This document shows, in pieces, positions 1 to 64,000 of a stretch of DNA of 64,000 nucleotides. Origin of the DNA: an uncultured Planctomycetia bacterium (GTDB lineage: Bacteria > Omnitrophota > Gorgyraeia > 1-14-0-20-64-10). Every line of letters begins with the position of its first letter. Positions within the stretch are counted from its first letter, which is position 1. The notes beneath the pieces were generated by a model. That model had not been told where the DNA came from and searched no databases. It worked only from the letters and a program-made list of their open reading frames with translations. The position numbers and the translations under genes are program-made. The stretch lies in the NCBI GenBank assembly GCA_964372395.1, contig CAYJQV010000003.1, forward strand, positions 11,124 through 75,123. Direction: 5' to 3'.

Positions 1-1104
1 CTTCTCCGGCGCCGCAATCGTCGGATGGACCCTGGCATCGGCCCCTTCCAGCGTGGGATCCACCGCCGCTACGCGGCCGGCAATCTCCCCGATCCGCCCG
101 AGCTTCCCCTTGTCCACCATCTCGGCGGCTTCCATGAAGTTTTGAGGCCCGGCTTGCGGGCCGGTCCGGGAAAGTCCCGCCGAAGGCGGGGCGGGTATCT
201 CCCGCATCTCCGAGGCGGGGATCTCGCGCCCCGTTTCCAGATCCACCTGCACCGCCCCGCCCGGGATCTGCTCCAGGGACTGCTCCACGATCCGCATCGA
301 CTGCTCCATCTCCTGCATCCGGACGTAGTACCGGTCCAGGTTGTCCCCGTGGACCCCGAGCGGCACTTCGAAGTCGACCCGGTCGTAGATTGCGTAGGGA
401 CAGGCCTTCCGGACATCGTAGTTGATCCCGGTCGAGCGCAGGAAGGGGCCGGTGATCCCGTAGGAGACGGCCTCCTCCTGCGAGATCTTCCCCGTTCCCT
501 TCATCCGGTCGAAGAAGATCCGGTTGCGCGTGAGCAGCTTGTCCACCTCGACCAGCACCTGCCGGGTCTCCACGAAGGCCTTCCGTGCGGCCTCCGCGAA
601 GCCGGCCGGAAGATCCGCCTTCACCCCGCCCACGCGGCAGTAGGAGACGGTGAGCCGCGCCCCGGTGACCTGCTCCACAAGCTCCCAGAGGAACTCCCGC
701 GCCTTGATCATATAGAGGAAGACGGTGAAGGCCCCCAGCTCCATGGCGCTGGCGCCGATGCAGGTGAGGTGGTCCGTGACCCGGGAGATCTCCGACAGGA
801 TGACGCGGATGAAGTGGCAGCGTTCGGGCACCTCGATTCCCAGCAGCTTCTCCACCGCCATGCAGTAGCCCATGTTGTTGATGAGCGGCGAGACGTAGTT
901 GAGCCGGTCGGCGTACGGGATCACCCCGTTGTAGGGAACCACCTCCGACATCTTCTCGAAGCCCCGGTGCAGGTAGCCGATCTCCACATCGGCGTCGCGG
1001 ATCGTCTCGCCATCCAGCCGAACGACGATCCGGATGATCCCGTGCATCGCCGGATGGGATGGGCCGATGTTGAGGAGCAGGTCGCGCGTCTCCAGCTCGC
1101 CCAT
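1..1104 (-). CDS. nuoD: NADH-quinone oxidoreductase subunit D (49 kDa), reading frame runs off window; C-terminal ~90 aa non-canonical
   Basis: Minus-strand translation from ATG at 1104 gives MGELETRDLLLNIGPSHPAMHGIIR...RVGGVKADLP, typical NuoD, for about 300 aa. After ...ASEMRE (about nt 200) the sequence no longer matches the family, and the frame has no stop to nt 1. The ATG overlaps the nuoC stop (ATGA). Confidence 0.75.
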   Translation of the reverse strand, partial: MGELETRDLLLNIGPSHPAMHGIIRIVVRLDGETIRDADVEIGYLHRGFEKMSEVVPYNGVIPYADRLNYVSPLINNMGYCMAVEKLLGIEVPERCHFIRVILSEISRVTDHLTCIGASAMELGAFTVFLYMIKAREFLWELVEQVTGARLTVSYCRVGGVKADLPAGFAEAARKAFVETRQVLVEVDKLLTRNRIFFDRMKGTGKISQEEAVSYGITGPFLRSTGINYDVRKACPYAIYDRVDFEVPLGVHGDNLDRYYVRMQEMEQSMRIVEQSLEQIPGGAVQVDLETGREIPASEMREIPAPPSAGLSRTGPQAGPQNFMEAAEMVDKGKLGRIGEIAGRVAAVDPTLEGADARVHPTIAAPEK

Positions 1105-1685
1105 CAGTTCACCGGGCCGATGAGCGGCTGACGCTTGTTGACCGGGTAATCCTTGCGCAAGGGATGCCCCTCGAACGATTCGTACATGAGGATCCGCTTC
1201 AGGCCGGGGTGGCCCCGGAAGCGGATGCCGAACATGTCCCACGCCTCCCGCTCATACCAGTCCGCCGAGGCCCACAGCGGGGTGAGGGAATCCAGCTCCG
1301 GCTGAGACTCGGGGACCGGCACCTTCAGGCGGATCCTCTGCTTGAGCGGCAGGGAAAAGAAGTGGTAGACGACCTCAAAGCGCTCCGGGGCCGCCCGCCC
1401 CGGCCAGGGCGCTTCGTCGGGAACGTTCATCGGCTGCCGCAGCCCGATCCCGGCGGAGACGAAGGCACCCCGCGCTGGCGGCCGGTCGAACGTGAGAAAA
1501 TCCACCGCCGTCACGTCCATCAGGAAGTTCATCTGAAGGGAGGGGTCCTCCTTGAGGAGCCGGGCCACCTCCAGCAGCCTCTCGCGCCGGAGGGTCACGG
1601 TGTGATCCCCACGGTAGGCGTGAACCCCGAGGACCGCCTCGGGGAACCGGGAGCGGACGATCTCAGACGGTGAAGGGCCGCCCAT
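1104..1685 (-). CDS. nuoC: NADH-quinone oxidoreductase subunit C (30 kDa)
   Basis: The 193-aa ORF has NuoC-family sequence (e.g. ...MNFLMDVTAVDF...DWYEREAWDMFGIRFRGHP...). Its stop overlaps the nuoD start. Confidence 0.9.
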   Translation of the reverse strand: MGGPSPSEIVRSRFPEAVLGVHAYRGDHTVTLRRERLLEVARLLKEDPSLQMNFLMDVTAVDFLTFDRPPARGAFVSAGIGLRQPMNVPDEAPWPGRAAPERFEVVYHFFSLPLKQRIRLKVPVPESQPELDSLTPLWASADWYEREAWDMFGIRFRGHPGLKRILMYESFEGHPLRKDYPVNKRQPLIGPVN

Positions 1686-2169
1686 GGGGGGGAACCGCCT
1701 CGGGGGGAGGTTTGCCGGAGTGCTGCGCCTGGATCCTCGCCTGCAGTTTGATCAGGCCGTCGAGGACGTTCTCCGGGCGCGGCGGGCAGCCCGGGATGTA
1801 GACATCCACCGGCATGAGGGTGTCGATCCCCATCACGGTGGCGTAGTTGTCGTAGAATCCGCCGGTGCAGGTGCAGACCCCGAAGGCCACCACCCACTTC
1901 GGCTCCGTCATCTGGTCGTAGATCTTCTTCAGGACGGGTGCCAGCTTGTGGCTGATGGTCCCCACCACGAACAGAACGTCGGCCTGCCGCGGGGAGAAGC
2001 GGGGGAACCCTGCGCCGAAGCGATCCACGTCGTAATGCGAGCACGCGGTGGCCATGTACTCCATCCCGCAGCACGCGGTGACAAACGGATACTGGAACAG
2101 GGAGAATTTCCTCGCCCATCCGATCGCGTCGCTGAGCTTCGAGGTCAGGAAATTCTCCGATCCAAACAT
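1663..2169 (-). CDS. nuoB: NADH-quinone oxidoreductase subunit B (20 kDa, Fe-S)
   Basis: The 168-aa ORF has NuoB motifs: CCGMEYMA, GFPRFSPRQADVLFVVGT, GVCTCTGG, IPGCPPRPE. Confidence 0.9.
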   Translation of the reverse strand: MFGSENFLTSKLSDAIGWARKFSLFQYPFVTACCGMEYMATACSHYDVDRFGAGFPRFSPRQADVLFVVGTISHKLAPVLKKIYDQMTEPKWVVAFGVCTCTGGFYDNYATVMGIDTLMPVDVYIPGCPPRPENVLDGLIKLQARIQAQHSGKPPPEAVPPHGRPFTV

Positions 2170-2667
2170 TCTTATTCCCTAGCCCTGCTCGCGCTTGCAC
2201 CGTACCACAAGACAGCACCTCCGGTCCGAATCGCCTGCCCCGATTCGCCGGCCTGTGGGGCAGGGGCAGGTTCACAGGACGGCTCGGCCGCCCCCCCGTG
2301 GCGGCAGGCCTCTCTCTCGGCCTCGCTCGTCCCAAAAGTGTAGGCGTGCGGGGACACCGTGGCCGCTCGGCCTGCGAGAAGCCTGTTCACCTGCCCCTGC
2401 CCTCGGCCGGCTTCCTTCGGAAGAGGGGGGGCACATCGCCTTCTACCAAGAAACCAGGAAGGCTGGGGGGAGATGGGAAATCTCCCCCCGGCCTTCCATC
2501 GAAGCGCCGAAGGCGCTGAGCGCTGGGAAAGGGGAACCCCAGGGGGAAAACCAGCGGCAGCGCGTTTTCCCCCTGGAAAGCGGGGAGACGACCGGCCGGT
2601 CCAGGCACGGCCGCAACGCCAAAAGGCAGACGTCCTCCGTCGGTGAGCGCTCGCGGAGTCTCCCCGC
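2170..2667. other. 0.5-kb non-coding, hairpin-rich spacer between nuoA and nuoB
   Basis: No credible ORF lies here; the track ORFs are low-complexity GC-frame artefacts. Several strong inverted repeats are present, e.g. AAGGCTGGGGGGAGAT-gggaa-ATCTCCCCCCGGCCTT (about 2453-2489), GGGGGAAAAC-n12-GTTTTCCCCC (about 2536-2570), AGCGCC-gaa-GGCGCT and GTGAGCG-n16-CGCTCAC. Confidence 0.5.
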
Positions 2668-3021
2668 TCACTCCCACTCCAGCGCCCCCTTCTTCCAGGC
2701 GTAGATAAACCCCAAGAGGACAACCCCCAGGAAAACGAGCATCTCAAAGAAGCCCGCCCACCCCAACCGCCGGTACACCACGGCCCAGGGGAAGAGAAAG
2801 ACCAGCTCGACGTCGAACAGGATGAAGAGCATTCCGACCAGGTAGAACTTGACGGCGAATCGCCCGCTGGGGAGGTGGAACGGCTGCTCCCCGCACTCAA
2901 ACGGCTCCGACTTGGCCGCCGAGGGCCGCTTCGGCCCCAGGACGCTCGCCAGGAACAGGAAGGCCCCTCCGATCAGAGCGGCAAGCAGGAAGGTGACGGC
3001 AACGCCGAGGTACTCTGTCAT
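2668..3021 (-). CDS. nuoA: NADH-quinone oxidoreductase subunit A
   Basis: 117 aa with three TM segments and the NuoA motif ...EPFECGEQPF...FYLVGMLFILFDVE.... Confidence 0.9.
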   Translation of the reverse strand: MTEYLGVAVTFLLAALIGGAFLFLASVLGPKRPSAAKSEPFECGEQPFHLPSGRFAVKFYLVGMLFILFDVELVFLFPWAVVYRRLGWAGFFEMLVFLGVVLLGFIYAWKKGALEWE

Positions 3022-3056
3022 TGGAAATTCACATTATATAATAGACGGGTGAAGCC
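3022..3056. promoter_or_regulatory. AT-rich divergent promoter region for nuoA (-) and thyA (+) with TATAAT-like hexamers close to both start codons
   Basis: ttcacattatataatagacggg is the only AT-rich stretch locally. TATAAT at about 3037-3042 lies 15 nt before the thyA ATG. The palindromic TATATAAT also reads as a -10 for nuoA about 12 nt from its ATG. No clear -35 is present. Confidence 0.35.
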
Positions 3057-3851
3057 ATGAAACCGTACCTCGACCTTGTGCAGATGATCCTCGACCAGGG
3101 AGTGAAGAAATCGGACCGGACCGGGACCGGGACCCTCAGCCTCTTCGGGCATCAGATGCGTTTCAACCTGGCCGAGGGCTTTCCCCTGGTGACCACCAAG
3201 AAGGTTCACCTCAAGTCGGTGATCTACGAGCTGCTCTGGTTCCTTCGGGGGGATACCAACGTCCGCTACCTCCAGGAGCACGGGGTGACGATCTGGAACG
3301 AGTGGGCCGATGAGCAGGGCGAGCTGGGACCGGTCTACGGGGCCCAGTGGCGAAGCTGGCCGGCCCCGGATGGGCAGACGATCGATCAGATCAGCCGCGC
3401 CGTGGAGGAGATCCGCGCCCAGCCCGATTCCCGGCGACTCATCGTCTCCGCCTGGAATCCGGCGGAGCTGGATCGGATGAAGCTGCCGCCGTGCCACTGC
3501 CTCTTCCAGTTCTACGTGGCGGACGGCCGGCTCTCCTGCCAGCTCTACCAGCGCAGCGCCGACCTCTTCCTGGGTGTGCCCTTCAACATCGCCTCGTACG
3601 CCCTGCTCACCCTCATGTTCGCGCAGGTCTGCGCGCTCCAGCCCGGCGAATTCATCCATACCTTCGGGGACGTCCACCTCTACCTGACCCATCTGGAGCA
3701 GGCCCGGCTGCAGCTCGCCCGGACCCCTTATCCTCTGCCGCGGATGCGCCTCAACCCCCAGGTCCGCTCCCTCTTCGCCTTCACGTACGAAGATTTCACC
3801 CTGGAGGATTACCGGCACCACCCGGCCATCCCGGCCCCGGTGGCGGTGTGA
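3057..3851 (+). CDS. thyA: thymidylate synthase
   Basis: 264 aa with ThyA signatures (RTGTGTLS..., ...[12 protein letters not shown]..., [17 protein letters not shown]). Confidence 0.95.
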
Positions 3852-4384
3852 AGCTTTCCGTCATCGCGGCCGTCGCCCGAAACGGGGTGATCGGCAAAGG
3901 GGGCCGCCTGCCCTGGCATCTGCCGGCCGACCTGAAGCGCTTCAAGACACTGACCCTCGGCCACCCCGTCATCATGGGCCGCAGGACCTTCGAGTCGATC
4001 GGGAAACCGCTCCCCGGCCGCACCAACATCGTCGTCACGCACGAGAGAGACCTGAAGATCTGCGGCTGCCTGGTGGCCCCATCCTTCGAGAAGGCCCTGG
4101 AACTCTGCAATCAAGCTGAGGAGGCGTTCGTTCTGGGAGGTGCGAGCCTCTATGAACAGGCCTTGCCCCGGGCCGATCGGCTCTACCTGACCCGAATCCA
4201 TGCCGATTTCGAGGGGGACGCCCGGATGCCCCCTCTGGACTTAAGTCGCTGGAAGGAGATTTCCCGCGAGGACTTCTTGAGCGAGCCTCTGCCCTACAGC
4301 TTCATCACCTACGGGGGACGCTCCACTTTGGGACACACTGGTTGTGGAGGAGTGTCCCAAAGTGGAGCGTCCCCACATCGATGA
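3848..4384 (+). CDS. folA: dihydrofolate reductase; last ~22 codons encoded by palindromic repeat element
   Basis: A GTG start overlaps the thyA stop (GTGA). [52 protein letters not shown] is DHFR-family sequence. The tail [22 protein letters not shown] lies inside repeat element A. Confidence 0.85.
4314..4374. repeat. 61-bp palindromic repeat element, family A, copy 1 (23-bp perfect arms, 15-nt loop)
   Basis: GGGGACGCTCCACTTTGGGACAC-ACTGGTTGTGGAGGA-GTGTCCCAAAGTGGAGCGTCCCC. A near-identical copy is at about 41956-42014. Confidence 0.8.
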
Positions 4385-5811
4385 CGCTGTTTGAGAAGAT
4401 CTGGGAGCGGCACGTCGTGGCGGAGCTGCCCGACGGGAACGCCCTGCTGTACGTCGACCGGCATCTGGTCCACGAGGTGACCAGCCCGCAGGCGTTCGAG
4501 GGGCTGCGCCTCACCCGCCGGAAGGTCCGCCGGCCGGACCTCACCTTCGCCACGATGGATCACAACGTCCCCACCGATGATCGGATGAATATCCGGGACC
4601 CCATCTCCCGAGCGCAGGTGGAGGCCCTGGCCAGGAACTGCCGGGAGTTCGGGATCCCTCTGTACGACTTGAGCTCCGACAAGCAGGGGATCGTCCACAT
4701 CATCGGGCCGGAGCTGGGGCTCACCCTGCCGGGAACCACCGTGGTCTGCGGAGATTCGCACACCTCCACCCACGGGGCCTTCGGGACGCTCGCCTTCGGG
4801 ATCGGGACCTCCGAGGTGGAGCATGTCCTGGCGACCCAGTGCCTCACCCAGAAGAAGCCGAAGACGCTGCGGGTGGAGTTCGCCGGCACCCTGCCCCCGC
4901 ACGTGAGCTCCAAGGACATGATCCTCAAGCTCATCGGAACGATCGGAACCGCGGGCGGGACCGGCACCGTTTTCGAGTACACGGGCGAGGCGGTCCGGCG
5001 CCTCTCCATGGAGGCCCGGATGACGATCTGCAACATGTCGATCGAGGCCGGCGCCCGGGCCGGGATGATCGGGCCGGACGAGACCACCTTCAACTACATC
5101 AGCTCAGGGAACCGGCCCTTCGCGCCAAAAGGGAGGGCGCTGGAGCAGGCCATCTCCTTCTGGAAGAGTCTGCCGAGCGATCCGGACGCCGCCTTCGACC
5201 GCTCGGTCAGCATCAATTGCTCCGCCCTCGCCCCGCAGGTCACCTGGGGCACGAATCCCGGCATGGTCACCGACGTGACCGGCCGGGTCCCCTCGCCCGA
5301 TGGCGTGCCCGGATACACCGCAAGGGACGTGGAGCAGGCGCTGGCGTACATGGGGCTTGTCCCGGGCACCCCGATCACCAGGATCCGGGTGGACGCGGTC
5401 TTCATCGGAAGCTGCACCAACGCCCGGATCGAGGATCTGCGGACGGCGGCCAAGATCCTGAGCGGCCGCAAGGTCGCGCCGGGCGTGCGCGTGCTGGTCG
5501 TTCCCGGCTCCCAGCAGGTCCGCGCCCAGGCGGAAGCGGAAGGGCTGGATGAGATCTTCAAGGCGGCCGGATGCGACTGGCGTCAATCCGGCTGCAGCAT
5601 GTGCCTCGGGATGAATCCGGATCAGCTCAGGCCGGGCGAGCGGTGCGCTTCCACGTCCAACCGGAACTTCGAGGGCCGGCAGGGGAAGGGCGGCCGAACC
5701 CATCTGGTCAGCCCGGAGATGGCCGCGGCCGCCGCCCTCGCGGGTCATTTTGTCGACATCCAGAGCTGGCTGGGGTCAGACCCTCTGGGGTCTGACCCCA
5801 GTAGGGTTTGA
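4381..5811 (+). CDS. leuC: 3-isopropylmalate dehydratase large subunit
   Basis: [20 protein letters not shown]... with the aconitase-family Cys ligands. I place the start at the ATG overlapping the folA stop, whereas the ORF-track start at 4342 lies inside the repeat. The C-terminal [12 protein letters not shown] is encoded by the 15-mer repeat. Confidence 0.9.
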
Positions 5812-5812
5812 A
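5772..5812. repeat. 15-bp dyad repeat family B, locus 1 (GGGGTCAGACCCTCT + inverted GGGGTCTGACCCC + tail AGTAGGGTTTGAA)
   Basis: A direct copy and an inverted copy of the GGGGTC-n-GACCCC dyad sit at the 3' end of leuC. The same unit recurs at about 10307-10349 and 50843-50900. Confidence 0.8.
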
Positions 5813-6429
5813 TGGATGCCTTTAAGTCGCATCGGGGGCTGATCGCGACGCTGGACCGGGCCAACGTGGACACCGATCAGATCATCCCGAAGCAGTTCCT
5901 GAAATCAATCGCCCGCACCGGCTTCGGGGAATCCCTCTTCTACGACTGGCGGTACCTGGCGGACGGGAAGCCCAATCCGGCCTTTGAGCTCAACCAGTCC
6001 CGCTTCCGGAAGGCCACGATCCTCGCCGCCCGCAGGAATTTCGGCTGCGGCTCCTCGCGCGAGCACGCGGTCTGGGCGATCCAGCAGTACGGCTTCCACG
6101 CGGTCGTCGCACCCTCCTTCGCCGACATCTTCAGGAACAACTCGGCGAAGAACGGGCTGCTCGCAGTGGAGCTGCAGGAGGCGGAGGTCGAGGAGATCTT
6201 TCAGATGGTGGGACGCTACGAGGGACTGGAGGCCACGGTGGATCTGGACCACCAGCGGGTGACCCTGCACCTGCCGGAGGAGGTCTCCTTCCGCTTCCAG
6301 ATCGATCCGGCGGTGAAGGAACATCTCATCCACGGGTTGGATGAGATCGGCTTGACGCTCAAGCGCGAAGGGGAGATCGCCGCCTTCGAGGCGCGGCACG
6401 ACCCGCAGCGGTTTACAGGAACCGGCTGA
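5812..6429 (+). CDS. leuD: 3-isopropylmalate dehydratase small subunit
   Basis: 205 aa LeuD-family protein (MDAFKSHRGLIATLDRANVDTDQIIPKQFLK...). Its start abuts the leuC stop. Confidence 0.9.
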   Translation: MDAFKSHRGLIATLDRANVDTDQIIPKQFLKSIARTGFGESLFYDWRYLADGKPNPAFELNQSRFRKATILAARRNFGCGSSREHAVWAIQQYGFHAVVAPSFADIFRNNSAKNGLLAVELQEAEVEEIFQMVGRYEGLEATVDLDHQRVTLHLPEEVSFRFQIDPAVKEHLIHGLDEIGLTLKREGEIAAFEARHDPQRFTGTG

Positions 6430-8605
6430 AGTAACGTTCCCCGGCGAGCAGGGCGCCGGTCACGTCCCCGGTCAGCGTCACACCGTATTCCCTCAGCTTC
6501 TCGGTCAGCTGCTCCAGCCAGTCCGGCCGGGTCGGATCTACCCAGTGGATCTCGTGGCCTGAGGCCAGAGGCCCGGCAATCGTCGTCCGGTCCTGCTCCA
6601 TGTCTGATACGACGTGAATCTGGGCGTGATCCGCAGCCACATGCGCTCCAGCCAGCAGCAGACGAACCTCTCGCGCCTCATCCTCCGTACGCACGAAGAC
6701 CAGGAGCCGCTGACCGCCCCGGGCCGGCAGGAGCATCCCGTAAAAAGTGCTGGGGTCATAGAAGGCCACGAGCAGCGGCCGGCGCGCCTCAACCGCCGCG
6801 GGCTGGCCTGTGACCGCCGCCACTTGATCCCAAGCACGGAGGGTTTCCTCGAGAAACTGGTGTGGGAACCACCGCCGGCGCAGGGCTTCGGAGAAACTCA
6901 TCTGCCTGTGAATGCGCCAGTAGGTGCTGAAGACTGTCTCCAAGCGAAACCGGATCGCCAACTCAAAATCCTCAAAGTCCTCCGGAAGTCCCGCCTCCGG
7001 AGGCTGCCCGGCCAGAATCCCATCCAGCGCGTCCAGCACCGACAGGTCGACCGGTCCCAGTGCTCCGGGGATCTCCGCTGTCAGAATCTCCCTCCCTCCC
7101 CGCAGCGCCCACCCGGCCCGCTCCCAATCATTGAATTCCCGCCTGGGATTGCCGGCGACTTCCTCCAGGACAGCCAGCATCTTCACCAGCGCCTCCCTGG
7201 CCCTCCCTCGCTCCTGAAGCAAACGATCCACCTCGTCCAGCGCTCCTTCGGCCGAAGATCGGGCCCTGCCCTGGGCTGAGCGCTCCACATACGTTCCGTG
7301 GCGGCTGCGCAGATCCTGGACCACAATGACCGGGACCGGCCGACCGCCCGCGGACCAGTTCTCTCGCCGAACCAGCGCGTGCGTCACCTCAACATCGCCT
7401 GCAGTCCACAGACCCACCACCGGGACGCCCCTTCTGCGGGCGGGGTGGTACGAGCCATCCCGCCCCACGTAAAACTCGTGATGGCCTCCAGCCACCATCT
7501 GACGCGTCCCATCCGGATTGATGACCTCCCAACGGGACCTGGAGGGATCCCCGGAAGGATCCTCCACCAGCTCAACCTTGATCTCCGCATCCGCCAGCCG
7601 CAGCCGGAAGCCGTCCGTTCTCAGGTCCCGGAAGAGAACGACGCTGCCGCCCCGGGGCACCTTCTGGTAGTAACGCTCGCCCATCCTCTGCAGTCCCACC
7701 GTGGCAAACGGCGCACCCTCCTGTGTGCGCAGCTCCAGGGCCTTCGAGACAACGCCCTCGAACTGTCGCGTCCAGAAATCGTGCTCCTCCACGATCTCAT
7801 GCCGCGCTGTCTCCGCCTCCGGCGGCAGGCCCATGACCCGTGGGTCGTGGTGCGGGATCTGGTCGGAAAAAAGCATACTCGCGTTGTACCGAAGATAGGG
7901 CGGATCCAGCCAGCCGCGCAGCTCCTGCAGGTCGTGCAGGAAGTTCAGAAGCGCTGCTACCTCTTCCCGACTCAGGCTGGCCGCGAACCGCTTCGGCCCC
8001 AACAGCACCTGGTAGCCATCTGACCGGATGGCCCAGATCATGCGGGGGATTTGCCGGTAATCCTCATAGACGAAGCTGCTGATCGCCGCCGCCTCCAGGG
8101 CGGTCAGCGGGGGCAGCCAGCGGCCCATCCCGATCGGCTGCAGCGACTGCCGCCTGCCCAGGGTCTCCCATTCATTCTCCCCATCGTACCGGAACCAGAC
8201 CTCCTCCATCCCGGCGGAGGCTGCCCCCAGCCCATCAATCGCGCGCCGAGGGCGCTTCATCGCTCCACGACGCGCGTTCTCCTCCGCCACCAGCGTACGG
8301 TAGTCGTGAGCGTAAAGGGTCCGTATGCTCACATCCGCCAGGGTGGCAAGCTCCCCTGCCGTCAGCCGGCCCCCAGGATGACGACGAAGCACGGACTTGA
8401 TCCGCTCATGCACACGCTGCCACCGGGGATCCTTTGACTCCGAGGACTGCTCCAGGCCAGCCGATGGGGAGAGCTTGCGCTCGAGCTCCTCCAGCCCGGT
8501 CCCCTCGACGCTGGGTTGGCGCAGCGCGAGAGCGGGGCTGGGAAGCCCTAAGGCAAAGGCCAGAAAAAGGGTCAGGTTTGTGTGGAACAAAAATCGCCGG
8601 CGCAT
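6413..8605 (-). CDS. large secreted hypothetical protein (signal peptide; no family recognised)
   Basis: A 730-aa ORF with an N-terminal signal-like MRRRFLFHTNLTLFLAFALGLPSPALA. Amino-acid composition is coding-like. I could not assign a domain by eye. Confidence 0.6.
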   Translation of the reverse strand: MRRRFLFHTNLTLFLAFALGLPSPALALRQPSVEGTGLEELERKLSPSAGLEQSSESKDPRWQRVHERIKSVLRRHPGGRLTAGELATLADVSIRTLYAHDYRTLVAEENARRGAMKRPRRAIDGLGAASAGMEEVWFRYDGENEWETLGRRQSLQPIGMGRWLPPLTALEAAAISSFVYEDYRQIPRMIWAIRSDGYQVLLGPKRFAASLSREEVAALLNFLHDLQELRGWLDPPYLRYNASMLFSDQIPHHDPRVMGLPPEAETARHEIVEEHDFWTRQFEGVVSKALELRTQEGAPFATVGLQRMGERYYQKVPRGGSVVLFRDLRTDGFRLRLADAEIKVELVEDPSGDPSRSRWEVINPDGTRQMVAGGHHEFYVGRDGSYHPARRRGVPVVGLWTAGDVEVTHALVRRENWSAGGRPVPVIVVQDLRSRHGTYVERSAQGRARSSAEGALDEVDRLLQERGRAREALVKMLAVLEEVAGNPRREFNDWERAGWALRGGREILTAEIPGALGPVDLSVLDALDGILAGQPPEAGLPEDFEDFELAIRFRLETVFSTYWRIHRQMSFSEALRRRWFPHQFLEETLRAWDQVAAVTGQPAAVEARRPLLVAFYDPSTFYGMLLPARGGQRLLVFVRTEDEAREVRLLLAGAHVAADHAQIHVVSDMEQDRTTIAGPLASGHEIHWVDPTRPDWLEQLTEKLREYGVTLTGDVTGALLAGERYFSRFL

Positions 8606-8711
8606 GGGTTCTGCAGAAACTATACCTGGTGCGCGCCTGCGATTTCAAGGTCTTATATCACTATGTATCACTACTTACGATGGGAGAACGGCTGCCCAGC
8701 GCTGGCGCGGG

Positions 8712-9836
8712 CTAGCCCAGCTCCAGCACCCTGGGGAAAGAGGTGAGCTTCTCGCAGCCGGTTTCGGTCACGAGGAGATCGTCCTCGATCCGGATGCCGC
8801 CGGCATCGAGGTAATAGAGCCCCGGCTCCACCGTGACCACCTGGCCCGCCTTCAGCAGATCCGGAACCGGGCTGATCCTGGGCGGCTCGTGGATCTCCAG
8901 GCCGAGGCCATGGCCGGTCCCATGGAAGAAGCCCTGCATCCGTCCGCCCTGTTCGCCGGTCGGAAAGCCCTGCTGGGTGAAGTGATCGAGGATCTTCTGG
9001 TGGATCTTCTGGCCGTCAACCCCGTCCCGGATCATCCCGAAGGCGATCTCCTGCCCCTCCAGCACGGCCCGGTACATCTTCTTCACCTTGTCGGAGGGCC
9101 TGCCTTTCACCACGGTCCGGGTGATGTCCGCGTAGTAGCGGCTTGTCAGGGAGACAGGGAAAACGTCCAGGACGATGGGCCAGTGTGCCTTGAGGACGCC
9201 CGAGCCGATGCAGTGGGGGTCGCAGGCCTGCGTGCCACCCGCGACGATGGTCTCGCGAGCCAGACAATCGGACCCCATGAGGGTCAAGTGGAGCGTCTTG
9301 CGGATGAGCTCCGAGGTGAGCGGCCGGCTGCGCAGCCAGAGGTCGCCGTCCTTCACCTCCGCCTCGGCAATGAGCCCGATGGCGGACTTCAGCGCCTCCT
9401 CCGTCTTCTGGGCGGTCTGGCGGATCGCCTCCAACTCCTCCGGGCTCTTGATCATCCGTCGCGGAAAGAAGGGGTCGCTTCCGGCCTCCAGCGTGTAGCC
9501 CTTCCCGCGCAGCTTATCCGCGAGCGCAACCGGGAAGGAGGCCGGCACGCGGAGCCGCCGGATCTGCCGCTCTCGAAAGAGGAGGTCCAGCACCTCTGCC
9601 GTGCCGGAGCGCTCCGCCCCCCTCTTCTTCGCCTCCGCCTGGAGCTTCGAGAGGGAAAGGACCTCGTCCACCTTCGCCTCGCTCCTCGCCCGATCCACCT
9701 CCAGGTCGCTCATGACCAGCGTCTTCCGGCCGTCCGCCTGGACGAAGATAAAGGAGTCCGGTGCCCAGAAACGGGTCGCCCAGTAGAGGTTGGCGTCCTG
9801 CTCGCTCGCCGCAACGATCAGGATTGCTTCATCCAC
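8712..9836 (-). CDS. M24-family Xaa-Pro aminopeptidase/dipeptidase
   Basis: 374 aa with an N-terminal creatinase-like domain and C-terminal metal ligands typical of PepP/PepQ (...HGTGHGLGLEIHEPP..., GIRIEDD). Confidence 0.85.
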   Translation of the reverse strand: MDEAILIVAASEQDANLYWATRFWAPDSFIFVQADGRKTLVMSDLEVDRARSEAKVDEVLSLSKLQAEAKKRGAERSGTAEVLDLLFRERQIRRLRVPASFPVALADKLRGKGYTLEAGSDPFFPRRMIKSPEELEAIRQTAQKTEEALKSAIGLIAEAEVKDGDLWLRSRPLTSELIRKTLHLTLMGSDCLARETIVAGGTQACDPHCIGSGVLKAHWPIVLDVFPVSLTSRYYADITRTVVKGRPSDKVKKMYRAVLEGQEIAFGMIRDGVDGQKIHQKILDHFTQQGFPTGEQGGRMQGFFHGTGHGLGLEIHEPPRISPVPDLLKAGQVVTVEPGLYYLDAGGIRIEDDLLVTETGCEKLTSFPRVLELG

Positions 9837-10305
9837 CGTAGTGCCAGCCCGTTTCCTTCAAGGTGAGCGGCTCCGCCGGCTTCCCCAGCCCCGCCTCCAC
9901 CACCTCGCCGACAACGATGGAGTGGTCGCCCGCCGGATGGATCGCCCGGACCCTGCACTCCAGGAAGGCCGGCGCCTCCTCAAGGATCGGCGCACCGGTC
10001 GAACCCGCACGGTGGGGAACCCCGGCCAGCTTGTCGCCCCCCAGGTGCGCCGGCTTGATGAAGTGCTGGGCGAGCGGCTTCTGGCCGGCCCCGAGCAGGT
10101 TCACCGCAAAAACGCCCGAGGCCTCGATCATCTGGAAGGAGAGACTGTCCTTGCGCACCCCCAAGGCGACCAGCGGCGGCTCGAAAGAGATCTGCGTGAC
10201 CCACGTGGCGGTGAAGGCGTTGCGGCGCTCGCCGTCGCAGACGCCGATCACGTAGACGCCGTGCACGATCCGGCGCAGCGCCTGCTTCTTCACCTCAGGA
10301 TCCAC
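9829..10305 (-). CDS. flavin reductase-like (FMN-binding split-barrel) protein
   Basis: RRIVHGVYVIGVCDGERRNAFTATWVTQISFEPPLVALGV... is the flavin reductase family. I place the start at the GTG at about 10303-10305; the longer upstream ORF-track extension is low-complexity and overlaps repeat locus 2. Confidence 0.75.
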   Translation of the reverse strand: MDPEVKKQALRRIVHGVYVIGVCDGERRNAFTATWVTQISFEPPLVALGVRKDSLSFQMIEASGVFAVNLLGAGQKPLAQHFIKPAHLGGDKLAGVPHRAGSTGAPILEEAPAFLECRVRAIHPAGDHSIVVGEVVEAGLGKPAEPLTLKETGWHYGG

Positions 10306-10306
10306 C

Positions 10307-10349
10307 GGGGTCAGACCCTCTGGGGTCAGACCCTCTGGGGTCTGACCCC
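10307..10349. repeat. 15-bp dyad repeat family B, locus 2 (two direct units + one inverted unit, tail CTATAGGGGTTATG)
   Basis: GGGGTCAGACCCTCT GGGGTCAGACCCTCT GGGGTCTGACCCC, intergenic between divergent genes. Confidence 0.8.
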
Positions 10350-10371
10350 AGCATGGTATGCTATAGGGGTT

Positions 10372-10617
10372 ATGTCGCTCATGCCGAAGCTGCTCTTGGT
10401 TCTCCTCTTGACCGCCGCCGTCAACCTGCCGTTCGGTTACTGGCGCCAGGGCCTCAAGAAATTCACCCTGCCCTGGTGGCTCGCCATCCACCTGCCGATC
10501 CCCCTCATCATCGCCTTCCGGATCGGCCTGGGGATTCCGTACTCCACGGTCCCGCTGGTCATCGCCTCCGCCGTCGCCGGCCAGTGGGCCGGCGGCCGGC
10601 TGAGGAAGCCCCGCTGA
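10372..10617 (+). CDS. small hydrophobic membrane protein (~81 aa)
   Basis: MSLMPKLLLVLLLTAAVNLPFGYWRQGLKKFTLPWWLAIHLPIPLIIAFRIGLGIPY... has two to three TM helices. It overlaps the 3' end of cbiX on the opposite strand. Confidence 0.5.
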   Translation: MSLMPKLLLVLLLTAAVNLPFGYWRQGLKKFTLPWWLAIHLPIPLIIAFRIGLGIPYSTVPLVIASAVAGQWAGGRLRKPR

Positions 10618-11146
10618 TCCGGCGCCGGATGTGCCGCTCCAGCAGGCGCGCCACCTCCTCAAGCTCGAACGGCCAGACGTAATCGATCCGAACCCCGGGA
10701 TTCTCCCGGCGCAGCCCTTCCAGCGTGCGCGGGATGTCCCGCTCGGAATGGACCCCGCCCGGCGTCAGCATCGAAGGGACCACGAGGATCCGCCGGGCTC
10801 CCCGGGTGATCAAACCGCGGACCGCCTCGCCGACCGACGGGCTGCAAAACTCATTATAGCCGATCGCAAACAGCTCCGCCGGAAGATGCGGCCGCAGGAC
10901 CCTGGCCAGGCCCTCCAGCCCTCTCTTGTACGGATCGTTCCCGGGGGTCCGCGGCCAGCTCCGGATCTTGGAATCCAGCTCCCGGATCCGCTCTCGCACA
11001 TGCGGCCCGCCTCCGGCCCCGCGGCCCGCGTGGCCGGCCCACTCCAGCCCCATGAGCTCGCCGATCCACTCCGGGGGACAGTCGGTCGCCGGCACGCCGT
11101 GACCAGCCAGGACCACACCGATTCTCTGCCGTGGCCTCGCCTTCAT
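10559..11146 (-). CDS. cbiX: CbiX/SirB-type sirohydrochlorin chelatase
   Basis: 195 aa; IGVVLAGHG..., ...RILVVPSMLTPGGVH... fit the CbiX small chelatase fold. The C-terminal Arg-rich tail may be over-extended. Confidence 0.7.
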   Translation of the reverse strand: MKARPRQRIGVVLAGHGVPATDCPPEWIGELMGLEWAGHAGRGAGGGPHVRERIRELDSKIRSWPRTPGNDPYKRGLEGLARVLRPHLPAELFAIGYNEFCSPSVGEAVRGLITRGARRILVVPSMLTPGGVHSERDIPRTLEGLRRENPGVRIDYVWPFELEEVARLLERHIRRRISGASSAGRRPTGRRRRRR

Positions 11147-11159
11147 CGCCGCAGCCCCT

Positions 11160-11993
11160 TCACCCCTTCATCATCTCCCGAACCATCCGCCCGTACTGCC
11201 GGTTCATCTCGCCTCGCACCCGTGACAGAAGCCGGCGCAGACTGCGCGGCTGAGCGCCCGGGGTGATCGGCGGAAGGATCCGAACCCGCAGAGGTCTCCC
11301 GGGGCGGAAGACCCATCCGCCGCGGGGCAGAAGCTGCCGGGTTCCACACACCACCACCGGGACAATCGGGGTATCGGTCTCCACGGCAAGCCGGAATCCG
11401 CCGCTCTCGAACCGGCCCAGGAGGCCGGTGTGACTGCGCGTCCCCTCCGGAAAGAGGAAGACGGAGATCCCCTTGCCCAGCCAGCGCCTGGCCTGCTCCA
11501 GCGCCCGCCGACCGGACCGCGCCTCTCCCCGCCGCACCGGCACGTAGCCGGCCATCCGCATCCCCCACCCGAGGAACGGAATCCGGAAGAGCGCCTCATC
11601 CGCCACCCAGCGGAACTGGACCGGAAGATCGAACAGGAGCGGCACATCGACGTAGCTCTGATGATTCGCCATGAGAATCGCCGGCTTCCTCCCCGGAAGA
11701 TGCTCCTTTCCGATGAACTCCACCCGCCGGCCGGGCAGCATGCCCACCAGCATCCCGCCCCAGCGGGAAGCGATCCGGTGCAGCAGCCGCCTCTCCGGAT
11801 CCAGCCACGGCCGGAGAAGCCAGACCGGCACCATCGCCAGGCACATCACCGCCGTCGAAAGGCCCACCCCGACCCAGCCGGGAATCGAGAGAACCGCCGC
11901 GCCCCACAGGGCGAGGGGCTGTCCTGCCCGCCGCAGGGGAAAGAGGCCCGCCGCTCTCTGCGTCATCGCGGAGGGAAGGCCTCGCTCACCCAC
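11160..11993 (-). CDS. plsC: 1-acyl-sn-glycerol-3-phosphate acyltransferase
   Basis: HX4D motif NHQSYVDV and the FPEGTRS motif, with N-terminal TM segments. Confidence 0.85.
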   Translation of the reverse strand: MGERGLPSAMTQRAAGLFPLRRAGQPLALWGAAVLSIPGWVGVGLSTAVMCLAMVPVWLLRPWLDPERRLLHRIASRWGGMLVGMLPGRRVEFIGKEHLPGRKPAILMANHQSYVDVPLLFDLPVQFRWVADEALFRIPFLGWGMRMAGYVPVRRGEARSGRRALEQARRWLGKGISVFLFPEGTRSHTGLLGRFESGGFRLAVETDTPIVPVVVCGTRQLLPRGGWVFRPGRPLRVRILPPITPGAQPRSLRRLLSRVRGEMNRQYGRMVREMMKG

Positions 11994-13305
11994 GCCAGCG
12001 CCTCGGCCCTGGAGGTGAGCTCCCCTTCCAGCTGTTTCTCCTCCACCGATTTGAGGATCGTCCCGATCGCCGGCCCCTGAGGGTAGCCCAGGCGAAGCAG
12101 GTCGTGCCCGTTGATGAGCGGTTTCGGCCTGATCTGCTCCTTCGGAAGCTCCTTGAGCTTCTTCCGGAGGAACCGCCAGTTGGAGAGATCCCCGTGAGAG
12201 GCAAGGCAGTCGGCCCGGTGCAGCTTGAGCTGATCCTCGAAGGTGGCCAGCTGCATGAAGCGCTTGAGGGTCGAGAGCCGCATCTGCCGGACGTCCTTGA
12301 AGCGCATGTGATCCCCGACGAGCTCCGCGATCGCCCCGGTCTCCGCGTTCGAGAAACGGAGCCGCCGGCAGATCGCCTCGGCCATCCTCCTCCCCACCCG
12401 GTCGTGGCCGTCGAACCGGATCCGCTCTGCGATCCGGAAGGTGGGAGGCTTGCCCACGTCATGCAGCAGGGCCCCCATCGCCACGATCGCCGAGCCGCTG
12501 GGGAGCTGATCGAGCACCCCCTTCGTGTGGACGAAGACATCCCCCTCCGGATGGAACTCCGGCGGCTGGGCCACCCCCTTCATCCTGGCCACCTCCGGCA
12601 GAACCACCCGGAGCAGGCCGGTCTCATCCAGCAGCTCCAACCCCCGCCCGGGATGCGGCCCGGTGAAGAGCCGGACCAGCTCATCCCGGATCCGCTCGGG
12701 GCTCACCTTCCGGATCTCCCCGGGCTCCCGGAGGATCGCCTCCCGCGTCTTGCCATCGAGCTGGAAATCCAGCACCGCGGCGAACCGGACCGCCCGGAGC
12801 ATGCGCAGCCGATCCTCTGCAAAGCGGCGGGCCGGATCCCCGATGGCGCGGACGAGGCGCCGTTTCAGATCCTCCCGCCCGCTGACGTAATCAATCACCT
12901 TGTCCTCGAGCGGATCGTAGAAGAGGCCGTTCACGGTGAAGTCCCGCCGCAGGGCATCCTCCTTCGCTGTGGAGAAGATCACGACGTCCGGATGCCGGGC
13001 GTCGCGGTACTCCCGGTCGGTCCGGAAGGTCGCCACCTCGTACGGGATCTCCCGCCGCAGAACCATCTGCACCCCAAACTGCACCCCCACGGGGATGGTC
13101 CTCCTGAAAAGGCGGGCCACCGCCTCCGGGCGGGCGCTGGTGGCTACATCAAAGTCCTTGGGAGGCCGCCCCATCAAGAGGTCGCGCACGCAGCCGCCGA
13201 CCAGCAGCGCTTCGTGTCCCGCCTTCTGCAGCGCCCGGACGATCTCCACCGCCCCGCGATATTTTGCCGTCCGCTTGAAACCGCCCTTCACCACTGCCTC
13301 CATCC
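11963..13305 (-). CDS. cca: CCA tRNA nucleotidyltransferase with HD domain
   Basis: Pol-beta nucleotidyltransferase head (LLVGGCVRDLLMGRPPKDFDVAT) plus a C-terminal HD domain (HDVGK). I place the start at MEAVVKGG, about 13303-13305; the upstream 318 codons of the ORF track are a low-complexity artefact. Confidence 0.85.
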
Positions 13306-14931
13306 TTCCCGGATGAGACTCGCCGCCAGTGCCAGGAGGAGCAGCGCCGCCACGGCGGTCGGATCCAGCCAGGGACCGCCGGCCTGGAGCCGGATGAGCC
13401 ACCCCTTCAGGAGGGTGACCAGGGCCCAGAGCGTCATGATCATCATGAAGAGGCATGGGACCGCGGCAAACCCCCACGGCTTTCCGGATTTCCTCAGCCA
13501 GGCCGTCAGCCCCATCAAGGTCAGCGCAGCCAAGAGCTGGTTGGAGGTTCCGAAGACAACCCAAAAGGCCTTCCAGGCCGGGATCACCTTGCCCGAGGCA
13601 TCCGCCAGCGTAGCCGTCACGAACCAGCACGGAAGCGCCAGGGTGGCGAGTGTGGCCGCAGCCCTTCCCCGCCGGCCCTGCCAGCCGAACAGCTCCTGAA
13701 GGATGTACCGGCCCAGCCGGGTCGCCACATCCAGCGTGTCGAAGATGAAGGTGGCAAACGCCAGCAGCACGAACGCCATCGCGAAGCCCGGATCCAGCCC
13801 CAGGCGCTGCACGAAGGCGGCCAGGCCCTGCGCGTAGATCCGGTCCGGCGAAAGCTTCGTGGCCGGATCGCCGGGCAGGAGCATCATGACCGTCGAAAGG
13901 GCGACGAGGGCCACCATCCCCTCCAGGAGCATCCCGCCGTACCCGATCGGCCGGCAGTCGCTCTCCCTGGCAATCTGCTTCGACGTGGTCCCTGAGGAAA
14001 CCAGCCCGTGGAAACCGGAGCAGGCCCCGCACGCCACCGTCACAAAGAGCATGGGAAAGAGCGGCGCGGCCTCCGCCCAGCGGAACCCGAGGAAAGCAGG
14101 GTACCGGACCGGCAGCCGGCCCAGGCTCAACCCCGCGATCCCCGCCAGCAGCGCCATATAGAGGAAGACACCCCCCAGATAGCCGCGCGGCTGAAGCAGC
14201 AGCCAGACCGGAAGCACCGATGCCAGGAAACAGTACCCCAGGACGATCCCGTTCCACAGCAGGACCGGCCGCAGCCCCGCCACCGCAGGCAGCTGGACCG
14301 GCAGAAGCTGGCCGGCCCAGATGATTGCCAGCAGAAGCGGGGCGAAAAGCGCCGTGGCAAGCCCCAAGCGGATCTTGAGGCGCTGCATGGAGAGCCCCAT
14401 CACGACCGCAAGCCCCAGATAGAGCAGAGAGGATGTCGCCACGGCGCCGCCCGAAGGCGGCTGTGCGAAGGAGGTGGAGGTGAGATCCGCAAAGGCGGTG
14501 ATCACATAGACCAGGGAGAGCCAGATGAAGGCGAGGAAGAGGCCGTAAGCGCGCTGGCCCATATGCTCCTGAACGATCTGCGCCACCGACCGCGCCTTGT
14601 GGCGGACCGACCCGAACAGACTGGAGAAATCATGGACCGCCCCGATGAAGATCGCCCCCAGCACGATCCAGAGCAGGGTCGGCAGCCAGCCGAAGGCCAG
14701 CCCGGCCAGGATGGGGCCCACGATCGGGCCGGCCGCGGCGATGGCGGAGAAATGCTGGCCAAGCAGGAACGGGGCCCTGGCCGGCACAAAGTCCACCCCG
14801 TCAGTCATCGTGCAGGCCGGGGTCGGCCGCACGTCGTTCAGGCCCAGGCGGCTCGCCACAAACCGGCTGTAGAGGAAATAGCCGATGGAAAAGAGGACCA
14901 CCACGATCGCCGCAACGAACCCCAGGCTCAC
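13288..14931 (-). CDS. cstA: carbon starvation protein A family transporter
   Basis: 547-aa polytopic membrane protein with the CstA N-terminal region (MSLGFVAAIVVVLFSIGYFLYSRF...GQHFSAIAAAGPIVGPILA...). Confidence 0.85.
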   Translation of the reverse strand: MSLGFVAAIVVVLFSIGYFLYSRFVASRLGLNDVRPTPACTMTDGVDFVPARAPFLLGQHFSAIAAAGPIVGPILAGLAFGWLPTLLWIVLGAIFIGAVHDFSSLFGSVRHKARSVAQIVQEHMGQRAYGLFLAFIWLSLVYVITAFADLTSTSFAQPPSGGAVATSSLLYLGLAVVMGLSMQRLKIRLGLATALFAPLLLAIIWAGQLLPVQLPAVAGLRPVLLWNGIVLGYCFLASVLPVWLLLQPRGYLGGVFLYMALLAGIAGLSLGRLPVRYPAFLGFRWAEAAPLFPMLFVTVACGACSGFHGLVSSGTTSKQIARESDCRPIGYGGMLLEGMVALVALSTVMMLLPGDPATKLSPDRIYAQGLAAFVQRLGLDPGFAMAFVLLAFATFIFDTLDVATRLGRYILQELFGWQGRRGRAAATLATLALPCWFVTATLADASGKVIPAWKAFWVVFGTSNQLLAALTLMGLTAWLRKSGKPWGFAAVPCLFMMIMTLWALVTLLKGWLIRLQAGGPWLDPTAVAALLLLALAASLIREGWRQW

Positions 14932-14956
14932 GTCCTCATCTCCATTGTGGCGGCCA

Positions 14957-15883
14957 TTATATCATCGCTTCCAGGTGGGCCTGGACCGAGCGGGCCAGCG
15001 ATGGCAGATGATAGCCGCCCTCGAGCAGCGAGACGATCCGCCCGCCGCAGCCTTCCTCCGCGAGTGTCACCAGCAGCCTGGTCATCCGCCGGTACCCCTC
15101 CTCGGTCAGCTCCATCTGGGCCAGCGGATCATTCCGGTGGGCGTCGAATCCCGCGGAGATGAGGATGAGCTGCGGCTGGTGGCGGCGCAGCGCCGGAAGG
15201 ATCTCCTCATGGAAACAGACCAGGTATTCCGCATCCCCTGCTCCCGGATCCAGCGGGATGTCCAGGATATTCCCCTTCCCGCGCTCCTGCCGGCGCCCGG
15301 TCCCGGGGTAGAGCGGCCACTGATGGAGGCTTGCGTAGAAAACCTCCGGGCTCTCTTCGAAGGCATGCTGGGTGCCGTTGCCGTGGTGAACGTCCCAGTC
15401 CACGATGGCGATCCGCTTCAGGCCGTGCCGGCCCTGCGCATACCGCGCCGCGATCGCCACGTTGTTGAAGAGGCAGAAGCCCAGCGCCACGTCCCGTTCG
15501 GCGTGATGCCCCGGCGGCCGGACGAGGCCGAATCCGCGGCGGATCCGGCCCGCCACCACGGCATCCACGAGCGTGAGCGCCCCATCCACCGCCAGCAGGG
15601 CAATCTCATAGGAAGCCGGGCAGATGCCGGTATCCGGCGAGTCGATTGCCGTCTCGCCCGCCTGACAGGCCCGTTCGACCCGCCGGATGTAGGCCGGATC
15701 GTGGACCGCCTCCACCCAGGAGCGTTCGTGCGGGACCGGCTCGAGAGGAATCAGCCTGCCGGCCAGCCCGACCGCCGCCAGGTGCTCCTCAATCGCCCTC
15801 AGGCGGGCCGGAGACTCGGGGTGTCCTGGGCCGGTGTCATGATCGAGGTATCGCGGAGAGCGGAGGAGGCCGATGTCGGCCAA
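14957..15883 (-). CDS. histone deacetylase-family amidohydrolase (AcuC/HDAC-like)
   Basis: HDAC motifs ...[12 protein letters not shown]..., [13 protein letters not shown] and GFDAH.... Confidence 0.85.
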
Positions 15884-15891
15884 CTGCGGTT

Positions 15892-16290
15892 CTAGAGCTC
15901 GCGGAGGAGCTCGATGGCCCGGTCCGGCTCGTCCGGCCGGAGGATGAGGCAGCCGCTCTTCTGGTTCTGTGCGGCGGTGCAGTAGGCGTACTCGATGTTG
16001 ATGTCGGCGCGGGCGAGCTTCCGCGCCACCTCGGCCAGCGCGCCGGGCTCGTTCTCCAGGTCCAGGACGATCACGTCCGATTCCAGGATGTAGACCCCGA
16101 GCTGCTCGAGGATGAGGAGGGCCTTGACCGGCCGGTCCGCGACCATCCGGACGATGGCATGGTCCACCGTGTCATGAACGGTGAGGGCCAGGATGTTGAT
16201 CCCGGCCTCGGCGAGGGTTCCGCAGATCCGGGCCATCCCGCCGGGGCGGTTCTCGAGGAAAATGGAAAGCTGCTTTTCAACCCTGACCAT
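15892..16290 (-). CDS. ACT-domain protein
   Basis: 132 aa with two ACT-like beta-alpha-beta-beta-alpha-beta halves ([21 protein letters not shown]...). Confidence 0.65.
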
Positions 16291-16816
16291 GGCTGCACCA
16301 GTACCGAGTATACTCCGTCAGGTGGGTCAACGTCGAGAGATCCCGCATCCGGTCGAGGAAGACCCTGCCCTGAAGATGATCCCACTCGTGCTGGATCACA
16401 CGGGCAAAGAACCCGCTCGCCGTGAACCGCATCCTCTTTCCCTGCGCGTCGTACGCCTCCACCTCCACCGAGCGCCAGCGCGGCACCCTTCCCCGCAGGC
16501 CCTCCACCGAGAGGCATCCCTCCCAGCCCTTCTCCTCGGCTTTCCCGGCCGGCTTCACCCGGGGATTGATGAGAACGGTGAGCGGTATCTTCGGCGCCTT
16601 CGGGTAACGGGAGTTTCGGTCGACCTTGATCACAGCCACCTGCGAGGAGACATGAACCTGGGGGGCTGCAATCCCCACCCCGTCATACTCCTGCATGGTC
16701 TGGATGAGATCCGACAGGAAGGCCCGGAAACCGGGCTGGCGGATGACGGCCGGAGTCACCGCTCTTGCCTTCTTCCTCAGCACCGGGTGGCCTAACCGGG
16801 CAACCTTCAGGATCAT
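16277..16816 (-). CDS. def: peptide deformylase
   Basis: MILKVARLGHPVLRKKA... with the motifs GVGIAAPQ, EGCLS and HEWDHL. I place the start at about 16814-16816; the ORF-track upstream extension is rejected. Confidence 0.9.
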   Translation of the reverse strand: MILKVARLGHPVLRKKARAVTPAVIRQPGFRAFLSDLIQTMQEYDGVGIAAPQVHVSSQVAVIKVDRNSRYPKAPKIPLTVLINPRVKPAGKAEEKGWEGCLSVEGLRGRVPRWRSVEVEAYDAQGKRMRFTASGFFARVIQHEWDHLQGRVFLDRMRDLSTLTHLTEYTRYWCSHGQG

Positions 16817-16849
16817 GCGCGGTACTGTATCAAATTGGCAAAAGGCACG

Positions 16850-16921
16850 CAAGCACAGCGGATACTTGACAAAAGAGTCGGATTTTAAGTATCCTTGATA
16901 TTGGGAGATAGGAGGCAGAAG
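16850..16921 (+). promoter_or_regulatory. putative promoter/operator of the Rrf2-suf operon (TTGACA-like box inside a 31-bp dyad ATACTT...AAGTAT) plus GGAGG RBS
   Basis: gATACTTGACAAAAGAGTCGGATTTTAAGTATcc has inverted ends ATACTT/AAGTAT flanking TTGACA. GGAGGCAGAAG precedes the GTG start of the Rrf2 gene. Confidence 0.4.
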
Positions 16922-17389
16922 GTGAAGATCACATCTCAGGAAGAGTATGGGTTGCGCTGCATGCTGCAGCTGGCGCAGGCGGATGCCCGGCAGGGGCTGA
17001 CCGTCAAGGAGATCGCCGGCCGGGAGGGATTGTCCCCGGCCTATGTGGAGAAGCTGCTTCGGCTCCTCGCCAGGGCCGGATTCATCCACTCGGTCCGCGG
17101 CGTGCATGGCGGCTACCTCCTCAGCCGGAACCCGGCGGAGATCAGTCTCGGAGAAGTGGTGAGGGCGCTGGGGAGCCTGCCGACGACCCAGGATATCTGC
17201 GACCGGCATCCGGGCAACCGGACCAGCTGCATTCACATCGACGACTGCTGCATCCGCTCCGCCTGGGCGACGCTGACCAGCGCCATCGAGGGCTTCATGG
17301 GCAAGGTCTTCATCTCCGACCTGGTGGGTCCCGAGAGCAAGGTGCGGGTCTCGCTTCAGCAGCGGATCACGACACCTTTCTCGGTATAG
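16922..17389 (+). CDS. Rrf2-family transcriptional regulator (IscR/SufR-like)
   Basis: [19 protein letters not shown]... has the Rrf2 HTH. C-terminal cysteines ([18 protein letters not shown]) suggest an Fe-S sensing type. It sits directly upstream of sufCBD. Confidence 0.8.
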
Positions 17390-17403
17390 GAGGGAATGAG
17401 GCG

Positions 17404-18159
17404 ATGGGCAAGCCGCTGCTGGAGATCGAAAATCTCCACGTGAGCGTGGAGGGAAAGGAGATCCTCAAGGGAATCTCCCTCTCCCTGGAGAAGGGAGAGG
17501 TCCATGCCCTCATGGGCCCCAACGGCTCGGGCAAGTCGACCCTGTCCAACGCCCTCTTGGGACACCCCAAGTATCAGGCAACGCAAGGGACCGTCCTCTT
17601 CCAGGGACAGGATCTGCTGGCGCTCAAGACCGACGCGCGGGCGCGCAGCGGCATCTTCCTCGCCTTCCAGTATCCGACGGCGATCCAGGGGGTGAGCGTC
17701 GCCAACTTCCTGCGGACCGCGATGAAGGCCCGGTTCGGCGACGGATTCCAGCCGAAGGAGTTCCGCCGACAGCTCAAATCGGCCATGCAGCAGCTCGGCA
17801 TTGACGAATCCTTTGCCCCCCGCTACGTCAACGACGGCTTTTCCGGGGGCGAGAAGAAGCGGCACGAGATCCTGCAGATGGCGCTGCTCAAGCCGGTGCT
17901 GGCCATCCTGGATGAGACCGATTCGGGGCTGGACATCGACGCCCTGCGGACGGTGGCCGAAGGGATCAACCGGCTGCGCGGGCCGGAGCTGGGGATTCTG
18001 CTCATCACCCATTACCAGCGTCTGCTCAACTACGTCGAGCCGGACGCGGTGCATGTCCTCCTGGACGGCCGGATCGTCCGTTCCGCGGGGAAGGAGCTGG
18101 CGCACGAACTCGAGGCGAAGGGGTACGCCCCCTATGAAAAGGAGCTGGTCGTCCCATGA
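17404..18159 (+). CDS. sufC: Fe-S cluster assembly ATPase SufC
   Basis: Walker [13 protein letters not shown] signature FSGGEKKR, Walker B/D-loop [14 protein letters not shown]. Confidence 0.95.
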
Positions 18160-20801
18160 ACGAACCCGGGAAGAAACCGCTGAACATCGGCCAGAATTAC
18201 GAGCAGCAGTACGGCTTCCACACACCCGAGAAATACGCCTTCAAGTCCAAGAAGGGGCTCTCCCGGAAGACTGTGGAAGAGATCTCCGGGATGAAGTCGG
18301 AGCCGGACTGGATGAGGCAGTTTCGCCTCCGGGCCCTGGAGGTCTTCTTGAAGAAGCCCTTGCCGGCCTGGGCGGATCTGGAGCTGCTTCGCCGGATTGA
18401 TTTCGAGAACATCTACTACTACATCAAGCCGACGGAGAAGCAGGCGAAAACCTGGGAGGAGGTGCCCGGCGAGATCAAGGAGACCTTCGAGAAGCTGGGC
18501 ATCCCGGAGGCCGAGCGGAAGTTCCTCGCGGGCGTCACGGCCCAGATGGAGTCGGAGGTCGTTTACCACTCCATCCGGGAGGATCTCGAGAAGCAGGGGG
18601 TCATCTTCCTCGGGATGGACGACGGGCTGAGGAAGCACCCGGAGATCGTCAGGAAATATTTCGGGACGGTGATCCCGCTCATGGACAACAAGTTCGCCTC
18701 CTTGAACTCCGCCGTCTGGTCGGGCGGGTCGTTCATCTACGTCCCGAAGGGGGTGAAGGTGGCGATCCCGCTGCAGGCCTACTTCCGGATCAACGCCGAG
18801 AACATGGGGCAGTTCGAGCGGACCCTCATCATCGCCGACGAAGGCTCCAGCGTCCATTACGTCGAGGGCTGTACTGCCCCCTCATATTCGTCTAACAGCC
18901 TCCACTCGGCGGTGGTGGAGCTGGTGGCGTTGCCCCATGCGCACATCCGTTACACGACGATCCAGAACTGGTCCAAGAATGTCTACAACCTGGTGACCAA
19001 GCGGGCCATCGCGCATGAAAACTCCATCGTGGAGTGGCTCGATGGGAACTTGGGCTGCATCCGGGCCGGCGAGCTTGTGTATGCGGAGAACGGTCCGAAG
19101 CCGATTGAGAAGATTGAGCCGGGAACTCGCGTGTGGAGCTTCGATGAGCCGAAGCAGCAGTGGGTGATGCGTCCTGTTGTTGCCGTAAAAAACAGCGGCC
19201 TACAGAAAGTGTACGAAGCCGTTTTCTCGAATGGCCGGACCCTTCATCTTACGGAGAACCATCCGCTCCTTGCCGTCCATCACGATGCTTCACGCCCCTC
19301 CAAGCTGGGGCGGTATTCCCTGCAGTGGACCCCTCTTCAGCGACTCTCTGCCGGAGACCTCGTCGTTTTCCCGACGAAGCTCCCGACGGAAAGCTCGGGA
19401 CACAGGTTCGAGCGACCCCGGTTGAGAGATACGTTCACTGGCCGCAATCAGTACGGCGCACGCTATGAAGTCGCCTCGCATGCGCGTTTGCGTCTTAACT
19501 TGCCTGAGCGCGCGAACGAAGAGACCTGCTGGATGCTTGGCCTCTGGATAGCCGACGGAGACTACACCATCGCGAACGGGGCAGATGGAGGGCCGCGCTA
19601 CGGACGCGTCGGCTGGTCCGTCCCGAGAAAGGACCGCGCCCGAAAGCGCCTGGTGAGGATGCTGAAACAGTGCTCCGGGAATTACCGTGTTGAAGAGCGC
19701 CGGGACGGCCATTACTTCCGCATCAACTCCCCGGAACTTGCCCTGTGGCTACAAGTCAACGGGCTGTTCAACGGCACGAGGGAGAAGAGGGTGCCTCATT
19801 GGGTTTTTGCCTTGCCCACCTCGATGCAACGGTCGTTCCTGGCAGGGTATCTGGATGGGGATGGCTGCCCAAAGGGACCCGGCCTATCCGCCAGGTCGGC
19901 TAACCGCAGTCTGCTGTCCGATGTTCAAATGCTCGCAACGTCGTGCGGCATACACGCATCGGCCATCTACACAGATGAAACCACTCTGGATATTAACGGG
20001 GCGGGTAAAGCCAAGACTTACATCGGACACCGCTTGGACTTGTCTCGTGTCCGTGCCCTGCGGCCTTATCTGAGCCCTGGATTTCGTGCGCGGATGAAGA
20101 CGGCGAAATTAGATCGCAACTTCCAGCGGCCGTCAGGAATGCGGGCGACTCGCTTACTGCATGAAGACGTGGGCGTTGCCCGAATCACCGCAATCCGGCC
20201 ATCCGGAGTCGCTCCCACTTACGACTTGGAGATCGACGGTACATCCTCTTTTGTGGTGAACGGCATTCTCGTGCACAACAGCAAACTCACCATGAAGTAC
20301 CCCGCGGTCCATCTGGTGGGGCCGAAGGCGCGCGGGGAGGTGGTCTCCGTCGCCTTCGCCGGAAACGGCCAGCATCAGGATGCCGGGGCGAAGATGATCC
20401 ACTCCGCTCCGGAGACGAGCTCCACGATCCTCTCCAAGTCCATCTCCAAGGACGGGGGGCGGACGAGCTACCGGGGGCTGGTCAAGGTCTACCCGCAGGC
20501 GGAGAACGTCAGGTCGTCCGTGCGCTGCGATGCCCTGCTCATGGATGAGCAGTCGAGGTCGGACACCTACCCGACCATGGAGATCGACGCCAAGAGGGTC
20601 CAGATCGGCCATGAGGCGACGGTCAGCAAGGTGGGAGAGGAGCAGCTCTTCTACCTGATGAGCCGGGGCCTGAAGGAGCAGGAGGCCACCACGATGATCG
20701 TCAACGGATTCTTCGAGGCCTTCACCAAGGAGCTGCCGCTGGAATACGCGGTGGAGCTGAACCGGCTGATCCAGCTCGAGATGGAGGGATCGGTAGGGTG
20801 A
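18156..20801 (+). CDS. sufB: Fe-S cluster assembly protein SufB, interrupted by an in-frame intein (extein ~473 aa)
   Basis: The 881-aa ORF is SufB-like N-terminally (to ...[10 protein letters not shown]) and C-terminally (from [24 protein letters not shown]...), with a 408-aa insertion between. Confidence 0.95.
19056..20279 (+). mobile_element. SufB intein with LAGLIDADG homing-endonuclease domain
   Basis: The insertion begins with Cys (CIRAGELV, block A) and has block B TxxH (LTENHPLL) and two LAGLIDADG motifs ([11 protein letters not shown] and [10 protein letters not shown]). It ends ...VVNGILVHN followed by Ser (+1 nucleophile). Removing it restores a canonical-length SufB. Confidence 0.85.
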
Positions 20802-22042
20802 TGACGCTGACCCCGGAACCTTCCGTTCGGCTGAGCGACCTGCGCCGGGCCGCCAGGGAAAGATTTGATTCCATTCCCTGGCCGACGCGGACCGACGAAG
20901 AGTGGCGGCGGACCGACCCGGCCTCCCTGCCCTTGAAGGAGCTGGGTCTGCAGGCGGCGGATTCGGCCCTGAACGTCGGCTGGGAGCCCCTGCCGACCGC
21001 CTGGGCGCAGGCCGGCGTGATCGTAACCGACCTGGCCAGCGCGCGCCAGAAGCATCCCGAGCTCCTGGAGCAGTACCTCTTCCAGAGCGGCCGGACCGAA
21101 GGGCTTGCGAAGTTCGTCGCCCTTCACCAGGCCCTCTCGCAGCAGGGGCTCTTCTGCCATGTGCCCGAGGGGGTGCGGCTCGATTCGCCTCTCAAGCTCT
21201 GGATGGAGCCGCGCGGGGATGGGGCAACGCTCTTCCCCCACCTCCTGCTGGTGCTCGGCCGCCGGGCGAGCGCGGTGGTGATTGACGAGCGCCGGGGCCC
21301 GGCGGGAGGCAGGGGCCCTTCCGGAGGGAACGGGGGGGCACCCCTCTTCTCAGACGAGATGGCGGAGATCTTCCTGGGGCCGGAGGCGGAGCTCCAGTAC
21401 ATTCACCTGCAGCGCTGGGGCCGGCAGGTCACCGAGGTTTTCACCCAACGGGCCCTGCTGGAGGGAGAGTCGCAGCTCGTCAGTGTCACCATCGGCCTGG
21501 GGGGAAAACTGACCAAGGCCAACGTCGAGACGGTGCTGCAGGGGCCGGCCGCCCGGTCCGAGCTGCTGGGCGTCCTGTCCGGATCGGACGATCAGCACTA
21601 CGACTTTCATACCCTCCAGGACCACCGCGCGACCGCCACCTGGAGCAACCTGCTCTACAAGAGCGCCTTGAGCGGCGAGGCGAAGGCGATCTACACCGGC
21701 CTCATCCGGATCGCCAAGCAGGCGCAGAAGTCGGACGCCTACCAGGCGAACCGCAGCCTGCTCCTCAGCCAGGGGGCGAGCGCCGACTCGATCCCGATGC
21801 TGGAGATCGAGGCGGATGATGTGCGCTGCACGCACGGCGTCGCGGTGGGCCCGGTGGATGAGGAGCAGCTTTTTTATCTGATGAGCCGGGGGCTGGAGGC
21901 CGCGCAGGCCGAGCGGCTCATCGTGGAGGGATTCTTTGAACCGGTCTTCCGGCGTCTGCCCTCGGAGAATCTGCGCCGGGGGCTGATGGCCGAGGTCATG
22001 AGGCAACTGACAGGGGGTGGAGATGATCACGTTGACGGATAA
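20798..22042 (+). CDS. sufD: Fe-S cluster assembly protein SufD
   Basis: 414-aa SufB/SufD-family beta-helix protein following sufB with an ATGA overlap. The C-terminal ...[22 protein letters not shown]... is typical of the SufBD family. Confidence 0.9.
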   Translation: MMTLTPEPSVRLSDLRRAARERFDSIPWPTRTDEEWRRTDPASLPLKELGLQAADSALNVGWEPLPTAWAQAGVIVTDLASARQKHPELLEQYLFQSGRTEGLAKFVALHQALSQQGLFCHVPEGVRLDSPLKLWMEPRGDGATLFPHLLLVLGRRASAVVIDERRGPAGGRGPSGGNGGAPLFSDEMAEIFLGPEAELQYIHLQRWGRQVTEVFTQRALLEGESQLVSVTIGLGGKLTKANVETVLQGPAARSELLGVLSGSDDQHYDFHTLQDHRATATWSNLLYKSALSGEAKAIYTGLIRIAKQAQKSDAYQANRSLLLSQGASADSIPMLEIEADDVRCTHGVAVGPVDEEQLFYLMSRGLEAAQAERLIVEGFFEPVFRRLPSENLRRGLMAEVMRQLTGGGDDHVDG

Positions 22043-22346
22043 GGCGGCGGACAAGGTGCGTTCCCTGCAGCGGCAGGAGTCCAAGGAGGGATACGCCCTG
22101 CGGCTGCGCGTGGTGGGCGGCGGCTGCTCGGGCTATTCCTACAGCATGGACTTCGAGCAGAACCCCGGGCAGGGGGATCTGACGTTCGAGGATCATGGGG
22201 TGAAGATCCTCGTGGATCCGAAGTCCCTCGCCATGATCGACAACAGCCAGGTGGACTGGGTGGACGGGATGACGGGGGCCGGCTTCACCCTGCAGAATCC
22301 CAACGCCAAGGGGACCTGCGGCTGCGGGCACTCCTTCACCGTCTGA
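22017..22346 (+). CDS. A-type Fe-S carrier (SufA/IscA/ErpA family)
   Basis: ...GYALRLRVVGGGCSGYSYSMDF... and the C-terminal CGCGHSF motif with three conserved Cys. Confidence 0.85.
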   Translation: MEMITLTDKAADKVRSLQRQESKEGYALRLRVVGGGCSGYSYSMDFEQNPGQGDLTFEDHGVKILVDPKSLAMIDNSQVDWVDGMTGAGFTLQNPNAKGTCGCGHSFTV

Positions 22347-22414
22347 CGGACTTGGTCATCCCCGCGCTGACGGACTTGGTCATCCCCGCGCTGACGGACT
22401 TGGTCATCCCCGCG
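22344..22414. repeat. 24-bp tandem direct repeat x3 starting at the A-type carrier stop codon (TGACGGACTTGGTCATCCCCGCGC), ending in GC hairpins
   Basis: Units sit at about 22344-22367, 22368-22391 and 22392-22414. The last unit runs into the hairpin CCCCGCG-aaa-GCGGGG and then GGGAG-cgga-CTCCC. Confidence 0.75.
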
Positions 22415-22463
22415 AAAGCGGGGAGCGGACTCCCCCCTTGCGGCGGAATGACGAAATGGGCCT

Positions 22464-23705
22464 TTGATGCTTGACGTTGAGCGGGTAAGAGAGGATTTCC
22501 CGATCCTGCGCCGGACGGTGCGGGGCCATCCCCTCGTCTACCTGGACAACGCGGCCACCTCGCAGAAGCCCCGCGCCGTTTTGGAGGCGCTGGTGGAGTT
22601 CTATTCCCGGACCAACGCCAACATCCACCGGGGGATTCACACCCTGAGCGAGGAGGCGACCGCCCTCTATGAGGGAACCCGCCAGAGGGTCGCCCACTTC
22701 ATCGGGGCGCAGAAAGCCCGGACGATCATCTTCACGCGCAACGCCACCGAGGCGATCAACCTGGTCAGCCATGCCTGGGGGCTCTCGCGCATCGGAGCGG
22801 GAGAGGAGATCCTCCTGACGGAGATGGAGCACCACTCGAACCTCGTCCCCTGGCAGCTGCTGGCCCAGGCCCGGGGCGCAACCTTGAGGTTCATCCCGGT
22901 GCGAGGCGACGGCCACCTGGCTCTGGAGGAGCTTCCGCGCCTCCTGGGAGAGAAGACGCGCCTCGTGGCCATGACCCTCATGTCGAATGTGCTGGGAACG
23001 ATCAACCCCGTCGACGTGGTCATCCGGGCAGCGCACGCCCGGGGGATCCCGGTCCTGGTGGACGGCGCCCAGGGGGTTCCTCACCTGCCCGTGCGGGTGG
23101 AGGAGCTGGGGTGCGATTTCCTTGCCTTCTCCGCCCACAAGATGCTGGGGCCCACCGGCGTCGGCGTCCTCTACGCGAAGGAGCATCTCCTCGAGGAGAT
23201 GGAGCCGTTCCTCGGAGGCGGGGACATGATCCGGGACGTCTGGCTCGATCACGCGGTCTGGAACGACCTGCCCTGGAAATTCGAGGCGGGAACCCCGAAC
23301 ATCGCCGATGTGATCGCCTTCGGCAAGGCGCTCGAGTACCTGGAGCGGCTCGGCATGGCGGACGTCCGGCTGCACGAGCAGGGGCTGGCCGGCTACGCCC
23401 TCGAGCGCCTGCAAGAGGTGGAGGGATTGAAGATCCACGGGCCCAGCGACCCCAAGGCGCGGGGCGGGGTGATCTCCTTTGAGCTGGGCGGCCTTCATCC
23501 GCATGACCTGGGGCAGATCCTGGACGAGGATGGGATCGCGATCCGGGCCGGGCACCACTGCTGCAAGCCGCTCATGCGCAAGCTGGGGGTCGTGGCCACG
23601 GCCCGAGCGAGCTTCTACATCTACAACACCCGGGAGGAGCTGGACGCCCTGGTCCAGGGAATCCGGAAGGCCAAGGAGGTTTTCGCCGTTGCCTCTCAGC
23701 GATGA
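22464..23705 (+). CDS. sufS: cysteine desulfurase SufS
   Basis: Class V aminotransferase fold with the PLP lysine in SAHKMLGPTG and catalytic Cys in ...RAGHHCCKPL.... Confidence 0.9.
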   Translation: MMLDVERVREDFPILRRTVRGHPLVYLDNAATSQKPRAVLEALVEFYSRTNANIHRGIHTLSEEATALYEGTRQRVAHFIGAQKARTIIFTRNATEAINLVSHAWGLSRIGAGEEILLTEMEHHSNLVPWQLLAQARGATLRFIPVRGDGHLALEELPRLLGEKTRLVAMTLMSNVLGTINPVDVVIRAAHARGIPVLVDGAQGVPHLPVRVEELGCDFLAFSAHKMLGPTGVGVLYAKEHLLEEMEPFLGGGDMIRDVWLDHAVWNDLPWKFEAGTPNIADVIAFGKALEYLERLGMADVRLHEQGLAGYALERLQEVEGLKIHGPSDPKARGGVISFELGGLHPHDLGQILDEDGIAIRAGHHCCKPLMRKLGVVATARASFYIYNTREELDALVQGIRKAKEVFAVASQR

Positions 23706-24561
23706 CCTCTACCGGGAGATCATCCTCGAGCACTTCAGGAGCCCGAGGAACGCCGGCCGGCTGGAAAACCCGAGCCTGACCTCGCAGGGGGCAAATCCAT
23801 TCTGCGGGGATGAGATGGAGCTCACCGTCACCCTGGACACGGACCGGATCCAGGAGATCCGGATCCAGGCCCGCGGCTGCTCGATCTCGCAGGCGTCGGC
23901 CTCCATGATGTCGGAAGCGGTCAAGGGCAAACCGATCCGCCTCGCCGAGGAGCTGGCCCGGCAGTTCAAGGCCACCATGCTGGAAGGGGCGCCCGTTGGA
24001 AACGGCCCCGAATGGGAGGAGCTGCAGGCGCTGGAGGGGGTCAGGAAATATCCGGTCCGGATCAAATGCGCCCTCCTCTGCTGGAACACCCTCCTGGAGG
24101 GAATCGGGGCGTTCCGAAAGGGAGAGAGGAAGGCCGTCCACACGGAGATCGGGGAGCCGGACGCGGAGCCGGCAGCGCAACCGGCGGATCCGGCCGCTTC
24201 AGCGCAGGGCCCATCGCCCGCCGGTCCGCAGGCCTCCTCGCCCGCCGACCCGCCCGACGGCTCGCCGGAGGAGCAGGTGCTCGCCGCCCTCAAGAGGGTC
24301 ATTGACCCGGAGCTCAATCTGAACATCGTGGACCTCGGCCTGGTCTATGCCACCGCGGTGAACGGCGGCAGCGTCCAGGTCACCTACACCCTGACCAGCC
24401 CCGGCTGCCCGCTGGGCCCGGTGATCAAGGGGCAGGTGCAGTCGGCCCTGTCCAAGCTGCCCTGGGTCAAGGAGGTTCACACCGAGCTTGTCTGGCAGCC
24501 ACCCTGGGATCCCAGGACGATGGCCTCCGAGGAGATCAAGACGGAGCTGGGGATATGGTGA
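23690..24561 (+). CDS. SufU/NifU-like scaffold fused to C-terminal DUF59 (SufT/MIP18-like) domain
   Basis: Probable TTG start with AAGGAGG 9 nt upstream, overlapping the sufS 3' end. The N-terminus is SufU-like (LYREIILEHFRSPRN...PFCGDEM...GCSISQASASMM). A Pro/Ala-rich linker follows, then DUF59 (ALKRVIDPELNLNIVDLGLVY...TSPGCPLG). Confidence 0.7.
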
Positions 24562-25547
24562 AGGAAACCACGATAACGCGTCCTGAGGTGTCATTCCCGC
24601 CCTCGGTCGGGGCCGAGGGTAGACTCCCGCGGGAATCCGATCCGCGCCTGCGCGGGGATGACCTCCTCAGCCGGATCGGGGAGACCCCGCTCATCCCGCT
24701 GGTGAAGGTCGGCCGGGAATTCCCCGGTGTGGAACTTCTGGTCAAGGCGGAGTGGTTCAACCCGGGCGGCTCGGTGAAGGACCGCGCCGCGGCCAGCATC
24801 ATCGCGGAAGCGGAACGGACCGGCCAGCTTCACCGAGGGCGGATTCTCCTCGATGCCACCTCCGGAAACACCGGGATCGCCTACGCGATGATCGGGGCGG
24901 CCAAGGGTTATCGCGTGAAGCTCTGCGTGCCGGCCAACGCCGGCCGGCAGGTCCTTCAGACCATCCGGGCGTTCGGAGCGGAACTGGTTCTCACCAGCCC
25001 CCTGGAGGGATCGGACGGCGCCATCCGGGAGGCGCAGCGCCTGGCCGCGCTGGATCAGGCAACCCACTTCTACGCCAACCAGTACGGCAACCCGGCCAAC
25101 TGGCAGGCCCACTACCGGACCACCGGCCCGGAGATCTGGGAACAGAGCCGGGGCGAGGTGACGCACCTCGTGGCCGGCCTGGGTACCAGCGGCACCTTCG
25201 TGGGCGTCGGCCGGTTCCTGAAGGAGCGGAACCCGGCGATCCGGCTCGTCTCCGTCCAGCCGGACTCATCCCTGCACGGGCTGGAGGGCCTGAAGCACAT
25301 GCCGACCTCCATCGTGCCGGGAATCTACGATGCCGCCCTCGCCGATCAAAACCTGGAGATCGACACCGAAGAGGCCTACCGGCTGGTGAAGCGGTTGGCC
25401 GCGGAGGAGGGGCTGCTGGTGGGGATCTCCTCGGGGGCGGCCGTGGCGGCCGGCCTGCGGCTTGCGTCGGAGCTCAAGCAGGGGTCCATCGTCATGATCT
25501 TTCCGGACGGAGGCTCCCGGTACCTCGATGAGCCCTTCTGGAGATAA
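24555..25547 (+). CDS. PLP-dependent cysteine synthase (CysK/CysM family)
   Basis: IGETPLIPL..., PLP Lys in SVKDRAA, TSGNTGIA, GTSGT. There is an N-terminal extension of about 35 aa before the conserved core. Confidence 0.85.
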   Translation: MVKETTITRPEVSFPPSVGAEGRLPRESDPRLRGDDLLSRIGETPLIPLVKVGREFPGVELLVKAEWFNPGGSVKDRAAASIIAEAERTGQLHRGRILLDATSGNTGIAYAMIGAAKGYRVKLCVPANAGRQVLQTIRAFGAELVLTSPLEGSDGAIREAQRLAALDQATHFYANQYGNPANWQAHYRTTGPEIWEQSRGEVTHLVAGLGTSGTFVGVGRFLKERNPAIRLVSVQPDSSLHGLEGLKHMPTSIVPGIYDAALADQNLEIDTEEAYRLVKRLAAEEGLLVGISSGAAVAAGLRLASELKQGSIVMIFPDGGSRYLDEPFWR

Positions 25548-26724
25548 CGCCGCCGCGGGCTCCGGCCCTCTGCCGGACCTCTCCAACGAAGAGATCCGGC
25601 GGTACAGCCGGCACCTCATCATGCCGGAGGTCGGCGTCCAGGGCCAGAAAAAGCTCAAAGCCGCCTCGGTCCTCCTGGTGGGAACCGGCGGGCTGGGCTC
25701 GCCCCTCGGCCTCTACCTGGCCTCCGCCGGAATCGGGCGGATCGGCCTCGCCGACTTTGATGTCGTGGAGATCACCAACCTCCAGCGGCAAATCCTGTTC
25801 ACCCAGGCGGACGTCGGCCGCCCGAAGCTGGAGGCGGCCAAGGAGCGGTTGAAGGCGATGAACCCGCACGTGGAGCTCGTGACCCACGAGGCGCGGCTCT
25901 CCAGCGACAACGCCATGGAGATCCTGCGCGGGTACGACGTGGTGGTGGACGGGACGGACAACTTCCCCACCCGCTACCTGGTCAACGACGCCTGCGTCCT
26001 CTTGGGGACACCGAACGTCTACGGATCCATCTTCCGCTTTGAAGGGCAGGCCTCCGTGTTCGATGCCGCGAAAGGCCCCTGCTACCGCTGCCTCTATCCC
26101 GAGCCGCCGCCGCCCGGGCTGGTCCCCTCCTGCGCCGAGGGAGGGGTGCTGGGCATTCTCCCGGGCATCATCGGCACGATCCAGGCAACGGAGACGATCA
26201 AGCTCATCCTCGGAAGCGGGGAGCCGCTCATCGGCCGGCTGCTCCTCTTCAACGCGCTGAGGATGCGTTTCCGGGAGCTCAAGCTCCGGAAGAATCCCGC
26301 CTGCCCCCTGTGCGGCACGAACCGGACCATCCAGAAGCTCATCGACTATGAGGAGTTCTGCGGGCTGCGGCGGGGCGAGGAGGGCCCCGCCCCGGCCGCC
26401 GCCGAGGGCTGGGAGATCACGCCGGAGGAGCTCAGATCCCTGCTGGATGCCAAGCGCCCGGTCCGCGTCGTGGACGTCCGGGAGACTCACGAATGGGAGA
26501 TCTGCCATATGGCCGGAGCGAAACTCGTTCCCTTGAGCGAGTTCGTTCAGCGGATCGGCGAATTCGATTCCGCCGAGGAGATGGTCCTCCACTGCCACCA
26601 CGGCACGCGCAGCATGAAGGCGCTGGAACTCCTGCGCGCGGCCGGCTTCCGGAAGATCAAGTCCCTTAGGGGTGGCATCGACGCCTGGGCCGAGAAGGTC
26701 GACCCCGGCATGGCGCGGTACTAA
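25528..26724 (+). CDS. moeZ: MoeZ/MoeB-type adenylyltransferase with C-terminal rhodanese domain
   Basis: ThiF fold (YSRHLIMPEVGVQGQKKL...VGTGGLGSP), CxxC pairs (CYRC...CPLC), rhodanese with active Cys (HCHHGTRS). Confidence 0.9.
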   Translation: MSPSGDNAAAGSGPLPDLSNEEIRRYSRHLIMPEVGVQGQKKLKAASVLLVGTGGLGSPLGLYLASAGIGRIGLADFDVVEITNLQRQILFTQADVGRPKLEAAKERLKAMNPHVELVTHEARLSSDNAMEILRGYDVVVDGTDNFPTRYLVNDACVLLGTPNVYGSIFRFEGQASVFDAAKGPCYRCLYPEPPPPGLVPSCAEGGVLGILPGIIGTIQATETIKLILGSGEPLIGRLLLFNALRMRFRELKLRKNPACPLCGTNRTIQKLIDYEEFCGLRRGEEGPAPAAAEGWEITPEELRSLLDAKRPVRVVDVRETHEWEICHMAGAKLVPLSEFVQRIGEFDSAEEMVLHCHHGTRSMKALELLRAAGFRKIKSLRGGIDAWAEKVDPGMARY

Positions 26725-26741
26725 GAGCCGGGCCCAGCCCA

Positions 26742-27022
26742 TGACTCAGCGGCTCACGGATGCACAGGTTGAGGAGGGCTTAAAGCGGTTCCCCGGCTGG
26801 GAGCTGAAGGACGGGGAGATTACCCGGCTCTACAAGTTCACCGACTTCAGGGCCGCACTCGCCTTCGTGAATCGCGCAGGAGAGCTCGCCGAGGCGGCCG
26901 ACCACCACCCCGACATCGACATCCGCTACAACAAGGTGCGGCTGACCCTCTCCACCCACTCCGCCGGCGGCCTCACCGAGAAGGATTTTTCCCTCGCCGG
27001 CCGGATCGACGCTCAGCCCTGA
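26742..27022 (+). CDS. pterin-4a-carbinolamine dehydratase
   Basis: 93-aa PCD/DCoH fold (...EADHHPDIDIRYNKVRLTLSTH...). Confidence 0.8.
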
Positions 27023-27957
27023 GGGGCCTGCTTCCCCGGGGCGCCCCGCCGCTTCACCGTCAGCGAGATCACAACCGAAGTCGCCAGAACCGCCCCGATC
27101 ACCGCGAGCGAAATCCCGATCGGGATGTGGACCCAGTGGTGGACCAGCATCTTAGCCCCCACGAAGACGAGGATCCCCGCCAGCCCGTACCTCAGATAGG
27201 CGAACCGGACCATCGCCCCCGCCAGGACGAAATAGAGCGCCCGCAGGCCCAGGATGGCGAAGACGTTCGATGTGTAGACGATGAAGGGGTCCTTCGACAC
27301 CGCCAGCACCGCCGGCACCGAGTCGGTCGCGAAGATGACATCGGTGAGCTCCACGACCAGCAGGGCGATGAAAAGGGGCGTCGCGAAGAGTCTCCCCCTT
27401 TCACGGACGAAAAAAGCCTGACCCCGGAAGCCGGCCGTCACCGGCACGATCTCGCGGAAGAAGCGAACGACAGGGTTTTTCTCCGGATGGACCTCCGTCT
27501 CCTCCCGCATAAACCGAAAGCCGGTAAGCACGAGGAAGGCCCCCAGCAGGTAGGTCACCCACTGGAACCGCTCGATCAGCGCCAAACCCGCCCAGATGAA
27601 GATCCCCCGCATGATGAGCGCCCCCAGGATCCCCCAGAAGAGGACCCGGTGCTGGTACGCGGCATCCACTGAGAAGTAGGCGAAGATCGCCACGAAGACA
27701 AAGATGTTGTCGACGCTCAGGGACTTCTCGATCAGGTATGCGGCCAGGAACTCCATCCCCTTCTGCGATCCGTACGCCCGGTAGACCCCGGCGTTGAAGA
27801 GGAGGGCGATGCCGATCCAGACCAGGCTCCAGATGACCGCCTCGCGCATCGACCCCGCATGCGCCTTCCGGTGAAAGACGCCCAGATCGATCGCAAGCAT
27901 CCCCAGCACGAGAACCGAGAAGATCGTCCAGGCGACGGGTGAATGGACAGGCGGCAT
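27013..27957 (-). CDS. TerC-family integral membrane protein
   Basis: MPPVHSPVAWTIFSVLVLGMLAIDLGVFHRKAH...LSVDNIFVF...LTDVIFATDSVPAVLAVS... is the TerC family. I place the start at about 27955-27957. Confidence 0.8.
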   Translation of the reverse strand: MPPVHSPVAWTIFSVLVLGMLAIDLGVFHRKAHAGSMREAVIWSLVWIGIALLFNAGVYRAYGSQKGMEFLAAYLIEKSLSVDNIFVFVAIFAYFSVDAAYQHRVLFWGILGALIMRGIFIWAGLALIERFQWVTYLLGAFLVLTGFRFMREETEVHPEKNPVVRFFREIVPVTAGFRGQAFFVRERGRLFATPLFIALLVVELTDVIFATDSVPAVLAVSKDPFIVYTSNVFAILGLRALYFVLAGAMVRFAYLRYGLAGILVFVGAKMLVHHWVHIPIGISLAVIGAVLATSVVISLTVKRRGAPGKQAPQG

Positions 27958-27965
27958 CGGGGACG

Positions 27966-28288
27966 TCAGCCCTCGGTGAACTCTTGCGGCCGGCAGGCCT
28001 CGCAGGGACAGAGGGAGCGCAAGTACTCGTGCGAGAAGATGCCTGTGGTGTGCCCGTCGCTCCAGCGGATGTGGAGCGCATACCGCCCGACCGGGCTTAT
28101 CTCCAGCGGGCGCACATTCGGGTGGGCGATCGGCAGCCCTCCCTGCCTGCATGCGGCGCAGGGGCAGGCGCCCCGGAGCAGCTCCCACGGGTAGAGACTC
28201 TCATGCCCGTCGCCCCAGCGGATGCGAAGGAGGGTCTCTCCCACCCTCTCAATCTGCTGCGGCTCCGTGGCACCCGATTCCGGCATGG
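27966..28288 (-). CDS. DUF971-family small protein (two CPC(A/E)AC repeats)
   Basis: ...LRIRWGDGHESLYPWELLRGACPCAAC... and ...LHIRWSDGHTTGIFSHEYLRSLCPCEAC.... It lies 8 nt upstream of terC on the same strand. Confidence 0.65.
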
Positions 28289-28307
28289 TAAAATCGCCTC
28301 CGTGAAC

Positions 28308-29279
28308 GACACCTTCCTCTTCCCCGACTTTCCGCGCGCCACCCTTTCCCTGCGCGGCGGGGACCGTGTGGAATTCCTGCATCGGTTGGTGAGCCATGAT
28401 ATCAAAGGCCTTCCCGTCGGACAAGCGCGCCCCGCCTGCCTTCTCGACCGCCAGGGGAGGATCCTCTTTGCGGCTCTGGTGCACGCCCGGCGGGATGAGC
28501 TTCTGCTGGAGGTGGATCCGGGGTCCCTTGCCACGGCACAAGCCCAACTCGAGCGCTATCTGATCTCCGAGAAGGTGGAATGGTCGGACGCGGCGGACCG
28601 ATTCCGGATCCTCCCCTTGCACGGGCCCGCCGGCGCGGAAATCCTCCGTGCCGTGTGGCCGGAGCTGCGCCTGCCCGAACAGAACCTCGCCCATCTTCCC
28701 GGCCCGGAGGGCAGCCCGGTTCGCCTCATCGCCCGATGGGACCTGTTCGGCCGGCCGGGAGTTCAACTCTGGGTGGAGCCATCCCGGCGGGAGGAGGTCC
28801 TGGCAAAGCTTTCGCAGGGAGGAAAACCCTTCGGCCTGAAGGCTGGCTCCCAGGAGCTCTTTCACGCGCTGCGGATCGAGGCGGGCGTCCCCTGGCCCGG
28901 AGCCGAGATGACGGCGGAGGTCATCCTGAACGAGCTGGGGAGCGAGGAGTGGGTGAGCTTCACCAAGGGCTGCTTCATCGGCCAGGAGATTGTCGCCCGG
29001 ATCAAGTACCGGGCTCACCCCCCGCGCTTGCTGACGGGGTTCTTCGTGGAGGCAACGGCGGCACCCCCTGCGCCCGTGCCCGTCCATGCGGGCACCGGCA
29101 CCGCCCAGACGCAGCGGGCCGCCGGCCTCATCACCTCCGCCTGCCTCTCTCCCAGCCTGAACCGGCCCATCGCCCTCGGCTTCCTCCAGTACGGGCTGGA
29201 GGGCTCCGACCTCACGCTCCAGCTCCCCGGCGGAAAGAGCCAGCGGGTCGCCCCCACCGTCCTGCCCTTCGCCCGTTAG
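28308..29279 (+). CDS. YgfZ/GcvT-like folate-binding protein (Fe-S protein maturation)
   Basis: GcvT-like fold with the YgfZ signature KGCFIGQE. I place the start at the GTG (VNDTFLFPDFP...); the ORF-track start at 27939 overlaps the minus-strand DUF971 gene and is rejected. Confidence 0.7.
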   Translation, partial: DTFLFPDFPRATLSLRGGDRVEFLHRLVSHDIKGLPVGQARPACLLDRQGRILFAALVHARRDELLLEVDPGSLATAQAQLERYLISEKVEWSDAADRFRILPLHGPAGAEILRAVWPELRLPEQNLAHLPGPEGSPVRLIARWDLFGRPGVQLWVEPSRREEVLAKLSQGGKPFGLKAGSQELFHALRIEAGVPWPGAEMTAEVILNELGSEEWVSFTKGCFIGQEIVARIKYRAHPPRLLTGFFVEATAAPPAPVPVHAGTGTAQTQRAAGLITSACLSPSLNRPIALGFLQYGLEGSDLTLQLPGGKSQRVAPTVLPFAR

Positions 29280-29932
29280 CGGTGGTGGGTGACGCCGACC
29301 CTGGGGCAGAAACAGCGGATCGGGCAGCGGCTGCACCAGGGCGAGATCGGCCGGCAGAGGGACTGCCCGAAGCTGACCAGGAGATCGTTGTACCGGATCC
29401 AGTACCGTTTGGGCAGCTTCGCGCGCAGCGCCATCTCCGTCTGCTCCGGCCTCTTCGTCCGCACGTAGCCCAGCCGGTTGGAGATCCGGTGAACGTGGGT
29501 ATCCACGCAGATGCCGAGGCGATGGAACCCCACCGTGACGACGAGGTTCGCGCTCTTTCGCCCGACGCCGGGCAGTGACAGAAGATCCTCGATCCGGCCG
29601 GGCACCTTCCCCAGGAACCGGCCCAGCAGATGCTGACAGATCTGGTGGATCCTCCGCGCCTTTGTCCGGTAGAAGCCGACCGGATAGATGAGCCGCTCGA
29701 TCGAGCGGACAGGCAGATTCAGGAGCTGCTGAGGGGTCCGGGCGCGGGCGAAGAGCCGGGCAGAGGCCGGGCCCGTCACCTCGTCCTTCGTGCGCAGGGA
29801 CAGCAGGCAGGAGATGAGGATCCGGAAGGGATCTTTCGTCTTGCGACTGACCTGGGTAACGGCCGGAACGGACCAGGAAGGCGCGGCCCGCTCCAACCGG
29901 CGGATCACCGCATGGATGTCCCGGTCACGCAC
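29276..29932 (-). CDS. nth: endonuclease III
   Basis: HhH-GPD (LPGVGRKSANLVV...GICVDTHVHRI) and a C-terminal 4Fe-4S cluster CRPISPWCSRCPIRCFC. Confidence 0.9.
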   Translation of the reverse strand: MRDRDIHAVIRRLERAAPSWSVPAVTQVSRKTKDPFRILISCLLSLRTKDEVTGPASARLFARARTPQQLLNLPVRSIERLIYPVGFYRTKARRIHQICQHLLGRFLGKVPGRIEDLLSLPGVGRKSANLVVTVGFHRLGICVDTHVHRISNRLGYVRTKRPEQTEMALRAKLPKRYWIRYNDLLVSFGQSLCRPISPWCSRCPIRCFCPRVGVTHHR

Positions 29933-29944
29933 GCGGGGAGGTGG

Positions 29945-30172
29945 TTAGCGAAGGACCAGCTCGGTGTCGGTGGCCCGCACGCCTTCCAGCCGGCGGATCT
30001 TGGAGACGATCACCGCCAGCTCCTCGTACGGCTCCGCATCCACGAAGGCGATCATGTCATGGGCGCCCGTCACCTGATAGACGAACTGCACGCCGGGCAT
30101 CTTGGCAACCGCCCCCTGGGCGTCGCCCTCCCGGCCCGGGTGAACATCGATCATGACAAACGCCTTCGGCAT
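29945..30172 (-). CDS. stand-alone Lrp/AsnC C-terminal (RAM) domain protein
   Basis: A 75-aa beta-alpha-beta-beta-alpha-beta pattern (MPKAFVMIDVHPGREGDA...VQFVYQVTGAHDMIAFVDA...) resembling the AsnC ligand-binding domain. Confidence 0.55.
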   Translation of the reverse strand: MPKAFVMIDVHPGREGDAQGAVAKMPGVQFVYQVTGAHDMIAFVDAEPYEELAVIVSKIRRLEGVRATDTELVLR

Positions 30173-30214
30173 GGGCCTATTATACCCTAAGGGCCACCCT
30201 ATCTCAGAGGGGGC

Positions 30215-30850
30215 TTAAAACTTTCGGAACAGGCCCACCACCCGGCCGAGGAGCCGGACCGACCGGTCGCGGGGATGCACGAAGATCGGCTCCATCGCCG
30301 GGTTCTCCGGCTGGAGGCGGATCCGGCCTCCCCGCAGCCGGTAGAAGCGCTTGACCGTTGCCTCCCCCTCGATGAGGACCGCCACGATCTGGCCGTTCTC
30401 GGCCTCCGCCTGCGGGCGGATCACCACATAATCTCCATCGGCGATCCCGGCGCCGGTCATGCTCTCCCCGTGCACCCGAACCGCGAAGCAGCCCGGTCCC
30501 GGGACCCAGCGGGGATCCACCGCCAGCCGCTCCTCGATCTGCTCCTCCGCCAGCAGCGGCTGGCCAGCGGCGATGCGCCCCAGCACCGGAAGGAGAATCG
30601 GCACCGGCGTGACCTTCCCTGGCCCCCGCCCGGCTGCGGGCAGCAGCCGGATGCCGCGGGCGAGGCGGCTCCGCTCGATGTACCCCTTGCGAGCCAGCGC
30701 GTCCAGATGGATCGTGACACCCCGAAGTGACTTCAAGGCCAAGCCCTCCCTGAGCTCTCGAATGGTTGGGGGAGCCCCATCCTGCGACAGATGTCTCCGT
30801 ATCAGATCCAGCACCTGCTTCTGTCGTTGGGTCGGAGGCAACTTCTTCAT
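30215..30850 (-). CDS. lexA: LexA repressor
   Basis: MKKLPPTQRQKQVLDLI... winged HTH, cleavage site AAG (GRIAAGQP), and S24 peptidase Ser/Lys (GESMTGAGI...TVKRF). I place the start at about 30848-30850. Confidence 0.9.
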   Translation of the reverse strand: MKKLPPTQRQKQVLDLIRRHLSQDGAPPTIRELREGLALKSLRGVTIHLDALARKGYIERSRLARGIRLLPAAGRGPGKVTPVPILLPVLGRIAAGQPLLAEEQIEERLAVDPRWVPGPGCFAVRVHGESMTGAGIADGDYVVIRPQAEAENGQIVAVLIEGEATVKRFYRLRGGRIRLQPENPAMEPIFVHPRDRSVRLLGRVVGLFRKF

Positions 30851-30857
30851 ACCCACA

Positions 30858-30875
30858 GGATAGGAGACATCCGTC
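30858..30875. promoter_or_regulatory. perfect palindrome GACATCC-N4-GGATGTC immediately upstream of lexA (candidate SOS operator)
   Basis: GACATCCGTCTGGATGTC lies about 10-25 nt upstream of the lexA ATG. It does not match the E. coli or Cheo-box consensus. Confidence 0.35.
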
Positions 30876-30897
30876 TGGATGTCAAGCGGAATGGGGT

Positions 30898-32124
30898 CTA
30901 CTTTTCGCCTGCGAGGCGGGCTTGAGGCAGGGAACCGCCCCGGGCCGTCAGGATCCTCTCGATGGCATCCCCGATCACTCGGTTCGGGGTGGAGGCGCCG
31001 GCCGTGACCGCCACGGTCACGGGGCCCGGGGGGAGCCAGCCGTCGGTGACCACCGGCTCCGCCTTCCCCACCGGCTTGTGACGGATCTGCCGGGCGGAAA
31101 GGATGCAATCGGCCTCATCGATGTGGTAGGTCGGCGCGTGCTGGGAGGCGATCTCGGAAAGATGGCTGGTGTTGCTGGAGTTGAACCCTCCGATCACGAT
31201 CACGACATCCGCCGGCTCCCGAACGAGCTCCAGGATCGCGTCCTGCCGGTCCTGCGTGGCGCTGCAGATCGTGTCGAAGGTCCGGAAGTGCTCGCCCACC
31301 CGCTCCTCGCCGTACCGGGCGGCGCAGGCCTCGCGCAGCAGGCCGGCGATCTCCAGCGACTCGCTGGAGAGCATGGTTGTCTGGTTGGCCACCCCCACGC
31401 GCTGGAGGTCCCGGTCCGGGTCAAAACCGGGCGAGCTCTTGGAGGAAAAGAAGCCGATGAACTGATCCCTGCCCTGCCCGGTCCGGATGTAGTCGCAGAC
31501 GCGGCCCGCCTCCGCCTTGTCCCAGACGACCAGGTAGCGCCCCCGCGGGAACTGCGCCGCCCGGGAGACGGTGGCCCGCGTTTCCTCATGACGGTAGTTG
31601 CCGTGCACCACCGCGGTGAATCCGTCCCGCGCGTACTGCTCCACCCGCTTCCAGACCAGCACCACCGACCCGCAGGTGGCGTCCACGAGGACCGAGCCCT
31701 TCGCCCTCAGCAGCTCCATCTCCTCCACCCGCGTGCCGAAGGCCGCGATGATCACCACGTCCTCGGGCCGCAGGTCCTCGATCCGCCGGTCCTGGGCACC
31801 CGGGCCGTTGAGGAACCCGATCCCCATCTCCCGCAGGCAGTGGTTCACCCGCGGGTTGTGGATGAGCTCGGTGGTGAGGAAGATGCGCCGGTCCGGGAAG
31901 CGTTTCCGCGTCTCGTACGCGTAGTCCACAGCACGCTCGACCCCGTAGCAGAAGCCGAACTCCTTCGCCAGCCGGAAGGTGATCTCCCCGACGCGGAGGG
32001 TGTTCCCGCGAGCCCGGATCTCCTCCACCAGGCGGCTGCGGTAATCCTGATTCAGATCCTCCTCGACCTGCTCCTTCAGCCCGAAGCCGCGTTGGAAGAT
32101 CTGGGCGCCTTGGATCTCAGTCAT
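30898..32124 (-). CDS. ispH: 4-hydroxy-3-methylbut-2-enyl diphosphate reductase (long form)
   Basis: The LytB fold has three conserved Cys (FGFCYGV, ...DATCGSV..., ...FDTICSATQDRQ) plus an extra C-terminal domain. I place the start at MTEIQG, about 32122-32124. Confidence 0.9.
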   Translation of the reverse strand: MTEIQGAQIFQRGFGLKEQVEEDLNQDYRSRLVEEIRARGNTLRVGEITFRLAKEFGFCYGVERAVDYAYETRKRFPDRRIFLTTELIHNPRVNHCLREMGIGFLNGPGAQDRRIEDLRPEDVVIIAAFGTRVEEMELLRAKGSVLVDATCGSVVLVWKRVEQYARDGFTAVVHGNYRHEETRATVSRAAQFPRGRYLVVWDKAEAGRVCDYIRTGQGRDQFIGFFSSKSSPGFDPDRDLQRVGVANQTTMLSSESLEIAGLLREACAARYGEERVGEHFRTFDTICSATQDRQDAILELVREPADVVIVIGGFNSSNTSHLSEIASQHAPTYHIDEADCILSARQIRHKPVGKAEPVVTDGWLPPGPVTVAVTAGASTPNRVIGDAIERILTARGGSLPQARLAGEK

Positions 32125-32146
32125 GGTGAAGCTCCATTCTATCGGC

Positions 32147-32175
32147 TTGGAAGGGCAAAAGCAACGCGCTATAAT
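32147..32175 (+). promoter_or_regulatory. sigma70-like promoter TTGGAA-N17-TATAAT, 10 nt upstream of pepM ATG (near-leaderless)
   Basis: ttggaagggcaaaagcaacgcgctataat, then ggcgttttcgATG. This is the best -35/-10 pair I found in the window. Confidence 0.5.
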
Positions 32176-32185
32176 GGCGTTTTCG

Positions 32186-33844
32186 ATGAAGGCGAAACGT
32201 TTCCGCGAATTGCTGGCTCGGCCGGGCCCGGTGGTCCTGGCCGGCGCCCACGACGCCCTCAGCGCCAAGCTGGTGGAGCGGGCCGGCTTTGACGCCGTCT
32301 GGGTTTCCAGCTTCGGCCTCTCCGCCGCCCAGAGATCGATGCCGGACGCCAATGTCCTCACCATGACGGAGACCCTCGAGGCGGCCCGCGCGATCAACCA
32401 CGCGGTCGGGATCCCGGTCATCGCCGACTGCGACAACGGCTACGGCAACGCGATCAACGTCATGCGCACCGTCACCGAATTCTGCGAGGCGGGCATGGCC
32501 GGCATCTCCATCGAGGACAGCACCTTCCCGAAGCGCTGCTCGCTCTACCCCGGCCGGCACGAGCTGGTCTCGGTCGAGGAGATGAGCGGGCGGATCCGAG
32601 CCGCCAAGAGCGCCTGTCCCAATCCCGACTTCCTCCTCATCGCCCGGACCGAAGCGCTCATCGCCGGGCTGGGCCTGGAAGAGGCGTTCCAGCGGGCGCG
32701 GGCCTATCGCCAAGCCGGCGCCGACGCGCTGCTCGTCCATTCGAAGGCCCGCTCCGCCCAGGAGGTTCTCGCCTTTGCGCAGGGCTGGAAGGAGGGGCCG
32801 CCGCTGGTGGTGGTTCCCACCATGTTCCCCAACGCAAGCGTCCAGGAGCTCTCCCAGGCGGGGTTCAAGGTGATCATCTTCGCAAACCACGCCCTGCGCG
32901 CTGCCGTGGCCGCCATGCGCGAGCAGCTCGGCCGCCTGCGGAAGGAAGGGCGAGCGGAGGTCCTGGACGGCTCCATCGCCCCTCTCGATGAGGTGTACGA
33001 TCTGGTCGGGGTGGAGGCGCTCCACGCGCAGGAGGAGGCGTTCCTGCCCGCCCCGCGCGAGCCGGTCCGATCCGTGATCCTGGCCGCCGGCTTCGACCAG
33101 CAGCTCCTGCCCCTGGTCGAGGACCGCCCGAAGGCGATGCTGGAGATCAAGGGCCGCTCCATCCTGGAGCGGCAGATCGGCCTGCTCCAATCGGTCGGCA
33201 TCACCGACATCACCGTGGTGCGCGGCTACCAGGCGCAGGCGGTCCAGCTGCCTCAGGTCCGCTTCGTGGACAACCCCCGCTTCGCGGAGCAGGGGATTGC
33301 TGCATCCCTCTTCGCCGCAGAATCGGTTCTCACCGGACGGACCCTCATCCTCTATGGGGACATCCTGTTCGACCGGGCCATCCTCGAGAAGCTGCTCCAG
33401 TCCCAGCAGGAGGTGAGTCTCATCGTGGACCGGGCCTGGTTCGACCTGTACCGGACCGAGGGGCGCTCGCCCGAGGGGGCGGATCTGGTGCAGACCGCCG
33501 AGCCGCCGGTGCGCAGTCACCGTTTCCTCGCCTCCGAGCAGCCGCTCACCGTGCAGCGGATCGGCCAGCGGATCGACAAGCGGCAGGCGACCGCGGAGTT
33601 CGTGGGGCTGGCGCTTCTGTCTGCGAATGGAACCGATTGGCTGAAGGAGGCCTACCGGCAGGGATCCCAGGCCCCGGCCGACCAGCCGTACCACGAGGCG
33701 GCCTGCTTCGCGCAGGCCTCGCTCACCGACCTCTTCCAGGAGCTGATTGACCGCGGCCAGCCCGTGCAGGCGATCGAGACGTACAAGGGCTGGATCGAGG
33801 TGGACACCTTCGAGGATTACCGCCGGGCCTGGTCGAAGCTGTAG
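32186..33844 (+). CDS. pepM: phosphoenolpyruvate mutase fused to C-terminal LicC/PntC-type phosphonate cytidylyltransferase
   Basis: N-terminal ICL/PEPM fold (...AHDALSAKLVERAGFDAVWVSSFGLSAA...IADCDNGYGN...). The C-terminal roughly 240 aa has a nucleotidyltransferase fold (VILAAGFDQQLLPL...IETYKGWIEVDTFEDYRRA). I prefer the start MKAKRF at 32186; the ORF track begins at 32123. Confidence 0.85.
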   Translation: MKAKRFRELLARPGPVVLAGAHDALSAKLVERAGFDAVWVSSFGLSAAQRSMPDANVLTMTETLEAARAINHAVGIPVIADCDNGYGNAINVMRTVTEFCEAGMAGISIEDSTFPKRCSLYPGRHELVSVEEMSGRIRAAKSACPNPDFLLIARTEALIAGLGLEEAFQRARAYRQAGADALLVHSKARSAQEVLAFAQGWKEGPPLVVVPTMFPNASVQELSQAGFKVIIFANHALRAAVAAMREQLGRLRKEGRAEVLDGSIAPLDEVYDLVGVEALHAQEEAFLPAPREPVRSVILAAGFDQQLLPLVEDRPKAMLEIKGRSILERQIGLLQSVGITDITVVRGYQAQAVQLPQVRFVDNPRFAEQGIAASLFAAESVLTGRTLILYGDILFDRAILEKLLQSQQEVSLIVDRAWFDLYRTEGRSPEGADLVQTAEPPVRSHRFLASEQPLTVQRIGQRIDKRQATAEFVGLALLSANGTDWLKEAYRQGSQAPADQPYHEAACFAQASLTDLFQELIDRGQPVQAIETYKGWIEVDTFEDYRRAWSKL

Positions 33845-33864
33845 AGCCGGTTTTGAGGCCCGCT

Positions 33865-35226
33865 CTATAGCCGCGCTCTCTCCTTCCAGAAGTACCGAAT
33901 CCAGAAAACCTGACAGCCCACCGCCAGAGCGAAAAGGAAGGCAAGCTTCGCCTGCAGAAGCAGCACCGCAACAACCAGGAGAGAGAAGTTCTCGTGAGTC
34001 AGATTTCTCCTCAACCAGCCGATCCCGCGCCCAGCCCGTTCGCTCCTGACGCCCCGTGAGGGGTCTCCGAAAATCGTGGGGCCGAATCCCCTCACCTTGG
34101 CCCAGAGGGTGACGAAGAAGTCCAGCGCGATCCCAAGAGCCGCGACCACACCCAGCGCCGTCGCCCACCCGGGGCCTCCGGCCCGCTGAACGCCTGCTGC
34201 CAGCCCAAGCACCAGGGCCATCTGCACCACCATGTCCACAATCGGATCAAACCAGCCGCCCCATCGGGTGCTCTGCCCGCGCAGGCGGGCCACCTCCCCG
34301 TCCCAGTCGTCCGTGAGATAAAAGAGCTGAAACAAGATCGCCGCGGTCACGTCCCCGCGCCGCGTTCCCTCTGCCGCGCACGCGGCGGCCCCCAACCCCA
34401 GGAACAGCCCAAGGAACGTCCACTGATTCGGGGTAACCGGAAGACGGATCACCCACGGGAGGAACCATCCGGCGATCTGCCTGTTCCAGCAGGGAGCCGG
34501 CTTCCACTGGGGATAGATCTCTTTCCGCGCCTTCTCCTGGTCCGCCGGCGTGTCAATCTCCGTCCAGGCCATCCCGTCCATGCTCTCCCGGCCCACCGGC
34601 GTTTTCTCAAAAAGCTCGGGATAAACCTGCTCGTGCTCGATTTGGGTCATCCCCGCGCGAACCTTCTCCTCCAGGAGCTCCCTCAAGAGATGCGCTCCTT
34701 CCTCCGACAGCTTCAGGAATCCGACCGACTCCCCGTACCGATCCATCCGCTGACGGATCTCCTCGGGAGGGCGCTTGGTGATCTGCAGAACCCGCCCCTC
34801 GCGCCCGAACACCATCTGCTCTTCTCCGGTGTCCGGGGCCTTGGCATCCACCAGGAGGCAGCTGGCATGGCGGGATCCGACGAGGCGTTCGTAGGCGGCG
34901 GGAGAAACCAGGACATCGGTGTCCATGACGAGGACGGCCCGGTCCAAAAAAGCGCGGGCGCTCCAGAGGGAGAGGATCGCCCCCTCACGGTACCGCTCGT
35001 TTTCGATGACGGTGAGGCGCATCCCGCCCGCCCGGGCGCGGGCCTCCCGGACCACCTCCTCTTTTCCGAAGCCGACCACGATGACCGCCTCAGCGACCCC
35101 CGCCGAACGGAGACTCTCCAGGATCCGGGCGAGCAGGGTTTTACCGCCGACCTCGATCAGGCATTTGGGGCCGGCCCCGGGGCCCATCCGCCGTCCGACC
35201 CCGGCGGCCAGCAGGATCGCGGTCAC
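33865..35226 (-). CDS. bifunctional nucleotidyltransferase / CDP-alcohol phosphotransferase (IPCT/DIPPS-like architecture)
   Basis: N-terminal ILLAAGVGRRMG...PKCLIEVGGKTLL (sugar/alcohol-phosphate cytidylyltransferase fold). The C-terminal TM domain has the motif DDWDGEVAR-x8-GGWFDPIVD (D-x2-DG-x2-AR-x8-G-x3-D-x3-D). Confidence 0.8.
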   Translation of the reverse strand: MTAILLAAGVGRRMGPGAGPKCLIEVGGKTLLARILESLRSAGVAEAVIVVGFGKEEVVREARARAGGMRLTVIENERYREGAILSLWSARAFLDRAVLVMDTDVLVSPAAYERLVGSRHASCLLVDAKAPDTGEEQMVFGREGRVLQITKRPPEEIRQRMDRYGESVGFLKLSEEGAHLLRELLEEKVRAGMTQIEHEQVYPELFEKTPVGRESMDGMAWTEIDTPADQEKARKEIYPQWKPAPCWNRQIAGWFLPWVIRLPVTPNQWTFLGLFLGLGAAACAAEGTRRGDVTAAILFQLFYLTDDWDGEVARLRGQSTRWGGWFDPIVDMVVQMALVLGLAAGVQRAGGPGWATALGVVAALGIALDFFVTLWAKVRGFGPTIFGDPSRGVRSERAGRGIGWLRRNLTHENFSLLVVAVLLLQAKLAFLFALAVGCQVFWIRYFWKERARL

Positions 35227-35675
35227 GGCTCGATCTGGCCGGAGCGTGTGGGACCGATTGCTTCCCCCTGGGGAGGCCCCACGCAGAGCTCCTCCCCCTG
35301 GCAGGTGACGGGAAAGGTGGGGACGGCGGCGCCGGGCCGGGTGAGGCAGCGGCCGGTCTCCAGATCAAAGAGCCAGCCGTGAATCGGACAGCGCACCGCG
35401 GGCCGCTCCAGCCCGTGCGCCCCGGCATCGGGATCCGCAATCATCTCCACCCGGCCGCGGAAGAGCGGACCGCTCCGGTGGGGGCAGCGATTGCCGACGG
35501 CGTACAGGCGTCCCTGCACGTTGAACACCGCGGCCTCCTTGCCGTGCGCCGGGAGAACCCGCGACTCGCCGGGTGGAGGAGCGGTCCATCGGCCAGACTC
35601 CGGCTGCACTCCCTCCATTAAACCCCGGCGGCGACGCCTCGCCGGAAGGTGGGGATGCCCGGGGCGTACCCCCAT
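35223..35675 (-). CDS. Rieske [2Fe-2S] domain protein (ferredoxin-like, no catalytic domain)
   Basis: CPHRSGPL ... CPIHGWLF (CXH...CXXH) in a 150-aa protein. Confidence 0.7.
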   Translation of the reverse strand: MGVRPGHPHLPARRRRRGLMEGVQPESGRWTAPPPGESRVLPAHGKEAAVFNVQGRLYAVGNRCPHRSGPLFRGRVEMIADPDAGAHGLERPAVRCPIHGWLFDLETGRCLTRPGAAVPTFPVTCQGEELCVGPPQGEAIGPTRSGQIEP

Positions 35676-36622
35676 CGGCGAACCACCTCCAGCGGATCCG
35701 GCTGCCGCCAGGCCTGGTACTTCAGGAGCAGATCCACCCCGTCGCAGGTGCGCTCCAGGTTCGTCTCCATCCCCGGGAAATCGGGCCAGCCGTTCTCATT
35801 CTTGGCCTGCACGATCCATTCCATCGCCTTCTCCAGCGCCGGCCGGGCCCGCTCGTCGGCGCGCAGCATCCGGGAGATGAGCAGGCCGGAGCGGGTGCAG
35901 TCCATCGTGTGGTCCACATTCTTCTCGTCCCACGACCCGTCGGCATCCTGATGCGCGAGGATCCAGTTCAGCCCCTTCTCGCAGACCGGCCGCACCGGCA
36001 GGCCGTCCGGCAGAACCAGCGAGGCAATGACCGAATCCTGCACCAGATGCGCCGTCGTCTCCACACCCGACGGCTGAAAGACCGGGTCGTACCATCCCCC
36101 GTCCTCCGATTGGCCGTCCAGGATGAAGCGCAGGCCCTTCCGCCAGGGCTTCCGGACCGCCCCCCTCATCTTGTCCGTCCCGAGCGCCAGAACGACGTTG
36201 AAGAAGCTGACCGGATGGGACGTCGTGTCGAGATCCCCCCACTCCTTGTCCACCCACCGGCCGTCCGCCGCCTGGGAGGAAAGGAAGTAATCAATCGCCT
36301 TCCAGATCGAGCGCTCAATCTCCGGATTTTCAACGACGGCGTTGGCGCGGATCAGCATGAGCCCGCAGAAGGCGGACACCCAGGCCGCCGACTCCGCCTC
36401 GGTCGACTCCCTGCCCCACCCCCCGTCCGCATGCTGCGTCTGCACCAGCGCCAGATACTCCGCCAGCGATTCCCTCACCCTGCCCATGTGAAGGATCACC
36501 CGCATCGCGTGGGCCACCAGCTCCATGTCCTGCGGCCCCTGCGTCAGACTCCAGCGCGCATGCTCCCGCATGAGGAATGCGTGTTCCGCCTCCGCCAGAC
36601 TCCCCACCCGTTCCAGATCCAT
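35618..36622 (-). CDS. prenyltransferase/squalene-oxidase repeat (alpha/alpha-toroid) protein
   Basis: Repeated QxxDGxW-type motifs (TQHADGGWGRE, SQAADGRWVD, GQSEDGGWYD, HQDADGSWDE). I place the start at MDLERVGS, about 36620-36622, preceded by a GGGGAG RBS. Confidence 0.7.
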   Translation of the reverse strand: MDLERVGSLAEAEHAFLMREHARWSLTQGPQDMELVAHAMRVILHMGRVRESLAEYLALVQTQHADGGWGRESTEAESAAWVSAFCGLMLIRANAVVENPEIERSIWKAIDYFLSSQAADGRWVDKEWGDLDTTSHPVSFFNVVLALGTDKMRGAVRKPWRKGLRFILDGQSEDGGWYDPVFQPSGVETTAHLVQDSVIASLVLPDGLPVRPVCEKGLNWILAHQDADGSWDEKNVDHTMDCTRSGLLISRMLRADERARPALEKAMEWIVQAKNENGWPDFPGMETNLERTCDGVDLLLKYQAWRQPDPLEVVRRWGYAPGIPTFRRGVAAGV

Positions 36623-36636
36623 CGCTCCCCTCCCTT

Positions 36637-37296
36637 TTATACGTACCCGAGCCGGATAAAACGTCCCAGCCCATCCGCCAACGACTGGCCGGCCTTCCGG
36701 ACCGCGCCCAGGAAGAGCCGCATCTGGCTCCAGCGCGAAGGAACGGCCAGCATCCGGAGCCCCTGCCGCCACGAGCCCACCGCCAGCCGCACCTCCATCG
36801 GATCCAGGATCGAACGAATCGCCACCCACGCCACACCGGCCTCCGTCGCCGCCCCAGCCACCGCCGATGTCTCCAGGTCGGCCGCGATCGCCCCGAAACG
36901 GACCCCGCCCTGCTGCTTGAGCGCCGGATCTTGAAGGGTCTTCGGAACCGTCAGGAACGGCCCCACCGAGGCCATGCCGTTGAGCCCGAAGGCCAGGCTC
37001 GGTTTCCTTCGAAGACCGGTCGATTCCTCGATCACCTCCGAGGCCATCACCAGGTCGCCCACCTGAAATCCCGGCCTCAAGCCGCCCGAGAAGCCGGTGC
37101 TCACGACGAGCCGGCAGCGCTGCCGCTGCAGCTCATCCCGGACCGCCGCGCCGGCCCGCTCCCCCATCCCGGTCACCAGACAGCGCACCCCCGCCGGCTC
37201 CGCCTGCCGGAAGCGGGCAAGCTCCTGCGGGGTGGCCGCCACCACCAGAATCGTCCCGCCGGATCGCCGCCCTTCATCCTCCATTGACGTACCCAT
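36637..37296 (-). CDS. hpnG: hopanoid-associated phosphorylase/nucleosidase (PNP-UDP family)
   Basis: MTA/SAH-nucleosidase-like fold (ILVVAATPQE...LVVSTGFSGGL...GDLVMASEV) in hopanoid gene context. Confidence 0.7.
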   Translation of the reverse strand: MGTSMEDEGRRSGGTILVVAATPQELARFRQAEPAGVRCLVTGMGERAGAAVRDELQRQRCRLVVSTGFSGGLRPGFQVGDLVMASEVIEESTGLRRKPSLAFGLNGMASVGPFLTVPKTLQDPALKQQGGVRFGAIAADLETSAVAGAATEAGVAWVAIRSILDPMEVRLAVGSWRQGLRMLAVPSRWSQMRLFLGAVRKAGQSLADGLGRFIRLGYV

Positions 37297-38305
37297 TGGC
37301 GCGGAACCATCCCACCGCCTTGTCCAACGCCTGCTCCACCGGCCCCTGGGGCAGATTCAGCTCCCGCACCGCCTTCGCCGAATCGAAGAACATCTTTTTC
37401 CTCGACATGCGAACCGCGTCCCATGGGATCCTGGGCGGCCTTCCCGTCCAGGCGCTCGCGGCCGTGCTCACCGCGGCCAGGCCCAGGGCCGCCGCGTGCG
37501 GGAGGCGGACGCGGGGGACAGGACGGCCGCTCACCCGGGACAGCATCTCCAGGATCTCCCTCAAGCTGAGATTCCTTGCCCCAAGGATGTAACCCTCTCC
37601 CTGCCGGCCCTTCTCCATCGCCAGGCAATGGCCCTCCGCCACATCCTCCACGTCGATGAGATTCAGCCCCGTGTCGACATAGGCCGGCATCCGCCCGGTC
37701 AGGAAGTCCACGATCATCTGACCGGTCGGCGTCGGCTTCACGTCACGGGAGCCCACCGGCGTCGACGGATGCACGATCACCACCGGGAAGCCCTGGGCTG
37801 CCGCCCCCCGCACCTCCCTCTCCGCGAGGAACTTCGAGCGCTTGTAATGGCCGATCATCTGCTCCAGCGAGACCGGCGTCTCCTCATCGGCCGGGCTCCC
37901 GTCCGGGGCGAATCCAAGCGTTCCGACGGTGGAGGTGTAAACCATCCGCTCGACCCCCTCCTGCCGGCAGGCGGCGATCAGACTCCGGGTTCCCCCGACG
38001 TTGGCGCCGTAAAGCTCCCGCGAATCCCGCGCCCAGAGGCGGTAGTCGGCCGCCACATGGTAGATCCTCCGGCAGCCGGCGACCGCGCGGCGCAGGGAGT
38101 CCGGATCGTTCAGATCCCCCTGCACGACCTCCGCCTCCAGGCCCTCCAGGTTCCGGCGCGGGCTGCTGGGGCGCACCAGGACCCGCACGCGCTCGCCCCT
38201 CTCCACCAGCCGGCGCGCGACGTGGCTGCCGACAAAGCCGGTCGCCCCCGTCACCAGCGTCAGGCTCACTGTATCCACCCTGCGGCGGGGTACCCGGCTT
38301 GGCAT
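37274..38305 (-). CDS. hpnA: hopanoid-associated NAD-dependent sugar epimerase/dehydratase family protein
   Basis: Rossmann motif LVTGATGFVGSHV, catalytic YKRSK, in hopanoid gene context. Confidence 0.7.
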   Translation of the reverse strand: MPSRVPRRRVDTVSLTLVTGATGFVGSHVARRLVERGERVRVLVRPSSPRRNLEGLEAEVVQGDLNDPDSLRRAVAGCRRIYHVAADYRLWARDSRELYGANVGGTRSLIAACRQEGVERMVYTSTVGTLGFAPDGSPADEETPVSLEQMIGHYKRSKFLAEREVRGAAAQGFPVVIVHPSTPVGSRDVKPTPTGQMIVDFLTGRMPAYVDTGLNLIDVEDVAEGHCLAMEKGRQGEGYILGARNLSLREILEMLSRVSGRPVPRVRLPHAAALGLAAVSTAASAWTGRPPRIPWDAVRMSRKKMFFDSAKAVRELNLPQGPVEQALDKAVGWFRANGYVNGG

Positions 38306-38444
38306 CGCTCGGCCGCCCCGGCGAGGCGGCCTTCGCTCTCTCCTCGACCGCGCACAAAACCGTGCCGCGCGGCCTGCGGACGTGCCGCGCCGGGCAACCC
38401 CGCCGCCGGACGCATCCGGTCAGCCTGTCCGTGCACGCGTCGGT

Positions 38445-39431
38445 TCACCGCACCCTCGCGAATTCCGCCAGGCCCAGCCCCACCCAGGCCAGCTCTCTCG
38501 CCCGGCGCACGAGCGCCAGCGCCAGGCCGGGCGCCGCATGGATCCCCAGCGCACCGCACACCACCAGCCCGATCCCCTCGCTCGCCCCCAGCGAAGCAGG
38601 AATGAGAAACGCACCGCTCCTGAAGAGGACCCAGAGCGCCTCGATCGAGAAGGCGGTCGACAGGGAAACAGGGATTCCGAGGAACCACAGGATGATCGCC
38701 ACCTCCAGCGCCCCCGCCACCCATCCCAGGAAATGGAAGCCGAGGGACCAGGCCACCAGGCCCGGCGAACGCCGGTAGAAGGAGACGACCGCCTCATCCC
38801 AGCCCCGTGCGCCGGAAAGCACCCGGCCGGACCAGCCCGGGACCACGCGCGCGAGGAAAGAGGCGGCCCAACCGAACGGGCGGAGGAACTGCACCATCAG
38901 GAACAGCCCCAGCAGGATCGCCAGCACCGGAAGAGCCCAACCGGCCCAGCGGATGAGCTCGGCGGAGGTCGGCTGAGTGGCCAGGGTCACACCCAACCCC
39001 ACCAGGATGAAGAGGAGCATGCTGACGGAAAAGGTGGTCTTCGCCACAACCACAGAGGCCATCCCATCCGCCATCGAGATCCCGTAGCGCTCCGCCAGCA
39101 GGGCCGCCTTCACCGGCTCACCCCCGATCCAGGCGGTGGGGGTAACGTAGTTGATCGCCTCGCCCGCCAGCCGGGCGCGGAACAGGCGGAGCCACGAGAC
39201 GCCTCCCCCTGATCCCACCCGAAGGGCATATTTCCAGCCGAGCGTGTCCAATCCGAAGATCACCACGTAGAAAACCAGCACCCAGAAGAACCGCCAGCGA
39301 AGGGCGCTGAGGAGATCCCAGACGGCCGTCAGATCCGAGATCCAAATCAGCCAGAGGAACAGCCCTGCCCCAAGCGCAAGGGCGATCCAGCGAAACCAAA
39401 TCCATCCTTGTGACCGTGAATTCGGATCCAC
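38445..39431 (-). CDS. hpnL: hopanoid-associated flippase-like membrane protein (UPF0104 / lysyl-PG synthase TM-region family)
   Basis: A 328-aa polytopic protein matching the LPG-synthase TM-region family, in a position typical of hpnL. Confidence 0.65.
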   Translation of the reverse strand: MDPNSRSQGWIWFRWIALALGAGLFLWLIWISDLTAVWDLLSALRWRFFWVLVFYVVIFGLDTLGWKYALRVGSGGGVSWLRLFRARLAGEAINYVTPTAWIGGEPVKAALLAERYGISMADGMASVVVAKTTFSVSMLLFILVGLGVTLATQPTSAELIRWAGWALPVLAILLGLFLMVQFLRPFGWAASFLARVVPGWSGRVLSGARGWDEAVVSFYRRSPGLVAWSLGFHFLGWVAGALEVAIILWFLGIPVSLSTAFSIEALWVLFRSGAFLIPASLGASEGIGLVVCGALGIHAAPGLALALVRRARELAWVGLGLAEFARVR

Positions 39432-39440
39432 CGTGAGCTC

Positions 39441-40085
39441 TTAAGAAATCGGCCGACGCAGGCGCGCCGCCATCCTCAGATCTGCCGGGATCCAGAAGAG
39501 GAAGGTGCCGACGAACGCCCCCCACAGGATCCAGCCCAGAACCCCCAACACGGCCGCCGCCAGAACGATCAACGAGAAGTCGCTGCGCAGATTCATCTTC
39601 ATCGCGTCGAGCGGATCCGGCGATGGCCCGCGCGGCGGATCGGGGTGGAGCAACGCCTCCCTGCCGCGCGCCCACACCTGTGACACCAGATAGGAGACGG
39701 TCGAGGCCACCACCCCCAGGGAGGTCGCCGCCCCCAGCCAGACCCAGCTCGGATGACCCAGATAGCTCCAGAGCCCCCACCCGAGGCTGAAGAAGAATCC
39801 GGCATGCACCACGCAGCCCACCCCGGTATCGAGCCAGCTGCCGAATCCGCTGCTGGTCCGTGTCGCCCGGGCCACGGCCCCATCCGCCTCGTCCAGGATG
39901 TTCGCCAGGACGAAGCAGAGGATCCCGAGAAGCAGGGATCCGGCGTTGCCCTCGATGAGCAGGGGGCAGCCGGTCAAACCGGCCAGAAGCGAGAGCGCGG
40001 TCACCTGGTTCGCCGAGATCCCCAGCCGGATGCACAGGGGGACCAGTCGAAGCCCCAGGAACCGGTTGAACGGCAGAAGGGACAT
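39441..40085 (-). CDS. CDP-alcohol phosphatidyltransferase-family membrane protein
   Basis: DEADGAVAR-x8-G-x3-D motif (LDEADGAVARATRTSSGFGSWLDTG) with TM helices; 214 aa. Confidence 0.75.
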   Translation of the reverse strand: MSLLPFNRFLGLRLVPLCIRLGISANQVTALSLLAGLTGCPLLIEGNAGSLLLGILCFVLANILDEADGAVARATRTSSGFGSWLDTGVGCVVHAGFFFSLGWGLWSYLGHPSWVWLGAATSLGVVASTVSYLVSQVWARGREALLHPDPPRGPSPDPLDAMKMNLRSDFSLIVLAAAVLGVLGWILWGAFVGTFLFWIPADLRMAARLRRPIS

Positions 40086-40087
40086 CC

Positions 40088-41200
40088 CTAGCCCCCCACC
40101 ACCATCTTCATCGCCTGCATCAGCCCCTTGAGGTCCGCTTGCAGCAATTGGCCCATGTGCGCCACGCGGAAGATCTTGCCCTGGAGCTCGCTCTGTCCTG
40201 CGTAGATCACGTAGCCCGCCCTCTTCAACCCGTCGTGGATCTGCGCGTAGCTCCTAGCCTGGGGGAGCCACAGGGCGGTCAAGGTGTTGGAGAGGAGCTT
40301 CTCCTCCAGAAGGAGCTTCAGCCCCAGCTTCCTGAAGCCCTGCCGGAGAAACGCCGCCCGCTGCCGGTAGCGGGCGATCCTCACCTTCAGCTTCTCCCGG
40401 ACCAGCTCATCCAGCGCTGCGTCGAACGCCGCCACCAGAGGAACGGCCGGCGTGAAAGGCGGATCCCCGGCCTCCTGCGACTTGAGCTGCAACGCCAGGT
40501 CCAGGTAGAGCGAACGGGGCTTGAGCTTTGCCACCCGCGCCGTTTCCTCATCCGACAGGAGCACGAAGGAGAGGCCCGGGGCGCCGTGCAGGCACTTCCC
40601 CGCCGAGCCCACGCAGATCCCGATGTGATGCTTCGTCAGGTCCAGCGGCTCCGCACCCAGGGCGCTGATGGCATCCACCAGAAGCCGCCGGCGGTACTTC
40701 TTCGCCAGACCCGCCACCTCCTCCACCGGGTTGAGCATTCCCGTCGAGGTCTCGTGATGCACCATCGCCACCGTCCCGATCTGACCATCCCGCCTCAGCG
40801 CCGCTGAAACACGGCCCAGGTCCGGCCGCTCGGTCACGGGGGAGCGGATCTCGACGCAGGGAATCTCATGGATCCGCGCGATCTGCGCCAGGCGCGAGCC
40901 GTACACCCCGTTGTTGATGACGAGCAGCTTCCTGCTTCCGTCCAGGCAGCTCAGGAGCGCCGCTTCGAGCGCCGCTGTCCCCGAACCGCCGATGATCACG
41001 CAGCTGTAGCGGTGGTCCAGCCCCAAGGCATGCACCAGCTTCGCCCGGACCGTCTGGAGGAGCTGGCTGAACTCCGGCTCCCGGTGGCAGATGTCCGGCC
41101 CGCCCAGCGCCGCCTTGACATGCGCGCTGGTGTTGACCGGGCCGGGGCAGAGCAGGATCTGGCGGCGGCTCACGGGCCGCGGCGCGGGTGCAGCGGGCAT
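40088..41200 (-). CDS. phnW: class V aminotransferase, 2-aminoethylphosphonate:pyruvate transaminase-like
   Basis: AGXT/PhnW-like core (...ILLCPGPVNTS...VHHETSTGM...GSAGKCLHGAPG...). My start choice is M69; the upstream 68 codons of the ORF track are Arg/Ala-rich low-complexity sequence. Confidence 0.7.
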   Translation of the reverse strand: MPAAPAPRPVSRRQILLCPGPVNTSAHVKAALGGPDICHREPEFSQLLQTVRAKLVHALGLDHRYSCVIIGGSGTAALEAALLSCLDGSRKLLVINNGVYGSRLAQIARIHEIPCVEIRSPVTERPDLGRVSAALRRDGQIGTVAMVHHETSTGMLNPVEEVAGLAKKYRRRLLVDAISALGAEPLDLTKHHIGICVGSAGKCLHGAPGLSFVLLSDEETARVAKLKPRSLYLDLALQLKSQEAGDPPFTPAVPLVAAFDAALDELVREKLKVRIARYRQRAAFLRQGFRKLGLKLLLEEKLLSNTLTALWLPQARSYAQIHDGLKRAGYVIYAGQSELQGKIFRVAHMGQLLQADLKGLMQAMKMVVGG

Positions 41201-41393
41201 CGGCGTCGGCGCAGCCGCCGGCGGCGGCTCCGCCGCTCTCCGCTTCGGAACCGGCCTGCGCGCTGCCAGCCGCCTGCGGGCGACCCGCCGGGCGGCCCTG
41301 CGCGCGCTGAGCTTCCTGCGCCTTCTCGCCTGAGCTGCCCGACGCGCTCGGCTTGGTCCACCTGCTCGGCCTGCCCGATCCGCTCGACGACCC

Positions 41394-41957
41394 TTACGAT
41401 GCATTCATCGCCTCCTTGAATCGGTCGGTGATCTCCTCCGGGGAAAGCCGCACCCGCTCCGCGGGGGCCGCCGTATCCGGCTGACACTTCACCAGAAGAA
41501 AAGCCGGACCGGCGCTGGAGCGAACCTCGCGCCACGCGGCTGCCAGCTCCCCCGGATCCCGGGCCGTCCGCACCGCCGCGTACCCACAGGCCGACGCCAC
41601 TGCCGAAAGCGCCACGCGGTCGGAGTAGGTGGCCTGATTTCCCGTCGAGGCATACGCCTCGTTGTCCAGGGCCACGTGAATCAGCCGCCTCGGCCCAATC
41701 GCCCCGATCATCCCCAGCACCCCCATCCCCATCAGGATCGCCCCGTCCCCGTCCAGCACCACCACAGGAAGCTCCGGCCGGCACAGGGCAATCCCCAGGC
41801 CGATCGGCGCCGCCAGGCCCATCGACCCGATCATGTAAAAATTGCCCGGCCGGTCCGCGCAGGCCTGCATCTCCCGGCAGGTGTAGCCGGTGGTGCAGAC
41901 CACCAGCTCCTCCTCGAGCTGCCCGGCGAGGATCCCGATCGCCTCCCGCGTCGTCAT
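41394..41957 (-). CDS. TPP-dependent phosphonopyruvate (or sulfopyruvate) decarboxylase, beta subunit (C-terminal TPP-binding domain)
   Basis: ...GSMGLAAPIGLGIALCRPELPVVVLDGDGAILMGMG...ALDNEAYASTGNQ... (TPP motif GDG-x24-N). My start choice is MTTREAIG, overlapping the alpha-subunit stop. Confidence 0.75.
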   Translation of the reverse strand: MTTREAIGILAGQLEEELVVCTTGYTCREMQACADRPGNFYMIGSMGLAAPIGLGIALCRPELPVVVLDGDGAILMGMGVLGMIGAIGPRRLIHVALDNEAYASTGNQATYSDRVALSAVASACGYAAVRTARDPGELAAAWREVRSSAGPAFLLVKCQPDTAAPAERVRLSPEEITDRFKEAMNAS

Positions 41958-42506
41958 TGGGGACGCTCTACTTTGGGACACTCCGGTTGCTGGTGTGTCC
42001 CAAAATGGAGCGTCCCCCGGATCAGGAGGGCCGCCGGGATCCGCTCCCTTCGCATGAAGGCGTCCGCCCGGCCGATCGCCTCGCCGAGCTCCCCCGGCTC
42101 CGGAACCCAGACCGGAATCCCCACCTGCCGCAGAAGCGCCTCACAGTGCCGGCCCATCACCCGGTGCTCCGGCGCGTCCTTCCCCTGATACCCCCTGTAG
42201 CCCACCAGGAGCATCGCCGGAATCCGGTAGATGAGATTGAGCGAGGTCAGCGCATTGAGGCAGTAGCCGATCCCCGAATTCTGCATGAGGACCGCGGGCC
42301 ACCGGCCCGCCAGATATGCCCCAGCGGCAAGCCCCACCGCCGCGTCCTCACGAACCGCTGGGACGTATCCGACCGGATCCTGCTCCAGCTGCTCGATGAG
42401 GGAGGCCACCAGGGAATCCGCCACCCCCGTGAAAAAATTGAAGCCGCAGCCCTTCAGGGATCCCAGGCACCCTTCCGCCGCGCCGACCGCGCCCGCCAAC
42501 TTCATG
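41954..42506 (-). CDS. TPP-dependent phosphonopyruvate (or sulfopyruvate) decarboxylase, alpha subunit (N-terminal PYR domain); last ~20 codons encoded by repeat element A
   Basis: MKLAGAVG...[18 protein letters not shown]...[34 protein letters not shown]... is the ComD/Ppd N-terminal domain. The start overlaps the hpnH stop (ATGA). Confidence 0.75.
41956..42014. repeat. palindromic repeat element family A, copy 2
   Basis: GGGGACGCTCTACTTTGGGACAC-TCCGGTTGCTGGTGT-GTCCCAAAATGGAGCGTCCCC, with arms about 95% identical to copy 1 and a related loop. Confidence 0.8.
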
Positions 42507-43563
42507 ATTGACGCCCGCGGCCGTTGCCTGTCGGGCGCCGCGCGTGCCCGTTGCCCGACGGACCCCGTGCGGGCCGCAGCGCATGCAGCATGTTCCCGAG
42601 AGACCGCGTCGCATCCGTCACCGCGGTCGGCTCGTATCCGCAGTGAACCATGCAGTCGGCGCAGCGCGGGTCGCGCCCCGTCCCGTACCGCTCCCACGGG
42701 GTCTCTTCGATCAGCTCCCGGAAGCTCCGGACGTAGCCGTCGCTCATCAGGTAACAGGGTTTCTGCCAGCCGAAGATGTTTCGGGTCGGATTTCCCCACG
42801 CGGTGCACTGGTAATCGCGGTACCCCTGGAGGAACTCGAGGAAGAAGGCGGAATGGTTGAACCGCCAGCGGGGATCCGCGTTGTCCAGGATCTGGCGGAA
42901 GAGCGCCTTCGTCTGCTCTCTCTGCAGGAAATGCTGCTGGTCCGGCGCCTTCTCGTAGGGATAGCCCGGCGAGATCATCATCCCGTCCACCCCCAGATCG
43001 GTCAGGAAGTCGAACATCCGCCGGAACTCCTGCGGATCGGCCCCCAGGAAGATCGTCGTGTTGGTGGAGACGGAGAAGCCGGCCTCCTTCGCCGCCCGTA
43101 TCCCCTCCACCGCCTGGCGGAAAACCCCCTTGCGGCAGACCGCCCGGTCGTGGGTCTCCTCCAGGCCGTCGAGATGGATGCTGAACCGGAAGTAGGGAGA
43201 GGGCCGGTACTCCCCGAGCTTCTTGGTCAGCAGGATCGCGTTCGTGCAGAGGTAGACGAACTTCCTGCGCCGGACCAGCCGCTCGGCGATCTCCGGCATC
43301 TCCGGATGAACGAGCGGCTCCCCGCCCGCGATCGAGACGACCGGCGCCCCGCATTCGAGGGCCGCCTCCTCGCATTCCTGCGGGGAGAGCCGTTTCTTCA
43401 GCATCTCCTCGGGATACTGGATCTTGCCGCACCCGGCGCACTCCAGGTTGCAGCGGAAGAGCGGCTCCAGCATGAGGACGAGGGAAAACCTCTCCAGCCC
43501 CCGCAGCTTCTGGGTGAAGACGTGCCGCGCCACCGCAAGCCCCTGCCGCCACGCGACCGCCAT
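42502..43563 (-). CDS. hpnH: hopanoid biosynthesis radical SAM protein (adenosylhopane synthase)
   Basis: Radical [11 protein letters not shown] with HpnH-like downstream sequence. I place the start at MAVAWRQ, about 43561-43563; the upstream ORF-track extension overlaps shc in another frame and is rejected. Confidence 0.85.
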
Positions 43564-43571
43564 GAAGCCCC

Positions 43572-45596
43572 CTAGTCCCTCAGCCGCTGCCTGGCTTCGC
43601 TCAGGGCCAGGAGCGGAAAGATGACCCGGTACAGGTGGTATTTCAGATAAAAGACGCGCGGAAAACCGGTCCCGGTGAACGGCTCCTCGGCCCAGTCCCC
43701 CTCTTCCCGCTGGGTCCGGAGGAGAAACTCCAGCCCCTTCCGGAAGGCCGGTTCCCCGACCCACCCCAGACTCATCAGCGCCATCAGCGCCCATGCGGTC
43801 TGGGATGCAGTGGAAACTCCTCGGCCCTTCTCGGCAGGATCGTCGTAAGACCGGCAGCTCTCCCCCCATCCCCCGTCCGGATTCTGGTGAGTGACGAGCC
43901 AGCGGCCGGCCTGCTGATACCGGATGCCCTCCATCGGCTCTCCCGAAAGCAGGAGCCCCCGCAGGGCCAGCCAGCTCCCATACGTGTAGTTGACCCCCCA
44001 TCGCCCGAACCAGGTGCCGTCCGCCTCCTGCCGCTCCCGCAGGAAACGGACGCCCCGCCGGACCGCAGGATGACCCTTCGGCAGGCCCGCCGCATGCGCC
44101 AGCTCCAGCATCCGCCCGGTGATGTCCGCCGCCGAGGGATCCAGCATCGCGTTGTGGTCGGCGAACGGGAAATGGGTGAGCGCCTGGCGGTCGTTGTCCT
44201 TGTCGAACGAGCTCCAGCCCCCGTCCCGATTCTGCATGCTCAAGACCCACTCCAGCCCCCGCCGGAAAGCCCCCTCGAAATCCACCCGCTGTGCCGTCGC
44301 GGCACCGTGCGCCGTGGTGCCGGGCCGCGCCGCTCCGCCGCGCATCTTCTTGAGCGCCAGGAACGCCAGCAGGACCTGGCCGGTGTCATCCACGTCCGGG
44401 TAGAATGGATTCCTGAACTCGAACGCCCAACCGGCCGGCTTTCCCCCGGGGTTCTTGACCACCCAGTCGCCCCAGATCCGGATCTCCTGGCCGAGCAGCC
44501 ACTCCACCGCCCGCTCCAACGCCGCGTCCAAACCCGGTACCAGGTCCCGTTCGGTACCTGGTACCGATTGGGCCGCCTGCGCGAGCGCGTAGGCCGCCAG
44601 CGCCGTGTCCCAGACCGGAGAAAAACAGGGCTGCACCTTCAGATCGTCCCCCTCCTCCAGATCCAGCCGCTCCAGCTCCCGCAGCGACCGCTCGAAGAGG
44701 GGATCCCCGTCGGAGTAACCCAGGGATTTCAGCGCGAAGACGGCGTTCAGCATCGCCGGGAAGATCGCCCCCAGCCCGTCCGTCTCCATGAGGCGCTCGG
44801 TGATCCATCGGTCGGCGCGCCGCAGCGCCAACTCCCGCAGCGGCTTCCAGCCGGAGCGCTCGCAGAGCTTGAGCAGGCGGTTCGCTCCGAGGAAGAAGAA
44901 GCGCCATCCGGCCCCTCCCTTCTGCAGATTGGTGGCCCGCGCCCGCTTGCGCGCCGGGTCACGCCACAGCTCCTCCAGCGAGAACGGCGCCCGGACCCAC
45001 GCCGGCCGCCCGGCGTACACCACCGAAAGGGGGACCAGGATCGTGCGGGACCAGCAGGAGATCTCGTAGATGTTGAACGGGAACCAGCGCGGCAGGAGGA
45101 TGAGCTCCGGCGGCAGGGCTGGAACCTGATCCCAGGGATACAGGCCGAAGAGGGCCAGGTACACCTTCTCAAAGCTGTTCACCCGCTCCAGGCCGCCCAC
45201 CCGCAGGATCACCGCCCGTGCCCGCTGCAGGATCTCCTCCTGCGGCCCGTGCCCGGCCAGCCGGAGCGCCACGTACGCCTTGACCGTCACGTTGAGCTCC
45301 GCCGGGCCGCCCTGGTAGATGGGCCACCCGCCGTCGGGAAGCTGATTCTTCAGGATCGTCCGGACGAGCCGCGCCTGGCGGAGCGGATCCACGCGGCCCA
45401 GCAGGTGCATGAGCTTGACGGTGTCCGACTCGAGGCTCGTGTCCGCCTCCAGCTCCCCGCACCAGTACCCCTCCGGCGCCTGCCGGCCCAGGAGGAACCG
45501 GCCCGCCCGCTCGATCGCATCGTCGATCGAGCCGGCCGGGGTCCGGCCCGGTTCAACGAGCACCGCCGGGCCGGATCCGACGGGGCTAATGGACAT
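43572..45596 (-). CDS. shc: squalene-hopene cyclase
   Basis: 674 aa with multiple QW motifs ([48 protein letters not shown]) and the catalytic DxDDT-type motif DVDDTG. Confidence 0.95.
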
Positions 45597-47499
45597 AGAC
45601 CGTTCCCCGCTCCAGCAGCTCCCGTGCGGCCAGCTCGATCGCCTCCGGCGTGAGGCGCGCCTCCTTCAGGAGGATCTCCCGCTTGCCGTGTTCGAAGAAC
45701 CGGTCCGGGATCCCCATGACCCGCATCTTGAGGCCGTTCCGCATCCGCTCCAGCTCCACCATGAGCCGGGATCCAAATCCGCCGATCTGCGCCGCCTCTT
45801 CCACGGTGAGGATCGCCTGGTGCCCGGTGACCAGTGACACGCAGAGCTCCATGTCCAGGGGCTTCACGAACCGGGCGTTGACCACCGTCGTTGAGATCCC
45901 CCTCTGCTCCAGGAGCCGCGCCGCCTCCATCGCCGGATACACCATGCTGCCGAGGGCCACGATCGCCAGGTCGGAGCCGCGCCTCAGCACCTCCGCCCTG
46001 CCCAGCCGGATCGGCTCCGGCTGCGGCGGCATCTCCAGCTCCAGCTCCGGATGGAACCGCAGGGCTCCCCCGCGCGGATACCGCAGCGCGATCGGCCCCC
46101 GATGCCTGCATGCAAACTCCAGCATCGCCTCCAGCTCATCCGGGTCCTTCGGCGCCATGAAGACCAGCCGCGGCAGCGCCGACAGATACGCCACATCGAA
46201 AACGCCGTGGTGCGTGATCCCGTCGTCCCCCACCAACCCCGCCCGGTCCATGCTGAAGATGACCGGCAGGTTCTGGATGCAGACGTCGTGGATCACCTGG
46301 TCGTAGCCCCGCTGCAGGAAGGTGGAGTAGACCGCCGCCACCGGCTTCAAGCCGCCGCGCGCCAGCCCGGCCGCAAAGGCCACCGCGTGCTGCTCGCACA
46401 TCCCCACGTCGTAGAACCGCTCCGGCATCTGCTGGGCGTATTCCACCAGCCCGGTCCCGTCCGGCATCGCAGCGGTGATCGCGATGAGCCGCGGCTCCTC
46501 CCTCGCCAGCCGGATCATCGCCCTGCCGAACCGCTGGGTGAACGTCTCCGCCGAGGGCTTCTTCAGGAACTCGCCCGTCGCCGGATCGAACGGGGTGACG
46601 CCGTGGTACTTCCACTGCTCCTTCTCCGCCAGCGGATACCCCCTGCCCTTCGTGGTGCGCACGTGGAGCAGCCTCGGTCCCGGCAGCTCCTTGACGTGGC
46701 GGAGGGTTTTGACAAGAAGCTCGACGTTGTGGCCGTCGATCGGCCCGAAGTAGCGGAAGCCCAGCTCCTCAAAGAGGATGCCCGGAACGAGCAGGTTCTT
46801 CAGCGATTCCTCCAGCCGCTTCGCCGCCCGCAGGATCCGGTAGCCGAACCGGGGAATCCGGCACATCACCCGCTCCACCTCCCGTCGCACCCGGTTGTAG
46901 AGGGGATCGGTGATGATCCGGTTGAAGCAATGGGTCAGGGCGCCGATGGCGGGGGCGATCGCCATATTGTTGTCGTTCAGGATCACGAGGAAATCGCTCT
47001 TCACATGACCGGCGTGGTTCAGGCCCTCCAGCGCCATTCCCTCGGGCAGCGACCCGTCCCCGATCACCGCCACCACCTTGTAACGCTCCCCCTGGTGATC
47101 CCGCGCCCGCGCCAGCCCCAGCCCGGTTGAGATCGAGGTCCCGCCGTGCCCGATGGTGAACAGATCGTGGGGGCTCTCCTCCCGGTGCGGGAAACCGGAG
47201 ATCCCTCCCCATTGCCTTAAGGTCCCGAACCGCTCGCGCCGGCCGGTCAGGATCTTGTGGGCGTAGGCCTGGTAGCCCACGTCCCAGACCAGCTTGTCCT
47301 CCGGCGTGTTGAAGACGTAATGGAGGGCCACCACCAGATCCACCGCCCCCAGCGGCCCGCCGAAATGGCCGCCGGTCTTGGAAACCTTGTCGATGATGAG
47401 CTGCCGGATCTCCTGCGCGACGTTCGGCAGGGCGCAGAGGGGCAGACCCCTCAGATCCGACGGCTGGTTGATCCTCTCCAGAAGGCTCTCGCTCATCAC
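45586..47499 (-). CDS. dxs: 1-deoxy-D-xylulose-5-phosphate synthase
   Basis: 637 aa; TPP-binding GDG...N, transketolase-like PYR and C-terminal domains; Dxs-specific N-terminus (...GGHFGGPLGAVDLVVALHYVF...). Confidence 0.95.
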   Translation of the reverse strand: MMSESLLERINQPSDLRGLPLCALPNVAQEIRQLIIDKVSKTGGHFGGPLGAVDLVVALHYVFNTPEDKLVWDVGYQAYAHKILTGRRERFGTLRQWGGISGFPHREESPHDLFTIGHGGTSISTGLGLARARDHQGERYKVVAVIGDGSLPEGMALEGLNHAGHVKSDFLVILNDNNMAIAPAIGALTHCFNRIITDPLYNRVRREVERVMCRIPRFGYRILRAAKRLEESLKNLLVPGILFEELGFRYFGPIDGHNVELLVKTLRHVKELPGPRLLHVRTTKGRGYPLAEKEQWKYHGVTPFDPATGEFLKKPSAETFTQRFGRAMIRLAREEPRLIAITAAMPDGTGLVEYAQQMPERFYDVGMCEQHAVAFAAGLARGGLKPVAAVYSTFLQRGYDQVIHDVCIQNLPVIFSMDRAGLVGDDGITHHGVFDVAYLSALPRLVFMAPKDPDELEAMLEFACRHRGPIALRYPRGGALRFHPELELEMPPQPEPIRLGRAEVLRRGSDLAIVALGSMVYPAMEAARLLEQRGISTTVVNARFVKPLDMELCVSLVTGHQAILTVEEAAQIGGFGSRLMVELERMRNGLKMRVMGIPDRFFEHGKREILLKEARLTPEAIELAARELLERGTVYVH

Positions 47500-47505
47500 C
47501 GGCTC

Positions 47506-48369
47506 CTAGGATTCCCGCGTCAGGATGAACCGGGCCAGCGCCCGCAGCGGCTCCGCCTTCTTCCCCAGCGGCCGCAGATCCCGGATCGCCGACTCGGTGA
47601 GGAGTGCCGCCTTTCTCTGGACCTTGGCCTCGCCCCAGAGGGGCACCAGCCCGTCGCTGTCCAGCAGATCATCCACCATCTGAAAGACCAGGCCCACCTT
47701 CCGCCCGTACCGGCAGAGGGCCTGGTACGCCGAAGGCCTGGCCCGGCCGAGCAGCACCCCCACCCGAACCGACGCCGCGATGAGTGCGCCGGTCTTCCGG
47801 GTGTGGATCTCTTCGATCCCCCGCCCGGTCGGCCGGCCCCTGCCGGTGCGCCCGTTCCTGCCGTTCGCGCGCCCGTCGCCCGCGGTGACATCCGAGACCT
47901 GGCCGCCGATCATTCCCCGGGTCCCGATCGCCTCGGCGACCTCCCGGGCGACCTGCAGATGGGTGGTGGAATCATGGTTGGCGCGCGTCAGCATCTCGAA
48001 GGCCCGGGTGAGCAGGGCATCCCCTGTCAGGACCCCGATCGCTTCACCGAACTTCTTGTGGCAGGAGGGCTTGCCCCGACGGAAATCGTCGTCATCCATC
48101 GCCGGCAGATCGTCGTGGACCAGGGAGTAGGCATGGATCATCTCCAGCGCGCAGGCGGCGTCAAGCGCCGAGCCGACGCGGCCGCCGGCCGCCTCGCAGG
48201 CGGCCAGGGCCAGGATCGGCCGGATCCGCTTGCCCTGCCCGAGCACGCTGTACCGCATGGCCCGGTGGATGACCTCCGGCTGCCTTGCCGGTCCCGGGAG
48301 GGCCCTCTCCAGCGCCCGGTTGACAAGGGATTGACGCTGTTCCAGGTAGGACTTGAGGTTCATGGACAA
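47506..48369 (-). CDS. ispA: (2E,6E)-farnesyl diphosphate synthase / polyprenyl synthetase
   Basis: First and second aspartate-rich motifs LVHDDLPAMDDDDFRRG and FQMVDDLLD. Confidence 0.9.
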   Translation of the reverse strand: MSMNLKSYLEQRQSLVNRALERALPGPARQPEVIHRAMRYSVLGQGKRIRPILALAACEAAGGRVGSALDAACALEMIHAYSLVHDDLPAMDDDDFRRGKPSCHKKFGEAIGVLTGDALLTRAFEMLTRANHDSTTHLQVAREVAEAIGTRGMIGGQVSDVTAGDGRANGRNGRTGRGRPTGRGIEEIHTRKTGALIAASVRVGVLLGRARPSAYQALCRYGRKVGLVFQMVDDLLDSDGLVPLWGEAKVQRKAALLTESAIRDLRPLGKKAEPLRALARFILTRES

Positions 48370-48378
48370 CCTTGTATT

Positions 48379-49767
48379 TTACCGACCGTCCGTTGAGGAG
48401 GCAAGCCATTTCAGGGCGGCCGCGCTCGCCTTCTCGCCGCTCACCACAGCCGATTCCACGGTTGCCGGCAGGCCGGTCGCAGTCCAATCCCCGGCCAGGA
48501 AGAGCCCCTCAAGCCCTGTTTCCGCGCCGGGCCGCAGCCGCTCCAAGCCCACGGTCAACGAAACGGTCGCCTCCCGCTCCCGGACCACCTGCGCCCGCAC
48601 AAGCCCGGCCCCGGCGGCCGCCGGGAAACAGCGGCGCAGGTCCTCCAGCGCCGATTGGATCAGCGCCTCGTTGGAGAGCCCCACCTCCTCATGCGCCGCG
48701 CTCAGGATGAGCGAGACGTAGCTGGCCTGTTCACGGGAGGCGCGCAGGATGCCCGCCTTGTTGAACAGCCACTGGAACCGCGTGCCGAGCAGCGCCACAA
48801 ACGCCTCCTCGCAGACCGGCCGGTCGAGCCAGAGATTCACGGAGACAATCGGCGAGGAATGGAATCGGGCCAGGATCCCGCGCAATCCCGCGGCTTCTCC
48901 TGCACCCTCGGGAAGAAGCCGCAGAAGCACCGATGGCGGAACCGCGCTCACCACCGCTGCCGCCTCCACGCGGGTCCCATCCGGCAAGGTGACACCGGTC
49001 ACCCGGCCCCGTTCAAAGAGAAGCCCCGCGGCAGGCCGGTTCAGGAGAACCCGTCCTCCCCGGCCCTCGATTGTCCGCCGGGCCTGCTCCGTGTAGAGGT
49101 CGCTCAAGCCCACCGACGCCATCCCCAATCGCGAGCAGCCGCGTGGCCGGAACATCATCGTGCCCAGCACCTGCTGCAGCCCGGCCACCGATGCGCGGGA
49201 GGGATCCTCGTTCAGCACCGCCACCGCGAGAGGATTCCAGAAGCGGGTCCGGCTCCGGCTGCCCTGCCCCATCCGCTCCAGCCACTCCTCCACCGTCTCA
49301 CCCCGGCCCGACGTCCCTGAGGCCCCTTCGGTACGGCGTACCGAACTCCGCCGTACCGAATTCGAGAGGGCCCACCAGCCCAACCGCTCCCGCCATCCGA
49401 ATCCCGGCAGGCGGGAGATCCCCAGGAAAAGGTGCCAGGGCGCGGGCACCGGTGGGCAGTCCAGAACCGTCGTCCGCCCCCCCGGCTCGACGAACCCGAC
49501 CCGCAGGTGATCCTGAAAGAGGAGCCGGTCGCGGGTCCCCAGCCGCTCCAGAAAGGCGAGCGTCCTGTCGTAGCCGGCCAGGAAGAGATGCTGGCCGTTG
49601 TCCACCACTTCCCCGCTCGCCGGATCGGTGAAGGAGCGGGCCCTGCCTCCCAATCCCACCCGGCTTTCCAGAACGGTGACCGGCACACCCGCGTCGGCAA
49701 GCGCGACCGCCGCCCGCAGGCCGGCGAAGCCGCCTCCGATTACGACGACCGCCTTGTCAGCAGGCAC
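48379..49767 (-). CDS. hpnE: hydroxysqualene dehydroxylase (FAD-dependent amine-oxidase family)
   Basis: FAD Rossmann VVVIGGGFAGLRAA with an amine-oxidase fold, positioned after hpnC-hpnD. Confidence 0.85.
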   Translation of the reverse strand: MPADKAVVVIGGGFAGLRAAVALADAGVPVTVLESRVGLGGRARSFTDPASGEVVDNGQHLFLAGYDRTLAFLERLGTRDRLLFQDHLRVGFVEPGGRTTVLDCPPVPAPWHLFLGISRLPGFGWRERLGWWALSNSVRRSSVRRTEGASGTSGRGETVEEWLERMGQGSRSRTRFWNPLAVAVLNEDPSRASVAGLQQVLGTMMFRPRGCSRLGMASVGLSDLYTEQARRTIEGRGGRVLLNRPAAGLLFERGRVTGVTLPDGTRVEAAAVVSAVPPSVLLRLLPEGAGEAAGLRGILARFHSSPIVSVNLWLDRPVCEEAFVALLGTRFQWLFNKAGILRASREQASYVSLILSAAHEEVGLSNEALIQSALEDLRRCFPAAAGAGLVRAQVVREREATVSLTVGLERLRPGAETGLEGLFLAGDWTATGLPATVESAVVSGEKASAAALKWLASSTDGR

Positions 49768-50621
49768 TGCAGCCCGGCCCAGAGCTGGCGCGACCGGGGA
49801 ATCTGAATCCGGTGGCTGAAGACATCGTACCCGACCGCCTCAATCCGCTTCAGGATGCGGGAATAGACCGCACCCATCACCCGAGCCGGGACGAGCCGCC
49901 GCCCTTCAGCCGCCTCCCCCATCGCCTGCTCCGCCTCCTGGAAAAAGGAGCGGGCGCGCGCGCACTCAAACTCCGCCAGCCGCCGGAACGATCCCGACAT
50001 CCGGCCCTTCGCCAGATCCTCCTCCCGCACGCCGAACCGGTCCAGATCCTCCCCGGGGAGATAAACCCTGCCCTGCTCGGCATCCGCCTTCACGTCCCGC
50101 AGGATGTTCGTCAGCTGCAGCGCGATCCCGAGTGAAACCGCATACCGGTCCGAGGCGGGGTGCCGGCAGCCGAACACCCGCACGGAGATGAGGCCCACGA
50201 CCGAGGCCACATGCTCGCAGTAGACCCTCAGCTCCCCGAAGGTCCGGTACCGGCGCCGGTGCAGATCCATCTCCACCCCCGTGACCAGCTTCTCGAGGTA
50301 GGCGGCCGGGATCCGGAACCGCTCCCGGACCGGCTCCAGCGCCACCAGGATCGGATGCGTCGGCATCCCCTGGCCTGCAGCCGCCAGCTCCCGCCGCCAC
50401 CGGTCCAGCTCCCTCTGCGCCTCCTGGGGCTGCGCGTTGTCCCGGTCCACCGCATCGTCCACCGCCCGGCAGAAGGCGTACACCGCCTCCATCGCCTGTC
50501 TCCGCGCAGCCGGCAGGACCCGGAAGCTCAGGGAGAAATGGCTCCCCGCGCGGCCGGTCAGCCAGCGGCAGTAACGATGGGCGGCCTGCCGCCCCAGCCC
50601 GCCGTCAAGGGAGGAGCGCAC
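49740..50621 (-). CDS. hpnD: presqualene diphosphate synthase (squalene/phytoene synthase family)
   Basis: Squalene/phytoene synthase fold (...AVYAFCRAVDDAVD..., ...GIALQLTNILRDVKAD...). It is the second of two tandem family members, as in hpnCDE. Confidence 0.85.
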   Translation of the reverse strand: MRSSLDGGLGRQAAHRYCRWLTGRAGSHFSLSFRVLPAARRQAMEAVYAFCRAVDDAVDRDNAQPQEAQRELDRWRRELAAAGQGMPTHPILVALEPVRERFRIPAAYLEKLVTGVEMDLHRRRYRTFGELRVYCEHVASVVGLISVRVFGCRHPASDRYAVSLGIALQLTNILRDVKADAEQGRVYLPGEDLDRFGVREEDLAKGRMSGSFRRLAEFECARARSFFQEAEQAMGEAAEGRRLVPARVMGAVYSRILKRIEAVGYDVFSHRIQIPRSRQLWAGLQCLLTRRSS

Positions 50622-51546
50622 GGCCCAGAAGCCCCATCTTGCAGAGTTTCGACAGAACAGGCCGGCCCCTGAAGACGTCGTACCGGAGCCCCTCGATCCG
50701 GTCGAGGATCGCCCGGCCGCCCAGCAGGGTGAGCTTCAGCTCCAATCGGAGCGGCCCGGACACTGCCCGGATGAGCGGCTCCCCTTCGTCGAAGAGCCGC
50801 CGCGCCCGCCCGACCAGATCCGCCATGAGGGCCCGGAACGACGGGGTCAGACCCCGTGGGGTCAGACCCCGTGGGGTCAGACCCCGCGGGGTCAGACCCC
50901 AATAGGTTTTAAGCTCCTCTTCGGAGACGCCGTGCTCCCGCATCAGCGAATGCGGAACGTACAGCATCCCCCTCGCCCAGTCGATCCGCAGATCCTGCCA
51001 GTGGTTGGTGAGCTGCAGCGCCGTGCAGATCCGGTCGGACTGCTCGTGCAGCGCCGGCTCCCCGATCCCGAACGCCAGCAGCACCAGCCGGCCGACCGGA
51101 TTCGCCGAGTACCGGCAATAGGTCAGAAGCTCCTCCCAGTCGGCGTACCGCTTCTTCGTGACGTCCATCCTGAAGGCGGTGAGCAGGTCGTCGAGCAGCT
51201 GGACCGGCAGGCCGCGCCGCCGCACCGTGTCGCCGATCGCCAGGAAGATCGGGTGGCCGTTCAGAGCGGCGCCTGCCGGCCGTGCCGCCTGCCCCGCTCC
51301 GTCCCCGCACGCCGCCCGCAGCGCCGCCCGCCAACGCTCCAACAGCTCCAGCGACCGGCCCCGGTATTTCAGCTCATCCGCGAAATCATCCGCCGACCTC
51401 GCAAAGGCGTAGATCGCGGCGATGTGCGGGCGGACAGCCCGGGGCAGCAGCCACGACGCCACAGGGAAATTCTCGTAGTGGCCATAGGTGATCCACTCGC
51501 AATAGCGGTACGCCTGAGCCAGCTGCGGTTCCATGACCTGAACCAT
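50605..51546 (-). CDS. hpnC: hydroxysqualene synthase (squalene/phytoene synthase family) carrying an in-frame 20-aa GLTPR x4 repeat insertion
   Basis: ...AAIYAFARSADDFADE..., ...CTALQLTNHWQDLRID.... The internal WGLTPRGLTPRGLTPRGLTP is encoded by four 15-bp family-B repeat units. Confidence 0.85.
   Translation of the reverse strand: MVQVMEPQLAQAYRYCEWITYGHYENFPVASWLLPRAVRPHIAAIYAFARSADDFADELKYRGRSLELLERWRAALRAACGDGAGQAARPAGAALNGHPIFLAIGDTVRRRGLPVQLLDDLLTAFRMDVTKKRYADWEELLTYCRYSANPVGRLVLLAFGIGEPALHEQSDRICTALQLTNHWQDLRIDWARGMLYVPHSLMREHGVSEEELKTYWGLTPRGLTPRGLTPRGLTPSFRALMADLVGRARRLFDEGEPLIRAVSGPLRLELKLTLLGGRAILDRIEGLRYDVFRGRPVLSKLCKMGLLGRALLP
50843..50913. repeat. 15-bp dyad repeat family B, locus 3 (four direct units, tail AATAGGTTTTAAG), inside hpnC coding sequence
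   Basis: GGGGTCAGACCCCGT x2, GGGGTCAGACCCCGC, GGGGTCAGACCCC. Confidence 0.8.
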
Positions 51547-52575
51547 CTAGCGTTTGAAAGGGAACGAGAGGGAGCGGCTGCGCCCCTGAATCTTCCTCAG
51601 GAGATTCCGGATGAACCGCCCCTCCGCGTGCCTCCACTCCGCCGGCCGATCCGGATGCCGGATCGGGATTGATCCGCCGGCCATCGACCAATGCCCTCCG
51701 GCGCGCACCTCCTCCTTCAGCACCTTCTGGAGCAGCCGGCCGGCATGCACGCCGGGCCGCGTCGCACGCAGGGACAGGTGCAGGCGATCCCTGTACCGCC
51801 CCGTGCAGACCGACCAGCGCATCCCCTCGCAGGTGAGCAGGAAATCGGCCGTCTGAGAGACCAGATCCGGGGTGCCCACCGGCCCCAGATGCGTCCCGAT
51901 CAAAGGGCCCGCCACGAACGCATTCTCCAGGGAGCGCATCACCGTCTGAAAGAACTCCTTCGGCCGCTGGGGATTCTGGATGAGCGCCAGGGCCCGCAGG
52001 TCGCACAGCGGCAGGAGCTGGCGGTAGGTCTTCATCTCCAGCTCTCCCGTCATCCTTCCCAGGTCCTGCGTCTCGGACAGGATCCCGTACACGAGCGCCG
52101 TGGCGAGATTCTCCGGCACCGGCCACCGGACCGCGAAGAGCGCCTGCGCGAGGAGGACGCTGGTCGCCCCCACCTGCGGCTCGATCACCGAACAGGCGGC
52201 GGAGCCGCCCTCCGTCGGAGGATGATGGTCCACCACGATCGCCGCCCGCCTCTCCTTCGGAAACGCGTTGTTCCCGAAGAGCGGCTGGGTGTCCACGAGC
52301 GCGATCGCCTTGAAGCGCGCGAAATCGGCCCGCCGGCGAAGCGGCCGGATCGGCACCCGCAGGACCCGCACCATCGTCTGGTTCTCCATCCGGCCGATGA
52401 TCCCCCCGTGCACGATCCGCGTTTCCAGGCCCGCCAGCACCCTGGCCAGATGGCTCAGGGCCCAGGCGCTGGCCACCGCATCCGGATCGGGATGGTCATG
52501 GGTGAGGATGAGCAGCGGGCCCAGATCCCGCCCCTGCCGGCGAAGAAAGCGAACCAGCCGATGGGCCGCGCGCAT
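51547..52575 (-). CDS. DHH/DHHA1 phosphoesterase (NrnA/DhhP-like; candidate c-di-AMP/pApA phosphodiesterase)
   Basis: Motifs ILTHDHPDPDAVAS, VVDHHPP and DHHA1 GGGH-like AGGHWSMAGGS. Confidence 0.8.
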   Translation of the reverse strand: MRAAHRLVRFLRRQGRDLGPLLILTHDHPDPDAVASAWALSHLARVLAGLETRIVHGGIIGRMENQTMVRVLRVPIRPLRRRADFARFKAIALVDTQPLFGNNAFPKERRAAIVVDHHPPTEGGSAACSVIEPQVGATSVLLAQALFAVRWPVPENLATALVYGILSETQDLGRMTGELEMKTYRQLLPLCDLRALALIQNPQRPKEFFQTVMRSLENAFVAGPLIGTHLGPVGTPDLVSQTADFLLTCEGMRWSVCTGRYRDRLHLSLRATRPGVHAGRLLQKVLKEEVRAGGHWSMAGGSIPIRHPDRPAEWRHAEGRFIRNLLRKIQGRSRSLSFPFKR

Positions 52576-52591
52576 CGTCCGCCCCGCCGGC

Positions 52592-54040
52592 CTAAGAGCC
52601 GGCCGGCTCCACCTCGACCGTCACGCGGATCTCGCCGAGGTCCGATTCCAGCGGCTGGATGTACTCCGGAAGGGCGACGCGCGACCGCACGAGGGTGGTC
52701 TGCGTGATCTCTGAAAGGTCGATCGGCTCGGTGAAGATCTTCTCCACCTGGTCCAGGTGGGAGCGCCGGATGTATACGCGCAGGGTCTCCGGGATCACCT
52801 TCACCCGCGTCAGCTTCAGGCCCCTCGCCAGATGCCCCACCACCTGCGGCTCCACCGGCAGGGTCTCCAGCCGGACCGGGTACGCCTCGATCGCAATCAC
52901 GTTCGGCTCAATCCGGTAAACCCTCAGGTTGTTCGGCCGCCTCAGATCCTCCTCGGAGATGAGCAGCCGCTGCGGCCCCTGCTGGATGCTCCCCAGATCC
53001 AGCGACAGGCGCAGGGTCACCGGGTTCATCAGCCGGAACGCCCGCTCCGAGCCGGAGAGGGTCACCATCGCCTCCGCCGGCTTGCGCCCCTCCAGGACCC
53101 AGTCGAACGGCAGGTTCCGATACTCGATGGGCACCGCGAAGGTGCGCTGGATCGTCTCCGCCCGGTACGCCAGAAAGAACCAGAACAGGCAGGCCAGGCC
53201 CGCGGCGAAGATCTTGGTGCGCGCGTTCTCCCGCGCCCACCGCCCCCAGTCGAACCCCCCTGCCGCCCGGGGGAACCGCTGGACAAAGAAGCGCTCCAGC
53301 CGGTCCTTGAGCTGAGCCACCGAGCTCATCGGATCCATGTGCCCATGCTCTGCCACGCGGATGGTCCCCTGCTCCTCGGAGACGGCGATCACGAAGCAGT
53401 CGCACCGCTCCGACACCCCCACGGCGGCCGCGTGCCGGGTGCCCAGCGTTCCGATCTCCGCCAGATTCTTCGACAGCGGCAGATGGGCGGCGAACTTCGA
53501 AACCCGGTCTCCCTCGACCAGGACCGCCCCGTCGTGCCCCGCCGAGTGCGGATCGAAGATGCTGCACAGAAGCGGCTTGCTCACCCTCCCGAAAAGGGCG
53601 ATCCCCCCTTCGACATGGCGCTCCAGCGGCTCCCGGCCCTGGATCACGATGAGGGCGCCCACCTGGCTGGACGCCATCTCCCCCACCGCCTCCAGCAGGC
53701 TGTCAACGCCCGGGAAGACGGCGTGCCTGCGCCGGTCCCTCAGGGTCCCCCAGAGCGCGATCCGCTCGAATCCCCGCCGGATCTCCTCCTGGAAGACAAC
53801 GATGAGCGCCACCAGCAGCACCGCAAAAACCATCTGGAAAAGCAGCGAGGTCAGGTACAGATCGAAGTGCCGCGCCAGGAAATAGATGAAGGCCAGGACC
53901 GACAGCCCGATCACCATCATCCGGGAGGCGGTCCTGCGGAACCAGATCACCAGGGAATAGATGAAGATCGAGATGAGGGCGATGTCGAAGAAGTCCGCCA
54001 CGCGGAAGTTGCGGCGCAGCTCGTCGAGGAAGGGGCTCAC
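52592..54040 (-). CDS. cdaA: diadenylate cyclase CdaA fused to YbbR/CdaR-like C-terminal domains
   Basis: Three N-terminal TM helices, then DAC-domain motifs DGAVLVEGDRV and GTRHAAA. A further C-terminal region of about 200 aa has YbbR-like repeats. Confidence 0.85.
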   Translation of the reverse strand: MSPFLDELRRNFRVADFFDIALISIFIYSLVIWFRRTASRMMVIGLSVLAFIYFLARHFDLYLTSLLFQMVFAVLLVALIVVFQEEIRRGFERIALWGTLRDRRRHAVFPGVDSLLEAVGEMASSQVGALIVIQGREPLERHVEGGIALFGRVSKPLLCSIFDPHSAGHDGAVLVEGDRVSKFAAHLPLSKNLAEIGTLGTRHAAAVGVSERCDCFVIAVSEEQGTIRVAEHGHMDPMSSVAQLKDRLERFFVQRFPRAAGGFDWGRWARENARTKIFAAGLACLFWFFLAYRAETIQRTFAVPIEYRNLPFDWVLEGRKPAEAMVTLSGSERAFRLMNPVTLRLSLDLGSIQQGPQRLLISEEDLRRPNNLRVYRIEPNVIAIEAYPVRLETLPVEPQVVGHLARGLKLTRVKVIPETLRVYIRRSHLDQVEKIFTEPIDLSEITQTTLVRSRVALPEYIQPLESDLGEIRVTVEVEPAGS

Positions 54041-54044
54041 GGCG

Positions 54045-55277
54045 CTAGGGACTCAAGAGGAACCGCTCGAAGATCAGCGCGAACCCGAGGAACGCAAGGA
54101 AGCCGACCACATCCGTCACGGTGGTCAGCAGAATGCTCGAGGACTGCGCCGGGTCCCGCCCGATCCCCTTGAGCGCCAGCGGAATCGCCGCCCCGGCAAA
54201 TCCGGCGGCAATGAGATTGACCAGCATGGCCAGCCCGATCACCAGCCCGAGGAACGGGTCCCCCTTCCAGATCCAGGCCACGCCGGCCACCACCATCCCC
54301 GTGAGCAGCCCGTTCACCGCCCCCAGCGCCGTTTCCTTGACGATCAGCGCGCGCGCCCTGGCCGGCGGGATCTCCCGCATCGCCAGCCCGCGGATCACCA
54401 CCGCCAGCGACTGGGCCCCCGCGTTCCCGCCCTGGCCCGCCACCACCGGCAGGAAGACCGCCAGCACCGTGATCCGCGCGATCAAGCTCTCAAAAAGCCC
54501 CACCACCCCGGCCGCCAGGAAGGCGGTGGCCAGGTTCACCTGCAGCCACGGCAGCCGCTTCCTCAGCGACAAGGGAACCGGCGAGAACGGCCGCTCATCC
54601 GCCCCGGCACCCACCATCTTCTGCAGATCCTCAGTCGCCTCCTCCTGAACGTGCCCGATGAGCTGCTCGGTCTTCACCACCCCGATCATCCGGTTCTCGC
54701 TGTCCACGACCGGCGCGGCGAAGAAACCCCGCTTGGAAAGCTCGCTCGCCACCTCCTCCCGGTCCATGAAGGCGCTCACCGAGAAGACCTCCCGGCGCAT
54801 CACCGCCGAGAGCGGCTCCGCCGGCTGAGCCAGCATGAGCTCCCACATGTTCACCACCCCGACCAGGTGGTTCTCCGAGTCGAGCACGTAGGCGTAGGTG
54901 GTGGGCGGCCGCGTCTTCCCCAGCCCCCGGATCCGCTGCACCACGTCCCGCACGGCCAGCTCCTCGTGGAAGGCGAGGAAGACGGTCGTCAGGATCCGGC
55001 CCGCGCTGTCCTCCGGGTAGATCAGCAGCTCCTGGATCTTCCGCTTCGTCCCCTCCGGCAGATGCTCCAGAACCGCCTGCCGGGCCCCCTCCGACAGCTG
55101 CGCCAGGATCATGGCGCCCTGGTTGGGCTCCAGCTTCTGCACGATCTCCTCGAACAGCGGCTGGGGCACCTCCCGCAGGAGGCCGATCGCGTACCCGGTC
55201 TGCAGGTAGGGAAAGGCCTTCGCGGAGAGGGTGGGGGGCAGCCCTCTCAGGACCTCAACGGCCTCCTCCTCTTCCAT
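54045..55277 (-). CDS. mgtE: magnesium transporter MgtE
   Basis: MgtE N-domain, tandem CBS domains and a C-terminal TM domain (...GNAGAQSLAVVIRGLAM...). The start is uncertain: M67 of the ORF-track ORF is chosen to avoid overlapping the upstream gene. Confidence 0.8.
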   Translation of the reverse strand: MEEEEAVEVLRGLPPTLSAKAFPYLQTGYAIGLLREVPQPLFEEIVQKLEPNQGAMILAQLSEGARQAVLEHLPEGTKRKIQELLIYPEDSAGRILTTVFLAFHEELAVRDVVQRIRGLGKTRPPTTYAYVLDSENHLVGVVNMWELMLAQPAEPLSAVMRREVFSVSAFMDREEVASELSKRGFFAAPVVDSENRMIGVVKTEQLIGHVQEEATEDLQKMVGAGADERPFSPVPLSLRKRLPWLQVNLATAFLAAGVVGLFESLIARITVLAVFLPVVAGQGGNAGAQSLAVVIRGLAMREIPPARARALIVKETALGAVNGLLTGMVVAGVAWIWKGDPFLGLVIGLAMLVNLIAAGFAGAAIPLALKGIGRDPAQSSSILLTTVTDVVGFLAFLGFALIFERFLLSP

Positions 55278-55368
55278 CGTCTCGAGGCTGTGCGCCGCCG
55301 CCGCCGGATCGGTCTCAAAGAATTTCCGGACAATCGGCAGCAGGGAGGTGCGCTTCCCCAAGGGGCGG

Positions 55369-55956
55369 TTATCTCCCGGCGGAAGTGGCCGGCTCGCTGC
55401 CCGGCTTCCACTTGATGTTGCAGCCGATGCTCGGCATCTGCTTCGCGCCGGGGGCGCGGCCGGCCAGCACCGCATCCAGCGCCGCCCTCAGGTCCTGCCC
55501 GGTCACCGGCTTTCCGTTGCCCGGCCGGCTCTCGTCGAGCTGCCCCCGGTACACCAGCCGGCGGCCCTCGTCAAAGAGGAAGAAATCCGGCGTGCAGGCG
55601 GCCGAGTATTCCTTCGCCACCCTCTGCGACTCGTCGTAGCAGAGGGGGAAGGTGAGCCCCAGCTCCTCCGCCATCGCCTTGAGATTCTCCGGCGAGTCGT
55701 CCGGATAGTTCCGGACGTCGTTGGAGCTTATGGCGACGATCCCGATCCCCCGGGCCGCGTAATCCCTGCCCAGCCGCGCCAGCTCCAGTTTGACGTGCTG
55801 CACGTAGGGGCAGTGCCGGCAGATGAACATGACGAGCAGCCCCTTCTTTCCGGCGAAGCTCCCCAGGGTGACCCGCTTGCCCGAGACCACATCCGGCAGA
55901 TCAAAATCCGGGGCCGCCGTTCCCAGCGCCAACATCGCGGAGGGGGTCACTGCCAT
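55369..55956 (-). CDS. thioredoxin-fold thiol:disulfide oxidoreductase (redoxin family)
   Basis: CxxC motif in [11 protein letters not shown] within a TlpA/redoxin-like fold. Confidence 0.75.
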
Positions 55957-56459
55957 GGCTCACCTTCTCCTTTCTTCTCGAACCTCAGGGCGCCGGAGTT
56001 GATGCAGTAGCGCAGGCCGGTCGGCTCCGGCCCGTCCTCAAAGACGTGGCCGAGGTGCCCGCCGCACGTCGCGCAGAGCACCTCGGTCCGGCGCATGAAG
56101 ACAGACCGGTCCGGCTCGGAGCGGATCCGCTCCTGCGAGATCGGCTCCCAGAAGCTCGGCCAGCCGGTCCCCGATTCAAACTTCGTCTCGGAGCGGAACA
56201 GCGCCGTCCCGCAGGCCGCGCAGAAGTAGATTCCCTTCTCCTTGTTGTTCCAGTATTCGCCGGTGAAGGCGGGCTCCGTCCCCTTGCGCCGCAGGATCCG
56301 GAACTGCTCCGGCGTCAGGACCCTGCGCCACTCCTCCTCGCTCTTCACCACGCGCTCCCCCATCGGCTCCATCCCCAGAAGCCCGATCAGGCACAGAAAA
56401 AGAACCGGCGGCAACCCCCTCGCCCTCAGGCCGGCTGCCGCCGTCTTCCGCTCAGCCAA
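55947..56459 (-). CDS. msrB: peptide-methionine (R)-S-oxide reductase MsrB, with N-terminal signal/lipoprotein-like segment
   Basis: Zn-binding CxxC pairs (CAACG...[12 protein letters not shown]) and the catalytic RYCINS motif. Confidence 0.9.
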
Positions 56460-56475
56460 TCTTCAGAGCCGGCTC

Positions 56476-56718
56476 CTACTTCTTCGACTCGCAGCTCGAT
56501 CCGGTGCAGGCCGGGCAGCACCTCACCAGCGAAACCAGAAGCACCGCCCCCGCCAGCCCGACAAGGACGTAAACCGCTTTCGCTGCAGCAGGCACCGCCC
56601 CCAGCAGCTTCTGCACCAGGTCCAACCCGAACAAGGCCACCAGCCCCCAGTTCAGCGCCCCGATCCCAGCCAGAAGCGCAACGATCTTGCAGACCGCGCA
56701 TTTCTTGCCGCCTGTCAT
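56476..56718 (-). CDS. DUF378-family small membrane protein
   Basis: 80 aa, two TM helices; VALLAGIGALNWGLVALFGLDLV... is typical of DUF378. Confidence 0.6.
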   Translation of the reverse strand: MTGGKKCAVCKIVALLAGIGALNWGLVALFGLDLVQKLLGAVPAAAKAVYVLVGLAGAVLLVSLVRCCPACTGSSCESKK

Positions 56719-56832
56719 GGGTCACCTCCTCCACGTTTTTATCTGGAGAAATCCCGCGAAGCGGGCCTCCTCGTTCGCCCCCATTCTACCACCTCGGGCC
56801 GGTTCCAGAACCCTTGTTCTGCCCGCGAAGCA

Positions 56833-57050
56833 TCATCGCTCGCAGATCCCGCGGCGGTGCCCGATGCGCAGGATGAGGACGCTTCTTCCCGTGACCTTGC
56901 AGATGACCCGATCATCTCCGGCCCTCAGTTTCCGGCAGCCCTTCAACGTGCGCCTCAGAGGATCTCCAAACCGCCCCGGGCCAGGCGTGAGCTTCTCTTC
57001 AATCGCTTTCCGGATCCTCCGCCTTCCCTCCGCGGAGCTCCACGTCACGC
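56833..57050 (-). CDS. RelE/ParE-family toxin-like ORF, apparently without cognate antitoxin gene (possible remnant)
   Basis: The C-terminal ...KLRAGDDRVICKVTGRSVLILRIGHRRGICER matches the RelE/ParE signature (YR-x-RVGDYR-iiY...ILRIGHR). Only a GTG start is available. The upstream 75-nt gap has a 26-codon frame ending in a GTGA overlap but no start codon. Confidence 0.45.
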
Positions 57051-57125
57051 CGCGGCTTCCGCCGGGCGGCCCCGGACCTGAGAGTGGCGCAGCGCCTTCC
57101 TTTTCAAGAACCCCTTTGTCGACGG

Positions 57126-57839
57126 CTAGTCGTATCTCTCGCAGGCGAGCTGCTCCCTGCGGTAGCCCAGCTTCAGGCACGCCTCCTGCACCGCCTGGAT
57201 CATCTCGTTCAGCCCGCAGACGTAGACCCTGCGCCCCGCCGGCTCCGCGAAGAATCTCTCCATCTTCGTCTGGACATACCCCGTTTCCCCCCTCCAGCCC
57301 GCACCCGGCCGGCTGATCGTTGGGATGTAGGTGAAGCTCGGATGGCGCCCGGCCAGCTCGAGGAACTCCTCGTGATACGGGATCATGGTGTCGTACCGGG
57401 TCCCGAAGAGCAGCCATATCCGCCGCTCGAATCCCGCCGCCAGGAGGTGGCGAATCATGCTGCGGAACGGGGCGATGCCGGTCCCCACCGCCACGAAGAC
57501 GATGTCGAAGCCGATCGCCTCCGGCAGGATGAACTTGCCCAGGGGGCCATGCACGCGGAAGCGGTCCCCCTCCTTGAGCCGCCAGAACCAGTTGGTGACC
57601 ACCCCGCCCTGCACCAGCTTGACGATGAGCTCCAGGTGATCCCGCTCCTCCGGCGGGGAGGCGATGGAGTAGGCCCGGCGGATGATCTTTCCCTGATGCG
57701 GGCAGAGGACCGCCGCGAACTGCCCCGCGGTGAAATCCATCCCCTCTCCGGGATCGAACGCCAGGTCGAACTCCCGCGTGTCGTTCCCGAAATCGGTGAT
57801 GCGGCTGAGCGTGACGTCGAGAATCCGGGGCTCGGGCAC
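57126..57839 (-). CDS. ferredoxin-NADP+ reductase-like FAD/NAD(P)-binding oxidoreductase
   Basis: FAD motif RAYSIAS, NAD(P) motif FVAVGTGIAPF, and a C-terminal YVCG... motif. Confidence 0.8.
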   Translation of the reverse strand: MPEPRILDVTLSRITDFGNDTREFDLAFDPGEGMDFTAGQFAAVLCPHQGKIIRRAYSIASPPEERDHLELIVKLVQGGVVTNWFWRLKEGDRFRVHGPLGKFILPEAIGFDIVFVAVGTGIAPFRSMIRHLLAAGFERRIWLLFGTRYDTMIPYHEEFLELAGRHPSFTYIPTISRPGAGWRGETGYVQTKMERFFAEPAGRRVYVCGLNEMIQAVQEACLKLGYRREQLACERYD

Positions 57840-58295
57840 CTACGGGGAGGGTTGTTGGCTATCGCGCCGCTCGAACCGCGCAAGCAAGAATTCCATGAAG
57901 ACCCCCAAGGTGGTCTTGGCCCGCTCCAGCCGGTCGATTTCCGTCGAATCCAGCCAAACCCCACCGCAGCCCCCGCACACGTCCATCCCGACATCCTGTG
58001 ACCGCGGAGCCGGGGCCTTGTGCATTGGGCGGTTGCAGCGCGGGCAGTGGGCCTCCTTCTCATCAAGATGCTGGTCGAGCTGTCCTCCGACGACCGGTGA
58101 GTCCAGGATGGCCAGCCGCGCCTTCAGATACCGCTCCAGCTCGCCATGATCGAACCAGATTCCGCCGCAGGAGAAGCACCGATCCACCTCGAGGCCTTCC
58201 TTCTCCGGCCTGCCGCCCAGTTCTGGTTTCTCAGGCGCCGTGAAGCTCGTCACCACCGTCTTCTGAAGCTTTCCAACGCACTTGGGACAGTTCAT
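57840..58295 (-). CDS. tandem zf-TFIIB-type zinc-ribbon protein
   Basis: MNCPKC...CFSCGGIWFDHGELERY and CPRC...CGGCGGVWLDSTEIDRL. Confidence 0.6.
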   Translation of the reverse strand: MNCPKCVGKLQKTVVTSFTAPEKPELGGRPEKEGLEVDRCFSCGGIWFDHGELERYLKARLAILDSPVVGGQLDQHLDEKEAHCPRCNRPMHKAPAPRSQDVGMDVCGGCGGVWLDSTEIDRLERAKTTLGVFMEFLLARFERRDSQQPSP

Positions 58296-59049
58296 CTGTG
58301 CCCTCCCTGTCGAAGCAAGTATATCACGGACGGGGCCTGCCCTCTCCCCGGTGTGGTACCATCACTCCGTGGGCCAGTTCACGCTCTCCTACAGCTCGCT
58401 GCGCCTCTTCACCGACTGCCCGCGCTGCTTCTGGCTGGACAAGGTGAGGGGGATCTCCCGCCCGGAGACGATCTTCCCCTCCCTGCCGGGCGGGATGGAC
58501 GGCGTCATCAAGAGATACTTCGACCGGTACCGGGCCCAGGGACAGCTTCCCCCGGAGCTGGATGGGAAGGTGACCGGCCAGCTCTTCCCGGATCAGAACG
58601 TGCTCAACGCCTGGCGGGACCGGAAGCGGGGCATCCGGTACGTCGACCCGCTGACCGGGGCGACGCTGATGGGGGCCTTCGACGACTGCCTGGTCCGGAA
58701 CGGCCGCTACCTGCCGCTCGACTACAAGACCCGCGGCTATCCTGTCAAGGAGGATACGCCCTCTTACTACCAGGACCAGCTCAACATCTACGCCCTGCTT
58801 CTCAGAGAGAACGGCTACCCTCCCGCCGGCCATGCGGTCCTGGTCTTCTACCATCCGCTCGAGCAGGCGGACGGCGGCCGTGTGGCCTTCCACATGCACC
58901 CGGTCAAGATGGAGACCGACCCGGACCAGGCGCTGAGCCTGCTCCGGGAGGCGGCGGTCCTCCTCTCCCGCCCGACCTGCCCGCCGGCCGGCGGGGAATG
59001 CCGCTTCTGCGCCTGGGCCGCCCGGAGCCAGGTCGAGACAGAGTCCTGA
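58282..59049 (+). CDS. PD-(D/E)XK nuclease-superfamily protein (Cas4/DUF83-like, 4-Cys cluster)
   Basis: N-terminal Cys (CPRC) and C-terminal CPPAGGECRFCAW, with a core LDYKT motif. No CRISPR array or other cas genes are nearby. Confidence 0.6.
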   Translation: MGQFICALPVEASISRTGPALSPVWYHHSVGQFTLSYSSLRLFTDCPRCFWLDKVRGISRPETIFPSLPGGMDGVIKRYFDRYRAQGQLPPELDGKVTGQLFPDQNVLNAWRDRKRGIRYVDPLTGATLMGAFDDCLVRNGRYLPLDYKTRGYPVKEDTPSYYQDQLNIYALLLRENGYPPAGHAVLVFYHPLEQADGGRVAFHMHPVKMETDPDQALSLLREAAVLLSRPTCPPAGGECRFCAWAARSQVETES

Positions 59050-59074
59050 ATGACGGCGCTGATGGAAAGCTGCC

Positions 59075-59740
59075 ATGGCCCGGCCCTACGCTCTTGAGCT
59101 CTCCCTAAGGCAGGCAGAGATCTTCAAGACCCTGCCCTCCAAGGACCGGCAGCGCATTGCCTCGCTGTCCCGCGAGCGGACCTACGCCAAGGGCGAGACG
59201 CTCTTCCACGAGGGCCGGCCGTCGGACAGCATCTGGCTGGTCCTCGAGGGGCGCGTCCATCTTCTCCACCATCTGGCCGTCGGCCGGGTGCAGACCACCT
59301 GCGTCATGACCCCCGGAGAAACCTTCTGCTGCCTGCCCGCCCTGGACCGGGGCACCTATCCGGCCACCGCGGTCGCCGCAACCCAAGCCAAGGTTCTCCA
59401 GATCCCCAGTTCCCTCTTCCACGAGATGATGAAGCGCTCCCCCAGGATGACCGAAGAGGCGATCTGCCTCTTCTGCAGCCGCCTGCGGCAGGTGGAGGAG
59501 AGAGGCTGCATCGCCCACGACCCCGTGGAGCGCCGGATCGCCCAGGCCCTCTTGACCCTCCGGAAGAAATTCGGAGACGCCATCCCGCTGACCCGGCAGG
59601 AGATCGCCGATCTCGTCGGAACCACCGTGGAGACCGCCATCCGAACGATCAGCCGCTTCCAGGCGGAAGGCTGGATCCGCGCCGGCCGGGGCCAGATCCG
59701 GCTCCGCAATCCCGACGCGCTGAACCTCCTCCTGCGGTAA
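59075..59740 (+). CDS. Crp/Fnr-family transcriptional regulator (no N-terminal Fe-S Cys cluster)
   Basis: cNMP-binding-like beta-roll plus C-terminal HTH TRQEIADLVGTTVETAIRTISRF. E and R are 4 residues apart, as in FNR. Confidence 0.85.
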   Translation: MARPYALELSLRQAEIFKTLPSKDRQRIASLSRERTYAKGETLFHEGRPSDSIWLVLEGRVHLLHHLAVGRVQTTCVMTPGETFCCLPALDRGTYPATAVAATQAKVLQIPSSLFHEMMKRSPRMTEEAICLFCSRLRQVEERGCIAHDPVERRIAQALLTLRKKFGDAIPLTRQEIADLVGTTVETAIRTISRFQAEGWIRAGRGQIRLRNPDALNLLLR

Positions 59741-59785
59741 CCTCCGCCCGCCGCCCTCCGGGGCGCGCCCCGAAAATTTCCACTT

Positions 59786-59801
59786 TATGATCCGGATCAT
59801 A
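59786..59801. promoter_or_regulatory. FNR-type operator TATGATC-CG-GATCATA (TGAT-N4-ATCA core)
   Basis: A perfect 16-bp palindrome about 27 nt upstream of the hemerythrin-like ORF and 46 nt downstream of the regulator gene. It matches the FNR/Dnr consensus TTGAT-N4-ATCAA at 8 of 10 positions. Confidence 0.55.
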
Positions 59802-59827
59802 CCCCCGCCCTGCCCCCTGAAGTAACC

Positions 59828-60403
59828 TTGCTGATGAAAGAGAACGGTGCCGCCATGACCGCCATGAAACGGTGGGACGAAGGAGTGCAGGAAGATCACC
59901 AGGCCCTGGAATCCCAGGTGGGAGCCCTCGAGGCGGCCTTGGGCGTTGATGTCACCCCGCAGGACCGCCGGGTCGTTCTCTCCTGGATTCTCCGGGGGTT
60001 GTGGCCATCCTTGGAGCTGCATCTGCGGAAGGAAGAGGAGGTTCTGTTTCCAGCCCTTCAACAGCTGCTGGGGGAATCTGCCGGCGCGGTGACGCTGCTC
60101 AAGGAGCAGCACCGGGAGCTGCGTGCCGCACTCCGGCACCTCGCCGAGCTGCTGCAGGAGCCCCAGGGCATGGACTGGCCGGCGGTCAAACTGGCCAGTC
60201 AGGCATTCACGGAGCTCCTGGAGGATCATGAGGCGAAGGAAGAGCGCCTCCTCCTTCACGTCCTTGAGGCCGGCCTGAAACCGAAAGAGCTCAAGGAGCT
60301 GGCAGCGGCTTTCCATCACGTCACCCAGAAGGCGGTCCTGGAGGAAGGCTGGCCCACCGGCTGGCCGACCCATTCCGCCAGGGAGCTGCGCCATCACGGG
60401 TGA
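59828..60403 (+). CDS. hemerythrin-like (HHE cation-binding) domain protein
   Basis: Spaced His/Glu ligands (...EDHQALE..., ...HLRKEEEVLFPAL..., ...EQHRELR..., ...EDHEAKEE...). Confidence 0.7.
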   Translation: MLMKENGAAMTAMKRWDEGVQEDHQALESQVGALEAALGVDVTPQDRRVVLSWILRGLWPSLELHLRKEEEVLFPALQQLLGESAGAVTLLKEQHRELRAALRHLAELLQEPQGMDWPAVKLASQAFTELLEDHEAKEERLLLHVLEAGLKPKELKELAAAFHHVTQKAVLEEGWPTGWPTHSARELRHHG

Positions 60404-60477
60404 GAGCGGACGAGCCGCCGGCTCGCCTGGTACACCGCCGCCAGACGCCCTTAAGAACCCCCCGCCGCCTCAAGCCC

Positions 60478-61239
60478 CTACCGCTTTCGCCTGAGAATCC
60501 CTGAATGGAGGCAACTGATCATGAACCGATCCACCGAATGATCCAGCTCGAAGTCCCCACGCCCTCTCAGGAACTCCAGGACCGCCGCCTTGGGGCCCGG
60601 CTGGTGGCGGGTCGCGCTCACCCTGTCCAGATGCGTATCGTTCACCACGATGTACCCGCCTGGCGCAACGAACGCGGAATAAAGCTCCAGCTCCTTGAGG
60701 ACGTGCCCCTTTGTGTGGAGGGAGTCCAGAATCACCAGAACCCGCTTCCCTTCCACCCTCACTGCGATCTGATCCAGAACCTCCTCGGAGACGCTGTCCC
60801 CCTCCAGGAAGATGATCCGCTCGAGCAATCCCGGCTGAATCTTCGCTGTACGGAGCGTCTCGTTCCAATGAACAGGATTCAGATCCACGGTGATGACCCT
60901 GCCCTCCCCGCCGAGGGCCTCCAGCACCCCGGCCAGATACAGGGAAAGCCCGCCGCGGTAAGTCCCGGTCTCAACCACAAAATCGGGCCTCGTCCTCTCG
61001 ATGAGAAGCTGGTAGGTCCAAAGATCCTCCGGGAATTGAAGGATGGGCACCCCCAGCCACGTGTTGAGCCACTCCCGCCGTCCCTGCGCCAGCTCCAGCG
61101 CCCGATGTGCCACCCATCGGTCGAGCGCCCTCGAGTACGGCTTCTGAGCGACGGCGACCACCCCCGCCGCCGCCAGCAGACCAACCGCCGCGGCGGCCAT
61201 GGCGCCTCTGCCCATCCCGGTCACCCTCCCCCTGAACAA
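60478..61239 (-). CDS. CmcI-family (cephalosporin hydroxylase-like) class I SAM-dependent methyltransferase, N-terminal signal/TM
   Basis: ...LIERTRPDFVVETGTYRGGLSLYLA... is the CmcI fold. Confidence 0.7.
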   Translation of the reverse strand: MFRGRVTGMGRGAMAAAAVGLLAAAGVVAVAQKPYSRALDRWVAHRALELAQGRREWLNTWLGVPILQFPEDLWTYQLLIERTRPDFVVETGTYRGGLSLYLAGVLEALGGEGRVITVDLNPVHWNETLRTAKIQPGLLERIIFLEGDSVSEEVLDQIAVRVEGKRVLVILDSLHTKGHVLKELELYSAFVAPGGYIVVNDTHLDRVSATRHQPGPKAAVLEFLRGRGDFELDHSVDRFMISCLHSGILRRKR

Positions 61240-61303
61240 ACTGTCATCTGAAATTCATCCTTCCGTCATCTCCATCCTGTATTATTGAAGGTGGAGGCGA
61301 AGA

Positions 61304-62068
61304 ATGCCCATGCCGCACGACACGGTGACAGGACCCGTTTCACCACGCCGGATGCAGCTTGCCCAGTGGCTCTTTGTCGCGCTCGCCTACGGCGCGGCCG
61401 GCACAGTCACCGGGCTGGCGCTCCTGCCGGCGGCCTTCCTTTTAGCCGCCTGGTGGGACTGCTCTCACGGCCTGCCCTGGGCAGTGCGCCTGGGTGTCTC
61501 CGGCCTCTGCCTGGGGTGGGGATACTTCCTGTTCGGCCTGTCCCTGCTGGGGCTCACCGCCGCGATCTGCCGCGCGCTGCGCCTCGCCGTGCGCGAGGGA
61601 GATTACCCCTTCTTCTCGGCCGCGGCGGCCCGCTGGGTCTTCAGCTACCTGCTCACCCTGACCGTGCAGACGCTCTTCCTGAACTTCATGCGCTCGACCC
61701 CTCTCATCTGCAGCTGGTACCGCGCGATGGGAGCCGAAATCGGGCGAAACGTGCAGATCAACACGTCCCATCTGAACGACGCCTCTCTGCTGGAATTCGG
61801 AGACGGCGTTCTGGTGGGCGCCAACTCGCTCTTCATCTGTCACGCGACAGAAGGCGGGATCCTCACACTGCGCAAGACGCGCCTGGAGCCCGGCGCGGCG
61901 GTCGGCGCCGGGGCGGTTCTCATGCCCGGCGTCACGGTCGGATCCGGCGCGGTGATTCTTCCCGGCTCAGCCGTTCCCGCCCGCACCCGGATCCCCGCCG
62001 GCGAGGTCTGGGCCGGCGTCCCCGCGCAGTGCGTCAAGCCCGGCGCGGTCCGCTCCCCGCCCGCGTAG
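61304..62068 (+). CDS. membrane-anchored hexapeptide-repeat (left-handed beta-helix) acyltransferase
   Basis: N-terminal TM helices followed by hexapeptide repeats (...GDGVLVGANSLFICHATEGG..., GAAVGAGAVLMPGVTVGSGAVILPGSAV). Confidence 0.65.
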   Translation: MPMPHDTVTGPVSPRRMQLAQWLFVALAYGAAGTVTGLALLPAAFLLAAWWDCSHGLPWAVRLGVSGLCLGWGYFLFGLSLLGLTAAICRALRLAVREGDYPFFSAAAARWVFSYLLTLTVQTLFLNFMRSTPLICSWYRAMGAEIGRNVQINTSHLNDASLLEFGDGVLVGANSLFICHATEGGILTLRKTRLEPGAAVGAGAVLMPGVTVGSGAVILPGSAVPARTRIPAGEVWAGVPAQCVKPGAVRSPPA

Positions 62069-63760
62069 TTACGCACCGCCGGCGCCGTCCAGATGGCCCT
62101 CCAGGAACCGGATCGCCCGCTCTTCCGCCCAGCAAAGAGGCCGGCCGGGCCACGGTCCGCCGAGGAACCCGGCATGCCCGCCATGGGAGGGGAACTCCGC
62201 CGTCAGGAACCGGTTCGCCGCCACCGCAGCCACGGGCAAAGCCTCCTCCGGCAGGAACGGGTCGTCCCGGGCGTTGATCAGGAGAGTCGGCCTCCGGATC
62301 GCGGGGAGGAATACATTCGAGCTGGATCTGCTCCAATAGTCCGCTGCGCCCCGGAAACCGTGAACCGGCGCCGTGACCGCTTCGTCAAACTCGGCCAGCG
62401 TGCGGGCGGCTGAAAGCGCCTTGCCGTCCGCGAGGTCCGGATATTTCTTGAGCTTCGCCCGCGCCTTGCGTTTCATGCTCAGGACCAGCCGGCGCATGTA
62501 GACCCGGCTGAATCCCCGCTCCAGCGCCCGCGCTGACCGGGCCAGGTCGAACGGCGTGGAAATCGCCGCCGCCGCCCGCACCTCCGCCGGCAGCGCCTCC
62601 CCCTGCTCGCCCAGGTATTTCAGCAGGACGTTGCCTCCCAGCGAAATGCCGGCGCACAGAACCGGGCTGCCCGGATCCTCCTGAATCACCCTCCCGATCA
62701 CCCAGGCCAGATCGGTGGTTTCGCCCGCATGGTAGGAGCGCCTCAGCCGGTTCGGCTGCCCGCTGCAGGACCGGAAATTCACGCCGATCCCGCGCCATCC
62801 CTTCGCGCTCGCCGCCCCGAGCAAACCCAGCACCGGCTTGGAACGTGAAGATCCTTCCAGGCCATGCAGGACAACCAGGACCGGAGCGCCCCGTTTGCCC
62901 GCCAACCGGTCCACGCCGAGGAAATCCCCGTCCGGCGTCTCCCACCGCTCCCGCCGGAGCGTGACCCGCCGCCCCGGCCGAAGGATCGATCCCCAGATCG
63001 TCTGCGCATGAGCCCCGCGGCACCACCAGGCCGGCCGGAAACCGGAGCTGGCCGGAGGCCGCAAGCTGGAGGCGGCCGCCGGGCCCGTGGCCAGCTTCGC
63101 CGGGAGCCACTTCTCCAGACAGTCGGCCACCGCCTCCCCCATCCTCCGGTATCCGTTCACGTCCGGATGCAGCCCGTCCGCGCTGCTCACGAGATTGCCC
63201 TGCCGGTCAGGGTCCTGCATCACGCTGAAGAGATCGCAGAAACCCAGCCCCGCTTGCCGGCTGTGCCGCCGGATCCAGCCGTTCACCTGCCGCATCCGCT
63301 CCAGGACGGCAGGTGAAGCCCCGTTGTACGGCAGGATCGTGCAGGCCATGACCGGGATCCCCTGCCCCGCGGCCAGCGCATAGATCCCCTCCAGGTTCTC
63401 CTGGATCCGCTCGGGAGGGTAGCCCTGGTAAAGGTCGTTCACGCCGGCCAGGACAATCACCGCGTCCGGCTGAGACCTCTTCAGGTCCCGCTTGAACCGC
63501 CGCAGGATCTGGTCGGTCCGCTCCCCGTTCACCCCCCGGTTCAGGAAGCGCCGGCCAGGATAACGCCGGGCAGCCCAGTACGTGTATTGGCTTTTCTCGT
63601 TTCCCGAGCCGTCTGGCGGGGATTCCGCTGGGGACCGGAACTCCGGGGTTCCGGCAGTCGTGGAGTCCCCAAGCGCGAGGATCGTCACCTCACCCTCCGC
63701 CCGGGCGGAGGAGGGTGTCGCGAAGAGGACCGCAAGGCTGATCCACCGCGCAACTCTCAT
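62069..63760 (-). CDS. secreted SGNH/GDSL hydrolase fused in-frame to a YheT-like alpha/beta hydrolase
   Basis: Signal peptide MRVARWISLAVLFATPSSARA. A GDSTT block with GxND and DGLHP motifs follows, then an alpha/beta-hydrolase domain (GISLGGN nucleophile elbow). I place the start at about 63758-63760; the ORF-track upstream extension is rejected. Confidence 0.65.
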   Translation of the reverse strand: MRVARWISLAVLFATPSSARAEGEVTILALGDSTTAGTPEFRSPAESPPDGSGNEKSQYTYWAARRYPGRRFLNRGVNGERTDQILRRFKRDLKRSQPDAVIVLAGVNDLYQGYPPERIQENLEGIYALAAGQGIPVMACTILPYNGASPAVLERMRQVNGWIRRHSRQAGLGFCDLFSVMQDPDRQGNLVSSADGLHPDVNGYRRMGEAVADCLEKWLPAKLATGPAAASSLRPPASSGFRPAWWCRGAHAQTIWGSILRPGRRVTLRRERWETPDGDFLGVDRLAGKRGAPVLVVLHGLEGSSRSKPVLGLLGAASAKGWRGIGVNFRSCSGQPNRLRRSYHAGETTDLAWVIGRVIQEDPGSPVLCAGISLGGNVLLKYLGEQGEALPAEVRAAAAISTPFDLARSARALERGFSRVYMRRLVLSMKRKARAKLKKYPDLADGKALSAARTLAEFDEAVTAPVHGFRGAADYWSRSSSNVFLPAIRRPTLLINARDDPFLPEEALPVAAVAANRFLTAEFPSHGGHAGFLGGPWPGRPLCWAEERAIRFLEGHLDGAGGA

Positions 63761-63788
63761 TGCGCGGCGGGGAATGAAGCAGGAAAGC

Positions 63789-63977
63789 TTAGCGGGGGCC
63801 GCCCTTCCGCTTGGAGAAGCACTCCTTGCAGTAGACCGGACGGTCACTGCTCGGCTGAAATGGAACCTCGCACTCCTTCTTGCAATCCGCGCAGACCGCC
63901 TTGAACATCGGCCGTCCCCCACCGCCGTACCCGCCGCCACCGTACCCGCCACCTCCACCACCTTGTTGAAACGCCAT
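63789..63977 (-). CDS. small glycine-rich CxxC...CxxC zinc-ribbon protein
   Basis: MAFQQGGGGGGYGGGGYGGGGRPMFKAVCADCKKECEVPFQPSSDRPVYCKECF.... AGGAGG RBS lies 6 nt upstream. Confidence 0.55.
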   Translation of the reverse strand: MAFQQGGGGGGYGGGGYGGGGRPMFKAVCADCKKECEVPFQPSSDRPVYCKECFSKRKGGPR

Positions 63978-64000
63978 CTCTCCTCCTCTGTTTGCTGCCA

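Follow-up and report, generated by a model that had tools for sequence, protein, structure and literature searches.

A fused cytidylyltransferase and CDP-alcohol phosphotransferase in a phosphonate and hopanoid operon of Omnitrophota, a candidate phosphonate head-group enzyme

Which compound is activated, and to which acceptor is it passed, by a nucleotidyltransferase that is fused to a membrane CDP-alcohol phosphotransferase and encoded among phosphonate and hopanoid genes? The question is raised by a single gene in the window analysed here, a stretch of 64,000 nucleotides, and it touches a wider one. Roughly half of the phosphonate gene clusters in bacteria are believed to act in decorating lipids or glycans, but an enzyme that attaches 2-aminoethylphosphonate (AEP) to a lipid has so far been characterised in no bacterium (PMC6697681, PMC8942020). 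From domain content, distant similarity and gene neighbourhood we propose that the fused protein is probably a bifunctional phosphonate head-group enzyme, which would make CMP-AEP and transfer AEP to a lipid alcohol.

The fused gene and its operon

The preliminary description of this locus had reported an N-terminal NTP-transferase domain followed by a C-terminal CDP-alcohol phosphotransferase domain, and Pfam confirms both on the 453-aa open reading frame. NTP_transf_3 (PF12804) covers aa 3-132 (E 4e-18) and CDP-OH_P_transf (PF01066) covers aa 265-376 (E 1.3e-12, 48.8 bits against a cut-off of 22). The same order on one chain is found by structure matching and in the AF2 model (pLDDT 89, pTM 0.84), and by its domain content the product is a genuine two-domain enzyme. 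The gene starts with GTG, shares its first 4 nt with the stop end of the Rieske gene before it and has a GC3 of 0.81. Its parts and its neighbours are as follows.

32123-33844 (+): PEP mutase with a second NTP_transf_3 domain (PepM-NTase); PEP_mutase 213.8 bits, NTP_transf_3 50.1 bits
33865-35226 (-): fused cytidylyltransferase and CDP-alcohol phosphotransferase, 453 aa, IPCT/DIPPS architecture
33868-34491 (-): its C-domain, membrane CDP-alcohol phosphotransferase, aa 246-453, PF01066
34501-35226 (-): its N-domain, LicC/PntC-like nucleotidyltransferase, aa 1-242, PF12804
34627-34638 (-): invariant EHEQ of the N-domain
35182-35214 (-): NTP loop LLAAGVGRRMG of the N-domain
35223-35528 (-): small Rieske [2Fe-2S] protein, 101 aa, translationally coupled to the fused gene; Rieske E 4.8e-14, CPH...CPIH ligands
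35618-36622 (-): single-domain class II terpene cyclase-like protein (alpha/alpha toroid), 334 aa, from AF2 and Foldseek
36637-37284 (-): HpnG-like nucleoside phosphorylase/nucleosidase; PNP_UDP_1 50 bits, TIGR03468 (HpnG) 74 bits, below the cut-off of 187
37274-38305 (-): HpnA, hopanoid-associated SDR/epimerase; TIGR03466 496 bits, above the cut-off of 367.65
38445-39431 (-): HpnL-like LPG_synthase_TM (flippase-like) membrane protein; PF03706 114.8 bits, TIGR03476 161 bits, below the cut-off of 195.65
39441-40085 (-): stand-alone CDP-alcohol phosphotransferase paralogue, 214 aa; PF01066 30.6 bits
40088-41200 (-): 2-aminoethylphosphonate aminotransferase (AEPT); TIGR03301 347 bits against a cut-off of 360.8
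41394-42505 (-): phosphonopyruvate decarboxylase (Ppd) split into beta (41394-41957) and alpha (41954-42505); TPP_enzyme_C, TIGR03297 185 bits, TPP_enzyme_N
42502-43563 (-): HpnH, adenosyl-hopene transferase (radical SAM); TIGR03470 521 bits, above the cut-off of 225
43572-45596 (-): squalene-hopene cyclase (SHC); SQHop_cyclase_N 362 bits, SQHop_cyclase_C 411 bits
45586-51546 (-): isoprenoid and squalene genes DXS, FPP synthase, HpnE, HpnD and HpnC, upstream on the same strand

The neighbours named in the preliminary description, pepM-pntC and a Rieske gene, are both in place, the PepM-NTase gene being convergent with the fused gene, their stop codons 20 bp apart. AEP and hopanoid genes stand in the same operon, in agreement with the phosphonate and hopanoid setting given there. 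The operon is tight and on one strand, leading from the squalene synthase genes by way of SHC and HpnH down to the fusion, and it recurs in about 14 Omnitrophota species with 53-63% identity. Its conserved order is SHC, HpnH, Ppd, AEPT, (CDP-alcohol phosphotransferase), HpnL, HpnA, HpnG-like, cyclase-like, Rieske and, last, the fusion. Wherever the sequence upstream of the fusion is long enough, Ppd and AEPT are present. The synteny within Omnitrophota may reflect one inherited event. As to the cyclase-like protein, its AF2 model (pLDDT 94) is matched by Foldseek to drimenyl-PP synthase, SHC, 8PAJ and MstE, its WxDLDTTSHP motif is invariant, and across loci it co-occurs with PepM-NTase and the Rieske protein.

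The cytidylyltransferase domain and its relatives

The reference for the first step is Tde1415, a PntC-AEPT and a biochemically proven AEP cytidylyltransferase (PDB 6PD1/6PD2; Rice et al. 2019, PMC6697681). Comparison with characterised enzymes, as the preliminary description had suggested, places the N-domain nearer to this protein than to IPCT or LicC: a sequence search matches it to Tde1415 PntC (6PD1) over the whole domain, aa 3-240, with 46 bits (E 1.9e-11), against 31 bits for stand-alone IPCT (2XME) and 27 bits for LicC. Foldseek gives 7e-14 against the PntC structure, and at the level of fold IPCT, PntC and LicC are not told apart for this domain. Glu199, part of the invariant EHEQ, aligns with Glu196 of Tde-PntC, a contact of the AEP amine. 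Another contact of the amine, Glu104, corresponds to Asp102, as in the phosphocholine enzyme LicC, and this replacement is counted against our proposal. The context is that of PntC, a LicC-like PF12804 domain adjoining PepM-NTase in the same operon as Ppd and AEPT. The N-domain is only 27% identical to the NTase domain of the neighbouring PepM-NTase. That the cluster already encodes this PepM-fused nucleotidyltransferase is likewise counted against the proposal; AEP clusters in general pair a PepM-fused transferase with another, also when they have a single CDP-alcohol phosphotransferase gene (PMC8942020).

A profile search of 1.84 billion representatives returned 520 matches at E<=1e-30, mostly free-standing transferases of 240-260 aa; a few dozen were other proteins with two domains. 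Free-standing relatives with 46-52% identity lie directly 3' of PpdA-PpdB-AEPT, usually with PepM-NTase upstream, and at two loci (L006 and L045) these genes overlap. These AEP-linked relatives come from metagenome-assembled genomes labelled Binatia, Deltaproteobacteria, Thermodesulfobacteriota, Nitrospinota and Alphaproteobacteria, and they correspond to the "second PntC" (PntC2) of AEP clusters. Loci of the Binatia and Deltaproteobacteria type have no CDP-alcohol phosphotransferase gene after PntC2-HpnK. The N-domain belongs with these LicC/PntC-like transferases 3' of AEPT and does not fit an inositol-phosphate cytidylyltransferase. Some free-standing relatives stand outside AEP clusters, at locus L046 and in a Rhizobium trio of NTase, GHMP kinase and CDP-alcohol phosphotransferase, and these too are counted against the proposal.

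A fusion in the reverse order, CDP-alcohol phosphotransferase first and NTase second (P0120), is found in a cluster of PhyH, the fusion, PepM-NTase, Ppd, AEPT and MlaC, and arose independently of the fusion described here. Such a natural joining of activation and transfer, in two independent domain orders, points out a transferase that would use a CMP-phosphonate, and a single polypeptide carrying both steps is open to assay.

The membrane domain, its acceptor and alternative reactions

The full CDP-alcohol motif given in the preliminary description is indeed complete: DDWDGEVARLRGQSTRWGGWFDPIVD (aa 306-331, 34234-34311) contains every residue of Dx2DGx2ARx8Gx3Dx3D, which is unbroken in all 29 members of the family. 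AF2 models the C-domain as one short and six long helices within aa 246-447, and AF2299 matches it with E 1.5e-9. A search with the C-domain alone returned fragments of the same family and otherwise CDP-alcohol phosphotransferase proteins of about 30% identity, whose contexts gave no clue to donor or acceptor. One of the latter lies in a Streptomyces locus beside menaquinone and cytochrome genes, and another is paired with LPG_synthase_TM.

The second CDP-alcohol transferase noted 4 kb away exists, with a correction to its catalytic site. It is 32% identical to the C-domain, and in its motif DEADGAVARATRTSSGFGSWLDTGVG (39816-39893) the fourth and final Asp is replaced by Gly. The suggestion that two activation-and-transfer modules indicate a two-step or two-substituent head group is weak, because the stand-alone gene is missing from 6 of the 14 related Omnitrophota operons covering that interval, because the copy in the window has lost this Asp, and because a pair of nucleotidyltransferases is, as said above, general in AEP clusters.

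We propose the following course. PepM, Ppd and AEPT of the cluster would supply AEP, the cytoplasmic N-domain would convert CTP and AEP to CMP-AEP, and the membrane C-domain would pass the aminoethylphosphonyl group to a membrane lipid at its hydroxyl, releasing CMP. The zwitterionic product might then be moved to the outer leaflet by the HpnL-like flippase-type protein. The logic of activation and transfer would be that of IPCT/DIPPS and the Kennedy pathway, and the protein would represent a fused form of the PntC2 and CDP-alcohol phosphotransferase pair in predicted "Group 1 phosphonolipid" clusters.

Gene neighbourhood leads us to favour as acceptor, with somewhat less than even confidence, an extended hopanoid polyol made by SHC, HpnH, the HpnG-like protein and HpnA of the same operon. 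In Mycetohabitans, Roseomonas and B. cenocepacia the conserved cores are unfused, with CDP-alcohol phosphotransferase, HpnL, PntC2, aepX, aepY and AEPT. This module adjoins the hopanoid cluster in Mycetohabitans and lies inside it in Roseomonas, which makes a hopanoid acceptor plausible; in B. cenocepacia it does neither. In other phyla the AEP module stands beside bona fide HpnK, HpnI, HpnJ and HpnN, and the LPG-synthase protein encoded in the AEP cluster of Burkholderiales reaches 329.8 bits as HpnL, past the cut-off of 195.65. More tentatively still, the operon could make a bacteriohopanepolyol esterified with AEP (a "phosphono-hopanoid"), to which the fusion would add the head group and which the HpnL-like protein would flip.

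The main alternative acceptor is diacylglycerol or another lipid alcohol. The same CMP-AEP chemistry acting on diacylglycerol (or ceramide) would give a phosphonate analogue of phosphatidylethanolamine, and the hopanoid genes would be adjacent only since both pathways remodel the envelope. Eukaryotic CDP-alcohol phosphotransferases take CMP-AEP with diacylglycerol. The unfused module has already been predicted to make "phosphonolipids" (PMC8942020). In B. cenocepacia the DNA around the cluster of AEP, CDP-alcohol phosphotransferase and HpnL genes is free of hopanoid genes for about 20 kb in each direction, so that a universal adjacency of the module to hopanoid genes is rejected, and for the P0120 cluster no SHC gene lies within 10 kb. 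Against such an acceptor, hpnH and hpnA/hpnG-like flank the AEP genes within a single operon in Omnitrophota, the linkage with hopanoid genes recurs in Mycetohabitans, Roseomonas and the further phyla named above, and the cyclase-like protein travels with PepM. We consider an ordinary lipid acceptor unlikely, though it deserves serious attention.

It is far less probable that the protein is a true IPCT/DIPPS-type enzyme, one that makes CDP-inositol and passes inositol phosphate on to yield di-myo-inositol phosphate or an inositol lipid. IPCT/DIPPS provides both the best curated family (NF041135) and the best solved structure, 4MND, by sequence and by fold, with 6PD1/6PD2 next in Foldseek. The curated families nearest to the C-domain also use inositol phosphate (AIPS 46 bits and PIPS 34 bits, all far under their cut-offs), and this is counted against our proposal as well. 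The likeness noted in the preliminary description holds for the architecture and not for the N-domain as an inositol-phosphate cytidylyltransferase: the family score is 120.1 bits under an equivalog cut-off of 580, and relatives of the domain lie within AEP operons. The EHEQ that is common to the fused protein and PntC falls into a gap in the alignment with IPCT. Inositol-1-phosphate synthase, already noted as lacking nearby, was not found in the 64-kb window when the called genes were scanned, including all open reading frames of at least 300 aa with coding-type composition. Di-myo-inositol phosphate is known as a solute of hyperthermophiles, and the relatives were recovered from environmental metagenome-assembled genomes, several of them labelled groundwater.

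No more credible is a reversal of roles, by which the N-domain would activate a lipid-linked sugar phosphate (the HpnG-like phosphorylase might, for example, form a phosphoribosyl-hopane), giving a CDP-linked hopanoid that the C-domain would transfer to a soluble alcohol, as in CDP-diacylglycerol chemistry. The operon does contain this HpnG-like gene of the PNP family, and the fold of the N-domain is common to sugar-1-phosphate nucleotidyltransferases. The free-standing relatives of the N-domain are of about 250 aa, have no membrane-protein Pfam domain, are coupled to AEPT and often have no HpnG nearby, all of which speaks against the idea; AEP has no hydroxyl and cannot be the acceptor, and direct support is nil. 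A housekeeping PgsA or PssA fused by chance to a nucleotidyltransferase can practically be dismissed, since beyond the shared family PF01066 the score for PgsA is 26.6 bits against a cut-off of 304, the curated PssA family gives no match to the fusion, and at all related loci examined the gene belongs to an AEP/hopanoid operon, none of them offering a housekeeping context, so that the orthology considered in the preliminary description was not found.

The proposed head-group enzyme would have consequences beyond this operon. Papers of 2025-2026 still describe the function of the hopanoid-associated protein HpnL as unknown, and the repeated placement of the AEP module in or beside hopanoid clusters links the module to this protein. 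This raises the question of whether the uncharacterised phosphonolipids are hopanoid derivatives; on phosphonate-bearing hopanoids, the literature searched gave nothing beyond genome-mining remarks. If the reading is true, a phosphono-hopanoid would be a lipid class not previously described, and the unfused modules of PntC2, CDP-alcohol phosphotransferase and HpnL would have the same role in cultured bacteria, including Burkholderiales and Acetobacteraceae. HpnL would gain a function, the long-sought "Group 1 phosphonolipids" would be identified, and hopanoid biomarker inventories and estimates of the membrane phosphonate pool would need revising.

Comparison with known systems

The IPCT/DIPPS of Archaeoglobus fulgidus (4MND; NF041135) has the same domain order and the full eight-residue motif in its membrane domain, and presumably a similar logic, with a soluble CMP/CDP-activated head group made and used on one polypeptide. 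The Omnitrophota protein differs in its score below the cut-off, in having no inositol-phosphate synthase nearby and in an N-domain that goes with AEP-cluster transferases, and its expected product is a phosphonate ester of a lipid instead of a soluble di-inositol phosphate. Eukaryotic choline and ethanolamine phosphotransferases of the Kennedy pathway also join a lipid alcohol acceptor to a soluble head group activated with CMP or CDP, which in ciliates can be CMP-AEP, but these are not fused to a cytidylyltransferase and their sequences are only distantly related. With PntC (Tde1415, PMC6697681) the fused protein shares the LicC-like PF12804 fold, the equivalent of Glu196 and the neighbouring ppm and AEPT genes; the partner domain is a membrane transferase where that of PntC is an aminotransferase, and the Glu104 position is Asp.

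At the level of gene clusters, speculated "phosphonate-terpene" clusters of Nitrosococcus and Acetobacteraceae have PEP mutase and AEP genes beside squalene/hopene genes, as in the window (PMC7285500, PMC8942020, PMC8776678). These reports remark on the clusters from genome mining and propose nothing at the level of enzymes, and the fusion, the link to HpnL and the spread across phyla are not mentioned in them. A matching parts list is that of the "Group 1 phosphonolipid" or "Burkholderiales_CDP-OH" clusters (Li and Horsman 2022, PMC8942020), where Burkholderiales account for 36% of 882 ppm gene neighbourhoods from RefSeq; Group 1 phosphonolipids are predicted from gene clusters, the product of the Burkholderiales cluster itself being uncharacterised. 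The unfused cores of Mycetohabitans, Roseomonas and B. cenocepacia match the published core. Mycetohabitans, B. cenocepacia and locus L052 also carry a 2-oxoglutarate/Fe(II) oxygenase, which would serve a 1-hydroxy-AEP head group; a domain scan of the window from 32123 to 51546 found none. The window holds the Group 1 core of Ppm-NTase, Ppd, AEPT, second PntC, CDP-alcohol phosphotransferase and LPG-synthase-TM protein (HpnL-like, at the score listed above), and differs from Group 1 clusters, apart from the oxygenase, in the fusion of the second PntC with the CDP-alcohol phosphotransferase, in a Ppd carried by two genes, in its added Rieske and cyclase-like proteins and in its embedding in a hopanoid operon.

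The fusion gene and its operon

The preliminary description of a two-domain open reading frame at 33865-35226, here placed on the minus strand, is borne out by Pfam domains, an intact motif and a confident AlphaFold model, and together these make the observation real at those coordinates and far beyond chance. In its 453-aa product, aa 3-132 match NTP_transf_3 (E 4e-18), and aa 265-376 match CDP-OH_P_transf, the CDP-alcohol phosphotransferase (CDP-OH) domain, with 48.8 bits where the cut-off is 22. Residues 306-331, DDWDGEVARLRGQSTRWGGWFDPIVD, form the complete Dx2DGx2ARx8Gx3Dx3D motif, which is complete in 29 of 29 aligned family members. The model, built from the family alignment (pLDDT 89, pTM 0.84), predicts an alpha/beta domain and, after it, seven helices, one of them short and six long. 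A third-position GC of 0.81 in a window of 67% GC is consistent with a genuine gene; its GTG start overlaps the end of the preceding Rieske gene, stop codon included, by 4 nt, and MTAILLAAGVG is the common start of the protein and its relatives. The fusion is the final gene of a tight same-strand operon, listed here in order of transcription.

Genes of the operon
Minus strand: two squalene/phytoene-synthase genes, HpnE, FPP synthase and DXS (operon start)
Minus strand: squalene-hopene cyclase (SHC)
Minus strand: HpnH (521 bits, cut-off 225)
Minus strand: split phosphonopyruvate decarboxylase (Ppd), then 2-aminoethylphosphonate (AEP) aminotransferase (AEPT)
39441-40085, minus strand: stand-alone CDP-OH transferase, 214 aa
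Minus strand: HpnL-like LPG_synthase_TM protein
Minus strand: HpnA (496 bits, cut-off 367.65)
36637-37296, minus strand: HpnG-like phosphorylase (74 bits, HpnG cut-off 187)
35618-36622, minus strand: alpha/alpha-toroid protein, 334 aa
Minus strand: small Rieske protein, then the fusion (operon end)

A gene joining PEP mutase to a second NTP_transf_3 domain (PepM-NTase) is convergent with the fusion, 20 bp separating the stop codons, and is followed by IspH. The HpnG-like phosphorylase scores about equally as a futalosine hydrolase; it is a divergent member, which may act on adenosylhopane by hydrolysis or by phosphorolysis. The public counterpart of the window is contig CAMTXW010000040.1 (L001) of MAG GCA_947085785.1. 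Over the stretch compared, the window has a 20-bp insertion, GGCCTGCGGACGTGCCGCGC, at 38371-38390, which lies between the HpnL-like and HpnA genes and produces a direct repeat of 9 bp, and single-base changes at 39014 and 44307, which affect the HpnL-like gene and SHC once each. SufB (18156-20801, plus strand) is split by an intein carrying a LAGLIDADG homing-endonuclease domain.

Full-length relatives form about 70 clusters from Omnitrophota MAGs, some labelled 'uncultured Planctomycetia', at 53-63% identity with one at 90%. The order SHC-HpnH-PpdA-PpdB-AEPT-(CDP-OH)-HpnL-HpnA-HpnG-like-toroid-Rieske-fusion recurs in all loci of sufficient length, usually with convergent PepM-NTase and IspH after the fusion, and remoter fusions (43-44% identity) occur in AEPT-HpnL-HpnA-fusion-IspH arrangements (L038). 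The toroid protein is the most conserved of the operon, at 75-82% identity across Omnitrophota against 53-63% for the fusion, and at 55-59% in Binatia. Its confident model (pLDDT 94) resembles class II terpene cyclases, including single-domain 8PAJ/8PAK and MstE, and its invariant WxDLDTTSHP is reminiscent of the DxDD(T) motif. The trio of PepM-NTase, this cyclase-like protein and a ferredoxin-sized Rieske protein (32123-36622 in the window) recurs in other phyla (L055, 8239-11366; L044, 731-3670), in L055 without adjacent Ppd or AEPT, and thus the cyclase-like/Rieske pair may have its place in the phosphonate part of the pathway, not in the synthesis of hopanoids.

Assignment of the two domains

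By sequence, the N-terminal domain (aa 1-242) scores 46 bits over aa 3-240 against the AEP cytidylyltransferase Tde1415 (6PD1), 31 against stand-alone IPCT (2XME) and 27 against LicC, and fold comparison does not tell the three apart. In the HMMER alignment Glu199, in an invariant EHEQ, lies opposite Tde-PntC Glu196, one of two residues touching the AEP amine (PMC6697681); the position of the second, Glu104, is Asp, as in LicC. The strongest support is genomic context. Free-standing relatives of 250 aa (46-52% identity), from MAGs labelled Binatia, Deltaproteobacteria, Thermodesulfobacteriota, Nitrospinota and Alphaproteobacteria, directly follow PpdA-PpdB-AEPT, usually with PepM-NTase upstream, and in two loci (L006, L045) the genes overlap. 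A 33-35% identical gene with the annotation 'phosphocholine cytidylyltransferase family' lies within the aepX-aepY-AEPT cluster of Mycetohabitans, Roseomonas and B. cenocepacia; it is the 'second PntC' (PntC2) listed in the seven-gene 'Burkholderiales_CDP-OH' core by Li and Horsman (PMC8942020). Rice et al. (PMC6697681) point out that their model clusters contain two transferases, one fused to ppm and one separate. The structure that they solved, Tde1415, is a PntC joined to the aminotransferase, not to Ppm. The N-domain is only 27% identical to the PepM-fused domain of the window.

The C-terminal domain (aa 246-453) is a bona fide but divergent CDP-alcohol phosphotransferase. Curated models for archaetidylinositol-phosphate synthase, PIP synthase and PgsA give 46, 34 and 27 bits, all far under their cut-offs, and a search with this domain alone returns few matches beyond its own family. 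It is 37% identical to the Mycetohabitans AEP-cluster CDP-OH protein in the motif region. An independent fusion of reverse order, CDP-OH then nucleotidyltransferase (P0120), lies in a PhyH / fusion / PepM-NTase / Ppd / AEPT / MlaC cluster. Two fusions of opposite order, both in AEP clusters, suggest that the transferase uses the product of this nucleotidyltransferase.

The architecture had been likened to IPCT/DIPPS; the domain order is indeed the same, but neither the curated score (120 bits against 580) nor the gene content fits membership of that family, since the reported lack of an inositol-phosphate synthase holds among the called genes of the 64-kb window. Membership of the housekeeping PgsA/PssA families, which would have undermined the earlier reading, fails outright on curated models.

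Two other combinations were seen. N-domain relatives joined to an O-methyltransferase (577 aa; P0084-P0086 and a JGI locus) belong to a cluster of the order HpnK-HpnI-HpnJ-PepM-Ppd-AEPT, after which come a CDP-OH protein of 366 aa and an LPG_synthase_TM protein; the phosphonate head group there may be methylated. Rhizobium pRltTA1A (L054, 11992-14468) carries an NTP transferase / GHMP kinase / CDP-alcohol phosphatidyltransferase trio without AEP genes, a separate predicted kinase-activate-transfer module for some alcohol.

The second transferase and the lipid acceptor

The stand-alone transferase, 32% identical to the C-domain, is a paralogue of it. Its gene is present in eight related operons covering the AEPT-HpnL interval and is missing, with no space for a gene, in six (L010, L011, L016, L019, L021, L024). 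The window's copy starts its motif with a diverged DEADGA and ends it with ...WLDTGVG (39816-39893, minus strand), Gly replacing the fourth Asp, as also in the public contig, whereas other Omnitrophota orthologues keep the full motif (DNCDGE...D). The fourth Asp is held to be the catalytic base from the AF2299, DIPPS and PIPS structures. The earlier suggestion that two modules mean two substituents is therefore unsupported as a general feature and doubtful for this genome.

The hopanoid context of the AEP module is striking but indirect. In Mycetohabitans rhizoxinica the AEP/CDP-OH/HpnL/PntC2 module directly adjoins dxs-HpnN-ispH-hpnH-hpnA-shc-hpnD, and its LPG-synthase gene is a full-score HpnL (329.8 against 195.65); in Roseomonas marmotae the module sits between ispH/hpnH and FPP synthase/HpnN. 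In other phyla HpnN and HpnK, HpnI and HpnJ flank Ppd-AEPT-PntC2, with HpnN under its curated cut-off and the other three above theirs in L006. The Omnitrophota operon L009 has hpnJ-hpnK-hpnI inserted, between two stand-alone CDP-OH paralogues (1260-5995), which points, tentatively, to a glucosamine or cyclitol-ether hopanoid as product or acceptor in that species. Such neighbourhoods make a hopanoid polyol the favoured candidate acceptor, though at less than even odds. Against it count the B. cenocepacia module, whose flanks contain no hopanoid gene for about 20 kb in each direction, the chance that Omnitrophota synteny reflects a single inherited event, and the lack of any phosphonate-bearing hopanoid in the literature searched, which offered only genome-mining remarks on a possible 'phosphonoterpene'. 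Diacylglycerol or another lipid is the main alternative, somewhat less likely than a hopanoid polyol. In Binatia/Deltaproteobacteria-type loci (L029) no CDP-OH gene lies near the PepM-Ppd-AEPT-PntC2-HpnK operon, which is closed by a 251-aa ORF without Pfam match (11583-12338).

Proposed reaction and known systems

The links of the N-domain to AEP clusters and the two fusion orders lead us to read the protein as a putative AEP cytidylyltransferase and aminoethylphosphonyl transferase in one chain. The N-domain would convert CTP and AEP to CMP-AEP, and the C-domain would transfer the head group to a lipid hydroxyl, giving lipid-O-AEP and CMP. Eukaryotic members of the CDP-alcohol phosphotransferase family use CMP-AEP. 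In the literature searched we found no mention of the fusion, its restriction to Omnitrophota or its reverse-order counterpart, nor of the HpnL link and the breadth of the AEP-hopanoid association; recent papers on hopanoids still describe the role of the HpnL family as unclear, and phosphonates do not come up in them. Through the fusion, both the phosphonolipid and the HpnL questions become directly testable. The parts and the logic are already known from the IPCT/DIPPS architecture, PntC and the predicted Group 1 phosphonolipid clusters, and the proposed chemistry would run parallel to that of IPCT/DIPPS and the Kennedy pathway.

Follow-up and report, generated by a model that had tools for sequence, protein, structure and literature searches.

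A translated palindromic repeat in hpnC and leuC of a Candidatus Omnitrophota-related bacterium resembles REP-like elements of TIRYT transposase genes

The short palindromic repeats found in a 64,000-nucleotide stretch of the genome of an uncultured Candidatus Omnitrophota-related bacterium (hereafter the window) are probably copies of a REP-like, hairpin-forming, non-autonomous element tied to a Y1 transposase of the TIRYT type, a reading to which we assign a probability of roughly two in three. The core of the element is 13 bp long, GGGGTC-A/T-GACCCC, and the window holds nine units of the form GGGGTC[A/T]GACCC[C/T] at 15-bp spacing, distributed over the three loci described in the original prediction. 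With one mismatch allowed, nine matches were counted, against 1.19 ± 0.97 in 100 dinucleotide-preserving shuffles, none of which reached nine; no other variant of the palindrome G4-xy-N-y'x'-C4 was present in the window. The units and their conserved tail make up a dispersed repeat family, as had been proposed, and not a coincidence. The 6-1-6 palindrome ascribed to each core was borne out for six of the nine units, but the remaining three end in CCCT, which leaves a dyad of 5+1+5 plus a G.T position. A-units all start with GGGGTCAG and T-units all end with CTGACCCC. Five of the six reading frames of the units are open, and the residues that they encode are small and turn-prone (G, S, D, P, T, L, Q, R, V). 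Predicted folds around doublets and arrays ranged from −35.9 to −57.3 kcal/mol, with z between −3.2 and −7.1.

Two of the three loci are occupied by mixed A- and T-units. The gene leuC (3-isopropylmalate dehydratase large subunit; 4381-5811, plus strand) ends in an inverted doublet of an A-unit and a T-unit, GGGGTCAGACCCT-CT-GGGGTCTGACCCC (5772-5799), which is best read as one hairpin spanning 5770-5801, with a 14-bp stem (5770-5783 with 5788-5801) and a 4-nt loop, and which encodes 10 residues at the LeuC C-terminus; a 54-nt stretch at this pair folds at −35.9 kcal/mol (z = −5.6). The tail, AGTAGGGTTT, and the leuC stop codon TGA (5809-5811) follow on the plus strand at 5800-5811 and adjoin the leuD ATG at 5812, and an AGGG located 5 nt upstream of this ATG, in a Shine-Dalgarno-like position, may act as such, judging by its placement. 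The last ~13 residues of LeuC are encoded by the element: the Pfam Aconitase domain covers residues 5-455 of 476, and the PDB homologue 4nqy stops 3 residues past aligned position 460 of LeuC (GxxVD), which upholds the C-terminal extension originally proposed. The second locus (10307-10349) is a three-unit array (A, A, T), GGGGTCAGACCCT-CT-GGGGTCAGACCCT-CT-GGGGTCTGACCCC, situated between divergently transcribed genes. It lies upstream of a flavin reductase gene (9829-10293, minus strand), 14 bp from its start, and ends 22 bp upstream of an 81-aa open reading frame (10372-10617, plus strand). A tail had been said to follow every locus; tails are indeed present at all of them, but here it is displaced, with TATAGGGGTT at 10362-10371 (plus strand), directly 5′ of the ATG at 10372, separated from the array by 12 nt. 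A fourth array of the same genome, just outside the window (L112, 3378-3420), is placed in-frame at the boundary between NuoE and NuoF domains. Three of the four arrays of this genome are within or at the end of coding sequence, and only the one at 10307-10349 has a promoter-like location.

The third locus, at 50843-50900, consists of four perfect direct GGGGTCAGACCCC units with a 15-bp period and spacers GT, GT and GC, and it lies within hpnC (squalene synthase HpnC; 50605-51534, minus strand). This gene codes for 309 aa counted from the second Met, scores 224 bits with Pfam SQS_PSY and has homologues named HpnC; its longest open reading frame extends to 51546 (313 aa), and the 309-aa form, but not the 313-aa form, is on record. 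Read on the minus strand the array gives W-GLTPR-GLTPR-GLTPR-GLTPS, that is, four units as predicted, of which three and not four encode GLTPR. As RNA, 83 nt including the array are predicted to fold at −54.5 kcal/mol (z = −6.7). The tail AATAGGTTT (50901-50909, plus strand), an outer arm of the element, reads AAACCTATT on the coding strand. The consensus AAACCTAAC at this position would introduce an in-frame TAA stop, which the copies in hpnC orthologues escape with TAT (L196) or CAA (L002). In an AlphaFold model of HpnC (mean pLDDT 85.9), the insert forms a coil that links helix 209-216 to helix 235-255 and in which pLDDT drops below 50 over residues 219-230. The model thus places it in a predicted variable, disordered surface loop, outside the enzyme core in which it had been supposed to lie.

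Comparison of HpnC orthologues supported an in-frame insertion. Orthologues with 63-69% identity carry similar residues at the insert site, but the coding DNA there is this palindrome or a sister of it rather than divergent sequence, while those at 86% and 74% identity lack the insert residues altogether; therefore, the insertion reading stands. Particularly, the orthologue in L197 has the sister variant GGGACAGTCCCC-TTC-GGGGACAGTCCC in the same loop, L196, L002 and L003 have decayed or extended versions of the element there, and hpnC of L002 contains two copies. Occupied and empty sites (hpnC of L195; shc of L027 against the window) have diverged too far in their loops for the borders or a target sequence of the insertions to be read off.

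What the original prediction described as a tail belongs to a larger palindrome, of which it forms the outer arm. A related Candidatus Omnitrophota MAG contains the element in full, as a palindrome of ~46 bp, AAACCTAAC-GGGGTCTGACCCC-GC-GGGGTCAGACCCC-GTTAGGTTT; the complete element comprises two cores between the outer arms AAACCTAAC...GTTAGGTTT. About 60-70% of flanks show the consensus of the outer arm, (G/A)TTAGGTTT, which is located 3′ of the core when the strand reading GTTAG is considered. In canonical REPs the GTAG tag sits 5′ of the stem. Relative to the strand reading G-T-(T)-A-G, the conserved tail is on the opposite side here; the GTAG/CGTC tag of canonical REPs is absent from the consensus, and GTAG is read only in the tail of the leuC copy. 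No target duplication was observed at the three complete copies inspected (L014 3569, L075 3651 and L112 3378), which fits transposition of the Y1 type rather than the DDE type.

The number of units in the hpnC array is polymorphic. The window is 99.97-99.99% identical over 37 kb to GCA_947085785.1 (L001), and the sole indel between them in these 37 kb is 45 bp long, or three units, and falls in the hpnC array, which has one unit in GCA_947085785.1 and four in the window. This evidence is at the level of assemblies and not of reads. Public assemblies contain both alleles, and the four-unit allele was assembled independently twice, in the window and in the Logan assembly of ERR4904391 (exact protein P0241). 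The 15-bp period preserves the reading frame, as foreseen, and replication slippage probably accounts for the difference between one and four units. The polymorphism could be used as a strain marker.

Copies of the element are widespread beyond this genome. Two Candidatus Omnitrophota MAGs contain 20 arrays in 12 loci; about 6-7 of these 20 (approximately a third) are gene-internal, with a GC3 coding signal of at least 0.8 on both sides, and many copies in these relatives are directly upstream of gene starts. A locus of one of these two MAGs (L027) is syntenic with 42.2-48.4 kb of the window at 76% nucleotide identity, and its shc gene carries one copy whereas shc of the window carries none. 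Other in-frame copies were found in tgt (two, L014) and in a Marinobacter gene for an MBL-fold protein (four, L052). A retrieval of loci from other genomes by the repeat pattern yielded 181 arrays in 108 loci, among which inverted doublets predominate (118 TA or AT against 21 AA). The identical 13-mer doublet occurs in Omnitrophota, Planctomycetota, Actinomycetota, Acidobacteriota, Gemmatimonadota, Bacillota and Pseudomonadota; the core is shared by at least seven phyla with differing flanks. Part of this identity may be due to convergence, as only 16 stems of the form G4-xy-N-y'x'-C4 are possible.

The link to a transposase comes from the ends of TIRYT genes. The TIRs that flank these genes share GGGGWSAS (PMC3733652), and most TIRYTs are members of TnpA_REP subclass 2.1, with the motif GGGG[AT][CG]A[CG] (Quentin et al., 2018; PMC6006769). 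The end of the element carries this motif, which GGGGTCAG fits, and in sequence the core corresponds to GGGGWSAS, the motif at the ends of RAYT-like (TIRYT) transposase genes, a likeness that the original prediction missed. The exact 13-mer brackets RRU_RS19765 (L201) on a plasmid of Rhodospirillum rubrum ATCC 11170, a gene with a Pfam Y1_Tnp domain (45 bits) that is preceded by TTAAAAGGGGTCAGACCCC from −55 (13-mer at −49) and followed by GGGGTCTGACCCCTTTTAA immediately 3′ of its stop codon. Moreover, a gammaproteobacterial MAG (L061) has a TIRYT remnant between GGGGTCAGACCCC doublets, and related TIRs of the GGGGTCAG or GGGTCAG kind occur in Iodobacter, Pseudoalteromonas, Hahella, Skermanella and Bowmanella. 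In metagenomic TIRYT loci with enough flanking sequence, the motif was present within 200 bp in 31 of 61 and on both sides in 13 of 61, against a background of 0.029 per 200 bp. The 80 metagenomic TIRYT loci scanned have mostly GGGGACA[CG] ends, and none has GGGGTCAG ends. A protein search with the Hahella TIRYT retrieved only close gammaproteobacterial relatives (73-81% identical to the query, with one match of 95% in the same genus), two of which have GGGTCAG-type TIRs, and no gene from Marinobacter or Omnitrophota; the literature likewise yielded nothing relevant on a RAYT of Marinobacter. We searched for Y1 genes in the window and in the 108 repeat-pattern loci by tblastn, phmmer and an HUH...YxxxNP regular expression, which gave nothing beyond one weak match, and a profile HMM derived from published TIRYT sequences (PMC3733652, Additional file 5) recovered only L061 among the repeat loci. 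No Y1 or TIRYT gene is present in the window and the adjoining 4 kb (68 kb of this genome), and the single repeat-pattern locus in 108 with such a gene (L061), compared with about 0.6 expected by chance, is a weak count when taken alone.

We propose that the copies would be spread in trans by a transposase for single-stranded DNA whose gene would lie elsewhere in the genome, presumably a TIRYT, which would act on the hairpin form and leave no target duplication. To our knowledge, there is no biochemical demonstration of a TIRYT mobilizing its repeats. After insertion, the 15-bp direct units would grow and shrink by replication slippage, aided by the very stable hairpin. Since five of six frames are open and the encoded residues are small and turn-prone, copies at cistron junctions and in surface loops of this compact genome are tolerated and translated; the intragenic copies are read as GSDP, GLTP or GQTP peptides in the HpnC loop, at the LeuC C-terminus and in the linker between NuoE and NuoF.

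Slippage would be the whole explanation if the palindromic 15-mer had arisen separately wherever it is found and had then multiplied by slipped-strand mispairing, as a purely local minisatellite (VNTR) without mobile origin. The tandem arrays, their strict 15-bp period and the difference of exactly three units at one array between near-identical assemblies agree with this; nevertheless, slippage accounts for a change in copy number and not for dispersal. In this genome the 13-mer and its tail recur both between genes and within genes unrelated to one another, the relative at 76% identity has copies at non-orthologous sites (shc of L027, and not of the window), and elsewhere the repeats are mostly inverted doublets (again 118 against 21) rather than direct arrays. 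Dispersal largely refutes the local origin, which we consider very unlikely. We give almost no credence to operator sites of a dimeric transcription factor recognizing a 6-1-6 dyad, the reading suggested by the perfect dyad of the 13-mer and by the array between divergently transcribed genes at 10307-10349: three of the four arrays are in coding sequence or at its 3′ end and not in promoter regions, about a third are gene-internal in the relatives, the same core is found with different flanks in at least seven phyla, and it flanks transposase genes. A CRISPR-like reading was also considered and rejected.

The absence of target duplications bears on whether the repeats could be a MITE of a DDE transposon, for example of the Tn3 family, whose inverted repeat starts with GGGGTCTGAC. 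The inverted ends are present, and the first 10 bases of the T-unit are identical to the Tn3 tip, but the match stops there in an inverted repeat of 38 bp, neither a 5-bp nor any other duplication was seen at the three complete copies, no DDE transposase is nearby, and the exact 13-mer brackets Y1 genes instead. A MITE of this kind is accordingly highly improbable. A different question is why copies are kept once inserted. Roles as RNA or DNA hairpins (mRNA stabilizers, attenuators or translational couplers at operon junctions) have been proposed for REPs and MIRUs, and retention for such a function, compatible with the transposase-linked origin that we favor, is a tentative possibility of fairly low probability here. 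The folds are stable (z = −5.6 to −6.7), the leuC/leuD copy supplies both the stop codon and the AGGG 5 nt before the leuD ATG, and many copies in relatives are just 5′ of gene starts. On the other hand, intragenic loop copies have no obvious RNA role, the same sequence occurs at sites of very different context, and a search of the whole window against Rfam at gathering thresholds returned no matching family.

The transposase-linked element that we favor has its nearest counterpart in the TIRtrons, that is, in the TIRs that accompany TIRYT genes (Di Nocera, De Gregorio & Rocco, 2013, PMC3733652; they match TnpA_REP subclass 2.1, PMC6006769). The two share the GGGGWSAS end motif and dispersal away from the gene as singles, dimers or groups, as in the four arrays that 68 kb of this genome contain and in those of its relatives. 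Our element differs from the TIRtrons in the self-complementary 13-mer, the 15-bp tandem arrays of up to four units and the GTTAGGTTT outer arm, and a literature search did not find its exact motif described as a bacterial repeat. The REP, REPIN and BIME sequences associated with RAYT (TnpA_REP) in E. coli and Pseudomonas are likewise short, GC-rich, dispersed hairpins, mostly arranged as inverted doublets, as is common for the stem-loop palindrome here, and likewise occupy operon junctions and have HUH Y1 transposase genes linked to them. Nevertheless, a REP unit measures 20-40 bp against 13 bp here, and REPs are mostly extragenic, whereas a large share of the present copies is in coding sequence. 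Intragenic REPs are known in Opitutus terrae, Thauera and Xanthomonas recB (PMC3733652). Together with RPE-1, RPE-4 and RPE-6 of Rickettsia, they are also in-frame palindromes that lengthen otherwise conserved proteins by 5-30 residues, with different repeats at one gene site in related species, but they are of a different sequence family, RPE-1 exceeds 100 bp, and the strict 15-bp period, which results in pentapeptide repeats, and the copy-number polymorphism set the present element apart. Mycobacterial MIRU-VNTRs are also tandem arrays, with a unit length divisible by three and a copy number that varies between strains (here one against four units between assemblies 99.98% identical, at assembly level), and they lie at intercistronic junctions where stop and start signals overlap. 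Their units, however, are 40-100 bp long, not palindromic, restricted to mycobacteria and have no link to a Y1 transposase. Membership in that class, which had been suggested, does not hold for a 15-bp palindromic unit in a Candidatus Omnitrophota-related host, while the companion suggestion of a small non-autonomous insertion module was close to the mark.

A more far-reaching version, which we hold to be rather unlikely, is that the GGGGTCAGACCCC element and its TIRYT partner constitute one ancient cross-phylum system in which new copies home to old ones; the HpnC loop would have kept an element while the protein diverged by more than 30%, and the resident element would have been overwritten by the current variant of each lineage (GGGGTCAG, GGGGACAG or GGGGTCAGGCACC). 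If true, selfish DNA would be evolving in concert within a conserved enzyme, and the copy number of the tandem pentapeptide would be a fast-mutating tuning knob. The non-autonomous element proposed here is not a new kind of system, and intragenic insertion of such elements was already known. It offers a checkable case of selfish palindromic DNA translated in housekeeping and hopanoid-pathway enzymes of a poorly studied Candidatus Omnitrophota-related lineage, and the exact identity at the ends of a transposase gene connects a repeat of only 13 bp with TIRYTs, a branch of the HUH transposases that has received little study. The repeat is also an annotation hazard in many MAGs, where it appears as GSDP, GLTP or GQTP insertions, false N-terminal extensions, NuoE-NuoF fusions and spurious open reading frames.

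The three repeat loci described in the original prediction agree with the sequence: four perfect copies of GGGGTCAGACCCC, 15 bp apart, at 50843-50900, a doublet, GGGGTCAGACCCT-CT-GGGGTCTGACCCC, at 5772-5799, and a triple array with two copies of GGGGTCAGACCCT and one of GGGGTCTGACCCC at 10307-10349. The triple array separates a minus-strand flavin reductase gene (9829-10293) from a plus-strand 81-aa ORF (10372-10617). Tandem Repeats Finder returned a period of 15 for each of the three loci. Allowing one mismatch, the 13-bp unit GGGGTC-A/T-GACCCC (A-unit or T-unit) matched nine times against an expectation of 1.19 ± 0.97, a count that none of 100 dinucleotide-preserving shuffles of the window reached, and a window-wide scan for G4-xy-N-y'x'-C4 palindromes found none other than the unit.

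The same organism has been assembled a second time, as GCA_947085785.1, whose contig CAMTXW010000040.1 (loci L001 and L112) is 99.97-99.99% identical to the window across 37 kb. The sole indel lies in the hpnC array, with four units in the window and one in CAMTXW010000040.1, while the arrays at 5772 and 10307 are the same in both. The four-unit HpnC (P0241) is on record at NCBI and also in a Logan assembly made independently from run ERR4904391, so both alleles have been assembled; the evidence for copy-number variation is at the level of assemblies rather than reads. This polymorphism, together with the repeatedly occupied HpnC loop described below, is what most merits follow-up.

The host of the four-unit array encodes squalene synthase HpnC (309 or 313 aa; 50605-51534/51546, minus strand; Pfam SQS_PSY), where the array is translated as W-GLTPR-GLTPR-GLTPR-GLTPS. 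Five of the six frames of a unit are open (GVRP, GSDP, GQTP, GSDP and GLTP), the closed one being GGG-GTC-TGA. An AlphaFold model (mean pLDDT 85.9) places the insert in a coil that links helices 209-216 and 235-255, where pLDDT drops below 50 at residues 219-230. Among orthologues, the loop site is without the element in L195 (P0002, 86% identity to the window HpnC) and P0003 (74%), and holds a decayed doublet in L196 (P0005, 65%). In L002 (P0006, 65%) it contains GGGGTCAGGCACC-AC-GGTGCCTGACCCC plus a unit, two in-frame copies; in L003 (P0004, 69%), GGTCAGGCACC-GC-GGTGCCTGACCCT plus a unit, the same element 5'-truncated and slightly diverged; and in L197 (P0008, 63%), a sister variant, GGGACAGTCCCC-TTC-GGGGACAGTCCC, also of period 15. 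Either insertions recur at this site as a hot spot, or a long-standing copy there is being renewed in situ. Read in frame with hpnC, a consensus tail would give TAA at one codon, where the window and L196 have TAT and L002 has CAA, a pattern suggestive of selection to keep the frame open. The gene belongs to a complete hopanoid cluster at 40600-51550 (minus strand), with hpnC, hpnD, hpnE, a polyprenyl synthase gene, dxs, shc and a radical-SAM gene resembling hpnH, as judged from the annotation of the twin locus L001.

At the leuC/leuD junction, the doublet at 5772 encodes the final residues of LeuC, and its tail supplies the TGA stop (5809-5811), followed directly by the leuD ATG at 5812. The Aconitase domain stops at residue 455 of 476 and a solved homologue ends three residues past the aligned GxxVD; therefore about 13 residues are encoded by the element. 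For the 730-aa ORF beside leuD (6413-8605, minus strand), the record of the twin contig lists no Pfam match. Some 0.8 kb before the window begins, at 3378-3420 of L112, there is a fourth array (A, A, T and both tails). It is in frame (MGSDPVGSDPTGSDP), exactly between the NuoE-like (residues 10-151) and NuoF (from 218) domains of a 601-aa product, which may represent two cistrons fused by the element or a wrong gene call.

Copies inside coding regions are a habit of this repeat family. The tgt gene of L014 has two in-frame copies, and a single 545-aa MBL-fold gene of Marinobacter sp. SS8-8 (L052, 4561-6198) carries four in-frame doublets (KGSDPxGSDP), the densest intragenic load among the matches listed. 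Of the 20 arrays in the Omnitrophota loci, about 6-7 are flanked on both sides by strong coding signal, and many others lie at the 5' ends of genes. The shc gene of L027 has one in-frame copy, a doublet, which the window shc lacks; the corresponding variable loop in the window (44290-44340, minus-strand gene) has GGCACCACGG...CACGGTGCC, a possible remnant of the element that looks like the interior of the GGGGTCAGGCACC-AC-GGTGCCTGACCCC variant.

One genome of each species was searched for pairs of units set 15 bp apart, which gave at least 108 stretches, against about 0.001 expected by our own arithmetic in uniform sequence of that size. Among the matches listed are Candidatus Omnitrophota, Planctomycetia, several Actinomycetota, Acidobacteriota, Gemmatimonas, Scopulibacillus, Marinobacter, Oxalobacteraceae and others, and in these the core is constant between phyla while the flanks differ. 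The Omnitrophota MAG JACPXU01 holds a full element, AAACCTAAC-GGGGTCTGACCCC-GC-GGGGTCAGACCCC-GTTAGGTTT; its locus L027 is syntenic with 42.2-48.4 kb of the window at 76% nucleotide identity, which places our organism near that lineage. The tail reported beside every array is indeed conserved, as (G/A)TTAGGTTT on most flanks, and in light of the full element it is better described as the outer arm of a palindrome of about 46 bp, which the window copies retain on one side only. Element copies fold into hairpins of -35.9 to -57.3 kcal/mol, and no target duplications were visible at three complete copies.

Inverted repeats around TIRYT genes, RAYT-like genes treated with REP families and intragenic REPs by Di Nocera et al. 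(PMC3733652), have GGGGWSAS in common, a motif that GGGGTCAG matches; most TIRYTs are assigned to TnpA_REP subclass 2.1 (Quentin et al., PMC6006769). In a metagenome scan, the motif lay within 200 bp of 31 of 61 TIRYT loci (background 0.029 per 200 bp), which reproduces the published association, with ends that were mostly GGGGACA[CG]. On a plasmid of R. rubrum ATCC 11170, gene RRU_RS19765 (Y1_Tnp, 45 bits) is bracketed by an exact A-unit and T-unit: upstream TTAAAAGGGGTCAGACCCC from -55, with the 13-mer at -49, and downstream GGGGTCTGACCCCTTTTAA, immediately past the stop codon. Genes of Iodobacter, Pseudoalteromonas, Hahella, Skermanella and Bowmanella have GGGGTCAG or GGGTCAG ends. A doublet of A-unit then T-unit, like the one at leuC, thus corresponds to left and right ends joined directly. 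Ends containing GGGGTCAG also occur two to three times in tandem, with periods of about 13-28 bp, upstream of TIRYT genes in a Skermanella plasmid (L200, ~380-430) and Bowmanella (L194, ~1370-1430), so tandem amplification of the end motif is not peculiar to the window. A search with a profile built from the TIRYT sequences in Additional file 5 of PMC3733652 found a TIRYT remnant between GGGGTCAGACCCC doublets in a gammaproteobacterial MAG (L061, 1016-1474), and none in the window. The remnant, for which the record shows N over part of the gene, has an internal in-frame unit (YRAMGSDPNQR) and is truncated at its 3' end by a doublet.

E. coli TnpA_REP acts on REPs, and by analogy a putative TIRYT elsewhere in the genome would move copies as single-stranded hairpins; such action is treated in the discussion of PMC3733652. 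Slippage between direct units, helped by the hairpin, would then shift copy number in 15-bp steps, preserving the reading frame. In its behaviour the element resembles a REP/REPIN, and it fits the TIRYT-TIR repeat class, but differs from canonical REPs in that its tail is neither GTAG nor CGTC and has the opposite polarity, and in that it is not confined to extragenic positions. The TIRYT account is weakened by this tail mismatch, by the absence of a transposase gene from 68 kb of this genome (the window and adjoining sequence) and by possible convergence, which, with just 16 possible stems, may explain part of the core's identity across phyla. The element is not a MIRU, to which the original prediction had likened its pattern, and RPE and DDE-type MITE identities were rejected as well. 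Our literature search found no paper giving its sequence; palindromic repeats of this class, doublets, the transposase link and in-frame insertion into genes are already published.

The window contains another, unrelated repeat, three perfect tandem 24-bp copies of CTGACGGACTTGGTCATCCCCGCG at 22343-22414. It begins on the stop codon of an ORF of 109 aa, whose final residues, GTCGCGHSFTV, look IscA/ErpA-like, and is followed by a CCCCGC/GCGGGG hairpin.
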